A stretch of 64,000 bases of DNA from an uncultured Acidobacteriota bacterium (GCA_963827655.1 CAWHCF010000043.1:32001-96000); one strand, 5' to 3'; positions 1 to 64,000 are shown, counted from the stretch's first letter. Numbers and translations: made by a program. The notes: generated by a model not told the origin, from the letters alone.

Positions 1-940
1 GCTCAAGGAAGGGGACGTTGTGCTGCTGGTACTCCCGCTGTTCCACTGCTACGGACTGATTCTCGGACTGTTCGGGTGCACCACGTACGGCTCGACCACG
101 GTTCTGGTCAACCGGTTTGATCCCGTGGAGATTTTCAGGTTATTTGAAAAGCACCGCGTTACGGTTTTCTATGGCGCTCCGCCAATGTATGTCGGGTTCG
201 TGAATACGCCGGGTCTGGATAAGTTCGACGTTTCATCGCTCGACCGCTGCGGGTCAGGCGCGGCTCCGCTTCCGGTCGCCGTGCTGGAGCGGTTCCGGCA
301 GCTGACTGGCGTCGAGATCACGGAAGGATATGGCCTCACGGAAAGCTCTCCAACCATTTGCACCAACGCCAATGCAGAAGCCTGCCGACCTGGGACCGTG
401 GGGAAGGCTCTTCCACGAGTCGACGTGCGCATCGTTGACAATGATGGGCGCGACGTTGCGCCGGGAGAGGTTGGCGAGCTTGTCGCGCGGGGCGACAATA
501 TTTTCGTCGGGTACTGGAACAACGAACCAGCGACCCGGGAAGCCTTGCGCGACGGCTGGTTTTACACCGGCGATATGGCGCGGATGGACGAGAACGGGTA
601 TTTCAGCATCGTGGATCGCAAGAAAGACATGGTGATTGTAAGCGGATACAATGTGTACCCGGTCGAGGTAGAGAATGAACTCTTCCGGCACGCGGGCATC
701 GCCGATGCCGCAGTAATCGGGGTACCGGATCCGTATCAGGGAGAATCGGTCATGGCCGTGATCGTACCGCGCGCCGGAGCAAATCTGACCGAGGAAGAAG
801 TGATTGGCTTTTTGAAAGCTCGGCTGGCAACGTTCAAGGTTCCGAAACACGTTGCCTTTGTCGACAGTCTTCCCAAGAACCGAACGGGCAAGGTGCTGAA
901 GCGAGTCCTGCGCGAACAGTTTCGCCAGGTAGACGCCTAG
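1..940 (+). CDS. Long-chain fatty acid--CoA ligase (AMP-binding family), 5' end outside window
   Basis: PLFHCYG, EGYGLTE, WFYTGD, IVDRKKD and LPKNRTGK adenylate-forming motifs; frame is open back to the window start. Confidence 0.92.
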   Translation, partial: LKEGDVVLLVLPLFHCYGLILGLFGCTTYGSTTVLVNRFDPVEIFRLFEKHRVTVFYGAPPMYVGFVNTPGLDKFDVSSLDRCGSGAAPLPVAVLERFRQLTGVEITEGYGLTESSPTICTNANAEACRPGTVGKALPRVDVRIVDNDGRDVAPGEVGELVARGDNIFVGYWNNEPATREALRDGWFYTGDMARMDENGYFSIVDRKKDMVIVSGYNVYPVEVENELFRHAGIADAAVIGVPDPYQGESVMAVIVPRAGANLTEEEVIGFLKARLATFKVPKHVAFVDSLPKNRTGKVLKRVLREQFRQVDA

Positions 941-977
941 GAAAAGCTTGTGTCACGCAACCGCGAAGGCGCAAAGC

Positions 978-1751
978 ATGACTTTTGATCATGAGATGGA
1001 TGTGGCGCTCCGCACCGGCCGGCGTGCCGGTGAAGTCGCCCTGCGCTACTTCGCCCAGGAGGGCGCAGGCGAGCAAGAAAAAGAGGATCTCTCTCCCGTC
1101 ACCATCGCCGACACAGAATGTGAGAAGCTCATCACCCGGCTCTTGTCCGAAGAGTTCCCCGAGGACGGCATCATAGGCGAGGAAGGCGCTTTCAGAAGTT
1201 CGCGTTCAGGGCGCCGCTGGATCATTGACCCTATTGACGGCACTCGAGATTTCGTGCGCCGCACGCCTTTCTGGGCCGTTCAGATTGCGCTGGAAGCCGA
1301 TAGCCAGATAGTCCTCGGCCTTATCTATTTTCCTCGCCTCGAGGAGATGTTTCATGCCCTGAGAGGCGCCGGCTGCTTCTGGAACGATGCCCCCACCCGC
1401 GTATCTCAGGTTAACCGGCTGGAGCGAGCTCTGCTGATGATCAACGGATTCGCTCCGCTGTGGAGCAAGACAGGAACAGATCCAATCCGGTTTCTTACCG
1501 AGACCTGCTGGACCGTGCGAAGCTATAGCGGTTGTTATGACGTCACTATGATTGCCCGAGGGAAAGCGGATATCTGGATCAGCGGCAGTGGCAGGGAGTG
1601 GGATTACGCTCCGGCCAAGGTGATCGCCGAGGAATGCGGCGCCCGTTTTTTCAATATGAATGGCAACGATCGCATTGACGCGGATAACTGCATCATCTGC
1701 ACTCCGGGACTAGAACCCGACCTCCGAAAAGTGCTCTGCGCGCCGAAGTGA
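978..1751 (+). CDS. Inositol monophosphatase family protein (IMPase/HisN-like)
   Basis: WIIDPIDGTRDF and EWDYAP motifs, GIIGEE; ATG at 978 preferred over ORF-track start 948. Confidence 0.9.
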   Translation: MTFDHEMDVALRTGRRAGEVALRYFAQEGAGEQEKEDLSPVTIADTECEKLITRLLSEEFPEDGIIGEEGAFRSSRSGRRWIIDPIDGTRDFVRRTPFWAVQIALEADSQIVLGLIYFPRLEEMFHALRGAGCFWNDAPTRVSQVNRLERALLMINGFAPLWSKTGTDPIRFLTETCWTVRSYSGCYDVTMIARGKADIWISGSGREWDYAPAKVIAEECGARFFNMNGNDRIDADNCIICTPGLEPDLRKVLCAPK

Positions 1752-1787
1752 AACCACAAAACGCGAAGACCCAAGAAACACCAAAAT

Positions 1788-2012
1788 TCAATCGTAAATC
1801 GTCAATCGTAAATCGTAAATCGAGTCACGTTCGTTGCCCTGAATGAAATGGGTCGTGACCAGCGCCCGTCGAAGTGAATTTGAGGTCTTGTCCAGCTTGG
1901 AGTCAGCTGGTCAGGATAGGAGACTGGTTTTCAAATCGTAAATCGTCAATCGTAAATCGTCAATCGTGTCACGGTTCGTCGCCCTGAATGAAATGGGTCG
2001 TGACCAGCGCCC
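1788..2012. repeat. About 80-bp imperfect direct duplication (1788-1867 and 1931-2012): AATCGT(C/A) heptamer array plus 3' end of the adjacent gene
   Basis: GCCCTGAATGAAATGGGTCGTGACCAGCGCCC present in both copies, each preceded by the heptamer array. Confidence 0.92.
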
Positions 2013-3174
2013 AGTAGTCCTGGTAGAGCCCGTGATCGAAGTCGTCAAGGAAGACGGTCATTTTCTGCAACAGAGTCGTCAGCCGGTGAGGACTGACTCG
2101 AGCAGGATGGGGTTCACGCATGTTCGGAAAAGCTCGAATGAACAGGCTCTTGTCCGTAATCGGAAGTTTTTTGACATTCTCGACGAAAGTACCGAAGCTC
2201 CCGTTGGCGAACAGGTACTGCTCCACGTTTGAGGTATAAAACACCGTGACGCTGTGCCCATGTTTCTTGAGGTACTCGCCGACGCCGGCGAGCGCCTTAG
2301 GTCCCGCGAAGTCCCCAACCACGGGGATAATCCGGTTGCTGCGGTGAAGCTTGCGCAGGAACTCATAATCATCTTCGCAGGTCAGGAAATTGCCCAGCTT
2401 GCCGTGCAGGTCCTGCTGCATGATCAGGTCCTTCAAGGTTGGAAAGTATCCCCATTGCGGGCCTCCCCAATTCCCCGACCCGGAGCGGTACTGGATATTC
2501 AGATTCTCGTTTCGGAATGCGCTGTACACCGACGACAGTGAACTCTGGTCGCGCTCCGAAAGAGGAAACTGGAATTCATTCTCGATCGTGTCTCGAATGC
2601 TCGCCAGGTTGCTGTTGAAGACTTCCTCACTGGAAGGCGCCTCGTCCACATACTTCAAGATCTGATCGACCGGGCTGTCACGTCCCGGAACATCCCCTCC
2701 GTTTAGCGGCTTGCTAAACAAACGCGACAAGAACTGGACGCGATTCTCCGAAACGACAAAGATCGCCTTGAACATCAAATGCTGGATGATTGCTTGCCGG
2801 CGAATGTCAACAATGAAGGCAATTTGCGGGCGAATCTTCGCGATATACGTGAAGTTTTGATCCGGCCCTACTCCGACGTACGCCCCGCCGGTCGCTCCCA
2901 GTCTGCGCATCTTGTCGACGACGTGAAGATAAGAAGTTTCGTTTGAGATGAAATTGTCAGATCGGAAGAACCCGTCGGCTTCGGACAATTCCCGGATGAT
3001 ACGCGAAAATTCAGACGCAGGAATTGTCTCGGAGGGAACCTGTTCGAGCCAGACTGGCTGCCATGCCTGGGTGGCCGGGCTCACGCTGAGGGAGATGCCT
3101 ATGGCGAAGACACCCAGCAAGCGCCGCCACCGTTTCCGCTCTATGAAGAAAGCCACAAACCGTGGAACAGTCAT
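1969..3174 (-). CDS. Secreted hypothetical protein, possible SAM-dependent methyltransferase-like fold
   Basis: 401 aa ORF; N-terminal basic plus hydrophobic signal; GAYVGVGPDQN and AFIVDIRR resemble Rossmann motifs I and II. Confidence 0.7.
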   Translation of the reverse strand: MTVPRFVAFFIERKRWRRLLGVFAIGISLSVSPATQAWQPVWLEQVPSETIPASEFSRIIRELSEADGFFRSDNFISNETSYLHVVDKMRRLGATGGAYVGVGPDQNFTYIAKIRPQIAFIVDIRRQAIIQHLMFKAIFVVSENRVQFLSRLFSKPLNGGDVPGRDSPVDQILKYVDEAPSSEEVFNSNLASIRDTIENEFQFPLSERDQSSLSSVYSAFRNENLNIQYRSGSGNWGGPQWGYFPTLKDLIMQQDLHGKLGNFLTCEDDYEFLRKLHRSNRIIPVVGDFAGPKALAGVGEYLKKHGHSVTVFYTSNVEQYLFANGSFGTFVENVKKLPITDKSLFIRAFPNMREPHPARVSPHRLTTLLQKMTVFLDDFDHGLYQDYWALVTTHFIQGDEP

Positions 3175-3362
3175 CCGGCGACCACCTCCACCCTCCTTAC
3201 CAGAAGCATCTCACCGGCTAGTTGAACATGCGCTGAGCGCTTCGCAAGCATTTCGCGAAATGCTGCCCTATGCGCCCCGGCCACGTCAACAGCAATGATG
3301 GAATCGGCGTGCAAAAAGGAAGAAGACATCCCGATTTTACTCTGTGGTAACATCACTGCATC

Positions 3363-4376
3363 ATGCAAGCGGTCGTATTTTTGGGCTCCGGGCGGTGGGA
3401 GATCCAGGAGGTGGAGGAACCGCGCCTGGAACGCCCTGATGATGTCCTGCTCGCCGTAGAGCGGGCTGGAATCTGCGGCACCGATCTGCACATTTTATCG
3501 GATCCTCCGAGACATCCCGCCACGCCTGGCTGCATTCTTGGACATGAGTATGTAGCCCGGGTTGTCGAATGCGGCCGGACTGTGACCACTCTCGAGAAAG
3601 GCGACCGCGTGGTAGTGGATCCCAACATCCCGTGCGGGGATTGCGAATTCTGCCGCCCGGGTCGCACCAACCTGTGCCGCAACCTGACAGCGCTCGGTAT
3701 TTTCCTCAACGGCGGACTGGCGCGCTACAGCGTCGCTCCAGCAAGCGCGCTGCACAAAATCGCTCCAGACGTGGCCCCGGAGCGAGCCGTCCTGGCCGAG
3801 CCACTGTCTTGCATCTTTGCAGCCTATGACAAGGCTCCGGCCCGCCCCGGCGACAGCGTCGTGATCCTCGGCGCCGGACCCATCGGCCTGGCATTCATCC
3901 TGCTCTACCGAAAGATGGGAGCGGGAACGATCGTCGCCGTGGAGCCGCGCGAGCTTCGGCGCCGCATCGCCTTGGATCTGGGAGCCGATCGCGTACTCGA
4001 CTTCCATGCCGATGGGCTGCTTTCAAAGATCAGCGATACCTTACCCGGGGGCGCCAGCATCGTCATAGATGCCGCCGGTAGCCTGCTGGGTCCGGCGCTC
4101 GAAGTTGTCCGGCCCGGAGGCACGGTCGTGCTCTTCGGGATGGTTGAAAGAACTTCGGCACCAGTTTCTCAATACGATTTGACCCGGAGAGAGCTCACCA
4201 TTGTCGGCTCGTTCATCCAGACCAACACGTTTCCCAAGGTTACGGAGGCGCTGCGTCAGAAGGATTTTCCGATCGAAAAGATCATCTCGCACTCTCTTCC
4301 CCTGGGCCGGATCGGCGAGGCCTTCGAATCGATGAGAAAGGGTCTCGCGCTCAAGGTCATCCTTGACCCCAATTAA
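3363..4376 (+). CDS. Zn-dependent alcohol/polyol dehydrogenase (MDR family)
   Basis: GICGTD, GHE, CGDCEFC...C structural Zn site, GAGPIG NAD motif. Confidence 0.93.
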   Translation: MQAVVFLGSGRWEIQEVEEPRLERPDDVLLAVERAGICGTDLHILSDPPRHPATPGCILGHEYVARVVECGRTVTTLEKGDRVVVDPNIPCGDCEFCRPGRTNLCRNLTALGIFLNGGLARYSVAPASALHKIAPDVAPERAVLAEPLSCIFAAYDKAPARPGDSVVILGAGPIGLAFILLYRKMGAGTIVAVEPRELRRRIALDLGADRVLDFHADGLLSKISDTLPGGASIVIDAAGSLLGPALEVVRPGGTVVLFGMVERTSAPVSQYDLTRRELTIVGSFIQTNTFPKVTEALRQKDFPIEKIISHSLPLGRIGEAFESMRKGLALKVILDPN

Positions 4377-4406
4377 ACCAGCGCCGCCACGAAGACGCGA
4401 AATCAC

Positions 4407-5722
4407 TTGTACCGACCGGCCCGTCGACCGATTTTCTGGACAGCAATATTTCTTGGCCGGACAAGCCTGGCAATCTGCCAGCCTAGCCCGATATTTATAG
4501 GAGACCTCCGAACTTCGTTCCTCTTTTCCTTCATAGTCCAGTGTCTTACCTTGCGGACAGCGGAAACTATTGGTCTCGGGATCGTAGACGAACTGCGACG
4601 TGTGATACTCTGAAGTCACTCCCCGTCTCTCGTACGATTTTGTTCCCTTGCTCTGGTCATCACACTGTGGCCCGATGAACTCCACTCCCCGCGCCTTCAT
4701 ATGGACGAGGTTATCTCGGCTGACATAGCCTCCATCAACCATTACCTGCTTTGGCTGCTTCCCTAGATTCTGTTCCACTCTGTCCACACCGGGCCTCAGT
4801 TGTCCAAAGTCGTTGCCCGCCTGCGTTACCCCAACAGCTACGATCACTCCGTTGGCTGCATCGGTGTTGAGCTGTACGTTATAGCTGGCTGCAAACCCTC
4901 CGTCCGGTTGCTTCATCACTCGTGCTTCCGGGTCCGTCGTGCTCACTCGCATCTTGCTCTTGTCTGTCCCACTTCCTTCCGCCCGCAGTTTCTCTAATTC
5001 CTTCTGCGCCGCTTCCAGTCGCTCCTTTCGCTCGCGCCGCGCTCGCTCGCGGGCCTTGGCCATTCGCTCGCTCGATTCTTCCTCCGCCATCTTCGTGATC
5101 GCTTCTATCTGCTCCTGTGCTTTTCGCAGTCGATCCTGGATTCCGTCATCCCTTCGGAAACTGTCCGAGGCTGCCGAGGCTTTGATCTTCGTTCCGTCTT
5201 GTGTCACCCGCTCGAGCGTGATCAAACCATCTCCGCTCAGTACGGCCAATACCTGTACGAACAGTCCATTTAGCTCTTCCTCGTGTCCTACTCGAAAATC
5301 CGACAGCGTGTGCCCGCTGATCCCCTCCATCCCTGTTAGCCACTGATAGGCCGGATCGCATTCGCACAATCGAGCAATCGCCCGGGCCGAGCCCACTCCC
5401 TGGCTATAGGCGTAAACCCACAGACTAATCAAAAGCTGAGGACTCAGTGCCGATCGACCCGCTTTCCCTTCCAATGCACGTACTTGCTCTTCATACTCAC
5501 TCAGATTCAATCCACCCACAAAATCCCAGATCGCTCGTGCCACATGCTCCTCTGGAATCAGCCGCTCAATATCCAACATCCGCCACTGTAGCTGCTTCCG
5601 GTCGACTGCTTTAAACCGCGGCTTGCACGGCCCGATCCCACTTTCATTCTCTTCTATCTTATTGTCTGCAGCGCCACATCCTCCTTGCTCCAAGCCTGGC
5701 AATCTCGCTTGTTCACTTTCCA
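4407..5722 (-). mobile_element. IS1182-family transposase, 3'-truncated
   Basis: DUF772-like N-terminus (LIPEEHVARAI, YAYSQGVGSARAIARLCE..PAYQWL), DGTKIKASAA, STTDPEARVMK, YNVQ, DGGY, CPQGK, CQACPAK..CC; homology stops at about 4407 before the VEPVFG-type C-terminal motif; visibly more AT-rich than flanks. Confidence 0.85.
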
Positions 5723-5915
5723 TGCTGGCCACTCCGTGATTTACTTCCGGCCTTCCGGACACGACGAAGTACCAGCGTATTGCGATCCTCAACTACCCAG
5801 TCAATCTCCTCCCCTTTTTCCAACTCCATGGCCTGTGCTAGTGGGGCTGGGCAGATGAAATAGTACTGACGCGTGTCGTTTGCTCGCTCGATCACTTGCA
5901 CTTTGGTAAGGTATC
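5713..5915 (-). pseudogene. Small AbrB-like protein of the type often adjacent to transposases, start apparently lost
   Basis: YLTKVQVIERANDTRQYYFICPAPLAQAMELEKGEEIDWVVEDRNTLVLRR; in-frame TGA immediately upstream of Tyr codon. Confidence 0.6.
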
Positions 5916-5931
5916 AAGGACACGTGTCAGT

Positions 5932-7749
5932 TCACGTCTTTGATCGAACGGTTACAACCGCAACCGCTCCCGTGTTCATATCCTCCCGGTAAGGCCGGCT
6001 GAGGTGAACGTCGGCGTCCTTGAGACGCAAGAAATCTTTGAGTCCCGAGAGCCGCGGCCCTTGTGTTGTGGTCACGTCTTCCCCGCGGATACGGCCGAAG
6101 AGGGTGAGTTCAATCCCGAGCGGATCATGCACCTGTTCTACCAGATTCCCTTTTGCATCCGCATATTCTCCGGTCCGGCCGCAATACGGACATAGTTCTA
6201 CATCAGCGTGCAGAGGATGAGCGTGTTCGACCTCGTAATGAACGCTCGCCGCCACCCTCCAGTAGAGGCCGGCTTCCGAGCCTGCAGAGACCCGGACCCG
6301 CTGAGCGGATTCCGCCTCGAGCCGAGTCCAGAAAAAGCGGATGTGGACGGCATGCGCGTGCCGCAGCCCTTCGACGGAATCCCAGGGATTGAGATGTTCG
6401 ACCGAAAGCGCCAGATCAGCCCCCTCGTTCAGTGTGACTTCGGCGGAGTGATATCCGGCTGAACGAAACCGCTGCTCGAGAAACGCCACGAAATCGCGAT
6501 AGGTGGGAAAATTTTGAGCCGGAGTCTGGAACCAGAGGTTCGGAAAGCGGGGTGTTTCAGTCCGGAACAGCGACTTTCCCGGAAGGTCGAAAGGAAGAGC
6601 CGGGTCGATTCGGCTTGCCTGAGGAGAACCGGGTAAGATGCCGGCCTTCCTGCGCAGAGCGCTTCCCTCGTCGGTTCGCAGCAGGAACTCCGGGCTGGCG
6701 CCCGCTCGTCTTTCAACCTGGGCGTCAAGCGCCGCCGGCCGATCCTTCCAATCCGGCCACTCCGTCTTGGGCCGGAAGTTGTAGGCCAGGCAATTCTGCT
6801 GAAGGGCAGCGTTGTTCCAGCGTGAAACGGCTAGCCGGTTGGGCGCCGACAGGTGGGCGGCGAGATCGACCTGTTGGTCAAAACGGATGAAATCGTCCCA
6901 GCTTCCTTCAAATCGCACAGGCCAGCCGGAAGTGCGGGGATGCGTCGGATGCTGTCTCCCCTCCCCGCGAAGTTTTTGAAATGCGGCGAAGTTGTAGTTC
7001 TTCAGATTGCCCGGCCGCTGCAGGTCCAGGTAGCGTTGCTCGGTATCGTCGGCGTTAGCCTGAATCTCGAGCGTCTCCCAGCCGGTCGGAAGCGAGCCAT
7101 GCTTTCCCCATTGAACGTTCACTCTGGGACGGCCATTGTGCGCGACCGCGTCGCGGACGGCCTCCGCCGAAGACAGAATTCTCCCGTGGAAGTAGGTGTA
7201 GAGCTCCGTCAGCGCGTTGCTGGCCGGATCGTAACGGACCCAAACCAGCTCGTGGTCGCAGGGATCGTTGTCGGCGGGAAAGTCAATATCATCCTCCCAG
7301 AAGAAGTGGTAAGCGATCAGAGGCTCGTCCGGATGATGAATGGCAACGGCGTCCAGCAGGCGGAAAGGGTCCGAGCGCACCTGGAAGAGCCGCGGCGAAA
7401 AACGGAGCATCGCGGCGCGTCTCCGTTCGTCCAGGGGAAGCAGCGGGTCCAGCTCCAGCAGCCGGCGATAGTGTGAAGCCGCTTCGTCCAGGCGTCTCCG
7501 GAGATGCAGCGCGTGCGCCAGCCATGCATGACCCAGGGCGTTGCCGGGTCCCAGGCGCAGCGAGCCCTCGAACAGAGGTAGAGCTTCCCTGAAGTCTTCC
7601 TGCGCGAGCCGCTCGATGCCGAGCAGCAGCAGTTGCCGCGGATCGCTCCAGAATGCCGAATCCTGCGCCGGCGGGCGGGCAGGAAGAAGCGAAGCCCAGG
7701 CACCAACAAGTACGAAAAGCGCGACTCTACCGCGATGACGCGAAGGCAC
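5932..7749 (-). CDS. Secreted TPR-containing hypothetical protein with two His/Asp/Cys-rich domains
   Basis: Signal peptide, TPR-like helices near the N-terminus, YHFFWEDDIDFP..DPCDHE motif, C-terminal HAHAVH/HYEVEHAHPLH/CPYC; directly downstream of TonB receptor. Confidence 0.75.
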   Translation of the reverse strand: MPSRHRGRVALFVLVGAWASLLPARPPAQDSAFWSDPRQLLLLGIERLAQEDFREALPLFEGSLRLGPGNALGHAWLAHALHLRRRLDEAASHYRRLLELDPLLPLDERRRAAMLRFSPRLFQVRSDPFRLLDAVAIHHPDEPLIAYHFFWEDDIDFPADNDPCDHELVWVRYDPASNALTELYTYFHGRILSSAEAVRDAVAHNGRPRVNVQWGKHGSLPTGWETLEIQANADDTEQRYLDLQRPGNLKNYNFAAFQKLRGEGRQHPTHPRTSGWPVRFEGSWDDFIRFDQQVDLAAHLSAPNRLAVSRWNNAALQQNCLAYNFRPKTEWPDWKDRPAALDAQVERRAGASPEFLLRTDEGSALRRKAGILPGSPQASRIDPALPFDLPGKSLFRTETPRFPNLWFQTPAQNFPTYRDFVAFLEQRFRSAGYHSAEVTLNEGADLALSVEHLNPWDSVEGLRHAHAVHIRFFWTRLEAESAQRVRVSAGSEAGLYWRVAASVHYEVEHAHPLHADVELCPYCGRTGEYADAKGNLVEQVHDPLGIELTLFGRIRGEDVTTTQGPRLSGLKDFLRLKDADVHLSRPYREDMNTGAVAVVTVRSKT

Positions 7750-7769
7750 GGAGGTTCTTTGCCGGCGCG

Positions 7770-10700
7770 CTAGAAGTAGTACTTGAGCGCAAACTGAATT
7801 ATGCGCGCATTCCGGGCCGACAGGATCTGTCCGAATCCGCTGGCCTCGGCCCGGATGTCCGGCGGATCGAGATTCGCCCGGTTGAAGGCATTGAAGAACT
7901 CGGTTCGGAACTGAAAGTAGTTGTTCTCACTGACCGAAAAATTCTTGGCCAGCGTGAAATCGAAGCTGGTGAATCCGGGGCCGCGCATGATTCCGACGCC
8001 GGAGTTCCCGAAGGCCTGGGGCGAGGGACTGAAACCCGTGGTGAAGGCCGCCGTGTTGAACCACTTCTCCACTGTCTGCTGGGAAGAAGAGAATTCGGCT
8101 TCCTGTCCCGGCACCCGGTTCGGTCGAGCTCTTCGCTCCCCGCCCAGGCCCAGGACCGTTCCGCCTCCCAGGGTAGCGGTCAGCCCGAGACCGCTCTGAT
8201 AGGAATGGATGCCATTGATCTGCCAGCCGCCCAGGAGGAGATCGGTCGCTCGATTCCAGTTCTGGCCCACCCGGCGTCCGCGGCCGAATGGCAACTCGTA
8301 GATATAGCTCGCGACGAATCGGTGCTTGACGTCGAATTCGGCGAGACCGCGCTCTGCCTTCAGATTGTTTGGATTCTGGGGCTCACGGAAGGTTCCGGTG
8401 TCGAGCCCCGGCCCTCCGCCACTGGTCGAAATGTGATCGGGCGCCTCGGTCAATGCCTTGCCGAAGGTATAGCTGAAGAGAGTCGAGAGTCCGGCGGAGA
8501 AACGTTTTTCAAGACGCCCCTGCAGCGAGTTGTAACTCGAGAGCACGCGGTTTTCCATCCACTGGATATCGCCGAAGCTGGGATACGGCCTCCCGCCGAC
8601 GGCCTGGGAACCGTCAGGGTTGACGGTGAAGAAACGCTGGTTCAGATTGCGAAATCCGTTCAGTTTTGTGCCCTTGTTCCCGACATAAGCAATGTCGAAG
8701 AGCCAGTCCTGCACGAATTCGTACTGAATGCCGAAGTTGTACTGCTGGATGTACGGACTGCGCTGGTTGGGATCCTGCGAACGGCGCAGAATGGTCGGAG
8801 CCAGCGAATTCGGGTCGAGCAGGCCCGAGGGGTAGCCGTCCTGAAGCCGGAAGGGCGCTGCCGATGCCACGGCTGCCGCGCCGGTCACGGCCGTGTTCAG
8901 CAGGTTATCGACCAGAAACGGAGGATTGAACCCGAGCAGGCCTTCTCTTCCCTGCCGAACCGTGTGAGTGTAGAAAACGCCGTAAGCGCCCCGTATCACC
9001 CAGCGTGAAGCGGGCGTGTAAGCAAAGCCGAAGCGCGGCGCCCAGTTGTTGCGATCGGGATGAATCAAAGCCCGGTCGAAAATGCCGCCGTCCTTGGCAA
9101 ACAGCATGGTGCCGGTTGCCGGATCAAAATTGGCGAACTGATTGTCCCTCTCGCGCGGCGGCGTCGCATACTCGTAGCGAAGTCCCAGGTTCAACGTGAA
9201 CTTGGAAGTGAGCTTGAAGTCATCCTGAAGGAAGTAGAAATACATATCCTGGCCCTGATCCATGACCGTGAAGCTGGTCAGGGCTAATTCAGTAGGCACT
9301 CCGAGCAACAAGTCTCCGACCGATCGTCCGGTGAAGCGGTTGTCGAAGTTGATGCGTCCGATGGTTGCGTTCAAGTCGTTGATCCGGGTCTGGACGTGGA
9401 GGAACTCAGTCCCGAATCTGAAGAAATGCCGACCGCGGGTAAGGCTGAAGGTCGCGCGCGGATTCCAGGAGCGCGGTGTCTGAAACTGGGGCGTGGAGGT
9501 GTGGCGGCCAACCGCATCGAACCCCTGCAGGTTGATCTTGGGGATTCCGCCCGTGATCGCCGGATCGTTCGGAACATTCTTCAGGCCGATCTGCGCCGGG
9601 CCGTCCACGCCGTAGTTGGGCGGATTGGTGAAGAAATTTCCCCGAGACCACCCGAAACGGAAGTCTGCCAGGAAAGAAGGCGAGAGGGTCCAGGTCAGGC
9701 CCAGAGCCAGTCCTTGCGACCGATTCAAGTTGGCCCCAAACGCGTCGTTGAAGGAGCCTTCGGCCAGGCCCTCGAAAGGAGCGCGGACGAAACGTATCGG
9801 TGTCCACGAAACTGTAGCGGCCGAAAAGATTCAAAGTGGGACTGAACTGGTGATCGGCTCGGACGTCGAACTGATCGGTCCGTGTCCGGGTGATCGGAGT
9901 CGACGCATAGACATTTCTGCCGGCGACGTTAGGATCTGGAATCAAGGCGGCGATGTTGGCGCCGACGGGATCCCAGCGGCTCGCCGGTATGACCCACAGC
10001 CCTTGCGCGTTGCGGCCGAACTCAGGCCGGCCCGGCGCGAATGGATCGACCACGGCTACGCTGAAGAGGCCGGCCTTTTCCCGGCGGTCGGAAGAGTCCT
10101 GGCGCGCGGCACTCCTTCCCGCTCGCGCAGTCCCTCGTAATCCGCAAACCAGAAAGTCCTGTTTCTGACCAGAGGGCCGCCCACGGCAGCGCCGAACTGA
10201 TTTCTCTTCCGTACCGGTTTGGGCGCGCCCAGCGCATTCGAGAAGAAGTTGTTTGCGTCCAGAACGTCGTTGCGCAGAAACTCGTAAAGACTGCCGTGCA
10301 GATTGTTGGTTCCCGACTTGATGGTGGCGTTCACCACAGCGCCTGAACTGCGGCCGAATTCTGCCGAGTACGCGTTGGTCTGGATTTTGAATTCCTGGAG
10401 CGCCTCAACCGAGGGCTGGACCATCTGGACGTTTTCACCACGAAAGGAGTTGGAATAGGAAATATTGTCCACTCCATCGAGGAGGAAGACGTTGTTGAAC
10501 GTCCGGTTGCCATTCACATTAAGGACGCCTTTGAAGTTGACGGCGGCCAGCCGAGGCGTTCCGGGCAACACCCCGGGTGAAAGGAGCGCAAGCTGGTTGT
10601 AGTCGCGTCCGTTGAGAGGAAGGTCGACAATTTTCTTCTGATCGATCACGGAGCCCCGGGACGAAGTGTCGGCTTCGAGCAGCGGAGCGGACGCGCTCAC

Positions 10701-11084
10701 CTGGACCGTGTCGGCGATTTGTCCAACCTGGAGGCTGATATCGATGCGCGCAACCTGATTTACTTGAAGAACAATCCCTTCCTGAAGGAACTTCTTGAAG
10801 CCTGTTATTTCCGCGCTGACAGAGTATGTCCCCGGATTGAGAGCTGGAATGACGTAGTTCCCGGTTTCGTTACTGATAGTCGACTGGGAAGTATTTCGTG
10901 CCGTGTTGGTGACTGTAATGCTAACGCCGGGCAAAACAGCACCGCTGCTATCGCGGACTGTCCCGGTCAGAGTGGCGCTGGACGTCTGCGCCAGTGCCGC
11001 GGCGGCGTTCGACAAAAAGGCCAGGCAAACGAGAGCTCCAGCACAAGCCAGAGCGCGCGCTGCGGTGTTGCGTCGACTGAACAT
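7770..11084 (-). CDS. TonB-dependent receptor (carboxypeptidase-regulatory domain type), split by two frameshifts (about 10080 and 9785)
   Basis: GTVRDSSGAVLPG, LPLNGRDY, SAEFGRSSG, KSGTN, NNWAPRFG, C-terminal RIIQFALKYYF; three consecutive ORFs join. Confidence 0.9.
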
Positions 11085-11326
11085 CCTGGTTACCTCCCTG
11101 GGTTTCTCATGAAAGAGATTAAAGCTTTCCGGTGCCGGAATGATTACAGCTCGATGAAGAATTTGTTAATCCCGCGTTCGGACGGAAGATTGCTCGCGCC
11201 CGCTACCTTGGGAACCAGCACTGATGGCCCCACGGTAGACAGAGAGCGCTCACAAATTTCCTGCCAGGGATTGTATGGAAGCGCCGTACCAAAGATTAGT
11301 AAGGGACGGCAAAGCGGTCAAGGGGA

Positions 11327-11419
11327 ATTGACGATTGACGATTGGCGACTATCGTGGATTAGTGCTCTGGCGTAGCCGCTCTCGCCAATCGTCAATCGTA
11401 AATCGTCAATCGTCAATCG
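11327..11419. repeat. MITE-like palindromic element: (GACGATT)n - core - (AATCGTC)n
   Basis: Inverted heptamer arms; core GTGGATTAGTGCTCTGGCGT shared 19/20 with the 14215-14314 copy. Confidence 0.85.
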
Positions 11420-14024
11420 CGTGGCCCTGGAGCAGCCAGATGTCGGACTTCCGGACGCCGACTGACATCGCGAACCGCGTGCCATCCGGGTGTAGGCTGA
11501 ATCCTTTGACGGTGGCCGTTCCCGGGATAGCCAGATCGAGTTGCTTTTGCTCTTTCCCGCTGGTGACCTCGATCAGCGCGACCACCCACTTCCGGCCACC
11601 GAGATTCCGCACCGCGTACAAGATCGACCCGTCTTTGGAAAACCCATAGGCCTCCGGGCGGTACGTTGTGAGCTGCCGAATTTCTCCGCCATGCGGTGAA
11701 ACCACGTGCAGGTTGCCCTCTTCGTTGCGGAAGCAAATCCAACGGTCGCTGGGAGACCATGGGTGTTCGCTGCCTGCGGTTGCTGCATCGGGAACCAGAA
11801 CGACCGGCGCTCCCCCGCCGAAGGGAACCTTCACCAATTCCCACTTGCCTGCTCGCAGACGCCGGTAGGCGATCCAGCTCCCATCCGGGGACCACGAAGG
11901 CCCGTGCTGGTCCTCGGTCTCGGAATCGAGTCGCACGGCCCTGCCGCCGGCGATGGGCGAGATCCAGATCGTGTGCTGCGACCCGTAGACATCGTACGCA
12001 ATCCTCTGGCCGTCCGGTGAGAAGACGGGCCTCTCCAGCCGATTCCAATCCGACGACTCCTGTGAATTCGCTGTGACCAACGGCCGAGCCCAACCCTCCT
12101 GCACGCTCCTCAACCACAGTTCGACCGTGCCGCCGGCGTTGGTTGAGTACACATATTGCCCGCCGGAAGGAGCCCAGGCGGGAAACTCCTCGTTGCGCGC
12201 CGTCGCGAGAAGGGGGCGCACGGGGTCTCCGTTCAACGGCGCTTCCACAAGATCGAACTCCAGACTACCTGAGGCGAATGCGATCTGGGTGCCGTCCGGC
12301 GAGACAGAGGGAAAATTCTCTTCGGAGGTGCTCGAAGTGACTCGCCGGATGGTGCTGTTTTCGGTATCGCCCATGTAAAGATGCGTGCCCGAGCCCCCGG
12401 GCATGTTCGCGCCGAAGACAATGTGACGGCTGTCGGGCATCCAAACCACACGCTGGATCGCCGCGGAGGTGTTCAAGGATGCCAACACCCGGCGGGGCGT
12501 TCCTGACGGATAGGGGAGAACCCAGAATTCGCCGGTCAGGCCTCCCGCGTCCCGGGACATCAACACGAGGATCTTCGAGCCGTCCGGCGCGAACTGGGGG
12601 GCGGCGGCACCCCCGGTGAACATTTCCGGAAACGGCGTCGCGCGATATTTTTGCGGCTGGGTGTCCTTATCGGTGGTGATCCAGAGACCCACGTTGCCCG
12701 TCATCCCACGCATGAAAGCCAGCACCTTCCCATTGGGCGAGACGCATCCAGCGTTGACGCGCTCCATCACCCGGTTCGCAGCGCCGCCGGCGACGCCGAC
12801 AGACCACAGATCCCCTCCCGCGTGATAGTAGATGTGAGTCCCGTCCGGCGACCAGAAAGGGTTGGTGCACGCCGAAGGGGAACTTGTAATTTGGGCAGGA
12901 GTAGGCGAATTCAGGTTCCGCACAAACACTTGTGTCACCCCGTCGATCGAGGCAACGTAGGCCAGGGCCTTGCCGTCCCGCGACCAGGCAGGCTGAGTCT
13001 CGACTTCTATTCCAGTCGCCACTGGGATGAAGCGGTAGGACGAAGGGTCCGGACCGCGGGCCGGAGTGAGCAGGTATGCCAGGAGAAAGCCGGCCGCGGC
13101 CGCCGCAGCCGCAATCCCGGCCGTCAGCGCTCCCCGGCGCGGGGCTGGCTGCGGCGCGATCTCTGCGGGTTCTTCCGCCGCATCCTCGAGCGCGATCCGG
13201 ACATCGTCAATAAGTTGAAACCGCCGGGCGGGATCTTTGCGGAGGCAGCGGGCGATGATCTTCTCCAAGTCGCGCGGCGACCCTTCAACAAGCTGGTTCA
13301 GCGGCTGCGGCTCCTTGTGCAGGATCGCCGCCAGAGTCGAAAGCGGTGACTCTCCCTCGAAGGCTCTTCGACCGGCGACCATCTCATAAAGTACAGCGCC
13401 GAAACTGAAGATGTCGCTGCGGCAGTCGATCTTCCTGCCCTCGGCTTGCTCGGGGGACATGTAGGCCACGGTGCCCAGGATGGCGCCTTCCGCGGTGCGG
13501 GCGTTCAGCGTCTCGGTGAGCGCCAGAGGGCCATCGTTCTCGCGCTCGGTGAGCTTGGCAAGACCGAAGTCGAGCACCTTGGCCCTGCCGTCCTCGGTGA
13601 TCATGACGTTGCCCGGCTTCAGATCGCGATGCACAATGCCGGCGGCGTGGGCTCGGCCCAGCGCATCCGCGATTTGAATGGCGCAGCGGATCGCTTCCGC
13701 CGGTGGAAGGCCGCGTCGCGCGATCACCTGGTGAAGCGTCCGTCCGGGGACGTACTCCATGACAATGCAACTGTGGACGCCGTCGTCCTCAATGTCGTAG
13801 ATCGTGACAATATTCGGGTGATTGAGTGCCGAAGCGGCTCGCGCCTCCTGGAAGAACCGCCGCTTGCGTTCAAAGTCAGAGACCTTGTCGGCAGGCAATA
13901 GCTTCAGGGCGACAAGGCGGTCCAGCCGTGTATCCCGGGCCTTGAAGACGACGCCCATCCCGCCTTCGCCGACCTTCTCCAAGATTTCGTAGTGGAATAG
14001 TGTCCGGCTGGTCATGGCGCTCAT
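11406..14024 (-). CDS. Ser/Thr protein kinase with TM helix and PD40/TolB-like beta-propeller
   Basis: GEGGMGVV, VALK, HRDLKPGN, DFG, YMSPEQ; repeated PxWSPDG motifs. Confidence 0.95.
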   Translation of the reverse strand: MSAMTSRTLFHYEILEKVGEGGMGVVFKARDTRLDRLVALKLLPADKVSDFERKRRFFQEARAASALNHPNIVTIYDIEDDGVHSCIVMEYVPGRTLHQVIARRGLPPAEAIRCAIQIADALGRAHAAGIVHRDLKPGNVMITEDGRAKVLDFGLAKLTERENDGPLALTETLNARTAEGAILGTVAYMSPEQAEGRKIDCRSDIFSFGAVLYEMVAGRRAFEGESPLSTLAAILHKEPQPLNQLVEGSPRDLEKIIARCLRKDPARRFQLIDDVRIALEDAAEEPAEIAPQPAPRRGALTAGIAAAAAAAGFLLAYLLTPARGPDPSSYRFIPVATGIEVETQPAWSRDGKALAYVASIDGVTQVFVRNLNSPTPAQITSSPSACTNPFWSPDGTHIYYHAGGDLWSVGVAGGAANRVMERVNAGCVSPNGKVLAFMRGMTGNVGLWITTDKDTQPQKYRATPFPEMFTGGAAAPQFAPDGSKILVLMSRDAGGLTGEFWVLPYPSGTPRRVLASLNTSAAIQRVVWMPDSRHIVFGANMPGGSGTHLYMGDTENSTIRRVTSSTSEENFPSVSPDGTQIAFASGSLEFDLVEAPLNGDPVRPLLATARNEEFPAWAPSGGQYVYSTNAGGTVELWLRSVQEGWARPLVTANSQESSDWNRLERPVFSPDGQRIAYDVYGSQHTIWISPIAGGRAVRLDSETEDQHGPSWSPDGSWIAYRRLRAGKWELVKVPFGGGAPVVLVPDAATAGSEHPWSPSDRWICFRNEEGNLHVVSPHGGEIRQLTTYRPEAYGFSKDGSILYAVRNLGGRKWVVALIEVTSGKEQKQLDLAIPGTATVKGFSLHPDGTRFAMSVGVRKSDIWLLQGHAIDD

Positions 14025-14182
14025 TTCCGCCGGGGCATCCCCGCCCGGCGACGCTCGCCTTTCTCCAAGGTACAACCTGCGCCGCGCCCGCGGCAGACCA
14101 TTATCATTGGCTTCGGCCGCAAAGATCGATGATCACTAGTTATAAGGAACTGGGTGAGAATAAGGCGGTGCGGATTCGGATT

Positions 14183-15269
14183 TCAATGGAAATCTGACCT
14201 CGGAAATCTGACCTCGATTGACGATTGACGATTTACGATTGACGATTTATGTGGATCAGTGCTCTGGCGTTCACGATCTCCAATCGTCAATCGTAAATCG
14301 TCAATCGTCAATCGCCATCGATCGGTTGCGCGATAGCACTGATCGACGATTTCAACCGAACGATAGCCGTCTTCGGCCGTCACTCCCGGTGGTTCTTCCC
14401 CCAGAATCGCCGAGATGAAGTTGGCGTCTATGGCGGCATACCCCAACTTCTCTTCCCGGCTAAGAGCGACGAAAATCGCGAACCGAGGCCGGACGATTCA
14501 GTCCGGCTGAAAGAGTCACGCGATCCATTTCGGCGGTCTCGATCGTGAAGTAACGCCCGAAAATCTCCACCCTTTCGAAGGGAAAGGCCCAGGTCGCGTG
14601 GGCACAGGACGCAAACGTAAGCGAGATGCCGGAGTCGAATTGCAGCAGGAAGGAGAAGTTGTCCGGCTCGGAGTAGACTCGCCTGGCGGCATGCCCGCGC
14701 ACACTGGATACCTCGCCGAAGAACCAGCGTGCCAGGTCGAACAGATGCAGCGGGGTTTCATACAAATACCCGCCGGTGAGAGATGTGTTACCGACCCAGA
14801 CGGGAGATTCCAGCTCGCCCCGGTTCATCTTGAAATGAGCCAGAGTGGGCTCGAGGTCTCCGGCTTTTAGCCATTCTTTTACGGCTCTATAAGCCGGGGC
14901 GAACCGGCGGTTGTGGCCGACCTGCAGAATAGTCCTGGCGTCGGAAGCGAGGTGGCGCAGGCTGCGCGCGTCGGCGAGCGATGTGGCGAAAGGCTTTTCC
15001 AGAAAGACGTGTCGGCCGTGCTTGAGAGCGCGACTTGCCGCCTGCGCGTGGAGGGTATTGGGAACCGTGACGTAAACGGCATCACTCCGTTCGAACAGTT
15101 CCTCTTCGGTCTCGGCTAGCGCGCAGTCCAATTCTTTTGCCGCTTCCTGTCCCCGCTGCCGATCGACGTCGAACACCCCGGCCAGCTCAACCCGGCGATC
15201 GCGGCGCAAAATGTGAGCGTGCACCCGCCCCATAAACCCGCCGCCCAGAATACCTGCTCGTACCGGCAT
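14183..15269 (-). CDS. Gfo/Idh/MocA oxidoreductase (inositol dehydrogenase-like), frameshift about 14475; 3' end runs into a repeat
   Basis: GGGFMG, EKP, GHNRRF; removing one T of TTTT joins to ...EEKLGYAAIDANFI..TAEDGYRSVEI. Confidence 0.85.
14215..14314. repeat. Second copy of the heptamer-armed MITE-like element, preceded by a 14-bp tandem duplication (GGAAATCTGACCTC x2, 14188-14215)
   Basis: Inverted GACGATT/AATCGTC arms; core GTGGATCAGTGCTCTGGCGT at 14251-14270. Confidence 0.85.
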
Positions 15270-15276
15270 AGTCCCC

Positions 15277-16131
15277 TTAGTGTTTCTTCGTGTCTTTGGG
15301 TCCTGGTGGTATTGGTTTATTACTTTTTCGGTTTTGCTGGTTCAAGATATCCATCAGCCGCTTCGGATAGTCGGTCTGGATGTAATCAAAGCCCATTTCT
15401 ACGGCTCGCTCCAGATTCTCGATCGTGTCATCCGGACCGAGAACGTTCACGAAGGTAGCCACCTTCAAGTTGCGCGCCTCATTAACCATTTTCTGGTTCC
15501 AATTCCTCCAGTCGCTGCTGAAACACGCGGTAGGAAACTCTCGTTTGAGCATCTGCATCATGCCCGAGGCCTGGACCCAGTCTCCCATATCAATCAAGAC
15601 GCGGAACTGCGGGTCGACCGACAGAATCTGCTTCAGAGCCAGAAGCGTATAGGGACGGAATACCACCATCGAGTGCGCGCCCAGTTCCTTCACCAGCCGT
15701 GCAGCAGGAAAGGGGTTATCCTCCTTCATGTCCAGATAAAGCTGGATCTTGCCTCGCGCCAGATCGATGGCCTCGCGCAGGGTCGGAACTCTGGTTCCGA
15801 TGAACTCCCTTTTGAAATAGGTGCCCGCGTCGAGCCTCCGGATTTGGGCCAGATTCATATCGGAGACCCGCCCTGAGCCATTTGTCGTGCGTTCCAGGGT
15901 TCCGTCGTGCATCAGGATGACTTCGCCCTCCGAGGTGTAGCGCAGATCGATTTCGGCCATGGCGCAGCCGAGCTCGATCGCCTTTTGAACGGCCGGCAGC
16001 GTGTTCTCGGGAGCTTCCAGGACCACCCCTCGATGCGCAATAACTCCGGGCCGCCGATCGGGATCGTTTGTTGCGCAGCAAAGCGCTACAAAACCGAGAG
16101 CACATCCCAAACGCGTATAAAAAAATCGCAT
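15277..16131 (-). CDS. Glycerophosphodiester phosphodiesterase family protein, exported
   Basis: IAHRG, APENT, EIDL, MHD.TLERTTNG, IQTDYP; ATG at 16131 with GGAG RBS and signal peptide. Confidence 0.92.
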   Translation of the reverse strand: MRFFYTRLGCALGFVALCCATNDPDRRPGVIAHRGVVLEAPENTLPAVQKAIELGCAMAEIDLRYTSEGEVILMHDGTLERTTNGSGRVSDMNLAQIRRLDAGTYFKREFIGTRVPTLREAIDLARGKIQLYLDMKEDNPFPAARLVKELGAHSMVVFRPYTLLALKQILSVDPQFRVLIDMGDWVQASGMMQMLKREFPTACFSSDWRNWNQKMVNEARNLKVATFVNVLGPDDTIENLERAVEMGFDYIQTDYPKRLMDILNQQNRKSNKPIPPGPKDTKKH

Positions 16132-16213
16132 GCCTGCTCCTTTTCGAAGGAGGGAAATATCCGGGCCGCCCTGTCGTCGTGGTGGCTTTTGCTTCCCGCT
16201 GACGTCTTCCGCC

Positions 16214-16243
16214 TTGACAACCCTCACCAAACCCCAATATATA
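16214..16243 (+). promoter_or_regulatory. Putative sigma70 promoter for the iolE operon
   Basis: Perfect TTGACA at 16214-16219, TATATA 18 bp downstream, ATG at 16254 (very short leader). Confidence 0.5.
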
Positions 16244-16253
16244 CCGGTCGTAA

Positions 16254-17138
16254 ATGATCCGCCTCGCGCTCAACCCCGATACTACACCGCTTTCGATTTC
16301 AGATACGCTTGTATTCAAGTCGACTGCGGAACGCGTGCGGGAAGCAGCTCAAGCCGGATTCTCCGCAGTCAATGTCGATGAAGAAGATGGGCTCACGGCC
16401 GAAGACGCCCGCCAGATCTTGCAAGAGTACAGGATGGAACCTGCTTCCGGGTTCTTCCAAGGCGCTTTCTACCTCTCGGATGAGGAAGGCCGGATCTATG
16501 ACGCGGCAATCAGCAAGGCTGAATTTGCGCGGGCGCTGGGCCAGCGTTGCATCTTCGTCAGCGCGCTGGTTTCGCCGCCTGAACGACGGGCCATCGCGGG
16601 CCGCGTCGGGCCGGACCAACCGATCTCGCTCGACGATCGTCAGTTCGAACGGATGGCGCGCCTCCTCGAACGGATCGCTCGCCTGTGGAAAGATTATGAC
16701 ATCGAGCTTTGCTATCATCCCCACGCGGCCACCTATGTCGAAGCGCCGCACGAGATCGAACGCTTGATGGAAATGACGGAACCCTCTCTGGTGCGCTTCG
16801 GGCCCGACACGGGACACATCCTCTATGGCGGAGGAGATCCGGTCCCGCAGATCCGGCGCTACTTCTCACGGCTGGGAGCGATTCATCTCAAGGATGCGAG
16901 ACGAGCCATACTCGATCGGGCACGGGTGGAGAAACTCAATTACCGCGAGGCTTGCGCTCGCGGAGTGTGGACCGAGCTGGGAACCGGCGACGTCGATTTT
17001 CCGGCTTTGTTTCACTTGCTTCAACAGAACGCGTGGTCAGGCTGGGTGATCGTCGAGACCGACCACACACAACTCGGAACTGCCCTCGAAAGCTCCATGG
17101 TTTCGCGAAAGTACTTGAGAGAAGCGTTCGGCCTATAG
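16254..17138 (+). CDS. iolE: Myo-inosose-2 dehydratase-like TIM barrel (sugar phosphate isomerase/epimerase family)
   Basis: YHPHAATYVE, DTGH, HLKD, ELGTGDVDF, GWVIVETD; context of iolB/iolD. Confidence 0.75.
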   Translation: MIRLALNPDTTPLSISDTLVFKSTAERVREAAQAGFSAVNVDEEDGLTAEDARQILQEYRMEPASGFFQGAFYLSDEEGRIYDAAISKAEFARALGQRCIFVSALVSPPERRAIAGRVGPDQPISLDDRQFERMARLLERIARLWKDYDIELCYHPHAATYVEAPHEIERLMEMTEPSLVRFGPDTGHILYGGGDPVPQIRRYFSRLGAIHLKDARRAILDRARVEKLNYREACARGVWTELGTGDVDFPALFHLLQQNAWSGWVIVETDHTQLGTALESSMVSRKYLREAFGL

Positions 17139-17151
17139 GGGAAATACTTGT

Positions 17152-17943
17152 ATGACCGTGTCGATAGTGCGAGGTGGTGCATCCAACGATTCCAACAGCG
17201 GCTATCAGCAGATCCTCTCTGCTGAACAAGAACCCCAGGTGGGGTTGACTTTCGGCGTTTGGCGACTGGAACCTGGAAGAGCAGCCACCCTGGTAGCGCG
17301 CGACTCAGAAATCGCCGCACTGGTTTTTTCGGGCTCAGGGTCGCTGGCAGTGAATGGCCATGTCATTGACTTCGACCGGCGCGAGTGGATCGAGACTGCC
17401 CCTACCGTGGTCCACTGCTGCGCCGGCGATTCCATTGAGGCCGCCAGCCGTGGTGATCAGACAGCGGAGATTTTCGTGGTTCAGGCTACGAACCCGAACC
17501 GCTTCGCTCCCCGCTTCTATCGCGCCGGCGACGTTCAAATCGAACATCGCGGCCAGGGGATCCTGCAGGACACGTGCCATCGCATCGTCCGGCTTGTCTT
17601 CGACGATACCAACGGTCCGCCGGAAAGCAAGCTCGTGCTGGGTGAAGTGGTTAACTTTGCGGGTCGATGGAGCTCCTATCCACCTCACTCGCACCCGCAA
17701 CCAGAGATCTATTACTACCGATTCAGTCCGTCGAATGGATACGGACACGGCGAGTTGGGTGATGACGTCTTCAAGATTCAGAGCGGAGACCTGCTGGCAA
17801 TCACGAAAAACCGATCGCATTGTCAGGTGAGCGCGCCCGGATACAACATGTACTATCTTTGGGCCGTCCGGCACCTGGACGGGAACCGCTACCGAGGATT
17901 CGAATTCGATCCTCAGCACGCCTGGACTCTCAATCAAAAATGA
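17152..17943 (+). CDS. iolB: 5-deoxy-glucuronate isomerase
   Basis: LGEVV...WSSYPPHSHPQPEIYYYRF, APGYNMYYLW. Confidence 0.92.
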   Translation: MTVSIVRGGASNDSNSGYQQILSAEQEPQVGLTFGVWRLEPGRAATLVARDSEIAALVFSGSGSLAVNGHVIDFDRREWIETAPTVVHCCAGDSIEAASRGDQTAEIFVVQATNPNRFAPRFYRAGDVQIEHRGQGILQDTCHRIVRLVFDDTNGPPESKLVLGEVVNFAGRWSSYPPHSHPQPEIYYYRFSPSNGYGHGELGDDVFKIQSGDLLAITKNRSHCQVSAPGYNMYYLWAVRHLDGNRYRGFEFDPQHAWTLNQK

Positions 17944-18013
17944 AGTCGATTGGCCGCGTCTTCGGATCAGAATCCGCCAAGACGCCGGGCCTCAAGTTGG
18001 AAAGGAGCACGCC

Positions 18014-19912
18014 ATGAAAGAACAACTCGACGCCGATGCCGTGGTTGCGGAATCCGCGAGCCCAATGCCGCTTCAGCGCATGACCGGAGGACAGGCCATC
18101 GTGCGTTATCTCGTCCACGAGGGGGTTTCTCACATCCTCGGAATCTTTGGCCACGGGAATGTTCAGCTCGGAGAGGCCATCGCCCAATCGCGCGACAAGA
18201 TCACGTACATACTGGTCAAGAACGAACAGAGCGCCGTGCATATTGCGGCCGCCTACGCCAAGTTGACCGGGAGACCGCTGGCTGTAACCACCTCGGTCGG
18301 ACCGGGCGCGACCAACATGGTGACCGGCGCGGCTGCCGCCAAAATCAACCGCCTGCCGGTGATTCTCTTGCCGGGCGAGGTTTTTGCGGACGGAGTCGGA
18401 CCCGTGTTGCAGCAACTGGAATCGGTGCAGGACGAGACCGTGAACTCCGCCTTGAAGCCGGTAAGCAAATACTGGTCGCGCGTGACCCGCGTCGAGCAGC
18501 TCCGCCGGAAGATGAGAGAAGCCTTCGATGCAATGCTGGAGCCCGGGAGCGAAGGTCCCGCCGTGCTCTGCCTTCCCATGGACGTGCAGGCGGAGTCGGC
18601 CGAATTCGATACCTCGCTCTATCTGGCGCCGGTCGACCGGGTCTATCCCCGGATCTGCGAAGCGCCGGAGAAAATCTCACAGGCGGCGGATCGCATCCTG
18701 GCGGCTCGTCGTCCGGTGATCATCGCCGGCGGCGGCGTGCTGCGGAGCGGCGCCCAGCGGCAGCTCGTGCTTTTCGCCGAACGGATAGGGGCGCCGGTCG
18801 TGTCGACGCAGGCCGGCATTGGAGCGATTCTGCATGATCACCCCCTCAACCTGTATTCAGCCGGACCCACCGGGACTTCGTGCGGCACCGCCATGGTGCA
18901 GCAGGCGGATCTTGTGATTGGAGTGGGCACGCGCTACAGCGATTTTACCACCAGCAATGAAACGCTCTGGGGCGCGCGTCCCGAGTTTATCAACATCAAT
19001 ATCTGCCACTTCGATGTGTCGAAGCAGCGCAGCTTCAAGCTCTGGGGGGATGCGCGCCGCACGTTGGAGGCCCTGTTGGAGGAGCTGGAAGGACGCCCCC
19101 CGGCTTTCAGGTCAAAGGGAAGCGGAACCGGATATTCCAATACCAGCGACTATTTCCACGAGATTCAGCGCTCGCTGGCCGAGTGGATGAAAATCGCCGA
19201 AAGCTGGTTATCCCGTGACCGCGTACCGATCGACCAGACCGCGGCAATCGATGTCATTAATCGCCATGTAAACCATGATTCAGTGGTCATAAACGCGGCC
19301 GGGAGCCTTCCCGGAGACCTGCATCGCTTGTGGAAGAATAAAGACCCGGAAGGCAAAGGGTATCTCATGGAGTATGGCTATTCCACGATGGGATTCGAAA
19401 TCGCCGCCGGACTTGGCGCCCGGCTTGCCATGCCACAGCGCGAGGTAATTGTAATGGTGGGAGACTCATCTTTCCTGATGGCCAGTCAGGAACTGGTGAC
19501 TGGGGTGCAGCAGCGGCTGGCGTTCACCGTGGTTGTCTTCGACAATCATGGCAATCAGAGCATTCGTCACCTCCAGCAAGGAAGCGGTTTCGAGGATTTC
19601 GCAATGGAGTTCGATCTGGCCGGCCGTCCCGGCTCGGAGTTTGTTCCCGTAGACTATTACCTGATGGCGCGGGGCATGGGGTGTCATGCTCTGCGCGCCA
19701 ACAGCCGCGATGGTCTGAAACAGGCTCTCGAAGAGGCGCGCACGGTCCGCGACCGGCCGACCGTGATTCATCTGGAATCCGAGAAAGACGATTTGATGGG
19801 TGGATATGGCGGGTGGTGGGATGTGCCCCAGCCGGAACTCGACCGCGAAGGCAAATTCAGGGAACGGCGGCGGCTCTACGAGGAACAGAAGAAAAAGCAG
19901 ATCATCCGCTAA
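18014..19912 (+). CDS. iolD: 3D-(3,5/4)-trihydroxycyclohexane-1,2-dione acylhydrolase (TPP-dependent)
   Basis: IFGHGNV, NEQ, GPGATNMVT, AAGSLPGDL, EYGYSTMGFEI, GDSSFLM. Confidence 0.95.
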   Translation: MKEQLDADAVVAESASPMPLQRMTGGQAIVRYLVHEGVSHILGIFGHGNVQLGEAIAQSRDKITYILVKNEQSAVHIAAAYAKLTGRPLAVTTSVGPGATNMVTGAAAAKINRLPVILLPGEVFADGVGPVLQQLESVQDETVNSALKPVSKYWSRVTRVEQLRRKMREAFDAMLEPGSEGPAVLCLPMDVQAESAEFDTSLYLAPVDRVYPRICEAPEKISQAADRILAARRPVIIAGGGVLRSGAQRQLVLFAERIGAPVVSTQAGIGAILHDHPLNLYSAGPTGTSCGTAMVQQADLVIGVGTRYSDFTTSNETLWGARPEFININICHFDVSKQRSFKLWGDARRTLEALLEELEGRPPAFRSKGSGTGYSNTSDYFHEIQRSLAEWMKIAESWLSRDRVPIDQTAAIDVINRHVNHDSVVINAAGSLPGDLHRLWKNKDPEGKGYLMEYGYSTMGFEIAAGLGARLAMPQREVIVMVGDSSFLMASQELVTGVQQRLAFTVVVFDNHGNQSIRHLQQGSGFEDFAMEFDLAGRPGSEFVPVDYYLMARGMGCHALRANSRDGLKQALEEARTVRDRPTVIHLESEKDDLMGGYGGWWDVPQPELDREGKFRERRRLYEEQKKKQIIR

Positions 19913-19947
19913 CCGATTGCGGATTGCAGATTGCGGATTGCGGATTG
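19913..19947. repeat. (GCGGATT)n heptamer array
   Basis: CCGATTGCGGATTGCAGATTGCGGATTGCGGATTG directly after iolD stop; related copies at 39306-39340 and 45412-45428. Confidence 0.9.
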
Positions 19948-19953
19948 AACAAC

Positions 19954-20973
19954 GTGAAGCAACACGGATTGCGAGTTGGCATCGTCGGTCTGGGGCGAAT
20001 GGGAAAGCTCCACCTGGCCAACTTGATCCACATGACCGACCGTGTGGAGGCAATTGCAGCTTGCGACTCCTGGTCAGGGGCTCGCGATGAGATTGCGGCC
20101 CGGTATGCCGTCAGTGTGTACGATGATTTCGCCACGATGATAGAGCGGGAGAAGCCCGATGCCGTCGTCATAGCGACGACACCACCCAGCCATCCTTTTC
20201 TGATCAAGGAGGCCGCCGGGCGCGGGATCCACATTCTCTGCGAAAAACCATTGGCCCTGTCGCTGCAGGACGCTTGCCAGGCGGCAGACGCGATAACCAG
20301 AGCCGAAGTTTTGTTTCAGATCGCCTTCCAGCGGCGTTTTGACCGAGCCTATCAGAAAGCGCATGAAAGAATCGCCACCGGCCAGATCGGCGATCCTATC
20401 ACCTTCAAGGCCGTGGCGCGCGATGCCGGGGAACCCAGTATCGAGTTTGCCCGTCCCGAAGTCAGTGGCGGCTTGCTGCTCGACATGGCGATTCACGACT
20501 TCGATCTGGCGCGCTGGCTTATGAACAGCGAGGTCACGCGAGTCTCGAGCGAGGGGAGCAATTTACTCTATCCTAAGCTGGCCGGCGTCGGAGACATCGA
20601 TAATGCGGTGGTGAATCTGACTTTCGCCTCCGGCGCGATCGGAAACATTGAAGCCTCGCGGACTGGAACTTACGGGTACGATATCCGCACCGAGATCGTG
20701 GGTACGAACGGAGCGGTCTATATCGGCGGCATCGAACAATCGAGTCTTGTGACGGCGCGCCGGGACGTCTTCACCCGCGATGCTGTATCGGGTTTTGAAG
20801 AGAGATTCCATGGCGCGTATCAGCGCGAGTTGAGCGCATTCCTCGACTGCGTCATAAAACAGCGCTCTCCCGAGATCGGCATCACGGAAGGACTCCGCTC
20901 GCTCGAAATCGCGCTGGCAGCGACCGAGTCACTGCGCACCGGGACGCCGGTGACCGTGCGACAAGATTCTTAG
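19954..20973 (+). CDS. iolG: Myo-inositol 2-dehydrogenase (Gfo/Idh/MocA)
   Basis: GLGRMG, CEKP, FQRRFD, SGGLLLDMAIHDFD, YGYDIRTE; GTG start inferred. Confidence 0.85.
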   Translation: MKQHGLRVGIVGLGRMGKLHLANLIHMTDRVEAIAACDSWSGARDEIAARYAVSVYDDFATMIEREKPDAVVIATTPPSHPFLIKEAAGRGIHILCEKPLALSLQDACQAADAITRAEVLFQIAFQRRFDRAYQKAHERIATGQIGDPITFKAVARDAGEPSIEFARPEVSGGLLLDMAIHDFDLARWLMNSEVTRVSSEGSNLLYPKLAGVGDIDNAVVNLTFASGAIGNIEASRTGTYGYDIRTEIVGTNGAVYIGGIEQSSLVTARRDVFTRDAVSGFEERFHGAYQRELSAFLDCVIKQRSPEIGITEGLRSLEIALAATESLRTGTPVTVRQDS

Positions 20974-21020
20974 TGTTTCTTCGTGTCTTCGGTCTTAGTG
21001 GTATTCGTTGGAGTGTGATC

Positions 21021-22804
21021 ATGACAAGGCGCGCAGGCTTCTTGGTGTGCGGTTTTCTTTTCCTGGGAACAATCGTTGCGGCCCAGACCCGGACCCAGTC
21101 TTCCAGTACCGAGCTTCCGAAAGTAGTCTTGATCGGAGACTCGATCCGGCTCGGCTATGCGCCTGTCGTCGCGAGGAGTCTGGCAGGCAGAGCCGTCGTG
21201 GTCAGTCCCGAACCCAACGGCGGCGACAGCGCCAATGTGCTGGCTAATCTTGAAGCATGGGTTGTGCGTGAGAATCCTGACGTCGTGCACCTCAACTGCG
21301 GCTTGCACGACCTGAAGGTTTCCAAGAAAACCAGGCAACACCAGGTAGAAATCAAAGAGTATGAGATCAACCTGAAACAGATCGTCGCGCGAATCCAGAA
21401 AGAGACCCGCGCGACGCTCGTGTTCGCCAACACCACTCCGATTATTGATGACCGGCATGCCAGGCGAGGAGCGGATTTCGACCGCTTTGAAACCGATGTC
21501 GTCCGATACAACGCGGTCGCCACGCGCGTGATGAAAGAGGCCGGCGTCCCGCTGCACGACCTGCACTGGGTTGTTGAAAAGGAGGGTTCTTCAGGACGCA
21601 GCCGGCGCTGATGCTGCCCGATGGCACTCACTTCAATGAAGCCGGGTACATTCGGCTGGGCGAAGCGGTGGCCGATTGTGTGTTGCGGCAGATAACCGTG
21701 CGCAAGTACCAGGCCCTTCCCTCCCCCCCTTCGGGACCGCAGGCGGGCGCGGATTACCGCAAGGCAGCTTCCGAGCGCGATCGACAGGTCCCCGGAGTCT
21801 ACAAGAACCTTGGCTTCGGGAGTTTCTCTCTTCCGAAGAGCGCCGCTGACTGGACCGAGGCGCGGCGCGAGACTCACAAGCTTGTTGTGCAATCCCTCGG
21901 CGATCTTCCGCCGCGGCCCGCGCCGCTTCAAGCAAAAGTAATTTCGCGCGAAGTGCGCCCCGGCTACACGCTCGAAAAAGTGGCGATTCCCAACGGCGTC
22001 GACAACATGGTTTCGGCGCTGCTCCTGATCCCCGACCGGCGCCTTCAGCCTGCCCCGGCGATCCTCTGGCTTCACTCGTCCACTCCGGACAAGACACAGA
22101 TCATTATCCCGAACACCAACGGCGGCCAGGAATCACTGGGTGAAGCCTTCGTTCGGGCGGGATATATCGTACTTTCTCCCGACGCATACTGGCATGGCGA
22201 CCGAGTCGGCACCGGGCCGGCCGGCCCCCTTGAGACGTCGCGCAGCGAGCAGGAAAGCCTCTTCAAGCTGAACCTGTGGCTCGGACGCACGCTCTGGGGA
22301 ATGTTTGTTCGCGACGATCAGATCGCCCTGGACTATCTCTGCAGCCGGCCGGAGGTGGACAGGAGCCGCATTGGCGCAACCGGCATGAGCATGGGGAGTA
22401 CCCGCGCCTGGTGGCTGGCGGCCGTGGATGACCGGGTTGCGGCGGCGGTGGGGGTCGCCTGCCTGACCCGCTACCAGAACCTGATCGCGCACGGCGATCT
22501 GCGCCAGCATGGGATTTATTATTTTGCCAACGGCTTGCTCAAGCATTTCGACTCCGAAGGGGTGCTCGCCCTCATAGCGCCGCGACCGTTTCTCGCCTTG
22601 ACGGGAGACCTCGACGCAGGCTCACCCGCCGATGGGATAAAGATGATCGAGGAAAAAGTGGCGAGCGTTTACGCTACGCTGGGAGCCGGGGAAAAATTCA
22701 GGAGCATCCTTTATCCCGACGTCGGCCACGTCTATACGCCGGAGATGCGGACTGAGATGCTGAAGTGGTTCGACCGCTGGCTGACCCCGGGCAATTCGAA
22801 GTAG
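21021..22804 (+). CDS. Secreted SGNH/GDSL hydrolase fused to alpha/beta (dienelactone/acetylxylan-type) hydrolase; frameshift about 21600
   Basis: IGDSI, NCGLHD in ORF1; the SGNH catalytic DGTH lies at the start of ORF2, then GMSMG nucleophile and GH motif. Confidence 0.85.
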
Positions 22805-22946
22805 TTTTCCTTGCCCGAGCGGGATATAGACGGCGGGCCGTACTCCCAAGTTGAAAATCCGTTTAGGCGTGACTGTTAGGCCGCCGATACAGTTTCATAA
22901 CTGGCGCTCTACGTACGCATTCAGAACATCCCCGGGGCTCGGCCGG

Positions 22947-25616
22947 TCATTTATTCAGCGCGGCGGGCCAGTTCAGGAACACCGTGGCCGGCTCGCCCGC
23001 CGCGCCCTCCGCCTCGCTGAGGATCAGAAACCGCTGCCCGTCGCCTGTGACGGCGTAGCCGGCGCCTGGGGCGCCCGTAAACACACGCGTCTGGAACAGG
23101 GGCCGGGGAATTTCCGCTTCGAAGCGGGTCCCGGCCTTGACCTCCACCGCCATCAGCTTGCGGTCCGGCGCCAGATAGAACAACTCCTTGCCGTCTCCGC
23201 GCCAGCGTGGCCCGACACCTCCACCTGTTGAGACCGGCCACTTCCCGCCGCTGGCCGGCTGGCCCGGCAAGAATTCTCGCACGTAGACCTCGTATCGCCC
23301 CGACTCGTTCGAGTCGTAGGCCACCCACTTCCCGTCGGGCGAGAACCGGCCGTTTCGCTCGTGAAACTCGGTGCGCAGAAAGGGCATCGGCTTCCGCCCG
23401 GCGTCTTTTGTCTCCGCAGTGAGCGGCAGCACCCACAGGTCCATTCGTGTCTTGGCATCCGATTCGCCGAAGAGAAGGAACCGCCCGTCCCGGGACCAGT
23501 CAGTTGGCCATTTGTCGGCCTGCGTCTTCAGCAGTGATTCATCCTCGCCTGTCCCGCTCGCGGCCTTTTGGTAGAGGTTCCAGGGGCCGTCCCGGGTTGA
23601 GTAGAAGGCGATCCGGCTGCCATCGGGCGACCAGACGGGAAAGCCTTCGATGGCGGGATGGAAAGTGAAGCGCGAGCTTGCGGCACGTGCGACATCGAAC
23701 AGCCAGATATCCGAGTCTCCGGTCTGGGGATCGCTGCGCATCGCCGCCACGCGCCGTCCGTCCGGCGACAGGTCGAGTTGCCAGTACGCGCCGAGCGCGC
23801 CCACGGTTTCCAGCCGCTTGCCGCCGTGGTCCATCCAAACAAGCTGGCGGTTGCCGCCGCCGCTGGAGTCATAGACCAGCACACCGCTCTCGGAGACCGA
23901 AAAGCGCGCGCGCCAGAAACCGGTCTCCACCCCCACCGGCTCGGCCACCGGAAAGGCCTCGCCGCTCAACTCGAGCTTGCCCGGATCGAACCGTTGGGCC
24001 ATCAGCGCGCGTTCGCGCAGGAACAGCAGATACCCGCGCCCCGTGGCCGGCCCGGCGAAGGCGGCACTGGAGTCCGTTGCCACCAGGCGCGTTTTCTTTG
24101 AATCCATCTCCTCCTTGGAATCAAGCGAGCCCAGGTAAATGCCCCAGTGTTCCCGCTGCTGGCTACTGACGATGAAATGCAGGAAGCGGCGGCCATCGGG
24201 CAAAAACTGCGGCCAGCGGTGGGAAGTCTCCTGGCGCGAGGCGTCAAGCTGGGTCACCGGCTTCGGCTCGCCCCCTGCCGCTGGCACCTGCAACAGGGCG
24301 CCTGAACTACTGGGCGCGAAGACGATCACCCCCTCCCGGCTCCAGGCGGCGCCGCGGCCGGTCGGCGCCCTGGCGAGCGTCTGGGGCGGCCCGCCCGAAG
24401 CTTCGATCTTCTGCAGCGTGCCGCCGGCGAAAAAGCCGATGGAGCGGCTGTCGGGTGACCAGAAGGGGTAGCTGGCGCCCTCGGTCCCGGCCAGCGTCTG
24501 GGCGGCCAGCGCATCCAGCGCGCGCACCCAGAGCTGCGTCTTGCCCGAGGCATCGGTGGCCGTGAAGGCTACCCGGCGGCCATCGGGGGAGACTGCGACG
24601 GCGCCCAAGGCCGTTTTCTCGGGCGGGAGCAGAGCGAACCTGGTCACTCGCTGCTCAGGAGGCGCTTGGCGGAAATGCACGATTGCTAGCACCAGCGCAA
24701 TCGCGGCGAACAGCGCGGCAACCAGCCACGGAATCGCGCGCGCACGTGCCGTTGCCGCCGGCATCGCTCGCTCCGCAGCGGCGGGCTGCTTGAGTTCCAG
24801 CAGCGCGTCGCCCGCATCGCGCAGCCGCTCGCGCGGGTCCTTTTGCAAGCAGCGCCGCAGCAGCGTGCGCACCGGGGCCGGCGTCACGGCCGGAAGCGCG
24901 CTCCACTCAGGCTCGTTCTTGACAACTGCGGCTAGGGTATCGGTGATGGTGTCGGCCCCGAAGGCCGGTTTCCCAGCCAGCATTTCGTAGAGCACGCAGC
25001 CGAAGGCCCAGATGTCGGTGCGCTTGTCCACCGGCTTGCCCCGCGCCTGCTCCGGCGACATGTAGGCCGCCGTGCCCAGAATCACCCCGGCGCGCGTGGC
25101 GTCCGCGCTGATGGTTTTCGACAGTTCCGCGTCGGAGCCTTCCGGCTCAAAGGCCTTGGCCAGGCCGAAGTCCAGCACTTTGACCGTACCTTCCGGCGTC
25201 AGCTCTATGTTGGCCGGCTTCAGGTCACGGTGGATGACGCCCTTCTCGTGCGCCGCCTCCAGCGCCTCGGCAATTTGTTTGGCCATCTCCACCGCTTCCT
25301 CCCCCGGCAGCGGCCCGCGCTTCAAACGCTCGGCCAGAGTCTCGCCCGCCACGTATTCCAGCACCAGGTAGCGCAGGCCGTCGGCCTCCTCCAGGTCATG
25401 GATCGCCGCGATGTTGGTGTGATTCAGCGAGGCGAGCAGCCGCGCTTCCCGCTCAAACCGGGCCAGCCGCCCCGCGTCCTGAGCAAAGGACTGGGGCAAA
25501 ACTTTTATCGCTACGTCGCGTCCGAGCGTCGTGTCCTGCGCCCGGTAGACGACACCCATGCCGCCCTCGCCGAGCTTCTCGACGATGCGGTAATGGCCGA
25601 GCGTCTGACCGATCAT
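22947..25616 (-). CDS. Ser/Thr protein kinase with TM helix and PD40/TolB-like beta-propeller
   Basis: MIGQTLGHY, GEGGMG, HRDLKPAN, DFG, YMSPEQ; repeated WSPDG; visibly GC-richer than flanks. Confidence 0.95.
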   Translation of the reverse strand: MIGQTLGHYRIVEKLGEGGMGVVYRAQDTTLGRDVAIKVLPQSFAQDAGRLARFEREARLLASLNHTNIAAIHDLEEADGLRYLVLEYVAGETLAERLKRGPLPGEEAVEMAKQIAEALEAAHEKGVIHRDLKPANIELTPEGTVKVLDFGLAKAFEPEGSDAELSKTISADATRAGVILGTAAYMSPEQARGKPVDKRTDIWAFGCVLYEMLAGKPAFGADTITDTLAAVVKNEPEWSALPAVTPAPVRTLLRRCLQKDPRERLRDAGDALLELKQPAAAERAMPAATARARAIPWLVAALFAAIALVLAIVHFRQAPPEQRVTRFALLPPEKTALGAVAVSPDGRRVAFTATDASGKTQLWVRALDALAAQTLAGTEGASYPFWSPDSRSIGFFAGGTLQKIEASGGPPQTLARAPTGRGAAWSREGVIVFAPSSSGALLQVPAAGGEPKPVTQLDASRQETSHRWPQFLPDGRRFLHFIVSSQQREHWGIYLGSLDSKEEMDSKKTRLVATDSSAAFAGPATGRGYLLFLRERALMAQRFDPGKLELSGEAFPVAEPVGVETGFWRARFSVSESGVLVYDSSGGGNRQLVWMDHGGKRLETVGALGAYWQLDLSPDGRRVAAMRSDPQTGDSDIWLFDVARAASSRFTFHPAIEGFPVWSPDGSRIAFYSTRDGPWNLYQKAASGTGEDESLLKTQADKWPTDWSRDGRFLLFGESDAKTRMDLWVLPLTAETKDAGRKPMPFLRTEFHERNGRFSPDGKWVAYDSNESGRYEVYVREFLPGQPASGGKWPVSTGGGVGPRWRGDGKELFYLAPDRKLMAVEVKAGTRFEAEIPRPLFQTRVFTGAPGAGYAVTGDGQRFLILSEAEGAAGEPATVFLNWPAALNK

Positions 25617-25627
25617 GCGATGCCCCC

Positions 25628-25668
25628 GTTTGGCGTGCCATGTTAGGCGCGCCAAACAGACAAGTCAA
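25628..25668 (-). promoter_or_regulatory. sigma70-like promoter (TTGACT-17-TAACAT) with a 12-bp inverted repeat centred on the -10 box
   Basis: GTTTGGCGTGCC-ATGTTA-GGCGCGCCAAAC at 25628-25657; -35 at 25663-25668. Confidence 0.65.
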
Positions 25669-25697
25669 CGCTCCGCCTCATCAGGCTCATCAGGTAC

Positions 25698-26089
25698 CCG
25701 ATGTGTATCCCGGATCCGAGCAAGCCTGACTTCGTCACCGATCTCATCCTCCCCAAGACGGTGTCGGAGGCGTCGGTCGAAAGCCGCTCGGCCTTCCTGA
25801 AGGCGGTCGATCGCCACTACCGCGCGCTCAACGAGAAGGCGGAGCATGCCGACCTCGACGCCTACATGCGCAAGCCTGGAAGATGATCCTGACGCCCGCG
25901 GTGCGCGATACCTTCGATCTGTCGAAGGAATCCGACAAGACCAAGGAGCAGTACGGCAAGGACTCTGTCGGATCGTCTCTTCTGCTCGCGCACCGCCTGG
26001 TTGAGGCGGGGAGCCGCTTCGTCACTGCCGCGGGCTTCCACAGCACCTCCTGGGATACGCACAGCGACAACGACCGCGGGCACCGCGAC
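25698..26089 (+). pseudogene. Internal fragment of a DUF1501 family gene
   Basis: AFDLSKE-like TFDLSKESDKTKEQYG, LLAHRLVEAGSRFVT, WDTHSDN; both termini absent and a frameshift at about 25875. Confidence 0.8.
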
Positions 26090-26119
26090 TGCAACTGCGA
26101 AGGTGCGAACCACGCTGAA

Positions 26120-27076
26120 TCAACCGCCGTTGCCCTGCTGGGCAATCAGCGCTTCGACCTCTGACAGGGTGGGCATTGCTTCCGAACACATCAACCGGTT
26201 CACTACAATGGCCGCAGCGGCGTTTCCGTAGCTGAGCGCCTGGGTCAGCGACATCCCCCTGAAAATCGCATAGAGAAAGCCTGAAGCGAACCCATCCCCC
26301 GCCCCGATAGTCGAGACTACCTCAACCGGATATGAAGGAAGAAAGACCGACTCCGCAGCATTGGTCGCGCGCGTTCCTTCCGAACCCATTTTGGCCACCA
26401 CCAGCGGAACACCCCGGTTCCGAAGCCTCGCGATGGCCTGGTCGACATCGTCTTCTTCGGCCACCATGCAGATTTCTTCCGGATTGGCGATCAGGATATC
26501 GATGAATGGAAGCGCCAGCCTCGCGTACAATCCCGCCTCTTCCGGGCCGGCCCAGGAGCTGGCACGAAAGTCTACATCGAACGCGATACGCACGCCCGCT
26601 GTGTGAGCCGATTCCAGCGCGCGATAGGTCGATTCCCGGGAAGGCGACGCGCACAGGCTGGTGCCGTTCGTGACGAAGAGCCGCGTCGACCCGATGAATT
26701 CCTGTTCCGGGCCGCCCACTTCCACCTGGGCGTCTGCGGGACGATCGCGATAGAAGACCTGAGGGAAATGATTCGGCGGCGAGACTTCAGTCAGGCAGAG
26801 GGAGGAAACGTAGCCCGCCTTGCGTTGAACGAATCGGGTATCGACTCCCTCGTGTTCGAGATACTCGATCAGGTAATCGCTCAGCGGATCTGTGCCGACG
26901 CAGCTGATGATTCCGACGCTGAGCCCAAGCCGGCGCAACCCCACCGCCATGTTTGCTGACGAGCCTCCCAGATAGCGCGAGAAGCGTCGCACGTCTTTGA
27001 GTGGAACATTGTGGTCTTCAGCGTAGAGATCGTAGCCGATTCTTCCCAGTATGCCGACATCCATGTCATTGGTCAT
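26120..27076 (-). CDS. iolC: 5-dehydro-2-deoxygluconokinase (PfkB family)
   Basis: GRIGYDLY, YLGGSSANMAVG, FYRDRPAD, DVDFR, GAGDGF, CSEAMPT; start may be 27064. Confidence 0.92.
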   Translation of the reverse strand: MTNDMDVGILGRIGYDLYAEDHNVPLKDVRRFSRYLGGSSANMAVGLRRLGLSVGIISCVGTDPLSDYLIEYLEHEGVDTRFVQRKAGYVSSLCLTEVSPPNHFPQVFYRDRPADAQVEVGGPEQEFIGSTRLFVTNGTSLCASPSRESTYRALESAHTAGVRIAFDVDFRASSWAGPEEAGLYARLALPFIDILIANPEEICMVAEEDDVDQAIARLRNRGVPLVVAKMGSEGTRATNAAESVFLPSYPVEVVSTIGAGDGFASGFLYAIFRGMSLTQALSYGNAAAAIVVNRLMCSEAMPTLSEVEALIAQQGNGG

Positions 27077-27232
27077 TGGTCATTGGTCTTAGTCATTTGT
27101 CATTGGTTCTGAGATGTCCAGAGACTGGCACTGCACGAGACGCGAGTCCGAGGTCCGAGTATGAATGATAAATGACCAATATGACAAATGACCAATGACA
27201 AATGACCAATCATGACCAATGACAAATGACTA
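27065..27232. repeat. Inverted heptamer arrays (CATTGGT)n ... (AATGAC(C/A))n
   Basis: GTCATTGGTCATTGGTCATTGGTC left arm, AATGACCAATGACAAATGACC right arm, about 55-bp spacer. Confidence 0.9.
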
Positions 27233-27310
27233 ACGAGCCGCTACCCTGGACCTCGCTAGAAGGTGAAACCGTCACCGGGAAGAAGCGAGGACAGCAAGAG
27301 GGAGGACCCG

Positions 27311-29737
27311 ATGGAATCTTTTGAGAAACTTGGCCTGTTTTATCTCGGGAAGCTGGTAAACCCCCAGTCCGGAACGCTTCAGAATGACTATCTCTTGTAC
27401 GACGCCAAGGACCTGGTGACACACGCGGTGTGCGTCGGTATGACCGGCAGCGGGAAGACCGGCTTGTGTCTTGGGCTGCTGGAGGAAGCCGCGATCGACA
27501 ACATCCCGGCAATCATCATTGACCCGAAGGGAGACCTGGGAAATCTATTGCTGGCGTTTCCAGACTTGAGGCCGGACGACTTTCGCCCTTGGGTCCAGGA
27601 AGACCAGGCAAGCAAAGCGGGCGTCTCTCTCGACGAGTACGCCGCCGCCGAAGCGGAGAAGTGGCGCAAGGGGCTCCAGGAGTGGGGACAGGACCCGCAG
27701 CGGATTCGCGCATTCAAGTCGGCCGCCGATTTTACCATTTACACACCGGGAAGCACCGCCGGTCTGCCGGTCTCGATCCTGAAATCCTTTGCCGCCCCTG
27801 CTCCGAACACCGATCTCGATCTGCTCAAAGATCGCATTCAAACGACCGCGTCAAGCCTGCTGGGCCTCGTCGGTATTCAAGCGGACCCGCTTCGCAGCCG
27901 AGAACACATCCTCATTGCCAGTGTCCTCGAACAGGCCTGGTCATCCGGCAAGGATCTGGACCTTCCTGCTTTGATACAGATGATCCAGAAACCTCCAATG
28001 CCGCGCATCGGTGTCTTTGACCTGGAAACATTCTACCCGGCGCAAGAACGTTTTCAGCTGGCATTGACGCTGAACAATCTGCTCGCGGCACCGGGCTTCG
28101 AGGCATGGATGGAAGGCGAGGGACTGGAAATCGATCGCATGCTGTACACAAAAGCGGGAAAGCCCAGAATGAGCATCTTTTCCATTGCGCACCTTTCCGA
28201 TGCCGAGCGAATGTTTTTTGTCACGATCCTGCTCAATCACGTGCTCGGCTGGATGCGCTCTCAACCCGGAACACCGAGCCTGCGCGCCATACTTTACATG
28301 GATGAGGTGTTCGGCTTTTTTCCTCCGGTTTCCGAGCCCCCTTCCAAGCGCCCCTTGCTCACCCTTCTGAAGCAGGCGCGGGCTTTCGGTCTTGGAGTCG
28401 TACTGGCAACTCAGAATCCCGTGGATCTGGACTATAAGGGCTTGTCGAATGCCGGTACCTGGTTCATCGGGAGATTGCAGACGGAGCGAGACAAGGACCG
28501 GCTGTTAGAAGGACTCGCAAGCGCCGCCGGCACAAGCGGAGCAGGATTCGAACCGCGCGCCCTGGCCGACTTGATATCGAAGCTCGGCCAGCGCGTTTTC
28601 TTGATGCAGAGCGTGCACGAAGAGCAGCCCACGATGTTCCAGACTCGCTGGGCGCTATCTTATTTGGCTGGACCGCTCACTCGCAGCCAGATCAAGCAAT
28701 TGATGCAGGACAGGAAACCGGTGAGTGAGCCTGCGATGCCGCAAGCCGTGCCCCAGGCTTCTGAGCCGGGGCCAGAGACATCCAAGGTCAGGCCGCAGCT
28801 ACCTCCCGAGGTTCGTCAGTTCTTTGCCGTCGCCCAGGCCCGGCCGGATTCCGAGGGGCAGCTGGCCTACCATCCCTTTCTTTATGCGTCTGCCAAAGTG
28901 CACATCATCAACAACAAGCTGGGAATCACGCACGCCCAGTCGCTGGCCCATGTAATCGAACTGCAGGAAGACATGAACGCCGCGCTTTGGTATCAAGCCC
29001 GGGAGCTGCCTGGGGAGCCGGACCAGCTTGGGCGTCAACCGTCGGAAGACGCGGCCTACCTTCCTCTCCCCGCGGCCTCCTTGCAGGGAAAACGCCTGGC
29101 AAGTCTGTCGAAGAGCTACATCGACTTTCTCTCCAAGCAGCATCAACTCACACTGTGGAAAAGCAATCTTTTTAAACATACCTCTCAGCCCGGGGAGCCG
29201 GAGAGGGATTTCCGTATCCGCCTGCAGCAACTGGCTCGCGAACGGCGGGATTTCGAGGTGGCACGTCTGCGCCAGCGCTTCGCCACCAAGATCGGCACGC
29301 TCCAGCGGCAATTAATGCGGGCCGAGCAACGCGTCGAACGGGAGCAGGAACAGTACGGCCAGCAGAAGGTGCAGACCGCCATATCGGTGGGCGCGACCCT
29401 GCTCGGGGCAGTATTCGGGCGGAAGACCACCAGCATCGCTAACCTCGGAAGAGCCACAACCGCGGCCCGCGGGGCGAGCCGGATTTCGCGGGAGAAAGAA
29501 GACATCGAGCGTGCTCAACAGCAGCAGCAAGCTACCCGGGCGCAATTGGATGCCATCGAGAAACAACTGAGCGAGGAGGCAGACCGGCTGGCGCAGACGT
29601 ATGATCCGCAGGCCGAAACTCTGCAAGAAGTGATCGTGCGTCCGGCGAAGGCAGACATCTTGTTACAGGATTTCGGATTGCTCTGGATCCCCTACTGGCA
29701 TTCCAAAGCAGGCAATCCCGAACCGCTCTACCGCTAA
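27311..29737 (+). CDS. HerA/FtsK-like P-loop ATPase (DUF87/DUF853-like) with C-terminal coiled coil
   Basis: [39 protein letters not shown]; GGAGG RBS. Confidence 0.88.
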
Positions 29738-29841
29738 GGCGCAAAGACGCGAAGAATGGCCAGGAACCTGGTGAAAAGGACGTGGTATGTGCGCCGCAAC
29801 TGTGGTTAAATCGTTGTGATCCACCTATCCTCCTGGAGGTT

Positions 29842-31110
29842 ATGATGAGACGGTATCTGAAGCTGGGAGCCTTGGGGCTCGGAGCATCAGCGATTGCCCT
29901 GACCGGTACCGTGGCAGCCGGACCGGCAAATACAAAGGTCACCTTTACGAAGGATGTCGCTCCAATTCTCTTCAAGCGCTGCGTCGAATGCCATCGCCCC
30001 GGAGAAATTGCCCCGATGTCGCTTCTGAGCTACGAGCAGGCGCGCCCGTGGGCGAGATCGATCAAGGAGAAGGTGGTGGAGCGATCGATGCCTCCCTGGC
30101 TGGCCGATCCGCAGCATACCCATTTCGAGAACGACCGTCGGCTGCCTCAGAAAGAGATCGACACGCTCGTGGCCTGGGCAAACGCCGGCGCCCCCAAGGG
30201 CGACGACAAAGACCTCCCGCCTGCGCCGAAGTTCTCGGAAGGCTGGACGATCGGAAAGCCCGATCTGGTCCTGACCATGCAGGAGGAATTCGAAGTGCCG
30301 GCCGAAGGGGTAGTGCCCTACAAATACATGACCATCCCGACCAACTTTACCGAGGATAAGTGGATTCAAGCCCTGGAAATCCGTCCCGGGAATCGGAGTG
30401 TGGTCCATCACGTGATCGCCTCCGTTCAGGATCCCGGCGCCGGTCAGCCTCAGCGCAATCGAGACCCTCAGGCGTCCGGCGGCAGCGCCACGAACATCCA
30501 GAGGGGCCGCGAGAACTTCCTGGGCGGCATCGCACCCGGCGACTCGGCGGATGTCTTTCCACCGGGAACCGCCAAGCGCATTAAAGCAGGTTCAAACATC
30601 GTGCTTCAGATGCACTACACCACCAATGGCGTCCCGACCCGGGATCGAACCAGCGTCGGTTTTGTTTTCGCAAAGGAACCGGTGCACAAGACGATCGTGA
30701 CCGGCAACGCAGCCAACGCGCGCTTTGTGATTCCGCCCGGCGATCCCGGCCATGAGGTGACATCGAGCACCACGTTCGCCGAGGACGTTCACCTGATAAC
30801 TCTGATGCCGCACATGCACGTCCGCGGTAAGGACTTCCTGTATACGGCGATCTACCCTGATGGGCGGTCTGAGGTGATCCTGCGAGTCCCGCGCTACGAT
30901 TTCAACTGGCAGCTGACTTACAAGTTCGCCAAGCCGCTTTCCTTGCCAAAGGGTACCCGCATCGATTGCGTCGCTCACTTCGATAATTCCACCAATAACA
31001 AGTACAACCCCGATCCGACCCGCGAAGTGCGCTGGGGAGATCAAACCTGGGAAGAGATGATGATCGGGTGGTTTACTTATACGCGGGACGCGGAGCAGCT
31101 CGGAAATTGA
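29842..31110 (+). CDS. Cytochrome c-fused copper type II (PHM/DBH-like) monooxygenase homolog, copy 1
   Basis: Signal peptide, CVECH heme site, VVHH, QMHY, PHMH, YDFNWQ, EEMM copper-ligand motifs. Confidence 0.8.
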
Positions 31111-31252
31111 CGATTGACGATTGACGATTGACGGTGGAATAGTTACGATTTCATCGCAATTGACGATTTACGACTTGGGCAGATACTGACGATTTGACGA
31201 GTGGACTGACGAGGTCGGGAAATCGTCAATCGTAAATCGTCAATCGTCAATC
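31106..31252. repeat. Inverted GACGATT/AATCGTC heptamer arrays between the two monooxygenase genes
   Basis: TTGACGATTGACGATTGACGATTGACG ... AATCGTCAATCGTAAATCGTCAATCGTCAATC. Confidence 0.9.
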
Positions 31253-31269
31253 CAACTGAGGGGATTACC

Positions 31270-32562
31270 ATGAAGTTTAGCCGTGGTTTGTACGCTAGCC
31301 TGATTTGCCTTACCTTCGCGACTATTTTCGCCCATGCTCCAAGCGCGGCCGGGGGACCGGCAGCCGCTGTCACTTTCAACAAGGACGTGGCTCCGATTCT
31401 GCAGAGGAGCTGCATGACGTGTCACCGTCCCGGCGAAGTCGCGCCCATGTCCCTTCTGACTTACAAAGAAGTGCGCCCGTGGGCCAAGTCGATCCGGGAA
31501 GTCGTGCAGGAGCGCAGGATGCCACCCTGGCCGGCAGATCCGCGCCACGGCGAGTTTTCCAACGACCGCCGCCTCTCCCAGCGCGAGATCGAGACCATTA
31601 CGGCCTGGGTTGAAGGTGGGGCGCGGGAAGGAGACGCCAAAGACCTGCCGCCGAATCCCAAGTTTGTCGAGGGTTGGAGCATCGGTCAGCCGGACGTGAT
31701 CCTCGCCATGACCGAGGAATACAGCGTGCCGGCCGATGGCGTGGTGCCGTACAGGAATTTTGTGGTCCCCACCAATTTCACGGAAGACCGTTACGTGCAG
31801 GCGGCGGAGATCCGGGCGGGAAACCGCGGCGTCGTCCACCATGTGATCGTGAGCGTGCTGGCTCCCACACGAGGGAAGCTCCCTTCGGCCGGGCTGCTAC
31901 GACAAGAGGAAGATCTGACGTCCGAAACAACGCCGGGGCGCGCCACGGTTTCCGGCCTGGTAGGGACGGCTCCGGGGATGCCTCCGCTGATGCTGCCACC
32001 GGGGCAGGCCAAGCTGATCAAGGCAGGCTCGGCGCTCAACTTCCAGATGCACTACACGCCGAACGGCGAGGCGACGAAGGATCGCACCAGTGTCGGCCTT
32101 ATTTTCGCGAAAGCTCCGGTGCAGAAACTGGTTCAAACTGGAGGCGCATTTGGCCGCAATCTAGCGATACCACCGGGCGATCCCAACCATGAGGTCAAGT
32201 CCTCATATACCTTCAAGGAAGATGCCCACCTCACCGGATTTATGCCGCACATGCACTACCGCGGTAAAGATTTCGAGTACCGCGCTGTATTTCCTGATGG
32301 AACCACCAGAATTCTTCTCTCGGTTCCGCGCTACGACTTCAACTGGCAGCTACACTACAAGATCAAAAACCCGATCGCCATACCCAAGGGCACGCGCCTC
32401 GATTGCACCGCACACTTCGATAATTCGGCAGCCAACAAATACAATCCCGATCCGTCCAAGCTGGTCCGGTGGGGTCCCCAGACCTGGGAGGAGATGATGA
32501 TAGGCTGGTTCGACTATACCCTCGATAGCCAGAATCTGACTACCCAGACGGCATCCAAGTAA
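31270..32562 (+). CDS. Cytochrome c-fused copper type II monooxygenase homolog, copy 2
   Basis: CMTCH, VVHH, QMHY, PHMH, EEMM; clear tandem paralog of copy 1. Confidence 0.8.
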
Positions 32563-32581
32563 GAAAAGGAGAGCAGATCTG

Positions 32582-34079
<1,498 letters not shown>

Positions 34080-34087
<8 letters not shown>

Positions 34088-35813
34088 CCGTCGTTCCACG
34101 GCGCTCTTGGGGTTCCTTTGCGTCGTCGCGTCTTCGGGGTTGAGTTCTTCTGCGGCACTCGACATCAGGCTCCGTGAAATAACTGCGGAGCGCCTCAACC
34201 AGGCCGAGAAGGAAGCCGGTAACTGGCTCACTTACGGCGGAACCTATCGAGCGTGGCGCTACAACCCACTCGACCAGGTCAATGCCTCGAATGTTCACCG
34301 GCTTCGCGCGGCCTGGGCCTTCCAGCTTGGAGAACTCGACGGTGGATTGCAGGCCACGCCGCTGGTGGCTGACGGTGTCATGTACGTCGTAGGCCCGGAA
34401 GACCGCGTTTTCGCGTTGGATGCAGCCAGCGGCAAACCGATCTGGAGCTACTTCTACAAGTACCCCAGAGGGCAGCGCTACGGCTATGGCAACTGGAGCC
34501 GGGGCCTCGCCCTTGGTCACGGCAGCGTTTTTCTCGGAAGCCTTGACAACTTCGTGGTCGCGCTCGATGCCACAACCGGCGAGGAGCTGTGGAAGGTCAA
34601 TGTCGAGGACAGCCGCAAGTTTGGTTGCAACATCACCGGCGCGCCTCTTGTGGTAAAAGATCTGGTACTGGTTGGCTCCACTGGAGGCGACTCAGCGCAT
34701 CGCGGCCACATCGTCGCGTTTGACTGCAAGACAGGAAAGCAACGCTGGCGGTTCAATACGATTCCAGGTCCAGGCGAGAAAGGAAACGAAACCTGGAGCG
34801 GCGACAGCTGGAAGTTCGGCGGAGGTGCTGCCTGGCTGACCGGCTCATACGACCCCGAGCTGGACCTCATATACTGGGGCATCGGAAATCCCGCGGCCGA
34901 TTTCAATGGCGAATTGCGCAAGGGGGACAATCTATACACAGATTGCATCGTGGCGTTGAAACCCGCCACGGGTGAGGTTGCCTGGCATTTCCAGGCAATC
35001 CCTCACGACCTGTGGGACTACGACGCTGCCTACGAGTGTATTCTCCTCGATCTGCCGGTGGATGGAAGATCGCGCAAGCTCCTGCTTCACCCTAACAAAG
35101 GAGGCTTCGTCTGGGTCCTGGATCGCACGAACGGCGAGTTTATCGCCGGATGGAAATACATGGACAGCCTCAACTGGAGCACCGGTCTTGATGCCAGGGG
35201 CGTCCCGCAAGGGAGAAACGAACCGGAGCTCGGCAAACCGAAAGTAATCTGTCCGAGTTGGAGTGGAGCGCGCAGCTGGAATCATGCCGCATACAGCCCA
35301 CGGACCGGACTGCTTTACAATATCGGCGTTGAATGGTGCGGCGAGTACACCGTCAGACCTGCGAAGCCCAGCGAAGGACATGGTTATCTGGGCGGGTTCG
35401 TGACCAGGGCGTATCCTCCATCGGGAAAAGTCACCACTCACCTCGATGCGCATGACCCGCTCACCGGCAAGAAGAGTTGGACCTTCGAATCGAAGTATCC
35501 TCTCCTGGCTTCCCTTCTCTCCACCGGAGGCGACCTTGTTTTCACGGGCAACCCTGAAGGAGATTTTTTCGCGCTCGATGCGAAGACGGGCAAGAAGCTG
35601 TGGAGCTTTCCCACGGGCTCCGGTCACCGCGGATCACCGATCACATACGCGGTGGGAGGCAAGCAGTATGTGGCAACTCCTTCGGGCTGGGGCGGCCTCG
35701 CAGCGCGGGCGCTGGCCGCGTATTGGCCGGAGACCGCACAGCTGACTTCGGGAGCGACCATCTTTGCGTTTACTCTGCCAGAGAGCGATACAGCAACCAA
35801 AAAATTACGATGA
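34080..35813 (+). CDS. PQQ-type beta-propeller dehydrogenase (alcohol dehydrogenase-like), exported
   Basis: NWLTYGG, QATPLV, ALDA..G..W repeats, [29 protein letters not shown]. Confidence 0.88.
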
Positions 35814-35869
35814 CGGCCAAGCGTCTTTGCGCCTTAGCGGTAGATCATTGCTTGGCGGGAGGCATCTAC

Positions 35870-36793
35870 ATGCAGCGGATTTTCGCAGCGGGAACTGGAA
35901 TTCTCTTCCTCGGCTTCTTATCGGGAGCGGCCGCTCAGCAGGATAGATTGCAGGGACGCTGGGAGGGGACGGTTCAGGCCCCACAGGGACAGATGCCTGC
36001 CAGAGCTTCCTTCAAGAAGGAGGGGGACGCGTACAGGGGCACAGTAAGCGGATTACGCGGCGACGTGGCCTTCAAGGAAATCAAGCTTGATGGGGCCAGA
36101 GTGATTGCCATTGCAGAAGTACAGACGCCTCAGGGAAACCTCCCCGTCAACTATGAGTTCCTGCTCGAAGGGGAAACTCTAAAAGGAAAGGCAGAGGCCA
36201 GTTTCGCCGGCCAGACCTTTTCTTTCGTTTTCGATCTGAAGCGGATCTCCACCGAGGTCCCTGATCTCCAGGCCTCGCCCCCGCAGGCCGCGCCTCAGCC
36301 GCAGGGAGCGCGCAGAGAATCAGTGCCTCAGCCTTTGCAGCAGCAGAAGCTTGAATATTTCCAGGGCCAGTGGAAATTCAAATGGCTGGGGATGGAAAGC
36401 CTCCTGGGTCCCGGTGGACCCAGGGAAGGGACCCTGACTTACACTCCGATTATGGAAGGGAAATTCCTGGAAGGACGGGCCGAAGGAAAGTCCGAGGGCG
36501 GTGATTTCCGGGAGATCAATTACCTGACCTGGGATCCCGACGGAAAGGTTCTGACGTCCTTTGAACAGCGGGCTGCGGGAGCCGCGCTGCTCGGATTGGG
36601 AGACTGGAAGAGCCCGATAGCCATTCGTTTCACTATCACACCCTTGAAGGTCAAGGGACAGAGCCTTCAGCTCAAGCGAGTCGTAAACATTGTCGCCGCT
36701 CATTCCTATACCGTGACCGAGGAATTGTCAGTGGATGGAGGGCCGTTCCAGAGATTGGGCAACGGAGTTTTCACAAGGGTTGAAGCGAAGTAG
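35870..36793 (+). CDS. Secreted hypothetical protein with two probable beta-barrel domains
   Basis: GGAGG RBS, signal peptide, G.W.G motifs starting each domain, Pro/Gln linker. Confidence 0.7.
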   Translation: MQRIFAAGTGILFLGFLSGAAAQQDRLQGRWEGTVQAPQGQMPARASFKKEGDAYRGTVSGLRGDVAFKEIKLDGARVIAIAEVQTPQGNLPVNYEFLLEGETLKGKAEASFAGQTFSFVFDLKRISTEVPDLQASPPQAAPQPQGARRESVPQPLQQQKLEYFQGQWKFKWLGMESLLGPGGPREGTLTYTPIMEGKFLEGRAEGKSEGGDFREINYLTWDPDGKVLTSFEQRAAGAALLGLGDWKSPIAIRFTITPLKVKGQSLQLKRVVNIVAAHSYTVTEELSVDGGPFQRLGNGVFTRVEAK

Positions 36794-36795
36794 CC

Positions 36796-37164
36796 ATGGT
36801 TCGTAGCAAGAACCAATGCCAGGCCGAGAAGAAGGGCCGTGCCATAAGGGGATGGAAACGGCTCGTGATCTTCTCCGCGCTAGGCGTTGTCCTCAGCGCG
36901 GGCAGCTTGATGGCGTATCAAGCATACATGACCAAGGCGAAGAAGTTTGGCGCCGAGGATTGCCTGTTCTGTCACGTACAGGAAAATGGCGGCGTTGGCT
37001 GGAATGAACGGGGCGACTGGCTGATCGACGAGAAGGCGAAGCGCAAGGCGGAGAAGATTGACGTGGACTGGCTGATCGACTACAACCCGGACGGAAACGA
37101 CGGGAGCAAGAAACCGCCGGCTGAGGAAAAGAGCGAGAAGAAGCCGGCCTTCGCGATCTTTTAG
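36796..37164 (+). CDS. Small monoheme c-type cytochrome
   Basis: Signal/TM segment and single CLFCH. Confidence 0.65.
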   Translation: MVRSKNQCQAEKKGRAIRGWKRLVIFSALGVVLSAGSLMAYQAYMTKAKKFGAEDCLFCHVQENGGVGWNERGDWLIDEKAKRKAEKIDVDWLIDYNPDGNDGSKKPPAEEKSEKKPAFAIF

Positions 37165-37246
37165 GCGCTTATGGCTCCATTGTTACCGGCATGTTCATCC
37201 AAAACAAACATCCTCATGGCCGCGCCATTCTGTTACACTCGCTCGC

Positions 37247-37468
37247 ATGAAGACGCCTGATCTGTCAGAGATATTCCTTTCCGATCCCGACATTCTTGGG
37301 GGTACTCCGGTTTTTGTCGGCACCCGGGTGCCTGTCCAGAGTCTGTTCGAACACCTCAAAGCGGGCGATTCGATCGACGACTTCCTCGAAGGATTTCCGA
37401 GTGTCCGGCGCGACCAGATAATCGCGCTGCTCGAAGTGTCAAGCCGGGAGCTTTTGCGAACTGCCTGA
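37247..37468 (+). CDS. DUF433 antitoxin
   Basis: DPDILGGTPVFVGTRVPV...FLEGFPSV; TG-n-TACACT 7 nt before ATG suggests leaderless mRNA. Confidence 0.9.
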   Translation: MKTPDLSEIFLSDPDILGGTPVFVGTRVPVQSLFEHLKAGDSIDDFLEGFPSVRRDQIIALLEVSSRELLRTA

Positions 37469-37469
37469 G

Positions 37470-37790
37470 GTGAAAATCCTCCTCGACGAGAATCTCGACT
37501 GGCGCTTGTGGCGCGAGTTGCCGGGGCACCCTGTCCAATCCGTGTCCTTGATCGGATGGGCGGGACTCAAAAATAGCGAACTGCTGAAGCGCGCCAGTCG
37601 AGAATACGATGTGTTGATTACCATGGACGCCAACCTCGCGTTCCAGCAAGACGTCGCCCAATTCGAAATTGCAGTCATAGTCTTGAAGGCCCCCAACAAC
37701 CGTCTTGCCGAGACGGGCCCACTGATGCCTAAAGTCCTGGCACTGCTGCCCACCCTCAAAGCGGGCACGCTTACAATTGTTTCCACATGA
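37470..37790 (+). CDS. DUF5615 PIN-like toxin
   Basis: MKILLDENL, GWAGLKNSELL, LITMDANL. Confidence 0.88.
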   Translation: MKILLDENLDWRLWRELPGHPVQSVSLIGWAGLKNSELLKRASREYDVLITMDANLAFQQDVAQFEIAVIVLKAPNNRLAETGPLMPKVLALLPTLKAGTLTIVST

Positions 37791-37832
37791 CAGGCGACTT
37801 TCGAGAGCATTTGCAGTGAGTCTCGGAAGAGT

Positions 37833-39329
37833 CTAAAGCCCGTCCAGTGAGAAGGCGTAGAGTTTGTTATTAGGTTTACCGACTCGAAGGAAGGTGTAGC
37901 CCGACCCGACGTAGAGCACGCCGTCCACCACGCTCGGGCCGCCGCCGACAGCGCCGCCGGTATCGAATTCCCATAGAATCCGTCCGTCCTTGCCATCATA
38001 GGCCCGGATGAAACCTGCCGAGCTTCCCGCGAAAACCAGGCGATTCTCGGCAGGCCCTGTGACGACGATGGGTCCATAGTTCGGTCGTTTGTCCGGAGTC
38101 GGAGTATTCCATAGAATCTTGCCGGTAGCTCCATCGAGCATCACGATTGCGCCCCCTTTCATGGGATGCGCCTGAGCGACGTACAGCCGCTCTCCATCGG
38201 TTGCGCTGCCGAATTGTACGCCGCCGAGCGCGCTTCCTGGCCCGATTTCGGTTTTCCAGACCGGGGCTCCGGAGGCGGCGTCCACGGCGTGGACCCATCC
38301 GCTCTTCTGCGCGGCGCCCAGGACCTTGCTGCCGTTGGGACCCTTCAGCGCCAGCGGCGTCGTTCCGAAATCGAAATCGGGGCCGCAATCGCGGCAACCT
38401 ATGACGAACACGTCGGAGGGTCTTGCCTGGTACGACCACACCAGCTTCCCCGTATCCATGGTGATCGCTACGATCGAGTCGACAAGCTTGGTATCTTCGC
38501 CCGAATACTGATTGCCGGTCGTGAAATAGATGCGGTTCGCTGCCGGATCCAGCCCGACCGACGACCAGACCGCGATACCGGAAGGGCCAAGGATCGCGCG
38601 CCCGCTCGCATCTTCGCCCAGCTTTTTAGGCTCTTCCGGGATGGTGTAAAAACGCCACAACTGTTTGCCGGTCTTGGCATCGAACGAAGCCACGCCGCCG
38701 CGAAAGGAACAGCAGGAATAGTCCTTCTGTCTTCGAGGCTCTCCTTCTTCGTGCGACGAAACCCCGATGTAGATTCGGCCCTGGTGAACCTTGGGCGAGC
38801 TGGTGACGACTGCTTTGGGATGGGGATCGATTCTCTCCGACCATTTAAGGGTGCCGGTTCCGGCGTCAACGGCATGAAGACGTCCAGACAGATCACCGAA
38901 GTACACGACGCCGTTGTCGTAGGCTGCGCTGGCGCGTGACGGAATGCCGCAGTCGTATTCCCAGACTTTCTTGCCGGTCCTGGCATCGACAGCGTACTCC
39001 TTGCCGTCCCACGATCCGAAATAGACGATGCCGTCCACGACAATAGGCTGGCTCGAGACGTCCCCGCCGGTCTCGAAGATCCACTTGGGCTTCAGTCGTG
39101 AGATGTTTTCGGGCGTGAGAATTTTTTCGTCAGGATTGTAATGCGTGCCAGCTATGTCCCGGCCGAACATGGGCCAGTTCGTGGCGGGAGATTTTGACCG
39201 CTGTTGGACCGATCGTGAGAAACCAGTCAGCGTGCCAAGAAGCAGGGCCAGGCCCACCAGACAAATCTTCGCTTTTCTTAGCGTCTTCGTGTCTTCGTGG
39301 TTGTCCAATCTGCAATCCGCAATCCGCAA
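37833..39329 (-). CDS. PQQ-binding beta-propeller protein (polyvinyl-alcohol-dehydrogenase-like); start uncertain
   Basis: WPMFG, GVSSHEE, CCSFRG, TTGNQY, GPDFDFG, AQKSG. Confidence 0.85.
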   Translation of the reverse strand: MRIADCRLDNHEDTKTLRKAKICLVGLALLLGTLTGFSRSVQQRSKSPATNWPMFGRDIAGTHYNPDEKILTPENISRLKPKWIFETGGDVSSQPIVVDGIVYFGSWDGKEYAVDARTGKKVWEYDCGIPSRASAAYDNGVVYFGDLSGRLHAVDAGTGTLKWSERIDPHPKAVVTSSPKVHQGRIYIGVSSHEEGEPRRQKDYSCCSFRGGVASFDAKTGKQLWRFYTIPEEPKKLGEDASGRAILGPSGIAVWSSVGLDPAANRIYFTTGNQYSGEDTKLVDSIVAITMDTGKLVWSYQARPSDVFVIGCRDCGPDFDFGTTPLALKGPNGSKVLGAAQKSGWVHAVDAASGAPVWKTEIGPGSALGGVQFGSATDGERLYVAQAHPMKGGAIVMLDGATGKILWNTPTPDKRPNYGPIVVTGPAENRLVFAGSSAGFIRAYDGKDGRILWEFDTGGAVGGGPSVVDGVLYVGSGYTFLRVGKPNNKLYAFSLDGL

Positions 39330-39341
39330 TCCGCAATCGGG

Positions 39342-40877
39342 TTAATCCGCGCGCACCCAACCGGCCACGCTGTCGGTGGAGTAGTAGGCGGCTTCATCCG
39401 TGAAGGCTCTTTTCTTGAATTTGTCGACCGCGTCGGCGGGAAGCGCCTTACGCGCCGCTTTGACGTCGACCTTGTACAATTTGGCTGCGTTCAGCCCGAA
39501 GACCCTGGCCTTGTCTTCCTTGGTAAGCTTCTTGTAACCGAACTTTTCCGTCATCTCGTCGGTGAACTGGAAGCGTTTGAACAGATCAATGGCCCACTGA
39601 GGAGAACCCCACCAGAGGCAGTCGGTGCCCCAAACGACGTGGTCCGACCCGTAGTGCTTGATGTTCTTGCCCATCAAGTGCTGGCACATCTCGGGATTCT
39701 CGACAGCCAGCAGGCCAAACGACGATCCGATCTCGCAATACACATTCGTGATTTGAGGGTTACGCCGCTTGATATCCATCAGCACGTTGTGCCACAAGAA
39801 ATCGCCGGTGGTCGGGTCGAACTGGTTTTCCTTGATGTAATTCGGCTCGTTGGGACCATGTTTAAGCGCCGAATGATAGATCACAAAGGTCAAATCGGGA
39901 TTCTCCAGGGCCGCTCTTTCTACATCCTTGGGGTTTGCCAGATGGCCCAGAGTGCGCGATTGATAAGAGAAACCCTTGTGGACGCTGAAGTGCCTGATTC
40001 CAAGCTCCCGGGATTTCTCGTAAAACTTGGCCGACATCTCGTCATCGAGCTGAAAGCCGCCGCCGCTGGCGCCGGGATCTGTGTGGCAATACCACTTCCA
40101 CGAATCGATCCCATAGAGTTTCGCCTCTCGCTCCATCTGCTCGTAGAGCGCCGGCCAGTCCGGTTTATCGGTAGACTTGTTCCAGTAGTGATTGGGCGCG
40201 ACATTGCCCTGACACAGCGCGCGCTGCGAACCCGCCAGGTCATTGATGTCTTTCATGCGTCTCGACATTAACCAGCTCGGAAGTCCTGCCCTGCTGCGCG
40301 CGACACCCTCGAGCACTTTCCCATTTTCGTCTCGCTGCTTCTCCCGGTTGGGCACGCCGCTGATCACCGCCACGCTTGTTTCACTGTCGAAGAAGATTTC
40401 TTGAATGAAATTGTGGAAGCTGTACGCCTCGGCGTCCGCCTTCAGGTTGACACCCATGTTCTTGAGAAACTCATACTGCCGGAAACCACCTCCCACTCCT
40501 GTTCGCTCCTGCCCGATGTCATAGGTGTTGGTGAAGTGGGTCTGCACATCGATGATGAAGTATTCGCCCTTCGGCCATTTCTCGGCCGTCGCGGCGGGTT
40601 CAAAAGCTTCAACCGGGTCGACTTCCCAATAATTTCCAAACACCGTGTTGCTGGCTAGCAGGGCGGTCGCGAATCCCATCGATGTGCGCATGAAGTCACG
40701 CCGTTCCATTCCCACTCGTTTGGCGTTTTCTTCACCCCAGCTTCCAATCAGATGTTCGAGCCGTTTCTGTTTCTTGTTCTGCGGCCGCGGGAGGATCTCT
40801 TCGTTGGAAACCACCTGGGTCGGTATGGGAGAACAAACGCCTTTTTTTCTGTCTCGCGCATATTTTGGAATCCACAT
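39342..40877 (-). CDS. Amidohydrolase family protein, copy 2 (close paralog of 32582-34087)
   Basis: Long identical blocks e.g. [48 protein letters not shown]; AGGAGG RBS. Confidence 0.87.
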
Positions 40878-41032
40878 ATGACTTCCTCCTTCGGCGACCA
40901 ACGCTACCGTGAAGTTTTCACGATACTAGGGGCGCGCCCGAGATGAAGTCAAGCAGGAAGCCTCGGTAACATTCGCGTCTGCGGCTGAGTGATCAACCAG
41001 GTAGCGGAGTTAGGGACGTCTTTTCGTAACTT

Positions 41033-44000
41033 TCAAAAAACCAGCTTCAGGCCGAACTGCATTTCACGTGGATTGTTGACCGTGTTCGTGATTCTCCCGT
41101 AAGCTCCGCTGGCAGGGTTCAGCGTCGGGGCGCCGAACTGGGCTCGATTGAGAGCATTGAACATCTCCCAGCGGAATTCCGTGCGAAAGCGGTCCGTTAT
41201 AGCAATCTTCTTTCCCAGCGCAAAATCCCAGTTATTGATGGCGTCTCCCTGAAGTCGCGCCAGGCGCACGGATAAGGTGCGAAGGGTAAACGCCGGCTGC
41301 ACGGCGAACGCCTTCGGGATTGAACCATCCGTCGATGGAACGCTCATCAGGGCCGAGACGTGGATCCTCGCCCGTGTAAACCGTGCCCGAGGGCAACAGC
41401 AGCGCCTGGCCGCTCTGGAATACCTGGATGACCGAAACCTGCCATCCGCCCAGCAGCTTCCCTTTTACCCCGGACTGGTCGCGATAAGGCAAATCCCAAA
41501 CGCCCGCGAAGGTGAATCGGTGCGGGCGCCACAGGTCACCGATTGCCTTGGAGGGAGCGGGATCACTGTCGTTCAGGAACTGAACCTTCTCGATCTGACG
41601 CTGGAAGGTGTAGCTCGAAAGGAATTGAAAGCCACGGGAGAAGCGTTTGGTGAGCGAGGCCTGACCGCCATGGTAGTACGCCCGCCCGATAGTTTCCCGC
41701 TGAATCTGAAGCTGGCCCACGTGGGGGAAGGTCGTAAGCAGATTCTGTTTCGAGATCGTCGGCGCGCCCAGCGTTAGATTGCTGGGGATAAGGCCGAAGA
41801 AGGGGTTCGTAACGCGCTGGCTCAGGCCGGCGCCGAGCGCGAGATGTTCAGCAGGCAGATAGTGCAGCTCGCGATTCATTTCGCCGCCGCTGCCCGCGCC
41901 GTTGTTTCCAACGTAAAGGCTCTGCGCAGTGCTGCCGACGTAGTTCACCTCGAGGCGCAGATTCGAGCTCAGTTCCTGCTGGATGCCGAGTTCCCAGCGT
42001 TCGTTGTAGGGCGAATGGCGAAACTGGGAGTAGACGGCAACATTGGTTCCAAGCAGGGTCAGAGAGGCCCTGCGAATTGCCGGGAGGCGCAATGAGTCCG
42101 TTGGGGAACGGATTGCTTAGCAGGTCGGCGGGCGTGATTCCGTCCAGCGTCGATACCATCGGGGTATCGGAGGAGAAACCGTTCTGGCGCACAAACGGGG
42201 CCGGCCAGTAGCTGTAGAAGAGTCCGTAGCCGCCGCGCACCACCGTTTTGTCGGTAGCGCGGTAGGCGAAGCCGAATCGCGGGCTCCAGTCGTTCATGTC
42301 GGTCGGGGCATAGCGGCGGTTGTCAGGGGTGGCAAAGAGCAATCCACCTTCGACTCGAAAGAGGTCGACGGGCAGCTCGGGAATCGGGGACTGCGCATAG
42401 TTGGCGCGGGCCTGCGCCTCGATCGGATTGGGCTGGCCGAACGCCCAGCCAATGACGGAGCGGTTGAACCGCTCGGTCGCGGCCGGGTTCAGCTCGTAGC
42501 GGATTCCAATGTTGAGGGTCAGTCGCGACGACACTCGGATGTCATCCTGGAAATAGAAGCCATAATAGGGAGACTGCGGTGCGTTGGAGACGTTCAGGGT
42601 CGTGAAGCCGCTGGCGGGAGTGGCGACCAGGAACGACGCGATGCCGGACCCGATGGCCGATCCGGTCGTGTTAGGATCCGGCCCTTGGGTGAACCCGCGA
42701 TTGAAGGTGAAGTTCCCGGCCGGCGAATTGGCTCCCTGCGAGTTGTTCTGCTTCACCTGGGTCTGATGTCCGAATTTCAAGTTATGCCGTCCGCGGATCA
42801 GGTTCATGCTGGCCGACCAGGCGAACGTATTGGTGTGCTCGTACCAGCTCCCTTCGAGCGCGCCGACAAACACCATGTCGCTGTTGCTGAGCCGCGGCAC
42901 CTTGACCTGCTGAAGCGAGTTGACGAAGGAAGGAGCAAACCCGAGTGTGGAGATATCGTAGTCAGGCTGCGTCCCCTCCTGGGTCCATCGGGTGAAGCCG
43001 CCGTTGACTGTGAGCATTGTGGTCGACCCGAATGCAATGGTATCTCCGACTCCAACCGAAGTCTGGACCCGGTTGTTCAGGTTCAAGCCACCGACCGGTA
43101 CCTGGTAATCGCTGGCCTGCGGGGTCTTCGACATCGAAAAGCGCCCGAACAGCCGTTGGGTCGTCCCCAGACTGTGATCGAGCCGGACGGTGAAGTTGTC
43201 GATCGGCTGCTCAGTCACCACCACCTTGGCATGATTGTTGGTACCACTATTGGGATCGCCCGGCCGGTTCGGGAGAGGCACGAACGTCTTGATAATGTTC
43301 TGTGCCACCGGGTCCATCCGGTTTGACGGGATGACGTTGCCGGGAAACTGATCCCGGATGAAGCGGCCGGCCTGGGCGGGATCGGGTCGGGTGGAGAACG
43401 GGTCATAGATCCGGATCAGCTGCCCGGCCGCATTGAATGTCTGCGAAAAATCGCCCCGGCGTTCGAATTCCGAAGGAACGGTAAAAATGGTATTGCTGGG
43501 CCGGGTTGATTTCACTCCTTCGTAATTGAAGAACCAGAAAGTCTTGTTCTTGATGATCGGCCCCCCGACGGCAGCCCCGAACTGGTTGTACCGCAGCGCC
43601 GGCTTGGCAATTCCGGACCGATTGTTGAAGAAGCTGTTGGCATTCAAGGCGTCGTTACGCAGAAACTCATAGACGGTCCCCTGGATTCGATTGGTCCCGC
43701 TCTTGGTGGAGACGTTGATATAGGCGCCGCCCGAGTGCCCGTACTCCGAGTCGAACGAGTTGGTCTGGATATTGAATTCCTGAACCTGATCGACCGGCGG
43801 AATGTAGGCTACGCGGTCCGAGACATTGTTGGGAACGCCGTCCATCAGGAACTCGTTCATCCGCTGATTGGCCCCGTTGGTGGAAAAATAAGACGTCCCG
43901 CTGATCTCGTTGAGGGAGCTTGGCGCCGGATTTGCCGTCTGAACGATCCCCGCGGAAAGCACCGCCAGCTGCAGGACATTCCGCCCGGCGAGCGGCAAAT

Positions 44001-44430
44001 CTGCTACATAACGATTATTGACGCTCGTACTGATTGATGCCGTGCTCGTCTCCAGCACGGGCGCGTCGGTCTGGACCTCGATCACTTCGCGTACCTCTCC
44101 CACTTCCAGCCGGATATCAACGCGTGATCTTGCGTCCGAGCTCGACCGTGATCGTCTGCACGAACTTCTTGAATCCTGCGAGCTCGGCCTCCAACGGTAG
44201 TTTCCGACCGGGACCAGGTTGAAGAAGAAGACCCCCTGCTCGTTCGCCAACGCGGTTCGCGTTTCGTTGGTGTTGGTATTGGTGAGGACCACGTTCGTGC
44301 CAGGAAGTATCGCTGCCGAAGTGTCGGTGACGGCGCCATCAACCGACCCGGTCGGGACTACCTGGGCCGTTGCGGCCGATACCATGAAAACAAGCAGCGC
44401 GAGAGAGACGATAGAAGCTGACTTGGTCAT
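41033..44430 (-). CDS. TonB-dependent receptor, several frameshifts (about 44190/44125, 42065, 41290)
   Basis: LPLAGRN, SEYGHSGG, KSGTN, NDWSPRFG, C-terminal PREMQFGLKLVF. Confidence 0.88.
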
Positions 44431-44591
44431 TCGGTGCCTCCGCCATTAGATGGTTTTGGGAAGCGATACTCGCGGTGACCCAGGCGAGGTGTCAAGAAGA
44501 AAAGGATTCGTCGTGTCCTAGCGTCTTAGTGGCCGCTTTTGTTTTCACCCGCTGCGCCGCAGACCTGGGTCGCCTACATTCGTCCGGAGAT

Positions 44592-44603
44592 TTGTGTACA
44601 CAA
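44592..44603. promoter_or_regulatory. Palindrome TTGTGTACACAA, probable TA autoregulatory operator
   Basis: Perfect 12-bp palindrome about 55 bp upstream of the antitoxin gene. Confidence 0.5.
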
Positions 44604-44658
44604 TCGTTGATCTCCCGTATCGGGTTCTGTACTCTTTGGTGATGGAAGGAACGCCGCT

Positions 44659-44937
44659 GTGCGCGTAGCAGGAGTCCGCGAATTCCGAAACCGAGCGCCG
44701 GAGCTTCTCCAAGGCCGCGACATCGTGTTCGTGACCCGCCACGGCAAGCTCTCGGGAGTCCTGGTTCCGTTGGCCGACCCGACAGAGCTTCCTGTCGAGT
44801 TTCGCAAGGAGATTCTCCGTCGGTTGGGGACGGCGATAGCCCGCGATCTCAAGAGTAAAGGAGTGACCGAGAGAAAGGCCCAGAGTGACTTCGAAGCCTG
44901 GCGGAACGCCCGTCGATCGCGTCGCAGCCGACGCTAA
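44659..44937 (+). CDS. Phd/YefM family antitoxin
   Basis: GVREFRN...VFVTRHGK..GVLVP. Confidence 0.8.
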   Translation: MRVAGVREFRNRAPELLQGRDIVFVTRHGKLSGVLVPLADPTELPVEFRKEILRRLGTAIARDLKSKGVTERKAQSDFEAWRNARRSRRSRR

Positions 44938-45400
44938 CGTCCTACTCTCCGCAGTCCTCGGTCACGCTGTCTTGAAAGTGTTCACCGAGCATGACGTGGC
45001 TGTTGTGTCCCCAAGCAGCGTCGTAGAGGAAGTACGAGATTACCTACCAGAGGTGGGCGAGCAGTACCACATCAGTGTGGAAGACTCCAGAGATACCCCC
45101 CAGGTGTCGGACTTGTTGACCCGCGGAAACATAACTTGCCTCTCGAATCACAGCTTCGACTGCTGGCGATCCGCGAATACGAGCGCGAAGCATATGAAGA
45201 GAAGCTCATCGAGGCGCGGTCACGAATAGGAGCGCGGGATCCTGAACGACATAGACCTTCTCGCCCTGGCGCTGGTTCTTGAAATCCCGGTATGGTCGAA
45301 CGACAGCGATTTCAAGGGAGCCGGCGTCGAATGGTATACGACTGCTCGGTTGTTGAAGGTCCTGGCAAAGCGCCGGGCTGTAGCCGGCAAGGAACCAGGT
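44912..45400 (+). pseudogene. PIN-domain toxin interrupted by an about 55-bp insert and a frameshift; end approximate
   Basis: AADANVLLSA N-terminus; RDP..DIDLLALAL..IPVWSNDSDF C-terminus in other frames. Confidence 0.7.
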
Positions 45401-45430
45401 CTGAGCACGGACCGCAATCCGCAATCGCGC

Positions 45431-47023
45431 TTACCCCTGCACTCGCCTTTCCTTCCCTTCCCAGTATCGCTCGCGCAGGGCGAACTTCTGGGTCTTGCCG
45501 GTCGCGGTCTTCGGCAGGGCTTCCACGAAGTCCACAGCCTTCGGCGCCTTGAAATGCGCCATCCGGCCGCGACAGAAATCGATTACCTCTTGCTCCGTCG
45601 CCGACATGTTGGGCCGGAGGACGACAACTGCCCGCGGCACCTCACCCCACTTGGCATCCGGCACTCCAATCACAGCGACTTCCAGGACGGCGGGATGCTT
45701 GTAAATCACACCTTCGATCTCCACTGACGAAATATTCTCTCCGCCCGAGATAATCACGTCCTTCTTTCGATCGACGATCTCGATGTAACCATCGGGCTGA
45801 ACCACAGCCAGATCGCCGGAGTGAAACCACCCTCCCGCAAAAGCCTTGTCGGTCTCTTCAGGCTGGTTGTAGTAGCCGGTCATGAAGACATGCCCGCGGG
45901 CGCAAATCTCTCCAATGGTTTTGCCGTCGTGGGGAACCTCGACCAGATTCTCATCCAGCACGCGGGTATCGGCGAGGAGCTGGCTGACTCCCTGGCGCGC
46001 CTTGATACGCGATCGTTCAACCGGAGGAAGCTGGTCGAAATCAGTCTTCCATTCGCAGACAGTGAGGAAAGGACCGGTCTCCGTCAGCCCGTAGACGTGG
46101 ATCACCTCAGCGCCTAGCGCTTCCATCCTTTCGAGGACTGCCGCCGGAGGCGGCGCGCCGGCCGTCCCCAGACGAAAGCCGCGCAGACAGCCCGGCGTCG
46201 CCTCTTGAGCGTTCGCGATGCTCACCAGCACCGTAGGGGCCGCACACGCGAATGTGATTCCATGTTGTCTCAACTTCCGGTAAATCTCTGTCGGGTCCAC
46301 TTTGCGGAGGCAAACATGGGTGCCCCCCATTCCCGTCACAGCCCAGATTCCGCCCCATCCATTCGCGTGGAACATGGGAAGCGTATGAAGATAAACATCA
46401 CGATAGGTGACCCCCAGATGAACGGTAAAATCCAGGACGTTACACGCCAGGGCGCGATGGCTAAGCATCACTCCCTTCGGTCTGGCTGTCGTCCCGCTGG
46501 TGTAGTTCAGCGTGCACGTTTCCCGTTCGTCAATCGCGGCGTCCGGCGGATCCCGGTCCGACGCTTGTGCCAGAAGCGGCTCGACGTCGCGGCCCACGAG
46601 CGCAGGACTTATCGGCTGCCCGTCACGAAGGAAGATGATCTCTTTGAGATCGCGAATGTCGCTGCGAATCTGCCGGACGGGCTCGACATATTCCCAGTCC
46701 AGCAAGAGGACCTTGGAACCCGAATGATTCAAAATGTAGCGGAAGTCCTCGGCCGTGAGCCGGTAGTTGAGCGGCACCAGAATTGCGCCGATCTGCGGCA
46801 CGCCGAAAAAGCTCTCGAACATCCAGTGCGTGTTGGGGGAGAGAATCGCAACCCGGTCTCCTTTCTCGACCCCGAGCGACAAGAGGGCATTACTGAGACG
46901 GTTGGCGCGAGACTGCAGCTCCGCATAAGTGAACTGCTTTCCTTCGTCGACCAGCGCAAGTTTTTCGGGGAAATGCCTCGACGCGCGCCGGAGGAAATCG
47001 TTTGGAGTGAGGGTCTGGAACAT
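45431..47023 (-). CDS. Acyl-CoA synthetase / long-chain fatty acid--CoA ligase
   Basis: YTSGTTARPKG, PMFHANGW, YGLTE, FHSGD, LPKTATGK. Confidence 0.95.
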   Translation of the reverse strand: MFQTLTPNDFLRRASRHFPEKLALVDEGKQFTYAELQSRANRLSNALLSLGVEKGDRVAILSPNTHWMFESFFGVPQIGAILVPLNYRLTAEDFRYILNHSGSKVLLLDWEYVEPVRQIRSDIRDLKEIIFLRDGQPISPALVGRDVEPLLAQASDRDPPDAAIDERETCTLNYTSGTTARPKGVMLSHRALACNVLDFTVHLGVTYRDVYLHTLPMFHANGWGGIWAVTGMGGTHVCLRKVDPTEIYRKLRQHGITFACAAPTVLVSIANAQEATPGCLRGFRLGTAGAPPPAAVLERMEALGAEVIHVYGLTETGPFLTVCEWKTDFDQLPPVERSRIKARQGVSQLLADTRVLDENLVEVPHDGKTIGEICARGHVFMTGYYNQPEETDKAFAGGWFHSGDLAVVQPDGYIEIVDRKKDVIISGGENISSVEIEGVIYKHPAVLEVAVIGVPDAKWGEVPRAVVVLRPNMSATEQEVIDFCRGRMAHFKAPKAVDFVEALPKTATGKTQKFALRERYWEGKERRVQG

Positions 47024-47159
47024 GGTGACGCCCTTTCAGGCAGACACGAAGCTGCTTGTGCCTGCGACAAAACTTGAACTATCGAGATTGATTGCATAAA
47101 ACCGCAAACATTTTCCATATCACAAAGACGCACCAGGACTCAAAGGGATTGGAATCGAC

Positions 47160-48089
47160 ATGAAGCAAATTCCTGAACACCGTCAGATAACGCGTGAGCA
47201 AGTGATCGACTTCATGCGCACACTTTCCAACTGGGGCAGATGGGGGACGGAGGATCAGCTGGGTTGTCTTAATTACATCACGACGGAAAGACGGCGCGCG
47301 GCCGCCGCCCTGGTGCGGGAGGGCGTGACGGTTTCGGCTTCTCGCGCGCTTCCCACCGAGGCGGCCCCGGACAATCCACATCCGGTAAAGCACCTGATGA
47401 CGTCGACGGGGCTCGACAGGCAATCGATCGCTTCGGGAGACTACTTTGGATTGAGCCCTCATGGATACGCAACCACCCACCTGGATGCGCTGTGCCACGT
47501 GTTCTACAAAGATGCGATGTATAACGGTCACTCGCGAGAGCTGGTAACGCCCGCGGGGGCTGAATTCAACTCGATCGATGCGCTCCGAGGCGGCATCTTT
47601 GCGCGCGGCGTGCTACTGGATATTGCGCGAACAAAACAGCGAGCCTGGCTCGAGCCGGGAGAGGCTATCATTCCCGACGATCTCGAAGAGAGCGAGAACT
47701 TCGAAGCGGTACGGGTTCAAAGCGGCGATTTTCTACTGATACGCACCGGAAGATTCGCCTATCGCGAAAAGCATGGTCCGTGGAATGCGGAGGAGCGGCT
47801 CGCGGGACTTCATGCCTCTTGCCTCCCCTGGGTTCACCAAAGGCAGATCGCCGCCCTTGGATGCGACGGCGTCAGCGACGTCATACCAAGTCAGGTACCG
47901 AGGATTCGCCTCCCGATTCACCTCGTGGGAATCGTGGCGATGGGTCTCCACCTGCTCGACAATGCCGACCTGGAAGCGCTGGCGGAAGTTTGCGGCCGAT
48001 ACCGGCGTTGGGAGTTCCTGCTGGTAGTAGCTCCTCTCGTTCTAATGAAGGGAACGGCGTCTCCGGTCAACCCTGTGGCTATTTTTTGA
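47160..48089 (+). CDS. Cyclase family metal-dependent hydrolase (kynurenine formamidase-like)
   Basis: NWGRWG..DQLG.LN, HG...THLDALCH, RGVLLD, ASPVNP. Confidence 0.9.
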   Translation: MKQIPEHRQITREQVIDFMRTLSNWGRWGTEDQLGCLNYITTERRRAAAALVREGVTVSASRALPTEAAPDNPHPVKHLMTSTGLDRQSIASGDYFGLSPHGYATTHLDALCHVFYKDAMYNGHSRELVTPAGAEFNSIDALRGGIFARGVLLDIARTKQRAWLEPGEAIIPDDLEESENFEAVRVQSGDFLLIRTGRFAYREKHGPWNAEERLAGLHASCLPWVHQRQIAALGCDGVSDVIPSQVPRIRLPIHLVGIVAMGLHLLDNADLEALAEVCGRYRRWEFLLVVAPLVLMKGTASPVNPVAIF

Positions 48090-48140
48090 AGGCCGGACGA
48101 ACAAAAACCAACCACGAAGACTCAAAGGCACGAAGAAACG

Positions 48141-49382
48141 CTAGCTCCAGTAGGTCTCGCCCTGAGCGAGGTGCGCCTTCACCACGTCAGGGTTGAGTTC
48201 GATTCCCAGACCGGGCTTCTTGGTGATTTCGATATACCCATCCTTGATGATGGGCCCGTCGTGCAGGATGACATCGTCCATCCAGTCCCCCTTGCCCAGG
48301 ACGGTCTCACACAGGAGGAAATCCCGAATGGAGCCGGCCCACTGGACCGTCGACACTGTGGCCACGATACTCCCCGTATTGTGCGTGGCCATGGGTAAGG
48401 CGAAGATCTCGGCCAGATCGGCGATCCGCTTCGTCTCCAGGAAGCCTCCGGTATTCCGCAGATCGGGATGCAGGATGTCGCAGGCATGGTTGATTATGAA
48501 GTCCTTGAACCCCTGTCTTCTCGAAAGGTTCTCACCCATGCAAATGGGCACCCGCGAACTTTCGACCAGCCGGCGCCAGCTATCCGAGTAGTCCACCGGC
48601 ATGGGGTCCTCGAGCCAGAACGGACGCATCGGCTCGATGGCCTCCGCAATCTGGATGGACGTTCGCAGGTCGTATTCCCAGTGGCAGTGGACCATGATGT
48701 CGTGATCCCAGCCAAGGGCCTCGCGGCAGTTCTCGAATCCCTTGCGAATCTGGGATAGCTCCGTGGTTGTCAGGATGCGGTTGGATTGATCGCGCGCCTT
48801 GTCGACCTTGGGATCCGAACGACGGAAGCCGAACTTGTGGCAGGTAAAGCCGCTCCGATCCGCCTTGACGCGCTGGGCCCATTCCCGGCAGGAAGCAGGG
48901 TCGAGCATGTCTCGCGGCGCCGCATGATCGTACATGCGCACGCGCTCGCGAAACTTACCACCCAGAAGTGTCGTGGACGGAACTCCCAGAATCTTTCCCG
49001 CCAGATCCCAGAGGGCGATCTCGATCCCGCTGACGGCGCGCATCAGCGAGTGAGCCGAACCGTCGGTGCGCGTGCCCAGCCCGGTGTAGATTGCGTCGAT
49101 CTCCAGCGGATCTTTTCCCACCAGGTCCGGTTTCAGGGCGAGAACCTGCTCCTTGACCCCCACACCCGGACTCCCGTAGGCTTCGCCGATGCCGTAGAGC
49201 CCCGCGTCGGTCTCAACTTTTACGAAGGTGTAGGTCCGTGGACCCTGCAGCATCATGACCTTGATGTCGCGAATCTTGACGTGCTTCTTCTCCGAGGAGG
49301 CCAGCGAATGATATCGAGAAAGGAGTGATACCGAGGCGAGAGCCGGTATCGATTGCAGCATTTTTCGTCGAGTGATAAGCAT
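48141..49382 (-). CDS. Mandelate racemase/muconate lactonizing (enolase superfamily) dehydratase with Tat-like signal
   Basis: TRRKML signal, GIEIALWDLAGK, WLEDP, MGEN, KPGLGIEL. Confidence 0.9.
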   Translation of the reverse strand: MLITRRKMLQSIPALASVSLLSRYHSLASSEKKHVKIRDIKVMMLQGPRTYTFVKVETDAGLYGIGEAYGSPGVGVKEQVLALKPDLVGKDPLEIDAIYTGLGTRTDGSAHSLMRAVSGIEIALWDLAGKILGVPSTTLLGGKFRERVRMYDHAAPRDMLDPASCREWAQRVKADRSGFTCHKFGFRRSDPKVDKARDQSNRILTTTELSQIRKGFENCREALGWDHDIMVHCHWEYDLRTSIQIAEAIEPMRPFWLEDPMPVDYSDSWRRLVESSRVPICMGENLSRRQGFKDFIINHACDILHPDLRNTGGFLETKRIADLAEIFALPMATHNTGSIVATVSTVQWAGSIRDFLLCETVLGKGDWMDDVILHDGPIIKDGYIEITKKPGLGIELNPDVVKAHLAQGETYWS

Positions 49383-49415
49383 GGAATCACCTCTTCCCGC
49401 GAAGACGCGAACAGG

Positions 49416-52400
49416 TTAGAAAGTAAGCCGCAGCGCGAACTGCATCTGTCGCGGCAGGCTGACCGTGCTTCGTATCTTGCCAAAATCCGGGCTTTCGAGG
49501 ATCGTGTTCGGGTCCGCGAGGGTCGGCGTATTGGTCAGGTTGAATGTCTCCCAGCGGAACTGCAGGTTGACACGCTCCGTGATCGGAAACGATTTCATCA
49601 ACCCGAAATCGATGTTGAACGGGCCATCGCCATTCAGAATCGCGCGCCCTGCATTTCCCAGCCGGAAAGTACCGTCCGGGTTGCGCGGCAGCACGAATGC
49701 CGAGGTGTCAAACCACTGATCGGCCGTCCGGTGATCGAGCGTGCCGTCTGAAACCCGGTCAGGAAACCACGCGCCGACCCGGGTTGCGCCCAGGCGCTGG
49801 CGCGAGTTGGGAACGGTGAGCGTGAAATAGTGCCCGGTCTGGGCCGAGATAATACCCGAGACCTGCCATCCGCCGAACAACTGGTTCATCCAGCCCTTCT
49901 GGTTCATCAACGCACGGCCATTGCCAAACGGCAATTCGTAAAGCGCGGCCGCGACCACGCGATGCCGGTAGTCGAAATCCGAGTTTCCCCGGCTTCCTTC
50001 GAAGTTGTCGAAGTCCTGAAGCCCTCCGCCACCGGAGCCGAACTGCTCGGTCACGTTGTCGAGCGAGTGGCTCCAGGTATAGGCGCCGGACAAGGAAAAG
50101 CCCTGGGAAAATCTGCGCTCGACCTGCGCGTCCAGGCCATGATAGTTCGCATGGCCGAAGGGCGTTCGAAGCGTAATATTGTTCCACTGCGGGATCGGCC
50201 GGCGCTGTCGCTCTGTCGCCAAGGGACCCGGAAGCGATCCGTTCCAGTTATAGGCACCCAGAATGTAGCTGGAAGCCGAGCCGACGTAAGCGACCGTCAA
50301 CGACAGATCACGCCGAATCTCCTGCTGTACGGCGAAGTTCCACTGGTAGACCGTCGGCGCGGGGAGGTTCTCCTCCCACACAATCCAGTTCAGGTTTTCA
50401 GGAGGCGTCGTGGTGCTTCCGAGAAAATCGGCCGGCAAGCCGTCTGCAAGTTGGAGCGGGGGTCTCGAGGCCGTGGACTGCGCGGTAACGCTGCGATTGA
50501 AGGGAAAGTTGTTGATCATGCGGCCGTCGGCTCCGAGCGAGCCCTGGCCGCCGTAAAATACCCGAAGCCGGCGCGCACGACGGTCCGCTGCGCAAGCTGG
50601 TATCCGAAACCGACTCGAGGCGCCCAGTTATTTGTGTCCGTGTTGACCAGCGCCCGGCAAGACCAGGAGTTTCCGCAATAGGCCGCGGGACGAATGGTGT
50701 TGAATTCAGAGCCCGGCGCCAGAACCAGGACATTCATGTTGTCGTGCTGATCGAACCACGGACTCGTGAGCTCGTAACGCAGCCCGAGGTTCAACGTCAG
50801 CCGCGGCGTCACCTTCCAGTCATCGAGCGCGTAGAACATGTAGTTGTTGAAGCGCATGTTGCCCGTCAGGGTGCTGGTCAGAGCAACGGTAGCCGGCCAG
50901 CCCAGCAGAAAATCGGCGAAGCTTACGCGGGTAAACTGCCCGTCGAAGTTGAAGTTTCCATGCGAACTGTTGCCGCCGAAGATATCCGAGCGGTTCCAGC
51001 GGAGATCCGCGCCGAACTTGAGATTGTGCTTGCCACGATTCCACGACACGTTGTCCAGGAATTGATGAACCTCGTGGACCTTGAAGTTTGGCATCGAACC
51101 CGGCTCGCCCAGTCCCTGATAGGTATAAGTCCCTGCGAACCCGAACAGAGGCAACCCGAACAGCTTCTCGTTCCCGGGAATTCCCTTGATTCCGTAGACG
51201 GATGTCAGATCGGTCAGCAACTCGTCCGTCAGTTCCCTCTTATCCACCTTCTGCCGTATGAAACCGTAGCGGAACTCATTCAGCAGCGCCGAGCTGAAGA
51301 TCCGGGTATAGGCCAGGGCCACGCTGCGCGCATCGTTGTCATCGAAGGCCCGGTCGTTGTTCTGTCCGCCGCGCGCCGGCTGCTCGAAGACCGAGTCGCG
51401 CAGATTGTCAAACCGCGAAAGGCTGAACCGCGCGAACATCGTGTCTTTGGCAGTGAAATTGTGGTCAACGCGCGCGTCAACCTGGTCGCGCGTGGTGTTC
51501 CACGGCGGATTGCGGATGAAGTTGTCGCGCGTGCCCGAACCGGCAAAATTCGGCTCCGGCCACAGCTCGAGAAGCTTGAGCGCAGTGGCGTCGAAGCGCG
51601 CCCGAGGAATCTGGTTGCCGGGAAAATCCTGCCCCGTGAGGGGATCACGGATGCTCACGCCGAACTGCCCGTTCCGCTCGGCTGCAGTCGGGACGGTTGC
51701 CAGATCGGACTGACCTCGTCTTTCTTGCCGCCCCTCCCAGCTTGCGAAGAAGAAGGTCTTGTCGCGCCGGATCGGGCCGCCGAAGGTCACGCCGTACTGA
51801 TTCTGCCGGAGGACTTCGGGATCGGCCTTCCCGTCGCGGTCGCGGTCGACGTAGTTGAATGTGTCGCGGGCGTCGAAGACATCATTGCGGATGTATTCCC
51901 ACGCAGTTCCGCTGAATCGGTTGGTTCCCGATTTGACGTTCACGATCATCACGGCACCCGAGTTGCGTCCGAACTCCGCCGAGAAGTTACTGGTCTGGAC
52001 CTTGAACTCAGCCACTGCGTCGAGCGCCGGGACCACAACCTGCATCTTGCGGTCCTGCATGCCCATCACGTTGTTGTTGTTGTCGATGCCATCGATGATG
52101 AAGCTGTTCTGGGTCATGGGCTGGCCATGCGCGTTGAAGCCGCTTTCGCGGTCGCGGCTGAGGACCGCCGGCATCACGCCGGCGGTCAACCACGCCAGTT
52201 GCTGGAAATTTCTGCCGTTCAGAGGGAGCTCACGAATTTCGCGCTCGGGTAATACATGGGAGAGCGACGACGTCTCGGATTCGAGCAGGGGCGCTTCCGT
52301 CGTGACCGTAACCGTGTCGGCGACCTGGCCCAGCTCGAGCCGCATGTCGGCCCGCACGCGATCCTGGGCATGCAGCGCGATCCCTTTCCAGACGGCCTTT

Positions 52401-52651
52401 TTGAATCCGGCGCTTTCGACGTTGATATCGTACGTGCCAATACGCAAGGGACCGACCGTGTAGGCCCCCGTATCGGATGTCTCGGTCATCCGGGTCTCGT
52501 TCGTATCACGATTGACTACAACGACCCTTGCGCCCGGAACGGCAGCGCCGGAAACGTCCGTGATCACGCCGGTGATCACACCCATGTCCTGCTGCCCCAG
52601 AGCAACTCCCGTGGTCAGCAGAAACCCAAGAACTGTCGCAAGCTTCCTCAT
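49416..52651 (-). CDS. TonB-dependent receptor, frameshift about 50555
   Basis: LPLNGRNF, SAEFGRNSG, KSGTN, NNWAPRVG, C-terminal PRQMQFALRLTF; AGGAGG RBS. Confidence 0.9.
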
Positions 52652-52799
52652 GTGCCTCCTCCTGATCAGGATGGAATTCCGGGAAATCGATATGGATGCC
52701 ATTGTACGTCAGAAACGTTCCGGATCTTCGCGTTTCTTTTGCATGTTTGTGGGCGACAGCGGTTTACGCGCGGACCGGTAGTTGATAACATTAGGCTCT

Positions 52800-54042
52800 G
52801 TGAAACGCGCAATCCTGCTGGTGGCTCTGACGCTTTCTTTCGTTACCCTCCCCTCCCCTGCCGAACAGACCCGCAAGTATGTCTGCCTTATCGATCCGCA
52901 AGTCAGCAGCGAAGAACCCGGGACCTGCGCCGTCTGCGGTTATGAGCTGATCGCCGCAGACCTGGCGGCGTCCGGGTATATTGCGTTTACTTGCGCGGAG
53001 CACCGCGAGATCCAGCAGTCGATTCCCGGAAAATGCCCGAAGTGCGGCCGGAAACTCGGCATGGAGGATCTGCGCGCGAAGCCGAAACTAACCTACGTAT
53101 GCCCGATGCACCCGGCGGTAACCTCGTTTTTTGCGGGCAAATGTCCCCGTTGCGCCATGGAGCTTGTCCGGGAAGACCTGCTAAAGAAGAAGTCGGCCGC
53201 TTATCGGTGCCCGATGGATCCGGCCGTGGTTTCAGGCAAGCCAGCGAAGTGTTCCAAGTGCGGTATGAATCTCGTGGCTGTCGACGATTCGGAGTTGCTT
53301 CGTTTCCCGATGGAAATCACGACGCGGCCGAAATCATTCCGATCGGGCGAAAAGGTAAGACTGCAGTTCAAGATCACCAATCCGGTTACGAAGGAGCCGG
53401 TGAAGGAGTTCGATGTCGTCCACGAGAAGCTCTTTCATCTTTTCGTTATCAGCCAGGACCTGGAGTTCTTCGATCACATCCATCCCGAGCGGCGCGAAGA
53501 CGGCAGCTTTGTTATTGACACCACTTTTCCGCGACCGGCGCATTACCGGCTTTACGCCGATTTTCTTCCCACCGGAGGCACACCCCAGCTGGTTCAGAAG
53601 AGCCTGATTACTTCTGATTGCGAAAGCGACCTGTTTTCTTCGCAGGCCCGGCTGACACCGGACATCACTCCGAAGACAGTGAATGGCACCACGGTGACGC
53701 TGAAGACGGATCCGTCAACCTTCATCGCCGGGCCGCGAGGCCACGCTGCTCTATCGTTTGACGGACGAAAAAACCGGAGATGGCGTTACGGACCTCCGTC
53801 CTTATCTCGGGGCCTGGGGTCACACGTTCATTATCAACGACGACGGTTCCGAATCCATCCACAGCCATCCTGCCGATGAGCTTCCGGGACCGGCGGATCT
53901 AGAGAAGGCGCGAAATCAGCCGGAAATCTCGTTTCAGGCGTTCTTCCCCAAACCGGGTCTGTACCGGGTGTGGTCGCAGTTTCTGCGAAGAGATCAGGTG
54001 TCGACTTACGTCTTCACGATCGAGGTCCACCGCCTGCGGTGA
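52800..54042 (+). CDS. Secreted heavy-metal-binding protein with four CPMH-type (HMBD) repeats and His-rich C-terminal domains; frameshift about 53735
   Basis: CLIDP..CAVC, CAEH..CPKC, CPMHP..CPRC, CPMDP..CSKC; VHEKLFH, FDHIHP, PYLGAWGH, IHSHP. Confidence 0.85.
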
Positions 54043-54225
54043 GAACAAGACCCAACCTCTAAGACGCGAAGACTCGAAGAAACGCTAGGAACTTTGTCCC
54101 CGTTAAGATGGCTTCGCGCTTCTTAGGCGCTTAGCGAAACGTTCAAACCAACATGTTGTTGTTCAGAAGGGGCCTTCGTTCCGGGCGAAGCCCGAACGAA
54201 CCTTAGTGTCTTCGAGTCTTCGTGG

Positions 54226-55525
54226 TTAGTGCGGCGTTGGTAATTCGTCCTTCAGGATGTAGGTGAGGTAGGCGGCACACATTTCATCCCTGGTTGATTC
54301 GCCCCAGCGGACAGGTGCAGGCGGCTGGTTGGGATTGCGGGAATTACGGTCAGAATTATCGTAATAAGCGGTAACTTCAACCCGAGTACCCGCGGGAAGT
54401 GCCACAGGCCTCTTGAAGATATAACTCGACTGCCATTTGAAATCGTAGTTGCGGACCCAGACCAGAGTCTCGCGCGTTCCGTCAGGACGGATAGCCGCCA
54501 CCTCAATCGATTTCCCCAGTAGATTCATGTGCGGCAAGGACAGAGATCGCTTCAGCGTCCTGGCTGAACGTGTAGGTAGCCTTGACCCTGAACGACGGGT
54601 CGCCCGGCGGGATTTCAAACCTGGTATTCACGACAGCGACGCTGCGGAGTTTCTTTTCCACGGCGCCCTTCGCGAAGTAGAGCCCAACCCGGGTCAGGTC
54701 CCGCGTCTCATCTCGGGACTGCCGATAGTGAACCTGCATCACCAACCGGGCTCCACGGGGTAGAAGCTGTGCGATACCCGATGGAAGAGCGATGCCATTC
54801 TGTCCGGGGACCCAACCTCCCAGGTTGGCCGAGGGCTGGAACCCGGGTCCTCCAAAGCAACCGTATCCCGGCTTCTCATCCGCCATGTCGAGCCGATCCG
54901 ACTTTCCAGTCCGGTCGATCCAGATAAGCGCTCGCTGCACGACGCTGCCATCGCCGGGCCGGAGATCGATCGCCTTTATCCAGCGGTCTCGCGCAGAAGG
55001 ATTCTGAAGGACAAAACATCGGCAATCATCGTTTTCACCTGCATCGAAGCCGTAAGGCTCCGAGGGCTTCAGGATCAGGTCGGGAGTTCCAAACCGCCAC
55101 TCCTGGTCAAAATCGGGAAGCGGTGCAAGATCCTTGTCATCCCCCTTGGGCGCCCCTCCATCAACCCAGGCGGTGATAAGATCAATCTCGCGGCCCGCCA
55201 GGCTGGGGTCGTTAGTGAATTCGCCATACCCGGCCACCGCGTGCCAGGGTGGCATCCTGCGCTCCAGCACTTCCTCTTTGATCGCCTTCGCCCAGGGCCG
55301 AGCTTCCTGATACGTAGTGAGAGGCATAGGACCAAGTCCTCCCGGGCGATGGCAACTGATGCAGCTCTTCGACAGAATCCGCACGATCTCCTTGTTGAAT
55401 GTGATCTTGGTGGTAATCACTTCGTGCGCATTGCCGCGCCAGGTGACCGGCAGAGCCGCCGCGATCACGAGAACTGAGACGGAGACCACGGCCACTCGCC
55501 GGAGAAGATGTCGACTTTCTTCCAT
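54226..55525 (-). CDS. Cytochrome c-fused copper monooxygenase homolog, copy 3 (divergent ligands); frameshift about 54537
   Basis: CISCH, RPWAKAIKE, MPPW, QVHY, PHMN, YDFKWQ, DEMC. Confidence 0.78.
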
Positions 55526-55595
55526 AGCTGTGCTACGAAACAAATACCACCAGGACACGAAGACAAGAAACGCCAAGAAAGATTATACCCGTGAA

Positions 55596-56327
55596 TCAAC
55601 GGAATCCGAGCTTCTGAGAGAGCCGGTCCATGCGCTCCACCAGATTCTGCGCTTCCTTCCTGGGTACATCCAGGGAGCCCCGATGCACGAGCCTACCTAG
55701 TTCCCGGTGCAGCGTCCTGGCATGCTGGGCATCGCCGGCAGCCAGCGATTTTTCGAAGCGGCTCTTCAACGCAATCGAAAGACGGTCGTCTGCCTGCAAG
55801 AGAGCGCGAAAATCAGCCGGCAGCGCGGGAAGGTATTCCAGGCCGTGGCACGAGGCGCAGTAGTCGGCGAGACTGAAGAGCTGCGGTGGATTTCCGACGT
55901 CGTGCGCGCCGTGACAATCGACACAGTTCACAACCGCTTTTGCACCACGTATTCTGGCGTGGCCGCTCCCGGCATACAGAGTCTGTTGATCCGCATGGCA
56001 GCGCCCGCAGAAACTCGCAACTTCCGAGGACCCGGGAGGTCGATCAAGACGCGCGTGGGCGGTTTCGAGCGTGAGCGCCTCGGGATTGCCGCCGTGGCAG
56101 CCGGAGCAACCGACCGAAGCGATCGTATGGACGCTGGTTCTTGCGCGGGTTACCGGTTTGGACCAACGCTCGGGCAGGCGCGCGTGACAGCTTACGCAAT
56201 TCGAGGTCTTACGCTGGGCTCCGGCCCCTGCGGCCGAAGCATCCATCAGGAGCGAAGAGGACAGCAAAGCGGCGATTCCCAGCCAGAGCAGGGCACTCCC
56301 TGGATCCGAAGACTTCGGTGGGATCAC
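55596..56327 (-). CDS. Pentaheme c-type cytochrome
   Basis: CVSCH, CSGCH, CGRCH, CVDCH, CASCH; TM/signal; GTGA overlap with upstream gene. Confidence 0.82.
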   Translation of the reverse strand: MIPPKSSDPGSALLWLGIAALLSSSLLMDASAAGAGAQRKTSNCVSCHARLPERWSKPVTRARTSVHTIASVGCSGCHGGNPEALTLETAHARLDRPPGSSEVASFCGRCHADQQTLYAGSGHARIRGAKAVVNCVDCHGAHDVGNPPQLFSLADYCASCHGLEYLPALPADFRALLQADDRLSIALKSRFEKSLAAGDAQHARTLHRELGRLVHRGSLDVPRKEAQNLVERMDRLSQKLGFR

Positions 56328-56842
56328 TTCTTCTGCAATGACGCCGCGGCGGGAGGTTGAGGTGGCATGCTGGTATTGAAGATGTCTGCTGTTGCCTTCC
56401 ACTTTGCATCCGGTTGACGGCGCCAGGCCACCAGGTATTTTCCTCGGTCCGTGATGGTCTCGCCTTGAGGCGGTTTTATCGTCATGCTGTAGCGTCCTAC
56501 TTCGTAGGCCAGGTCGGCGCTCTGCTCGACGCGGTCGGTGATCAAGGAAATCTCTTGCACGCCCGACTTGAGAAGACCCGTCCAGAGGGCTTCGATTTGA
56601 TTTTTTCCTGAAACGGCATCCTGGTTTGGGGGAAGAACGATGGCATCATCCGAATAGTAGTCGCGCACCAGTTGCGCCCCATTCCCGGCTCGCACCGCCG
56701 CCATGAACGCACTATTGGCCTCCTGGATCGCTTCCTTGGTACGGGCCAGCTCTTGCCCAGCCAGTTCCGCTCTCTGGGCCGTCGATTCCCCGCAGCCGGT
56801 CAGGAACGCGAGTACCCCAAGTCCGATCAAGAGTAGTCTCAT
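56324..56842 (-). CDS. SnoaL/NTF2-like (DUF4440/YybH) lipoprotein
   Basis: LTGC lipobox, YSDDA, AYEVGRY, GKYLVAWRRQPD..WK. Confidence 0.85.
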   Translation of the reverse strand: MRLLLIGLGVLAFLTGCGESTAQRAELAGQELARTKEAIQEANSAFMAAVRAGNGAQLVRDYYSDDAIVLPPNQDAVSGKNQIEALWTGLLKSGVQEISLITDRVEQSADLAYEVGRYSMTIKPPQGETITDRGKYLVAWRRQPDAKWKATADIFNTSMPPQPPAAASLQKK

Positions 56843-56875
56843 GCAATCTCCAGGGCCGCCCGCCGTGAGGGGCCC

Positions 56876-56914
56876 AAAAGAAAAGGCGGCAAGGCCGAAA
56901 ACACCCTGCCGCCT
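56876..56914 (-). terminator. Intrinsic terminator after radical SAM gene
   Basis: AGGCGGCAGGG-loop-CCTTGCCGCCT followed by TTTCTTTT on the minus strand. Confidence 0.75.
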
Positions 56915-56939
56915 ACGGTTCGTTCAATTGTGTTCTTGC

Positions 56940-58895
<1,956 letters not shown>

Positions 58896-59176
58896 AAAGT
58901 TCCATTCTCCTTGAGACCGATTTGTAAGCGCGTTATGACAGCTTCGATTCCCATTTCGGGAGTCAAAACCTCTCTCCGCTGTCCTGAAGCACGCTCAAAC
59001 TAGTTCAGCTTCAACGTCTTATCCCCAAAAGGATAGACTAAGGGCTCAACCGGTAGCGGCTTTTGACCGGGGGAATATATCACAAGGATGCAAAAAATAG
59101 AATCCTTAGGAAATGATCTTTCGCGATTCCTGGATTTCGCCTGCACGCAAATGCCAGAAACCTGCCCAGGTGAAAT

Positions 59177-60484
59177 TTAGGTGAACTTCTCCAGGCTCAG
59201 ATCCGACTTCCAACTCTGGTTCGTCTTGAGTAGCTGGTTCCAGGTCATTTCCTTGCCGTCGTAGGATGATTGCCGTCCCAGGATGGCGCTCAGGGTTGAT
59301 TCGGCTCCCTGGACCAGCTGATTGTGGAACTGACCGGTTTTGATGGAATCGACGAAAGCCTTGACCTTCTCGGGTGTGGCCTCACTGAGAGGATCGACTT
59401 CCATCTTCTGCTTTTCCGCTGTCGGCTTAGGAGGCTCCGCCTTCCATTCACTGAGTCCCGCGATAAACACTCCCCCGCTGTAATGCGCCTCGGCATATCC
59501 CTTGCTGCCCAGGAACCGAACGCAGACATCGGCCCATTTGGGAAGAAACTGCGTCGACTGAAAGCCGACCCGAACGTCGCCGGGATAGTGGTACATGGTG
59601 ACGAAGTGATCCGAAACGTCGCCGACGTCGGTACGAACCCTGCGCCCCGCGCTGGCGTAAGCCTTTTCAGGATGTGATTTCAATACCCAGTTGATCCAGT
59701 CGAGAATGTGGACATTCTGCTCGACCAGAATATCCCCACTCAGTACGCGATCGAAGAACCAGTCGCGGATTTTCGCCTCCTGCGGCGACATTCCCGGTTT
59801 GGTTCTTCGCGGAAGATCACCGGCCAGATAGTAACTTTGAACGCAGGCAATGTCGCCGATGGCGCCTTCGTGAATGCGCCTCGTCATTTCCTTGTATTCG
59901 GGAGAGTAGCGAATCTGAAATCCGACGTGAACGCTCTGTTTCCCCTCCACTTTCGCGGCGAGCTCCTGCACTTTCTTGCAGCCACGCACGTCGGTCGCCA
60001 CCGGCTTCTCCAGGTAGATATGCTTCTTGCCGGCGACGGCGCCTTCGAGGTGTTCCGGATGGAAATAGGGAGGCGTTGAGATGAGCACGATGTCGATATC
60101 GGTATTGGAGAGATCGATGTAGGCGCGCGGTCCCTTGAACATCTTGCCCGCGTCTATTCCCGCGTGACCCTGAGCCTTGTTCAGACGGTCGAATGAACTC
60201 CGGGCCTTATCGAGTTGATCCTGGAAGAGGTCGGCCAATCCAGCCATCCGCACGCCGGCCCTCGTGACGAAAGACTCAGCCACGCTCGATCCGCGCCCGC
60301 CGCAGCCGATCATCCCTAGCTGAAGAGTTGAATTCGCCCGGCTGCCGAAAGCGATTTCCGGCGTCGTGAGAAGAATTCCAGCGCCGGCGGCGCCGGCCGA
60401 TTTTACGAAGTCTCGCCGCCCCATTGCGGCGTCGTTAACGTCTTTTCCCGCTTTGATTGTCATAGCTCTGCTCCCTGATGGCAT
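59177..60484 (-). CDS. Gfo/Idh/MocA oxidoreductase with Tat signal
   Basis: RRDFVK, IGCGGRG, EKPVA, SGDILVEQNVHILD. Confidence 0.92.
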   Translation of the reverse strand: MPSGSRAMTIKAGKDVNDAAMGRRDFVKSAGAAGAGILLTTPEIAFGSRANSTLQLGMIGCGGRGSSVAESFVTRAGVRMAGLADLFQDQLDKARSSFDRLNKAQGHAGIDAGKMFKGPRAYIDLSNTDIDIVLISTPPYFHPEHLEGAVAGKKHIYLEKPVATDVRGCKKVQELAAKVEGKQSVHVGFQIRYSPEYKEMTRRIHEGAIGDIACVQSYYLAGDLPRRTKPGMSPQEAKIRDWFFDRVLSGDILVEQNVHILDWINWVLKSHPEKAYASAGRRVRTDVGDVSDHFVTMYHYPGDVRVGFQSTQFLPKWADVCVRFLGSKGYAEAHYSGGVFIAGLSEWKAEPPKPTAEKQKMEVDPLSEATPEKVKAFVDSIKTGQFHNQLVQGAESTLSAILGRQSSYDGKEMTWNQLLKTNQSWKSDLSLEKFT

Positions 60485-60636
60485 AGGATTCTAACCCAAG
60501 TCACCCAAGACGGCGAGTGAAGAAAATCCGATGTTCCCCGTTAAGATACTTCGCGTTTTCCTGGTGTCTTCGTGTCTTTGTGGTTGGCAACGGAAGAAGA
60601 TAAACCGCAGAGACGCAAAGACTCGAAGAAACCCGC

Positions 60637-61479
60637 TCAATCGACGAGTCGGTAGCGCGGCTGAAGCGGGTTCGCGCCGGGATCCTCGACCTTCACTTTT
60701 CCGGACTGAGCGAGGGCATCGAGATGGGCCAGCACCGATTGCTGAGCGGCCGGGTAAAGGCCAGGGTCCACTCCCGCGTAGATATGACGGACGATTGCCG
60801 GGACGGTCTCGATGCCGGCGCGCAGCGCCTCCACCACCTGGGTCGTGCGCATCTTTCTGTGAGCAATCAACTCTTCGATCCGGCTGTTCGCGTCGTAAAT
60901 CGGCGCGCCGTGCGCCGGGTACATGATGGCGACATCGACAGAGCGCAGGCGCTCGAGCGATGCCAGATAGCTGTTCAAATCGCCGTCCGGGCGCGCAATG
61001 ACTGAAGTCGACCAGCCCATCACGTGATCTCCGGTAAAAAGAGAGCGCTCCTGCCGAAGGAAATAGGAGACATGATCGCTGATGTGGCCCGGAGTGTATA
61101 GGACCTCAAGGCTCCAGTCCCCATCGCCTATGACATCACCCTCACTCACCTGGTGGGTGGGTTCATAGCCATTGTGGGATTTGTAACCGAATGTCGGCGC
61201 CCCCAGAGCCCGCGCCAGGCGCGGTGCCATGGGCCAGTGATCGGGATGGGCGTGACTGGGCGCGATGCCGCGGACAGGAGTCGAGCCAATCAGCCGCATT
61301 ACCGCATCAAAGTGCTCGTCAGTGTTTTCTCCGGGATCCAGGATAAAAAGGGAGTGCAGGCCGATCAGATAGGTATTGGTGCCCGGACCGGTCATGAGTC
61401 CGGGATTGTTTTGAGTCACGCGCCGGACGCGTCGCGACAGCTGAACCACCTCCCCGGGTACGATTGAAGCGCTACTCAT
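60637..61479 (-). CDS. MBL-fold metallo-hydrolase (LACTB2-like)
   Basis: NPGLMTGPGTNTY, SHAHPDH, TPGH, GDHV, PAHG. Confidence 0.92.
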   Translation of the reverse strand: MSSASIVPGEVVQLSRRVRRVTQNNPGLMTGPGTNTYLIGLHSLFILDPGENTDEHFDAVMRLIGSTPVRGIAPSHAHPDHWPMAPRLARALGAPTFGYKSHNGYEPTHQVSEGDVIGDGDWSLEVLYTPGHISDHVSYFLRQERSLFTGDHVMGWSTSVIARPDGDLNSYLASLERLRSVDVAIMYPAHGAPIYDANSRIEELIAHRKMRTTQVVEALRAGIETVPAIVRHIYAGVDPGLYPAAQQSVLAHLDALAQSGKVKVEDPGANPLQPRYRLVD

Positions 61480-62332
61480 CGTCTGCTCGGTCCAGACTTG
61501 CCTGGAGTATTTCGGCCGGCGATGCTGCCGCGGGAATCGACTCCTCGAAACCTTCATCACCGGGAACGAGAATTCGAATACCGGTTTGATCTCTTACCAC
61601 GCGGGGTTGAATGGCCAGGATATTACGTGGAGCGCAAGCCACTGCTTCTGCGTCCCGGGTTTGCCCAAAGTCGCGCAGAAGCTCCAAATTGCGCAGCGTC
61701 GGAAAGATGACCAGCCACTCTTTATTGCGAGCCTTCTCCAGAGCCTCTTGAGGCGTTACCCAGGAAGAATCGGTGAGTTCCGAGCCGTCGTGAACCGCAG
61801 CCTGCCGTCTCGGCGCCACCGTAAGAAAAAACCGCGTGTCATAACGCCGCGGCTGGCCCTCCGGAGTGATCCAATGCGCCCAGTAATGAACTCGATCGGT
61901 TGCCAGTTTCAACCCCTCGCGCCGGGCCAGGTCCGAAATCGACAGTCGGCCCTGGTTCAGCTGTTCGCGATAGTCCCGGTAGCGCTTCTCAATGGCGGGG
62001 TCTCCGAAATCGAGAATCTGGCCGGCGGCATCGTACATCAACAGAACGCCCGATTCTTCGAAGCACTCTCGAATTGCGGCCACCCAGTAGCCCAGCCCAC
62101 CACGGGCGACCCCCAGCGCCGCGGACGCCGATTCATCGGTATGCCCGGCGCACAACCGCTCATCGACTTCATCATCCGGGTCGAGAACTCCGCCGGGGAA
62201 AACGTGGGCGCCGCCGACGAAATCAGACTTGAGGTGGCGCTTCAACATGAATACCTCGACGCCGCTCTTTCCATCCCGCAGCAGGATCACAGTCGACGCA
62301 TTTCGGACTGAATTCACTCGGCGCCACTCCAT
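61472..62332 (-). CDS. NUDIX hydrolase (Nudt19-like)
   Basis: VFPGG.LD, AAIRECFEESGV, HWITP...RRYDTRFF. Confidence 0.92.
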   Translation of the reverse strand: MEWRRVNSVRNASTVILLRDGKSGVEVFMLKRHLKSDFVGGAHVFPGGVLDPDDEVDERLCAGHTDESASAALGVARGGLGYWVAAIRECFEESGVLLMYDAAGQILDFGDPAIEKRYRDYREQLNQGRLSISDLARREGLKLATDRVHYWAHWITPEGQPRRYDTRFFLTVAPRRQAAVHDGSELTDSSWVTPQEALEKARNKEWLVIFPTLRNLELLRDFGQTRDAEAVACAPRNILAIQPRVVRDQTGIRILVPGDEGFEESIPAAASPAEILQASLDRADDE

Positions 62333-62411
62333 CGGCGTGCTTTGAACGATGCAGTTAGACTTAACTCATCCACTGGAAAAATCGATACCAGGTCGGCGTC
62401 CAGCATTGCGG

Positions 62412-62498
62412 TGGTGCCGAAGGGGGGACTCGAACCCCCACGAGCTTAAGCCCACTAGACCCTGAACCTAGCGCGTCTGCCAATTCCGCCACTTCGGC
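62412..62498 (-). tRNA. trnL: tRNA-Leu(CAG)
   Basis: GCCGAAG acceptor stem, GGAATTGGCAGAC D-arm, TTCAGGG anticodon loop, long variable arm, GTTCGAGTC, 3' CCA. Confidence 0.96.
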
Positions 62499-62600
62499 AC
62501 GTTGCGGATCAGATGATATAGGAAAAATGGCCGAGAGGCTACCTTTCCCTTTTTCTCCAGCTCCCAAAGATATCGATGCCGTGTCTTGAAAGGTAGCCTG

Positions 62601-63800
62601 TCAGCGAAGTCGCCACAGCGGAAGAATTTGTGCCAGCGCGCGAGGATCTTTACCGCGCAATCTTTCGGGATCGATTCCCAGCTGGCTCGCCTGCTGCATT
62701 GCCGCCTCCGCGCGGGCGTTTTCTCCCTGCGCCGCCAGGACGACACCCATCAGATAATGAAGTATCCCCACGCTGGGTTGGTACTTCAGCGCTTCTGAGA
62801 GTACGGCGAGCGCTTCAGCCTGGTTTCCCTGCAGATGGTGGGAGATTGCGAGATTGATGGCAATCACCGCATCGTTCTTGGCCAGGCTTTGAGCCTCCGC
62901 CAGGTATTGAAGGGCCGGCTGAAAATCTCCGGCGCGCAAGTAGGACGTTCCTGCATTGTTCAGGACTTCGGGGGGCCGGGCGTAAGGGATAATGTTGGAG
63001 AAGGCGCGCGCCGCATCGGAAAATGAGCCTTGCTTGCCATAGCAGATTCCGAGCATGAACTGGGTTTCGAGATATTGGGGTGGTTTGGTGCGCGCCTGTT
63101 GCAAGTGTCTGACCGCTCGCTGGCAATCATCCTTCTTGTAATAGTGATTTCCAAGATAGAACTGAGCCTCAGGAAGGTCGCTATACATTTCGACGGCCTT
63201 GAGCGAGAGTTTAAGCCGCGCTTCCGGGTCGTTCTGGCCGAGACTCCGCACGTAGTAGGTATAAGCCAGGTTGGGGATAGTGCGCGTCCTTTCCCGATAC
63301 TGATCGCGCGAAACACTCCGGGCGAGACCTTTCTGGTTCAAAATCTCCCAGGCCAGCTCGTTTTCCATTTGGGGCAAGGCTATCGAGGAACCTGACGTAG
63401 TAATCTCGTTACCCAGCTTCATCGATTTCAGATCGAGTACCTGCATCACAATCTGGATCGCATCCAACGTTCCCGAGTAAGATCCGAAAACCAGATGATC
63501 CGCCGCCCCCTGTTGCGCCACCCTTATCATGCTCGCGCGGCTGAGAGGCACATTGGGAGGGAGATCTGAGCTCTCCACCAGTCGCGTCATCTCCGCGCGC
63601 GGAGTAACGCGAACTCCGGGCATCTCGAGAGCCTCGCAGATCGAGACCGTCAAGCACTCTCCAATCCACGCCAGCGAGGCAGACTTGGTGAGGTTCTCGG
63701 CCGGGAATACCATGAGCGCAACGGCTTTCTCAGACTCCGCGCGCGCGATCCCGCAGGCCCAACAAGCAAGAATCAGAATGGAATGACGTAACCGCCTCAT
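62601..63800 (-). CDS. Secreted TPR protein with N-terminal TolB_N/FlgO-like domain
   Basis: Signal peptide, PAENL....AWIGE, GADHLVFGSY, several TPRs. Confidence 0.8.
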   Translation of the reverse strand: MRRLRHSILILACWACGIARAESEKAVALMVFPAENLTKSASLAWIGECLTVSICEALEMPGVRVTPRAEMTRLVESSDLPPNVPLSRASMIRVAQQGAADHLVFGSYSGTLDAIQIVMQVLDLKSMKLGNEITTSGSSIALPQMENELAWEILNQKGLARSVSRDQYRERTRTIPNLAYTYYVRSLGQNDPEARLKLSLKAVEMYSDLPEAQFYLGNHYYKKDDCQRAVRHLQQARTKPPQYLETQFMLGICYGKQGSFSDAARAFSNIIPYARPPEVLNNAGTSYLRAGDFQPALQYLAEAQSLAKNDAVIAINLAISHHLQGNQAEALAVLSEALKYQPSVGILHYLMGVVLAAQGENARAEAAMQQASQLGIDPERLRGKDPRALAQILPLWRLR

Positions 63801-63880
63801 TATCCTCTCGCGCGATCTCTCCGAAGAATTATGTGTACCATGCCGGCGAGCCGATCACAACCCAAGGCTTCCCCGTGTTT

Positions 63881-63970
63881 GATCTTTGCGTCTTCGTGTC
63901 TTCGTGGTTAGAGCTGCAAAACAAATACCACGAGGACACAAAGACACGAAGAAACGCCGAGAGTCTTCGC
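63881..63970. repeat. Back-to-back pair of CACGAAGAC-type repeat arms (family found throughout the window)
   Basis: CTTTGCGTCTTCGTGTCTTCGTGGT ... ACCACGAGGACACAAAGACACGAAGAAACGCC; AAACAAATACCAC also at about 55538. Confidence 0.85.
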
Positions 63971-64000
63971 CAAAAAGCAGGAAGGCCATCCGAGCCGCGA

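Follow-up and report, generated by a model that had tools for sequence, protein, structure and literature searches.

Two convergent gene units of an uncultured Acidobacteriota bacterium, both encoding exported proteins, may together form a cofactor-autonomous periplasmic oxidative module in which an amidohydrolase acts as the genetic hub, a reading to which we assign a probability of roughly 45%. The units lie at 29842..44430 of the 64,000-nucleotide stretch analysed here (the window), with the following features:

29842..31110, plus strand: hCuMO1, a predicted exported CxxCH domain fused to a two-copper fold of the PHM/DBH type
31106..31252, no strand: intergenic inverted heptamer arrays, ATTGACG x4 and AATCGTC x4.6
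31270..32562, plus strand: hCuMO2, a second predicted heme-fused PHM/DBH-type copper protein
32582..34087, plus strand: AH1, an Amidohydro_2 TIM-barrel protein
34080..35813, plus strand: PQQ1, a PQQ alcohol dehydrogenase of the methanol/ethanol family
35870..36793, plus strand: a DUF1579-like exported protein (PF07617, E = 4.4e-5, below cut-off)
36796..37164, plus strand: a small CLFCH ORF of 122 aa with a hydrophobic N-terminal stretch
37833..39329, minus strand: PQQ2, a PQQ-repeat beta-propeller of 498 aa from a different subfamily
39342..40901, minus strand: AH2, a paralog of AH1 (PF04909, 63.9 bits)
41232..44430, minus strand: a TonB-dependent receptor (CarboxypepD_reg and OMP_b-brl_4) in two ORFs

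In the proposed module, hCuMO1 and hCuMO2 would act as non-coupled, PHM/DBH-type monooxygenases with two coppers, in which the protein's own N-terminal c-type heme, rather than ascorbate, passes on the reducing electrons, and would hydroxylate a C-H bond of a periplasmic substrate. AH1, as a metal-dependent TIM-barrel enzyme that groups structurally with ACMSD/LigW/LigJ/LigY/LigI, would use hydrolysis, hydration or decarboxylation either to convert the hydroxylated product or to prepare the substrate. PQQ1, as a lanthanide-type quinoprotein alcohol dehydrogenase, would oxidise an alcohol or aldehyde function of the pathway and deliver its two electrons to a c-type heme; within the operon, only the hCuMO heme domains offer well-supported hemes of this kind. 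On the opposite strand, the unit of receptor, AH2, and PQQ2 would add another AH/propeller pair, which may have an outer-membrane import route of its own. The plus-strand genes are tightly packed, with 19 nt between hCuMO2 and AH1, an overlap of 8 nt between AH1 and PQQ1, and a third gap of 2 nt, and AH1 is probably co-transcribed with hCuMO2. Export signals, judged by eye on the translated ORFs, agree with the initial annotation, with Sec-type N-termini on hCuMO1/2, PQQ1/2, the DUF1579-like protein, and the receptor, and a twin-arginine motif in both AH1 and AH2, which are presumed to be periplasmic.

The tandem paralogs hCuMO1 and hCuMO2 (29842-32562) share 59% identity over 422 residues. 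The hCuMO1 ORF opens at a GTG at 29782, with the ATG at 29842, just 5' of the signal peptide, being the probable start. The Cu2_monoox_C model matches hCuMO1 below the Pfam cut-off (E = 0.0044), and a profile built from the family alignment matches rat PHM (E = 1.3e-8) and DBH (E = 3.7e-8). hCuMO2 carries CxxCH at residues 48-52, M84, H190/H191, H261, H327/H329, and M409; the 46-sequence family alignment shows no variation at C48, C51, H52, M84, H261, H327, H329, and M409, and at least 90% conservation at H190/H191 (hCuMO2 numbering). The HH, H, HxH, and M ligands fall on the VHH, QVHY, HTH, and DEM motifs of PHM in the profile alignment, presumably at PHM positions H107/H108, H172, H242/H244, and M314, bearing out an earlier description of two tandem CxxCH proteins with full ligand sets. 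A Foldseek search with the AlphaFold model of hCuMO2 (pLDDT 90.8) returns PHM (E = 3.4e-15, TM 0.65) and DBH (E = 2.3e-13). Judged by the ligand alignment and the predicted structure, both proteins genuinely have the PHM/DBH fold, with a c-type heme motif fused to it, and would represent bacterial kin, equipped with a heme electron inlet of their own, of PHM and DBH, the copper enzymes with which animals make hormones. To our knowledge, a complete CuH His3 plus CuM His2Met set is found solely in C-H hydroxylases.

The heme-copper family comprises 19,095 clusters at 50% identity, with no Pfam or NCBIfam model matching it at cut-off, no solved structure matched by plain sequence search, and no paper on it found by full-text literature search. 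This genome encodes ten copies, with only the tandem pair adjoining an AH gene and the other eight lying away from any AH. Neighbours are heterogeneous at the seven other loci checked in this genome, among them the peptidases S9 and M20 near some paralogs, and C37 is the sole copy of those eight with a PQQ-like match within 12 kb, at a distance of ~4 kb. An AhpC/TSA-redoxin domain, the commonest fused partner, is present in 86 of the 120 long family members among those listed, whilst none of these 120 is fused to a PQQ or Amidohydro_2 domain, and redoxin fusion points to thiol-based electron input or peroxide chemistry as the usual mode of the family. The source names of the redoxin-fused forms, “peroxiredoxin” or “thiol-disulfide isomerase”, together with the many copies and very diverse contexts, would suit a periplasmic redox-protection or oxidase/peroxidase-type protein whose heme and copper reduce O2 or H2O2, its proximity to AH reflecting shared regulation rather than shared chemistry. 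We consider this improbable, given that the full set of six copper ligands is conserved across the family and that adjacency to one specific enzyme family is retained in two separate hCuMO groups. On a rapidly built tree, most of the copies next to AH form two groups (support 93 and 92), and each window copy is placed in one of these. AH adjacency needs 4 label changes on this tree, whereas shuffled labels need 14 on average, and none of 500 shuffles came down to 4.

Both amidohydrolases exceed the PF04909 (Amidohydro_2) cut-off of 26.4 bits, AH1 scoring 52 bits, and AH2 is 67% identical to AH1 with a conserved MWI start at ~40877. The twin-arginine of AH1 lies at residues 59-60, after a conserved N-terminal extension of 57 residues, and the invariant His/Asp residues H114, H291, H326, D403/H404, and D410 occupy barrel positions. 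No PDB sequence matched AH at E ≤ 1. By fold, the nearest structures are 4qro (1.4e-8), 2dvt, 6dxs, 4qrn, 5vn5, 4i6k, and 7pwy, placing AH nearest to ACMSD-type and aromatic-acid decarboxylases, LigJ, LigY, and LigI; these structural neighbours are mostly decarboxylases, hydratases, and C-C hydrolases, with lactonases making up only some of them, and hint at a phenolic or aromatic substrate. Four AH genes are present in the genome, the third paralog (C14, ~37% identical) having a PQQ-repeat propeller directly upstream. AH was found in only 3 of 41 related genomes, the window's own counted, which marks the locus as accessory, its parts having perhaps come together recently.

The neighbourhoods of AH were compared across 80 AH-encoding loci in other genomes, from 416 AH relatives in total. 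Of the 68 loci with enough upstream DNA, 20 have hCuMO immediately 5' of AH in the same orientation, each in a different assembly, and of the 24 AH loci holding any hCuMO, 20 have it in this position. Chance adjacency is estimated by us at ~0.1–0.3% (~10 copies in ~8 Mb), and the linkage is well beyond chance. Amongst the 37 full-context loci of at least 19 kb, PQQ genes are found in 6/13 with hCuMO and 1/24 without (Fisher p = 0.004), and DUF1579-like genes in 5/13 and 0/24 respectively (Fisher p = 0.003), both p values being uncorrected for kinship. Together, the adjacency and these co-occurrences indicate a real, recurring periplasmic cluster of variable composition. The same statistics show that partners other than those of the window are commoner, with a VOC/glyoxalase protein directly downstream of AH in 38 of 74 loci and a hexaheme cytochrome in 38 of 80, among the commonest AH neighbours and both absent from the window's AH locus. 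DUF1579-like homologs are found in 10 of the 80 loci overall, and in 67 of 80 no PQQ gene is within reach. The PQQ slot beside AH is filled by three different PQQ subfamilies across genomes, in keeping with a general function, for instance supplying electrons.

The probable metal hydrolase that directly follows hCuMO in 20 of 68 loci, with its invariant His/Asp set and with the six copper ligands at PHM-equivalent positions, also recalls the two-step chemistry of PHM and PAL. In such a dealkylating or amidating pair, hCuMO would hydroxylate a peptide or an N/O-alkyl compound at a carbon adjoining either an amide or amine nitrogen or an ether oxygen, AH would cleave the carbinolamide like the zinc lyase PAL, and PQQ1 would oxidise the aldehyde hydrate and return two electrons. 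Peptidases near some copies (S46 in L008, and those near the paralogs in this genome) would suit a peptide substrate, however peptidase neighbours are inconsistent overall, AH is not homologous to PAL, which is a beta-propeller, and the fold neighbours of AH act on aromatic acids and ring-cleavage products. Such a pair therefore appears a poor prospect.

The amidohydrolase-then-PQQ order noted initially occurs twice in the window, convergently, as AH1-PQQ1 on the plus strand and AH2-PQQ2 on the minus strand. The assignment of the two propellers to different subfamilies likewise holds, with PQQ1 passing NCBIfam TIGR03075 (555 bits against a cut-off of 480), PQQ2 falling below it (167 bits), and an identity between them of 27–29%. 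Over its full length, PQQ1 can be aligned with 6zcv (E = 1.5e-107) and the XoxF structure 6dam (E = 3.2e-90). Its WDYD aligns with WDFD of 6zcv and is taken by us as a lanthanide-type Asp motif, whilst the vicinal Cys-Cys of 6zcv is replaced by GY and an Asp stands where the aligned enzyme carries the GGE Glu. PQQ2 matches 1yiq over residues 46-370 (E = 8.4e-33) and, from its repeat propeller, is a putative PQQ binder; homologs 58–63% identical to it lie beside AH in four other loci (L038, L055, L070, and L074). A cytochrome c gene follows the nearest relatives of PQQ1, namely the homolog in L008 and a 62% identical paralog in its own genome (C20), which makes a c-type heme the expected acceptor. 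The paralog lies between a 3-keto-disaccharide hydrolase and the cytochrome c gene, here diheme, without hCuMO, a context that hints at a glycosidic substrate.

That context also bears on whether the units are juxtaposed but independent, with no dedicated electron chain. Each AH/PQQ pair would then be self-contained, for instance oxidising an alcohol or sugar and then hydrolysing a lactone or ester, or running hydrolysis before oxidation, whilst hCuMO would act on another substrate with electrons from a general periplasmic cytochrome c or redoxin pool. AH is paired with PQQ-repeat propellers apart from hCuMO in AH2-PQQ2, the C14 paralog, and L055; PQQ1's closest paralog lacks hCuMO; and the scattered hCuMO copies and usual redoxin fusion point the same way. 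There is also a precedent in the periplasmic PQQ glucose dehydrogenase, which makes gluconolactone according to bioRxiv 10.1101/2022.06.07.495086. Independence is nevertheless unlikely, though it deserves serious weight, as it leaves unexplained an hCuMO-AH adjacency far above expectation, the enrichment of PQQ and DUF1579-like genes in AH loci having hCuMO, and the tight packing of the plus-strand unit, and lactonases are a minority of the AH fold neighbours.

The supply of PQQ raises a further question. The genome has ~18–19 PQQ-type propeller loci, yet pqqC was not found in the 90% complete genome (by a search run without a positive control) and pqqE had no match there at cut-off, so that a PQQ-dependent step would need scavenged cofactor. 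AH might then serve the cofactor itself, salvaging or unmasking PQQ or a PQQ adduct imported by the TonB-dependent receptor, and AH is indeed found beside PQQ-repeat propellers of four different subfamilies. TonB-dependent PQQ uptake is described for E. coli in bioRxiv 10.1101/2022.06.07.495086. We regard such a role as very improbable: most AH loci have no PQQ gene in reach, the commonest AH partners are VOC proteins and multiheme cytochromes, the genome has only four AH genes for some 18 propeller loci, and the pqqC search had no control.

The arrays at 31106..31252, between hCuMO1 and hCuMO2, can form a long hairpin (-66 kcal/mol, z = -7.3, with 0 of 200 shuffles folding as well), and in soil contigs they show a very high summed depth with numerous loose ends, which identifies a widespread repeat. 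The DUF1579-like gene starts at either 35810 or 35870. The monoheme cytochrome proposed initially retains its single CLFCH motif, however the ORF has no family match in Pfam or NCBIfam, homologs in none of the 80 AH loci, and, with this query, a homolog in only 1 of 40 related genomes, which keeps CxxCH. Its start is uncertain, as soil contigs carry 56 other letters in place of 36793-36893, and it is possibly a membrane-anchored, poorly conserved monoheme protein. The upstream TonB receptor is likewise present, but is split by a frameshift near 42063 into ORFs 44430-41848 and 42092-41232, which carry profile positions 1-510 and 512-753 respectively, with single-base indels relative to soil contigs at 42063, 41315/41316, 44124, and 44192; the genome has ~152 such loci, and among the 80 AH loci elsewhere only 7 include one.

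The joint system envisaged in the initial annotation thus keeps its PHM/DBH fold and its AH linkage and loses a conserved cytochrome link. Electron flow from the dehydrogenase through a cytochrome and the heme to copper is a plausible proposal, however the eight hCuMO copies elsewhere and the redoxin as commonest fusion count against it. Against the module as a whole we count the 48 of 68 AH loci with no directly upstream hCuMO, the VOC and hexaheme partners elsewhere, and the missing vicinal Cys-Cys of PQQ1 along with the PQQ synthesis genes not found. In its favour, a third hCuMO copy of the window (55576-54244) comes directly after a multiheme cytochrome gene.

Compared with ACMSD-type enzymes (2,6-dihydroxybenzoate decarboxylase, LigW, IDCase, the hydratase LigJ, C-C hydrolase LigY, and lactonase LigI), AH shares the Amidohydro_2 domain and fold, with its invariant His/Asp residues at the barrel strand ends, but has ~170 extra residues, the twin-arginine after the strongly conserved extension, and redox-protein neighbours. 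Strand 1 carries QxH, whereas the amidohydrolase superfamily usually has HxH or ExH. Relative to the lanthanide- or calcium-dependent PQQ alcohol dehydrogenases, which pass electrons to cytochrome c (6zcv/6zcw, an ethanol dehydrogenase that we take to be PedH, and XoxF 6dam), PQQ1 keeps WD-x-D and differs in the two substitutions noted above; a cytochrome c gene follows its paralog and L008 homolog, whereas PQQ1 itself lacks the usual cognate cytochrome gene beside it.

With PHM, DBH, and tyramine beta-monooxygenase (PF01082 and PF03712), the hCuMO proteins share the two-domain beta-sandwich and six aligned copper ligands, despite an identity to PHM of ~16–18% in Foldseek alignments and Pfam scores under the gathering cut-off. 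They differ in the added N-terminal c-type heme domain (CxxCH and Met), in many relatives an AhpC/TSA-redoxin domain as well, and in being bacterial, periplasmic, and multi-copy with no evident ascorbate source. A further comparison is with LPMOs, whose copper is a single histidine-brace, and whose redox partners in fungi include cellobiose dehydrogenase and PQQ pyranose dehydrogenase. There is no homology between the two groups, the hCuMO heme being fused to a two-copper PHM-type enzyme to which we infer electron transfer. In PMC8981238, a small c-type cytochrome is described as reducing the copper of a bacterial LPMO and activating catalysis with less H2O2 leakage than ascorbate. The pairing of an LPMO with CjX183, the c-type cytochrome domain of Cellvibrio japonicus Cbp2D, follows the same logic as that proposed here, in which a heme protein takes the place of a small-molecule reductant for an extracytoplasmic copper oxygenase.

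The initial annotation described tandem heme-fused copper proteins at this locus, an observation that is real and constitutes the most solid part of its proposal. The two proteins (hCuMO1 and hCuMO2, of a family referred to here as hCuMO) share 59% identity and head a tightly packed row of plus-strand genes extending through a 122-residue ORF, with the features of the locus and the window arranged as follows.

Features of the window (coordinates, strand, description)
27263-29737, HerA/TraD-like ATPase, cytoplasmic, directly upstream of the exported row
29782-31110, plus, hCuMO1 ORF, probable start ATG 29842
31270-32562, plus, hCuMO2
32582-34087, plus, AH1, Amidohydro_2 protein, starting 19 nt past hCuMO2
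34080-35813, plus, PQQ1, PQQ-repeat propeller, 8-nt overlap with AH1
35810 or 35870 to 36793, plus, DUF1579-like protein
36796-37164, plus, 122-residue ORF
44430-41232, minus, TonB-dependent receptor, converging on the plus-strand row
40901-39342, minus, AH2, second Amidohydro_2 protein
39329-37833, minus, PQQ2, second PQQ-repeat propeller
32582-32760 (AH1 residues 1-60) and 40901-40700 (AH2), conserved 57-residue block preceding the twin-arginine pair
1790-1967, 11327-11419, 14215-14314, 27065-27230, 31106-31252, heptamer arrays
19915-19947, 39306-39338, single heptamer arrays

An AlphaFold model of hCuMO2 (pLDDT 90.8, pTM 0.86) displays the two-domain beta-sandwich core of PHM/DBH-type enzymes, with Foldseek returning PHM as the best match (3mll, E 3.4e-15, probability 1.00, TM(target) 0.65 over ~300 columns), ~30 matching PHM entries, and human DBH (4zel, E 2.3e-13). 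The hCuMO family profile also detects PHM (E 1.3e-8) and DBH (E 3.7e-8) in the PDB, placing the HH, H, HxH, and M motifs of hCuMO on VHH, QVHY, HTH, and DEM of PHM, the CuH and CuM ligands of that enzyme, at all six ligand positions. Across 46 aligned sequences (hCuMO1, hCuMO2, and 44 relatives; hCuMO2 numbering), residues C48, C51, and H52 of the CxxCH motif, M84, H261, H327, H329, and M409 are invariant, and H190 and H191 are at least 90% conserved. The three-His CuH set (HH + H) and the CuM set (HxH + Met) are thereby both present, the clustering of their ligands following from homology rather than measured distances. Plain sequence searches of the PDB failed for both hCuMO2 (phmmer, nothing at E up to 10) and AH1 (no match at E up to 1), with matches arising from profile and fold searches. 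In Pfam, Cu2_monoox_C (PF03712) scores 17.0 and 19.2 bits on the two copper proteins, short of the gathering cut-off of 23; neither protein has a PF01082 match, and NCBIfam contains no match to them. The putative heme domain, a candidate class I c-type cytochrome domain with CxxCH and a distal Met, likewise falls below the Pfam cut-offs (Cytochrome_CBB3 17.9 versus 27 bits, Haem_bd 21.5 versus 27), with helices at residues 36-47, 65-80, and 104-115 of the hCuMO2 model and weak family profile matches to PDB heme domains (E 0.0016-0.011). We consider it probable, at roughly 0.7, that the hCuMO proteins are monooxygenase-type enzymes fed through their own heme.

Work on PHM/DBH-type copper monooxygenases has, to our knowledge, been confined almost entirely to the animal enzymes, which obtain their electrons from ascorbate. 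Scanning all 1.84 billion representatives with HMMER yielded 19,095 hCuMO clusters (50% identity) at E up to 0.001, 12,546 at 1e-10, and 3,901 at 1e-30, whose members carry database names such as “cytochrome c”, “thiol-disulfide isomerase”, “mono/diheme cytochrome c family protein”, and “hypothetical”. Full-text literature searches, with subscription journals outside their scope, turned up no work on PHM/DBH-like enzymes that are bacterial or heme-fused, the literature matches to PF03712 being animal studies, nor, from the amidohydrolase side, any on this locus. The window documents a very large bacterial family in which the whole two-copper site is kept, joined within one protein to a putative c-type heme and often to a redoxin domain too.

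AH1 and AH2 share 67% identity and exceed the Amidohydro_2 (PF04909) cut-off of 26.4 with 52.3 and 63.9 bits respectively, with further Amidohydro_2 clusters the sole result of a Protein Atlas query with AH1. The AH1 model (pLDDT 77.1) is a TIM barrel resembling ACMSD, LigW, and LigJ, its nearest folds comprising dihydroxybenzoate decarboxylases, LigW, IDCase, LigJ, LigY, a LigI-like hydrolase, and ACMSD (4qro, E 1.4e-8, probability 1.00; 4i6k, TM(target) 0.68), with ACMSD-type matches spanning E 1.4e-8 to ~2.6e-6 among the matches listed. These neighbours hint at a phenolic or aromatic substrate. Residues invariant among 28 sequences, including paralogs of 40-42% identity, include D110, Q112, H114, H291, H326, E373, D403, H404, and D410. 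ACMSD-type metal ligands are HxH or ExH on strand 1, His on strands 5 and 6, and Asp on strand 8; the candidate counterparts in AH are Q112-x-H114, H291, H326, and D410, the first position being Gln. Residues S16, P17, P19, T20, S24, N25, E26, E27, P30, and Q33, which precede the twin-arginine pair R59-R60, are also invariant, a degree of conservation that is unusual for a signal peptide. This 57-residue block may offer a chaperone a cytoplasmic handle, or it may be the portion of an uncleaved Tat anchor that stays in the cytoplasm.

The window's own genome (8.18 Mb, 53 contigs, 90% complete) encodes 10 hCuMO copies at 9 loci and 4 AH copies, with the two families joined at the window locus only. 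A PQQ-like match lies ~4 kb from the hCuMO copy on contig C37, and the neighbours checked at seven other hCuMO loci vary, including an S9 peptidase, Zn-ADH, an ECF sigma factor with FecR, an M20 peptidase, SMP-30 lactonase, PIG-L deacetylase, ceramidase, and a receptor. Of the AH paralogs, the one on C14 is immediately preceded by a PQQ-repeat propeller, and the one on C29 comes after a receptor. The window also holds a third hCuMO copy (55576-54244), which is split and more divergent (41-45% identity in two tblastn pieces). It directly follows a gene for a multiheme c3/c7-type cytochrome (56402-55596), and close by lies the gene for a protein (52782-53879) bearing three heavy-metal-binding HMBD repeats.

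Beyond this genome, scanning a single genome for each species gave 416 AH relatives. The 80 best loci (70-78% identical) were retained; they belong to Blastocatellia, Bryobacterales, other Acidobacteriota, and some Steroidobacteraceae. With adjacency defined as hCuMO on the same strand within 600 nt upstream, and counted in the 68 loci with at least 1500 nt of upstream DNA, hCuMO directly precedes AH in 20/68 loci from 20 different assemblies, where we estimate a chance frequency well under 1% given ~10 copies per 8 Mb; hCuMO occurs anywhere in 24 of the 80 loci. A quick, midpoint-rooted tree of 42 hCuMO sequences, drawn without the split copies of this genome (C1, C2, and 54244-55576), places 18 of 19 AH-adjacent copies in two groups, one with hCuMO2 (SH-aLRT 93) and one with hCuMO1 and the own-genome C35 copy (92), the AH-adjacency label changing 4 times compared with a shuffled mean of 14. 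We lean towards hCuMO and AH acting in one pathway.

The commonest AH neighbours are a two-domain VOC/glyoxalase protein, directly downstream in 38/74 loci, and a hexaheme cytochrome c, present in 38/80 (counts from separate tblastn queries). Neither is encoded at the window locus, their sole own-genome homologs residing on C41 and C22. PQQ and DUF1579-like genes are enriched where hCuMO is present.

Co-occurrence with hCuMO among the 37 AH loci of at least 19 kb (Fisher p ignores kinship)
PQQ: 6/13 loci with hCuMO, 1/24 without, p 0.004
DUF1579-like: 5/13 loci with hCuMO, 0/24 without, p 0.003
Hexaheme cytochrome: 8/13 loci with hCuMO, 13/24 without, p 0.74

Three PQQ subfamilies take the PQQ position at the AH loci of different genomes, with PQQ1-like genes in L008 and L009, PQQ2-like genes in L038, L055, L070, and L074, and a third, full-length type in six AH loci. 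Several loci contain a longer row, in the order hCuMO, AH, VOC, the DUF1579-like protein, a diheme CCP/MauG-like protein, PQQ, a 183-residue protein, the hexaheme cytochrome, and a 98-residue protein. In L038, L070, and L074 (about 1-7300; Blastocatellia), four or five tandem hCuMO genes precede those for a PQQ2-type propeller, AH, and an Amidohydro_1-type protein. The combination of hCuMO with PQQ and the DUF1579-like protein is one recurrent version of the AH cluster. AH itself occurs in 3 of 41 genomes related to the window's, its own included, and the cluster is therefore accessory; the AH homolog in one relative (G002), considered and set aside, has no hCuMO and no VOC, only a PQQ gene ~7 kb off. 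The hCuMO-AH adjacency and the enrichment of PQQ and DUF1579-like genes with hCuMO support the system proposed initially, but its composition varies and VOC and the hexaheme cytochrome are commoner partners of AH. The description that fits best is that of a periplasmic redox cluster which recurs, in variable form, around an amidohydrolase that has not been studied.

The 98-residue protein, present in 29 of the 80 AH loci, may be a dedicated AH chaperone; however, its own-genome homolog sits with the hexaheme cytochrome on C22, near cytochrome oxidase genes and away from every AH. This acidic protein and the c3-like hexaheme cytochrome form a conserved pair, convergent or adjacent, lying beside cytochrome oxidase subunits I and II in L096 (own genome, C22, 9465-15392) and elsewhere beside AH-VOC.

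Two further components of the initial proposal fare less well. The monoheme cytochrome is the 122-residue ORF, which possesses a single CLFCH motif and no family match in Pfam or NCBIfam; with 12 CxxCH motifs in the 52,988 residues of the window's six-frame ORF segments, the odds of a chance motif in 122 residues are ~3%. A homolog retaining CxxCH occurs in 1 of 40 related genomes and in none of the 80 AH loci, and the ORF was rejected as a conserved link. The TonB-dependent receptor is present, albeit split, but is judged weak as a specific component, given ~152 such loci in the genome and its occurrence in 7/80 AH loci. The HerA/TraD-like P-loop ATPase (824 residues, with a long coiled C-terminal part and weak family matches; DUF87, 25 bits) was also considered as a member, and is left out of the unit because a homolog is found in only 1 of the 80 related loci.

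Several genes of this genome are split into two frames, namely the receptors at 41232-44430 and 49416-52702 and the third hCuMO copy in the window, and further hCuMO copies at C1:48354-49554 and C2:41932-43147. The first receptor is not one continuous barrel ORF, with OMP_b-brl_4 profile positions 1-510 and 512-753 falling on two overlapping ORFs in different frames and a frame break near 42063, where an RNA-library contig lacks one base; this split reflects either a mistake in the assembly or a genuine frameshift. As soil contigs differ from the window receptor by single-base indels (42063, 41315/41316, 44124, and 44192), assembly indel errors are suggested for the split genes in preference to gene decay. 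RNA-library contigs (Logan, run X16, records 19 and 21; ~93-95% identity) cross the hCuMO2/AH1 and AH1/PQQ1 junctions, evidence that shows neither a single transcript nor an expression level and may include DNA carry-over. A promoter and terminator scan gave no clear boundaries, with terminator-like sites fewer than in shuffles. The intergenic spaces hold tandem heptamer arrays of the ATTGACG or GCAATCC type. Most of these lie in inverted pairs, separated by ~50-90 nt and capable of folding into long hairpins; the one in the hCuMO1-hCuMO2 spacer folds at -66 kcal/mol (z -7.3). Array positions in soil metagenome contigs show very high summed depth and many loose ends, and the repeat is therefore widespread.

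With respect to the dehydrogenases, PQQ1 passes TIGR03075, the model for PQQ-dependent dehydrogenases of the methanol/ethanol family (555.1 bits, cut-off 480.05), and aligns over its full length with the ethanol dehydrogenase 6zcv (E 1.5e-107) and XoxF (3.2e-90), whilst PQQ2 fails (166.8 bits), being a shorter propeller under every cut-off that resembles the first ~310-325 residues of quinohemoprotein dehydrogenases. Relative to 6zcv, PQQ1 keeps WDYD, has GY in place of CC, and Asp in place of the Glu of GGE; WD-x-D comprises the catalytic Asp and the extra Asp of lanthanide-type enzymes, and a vicinal Cys-Cys is a further feature of this dehydrogenase family. The NCBIfam family “acido-empty-quinoprotein” is among the sub-threshold matches of PQQ1. 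Searches of the own genome, at 90% completeness, gave no match to pqqC (a search without a positive control among 14 control genomes) and none to pqqE at cut-off, so any PQQ would need to be imported. With ~18-19 PQQ-type propeller loci in this genome, PQQ may be scavenged by the organism or be dispensable for some of the propellers. A 62% identical PQQ1 paralog (L090, on own-genome contig C20, 8795-12066) comes after a 3-keto-disaccharide hydrolase (PF06439) and before a diheme cytochrome c, with a sulfatase and an S9 hydrolase nearby, a context which hints that the PQQ1 subfamily oxidises glycosides.

The initial annotation further proposed that electrons pass from dehydrogenase to cytochrome, heme, and copper, replacing ascorbate. 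In L008, a 58% identical PQQ1 homolog followed by a cytochrome c lies divergently, adjoining hCuMO-AH. The window operon lacks the cytochrome that accompanies the PQQ1 relatives on C20 and in L008, and the hemes of hCuMO1 and hCuMO2 appear to be its only well-supported c-type hemes, a combination that provides the best, albeit indirect, support for this chain. The c-type cytochrome CjX183 is reported to reduce a bacterial copper oxygenase (LPMO; PMC8981238), and offers a precedent. Among the 982 long hCuMO proteins (754-2150 residues, E up to 0.001), 86 of the 120 listed contain AhpC/TSA or Redoxin domains, others being tandem doublets or containing TPR, EF-hand, LRR, or hydrolase domains, and none of the 120 contains a PQQ or Amidohydro_2 domain. 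This family-wide preference for fused redoxins speaks against a dedicated PQQ route, and PQQ1 as the electron source is doubtful.

The most ambitious arrangement would join hCuMO, AH, and a PQQ dehydrogenase in one redox cycle, as a self-fuelling, ascorbate-free periplasmic copper monooxygenase operating via its own heme, which we regard as improbable. The heme-fused enzyme would hydroxylate a C-H bond, the amidohydrolase would process the hydroxylated product, and a lanthanide/PQQ dehydrogenase would oxidise the new alcohol or released aldehyde, returning via the c-type heme precisely the electron pair required for the following hydroxylation. The conserved pairing of hCuMO with one unstudied Tat-type amidohydrolase, and its co-occurrence with PQQ genes, provide a handle on substrate and electron path. 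Should hCuMO hydroxylate soil polymers or their fragments, it would represent a new oxidative enzyme class in Acidobacteriota carbon turnover and a source of reductant-independent C-H hydroxylation catalysts. If the self-fuelling cycle holds, a family of >19,000 sequence clusters would be opened to study, and the locus would constitute a bacterial counterpart of both PHM/PAL and the LPMO-dehydrogenase couple.
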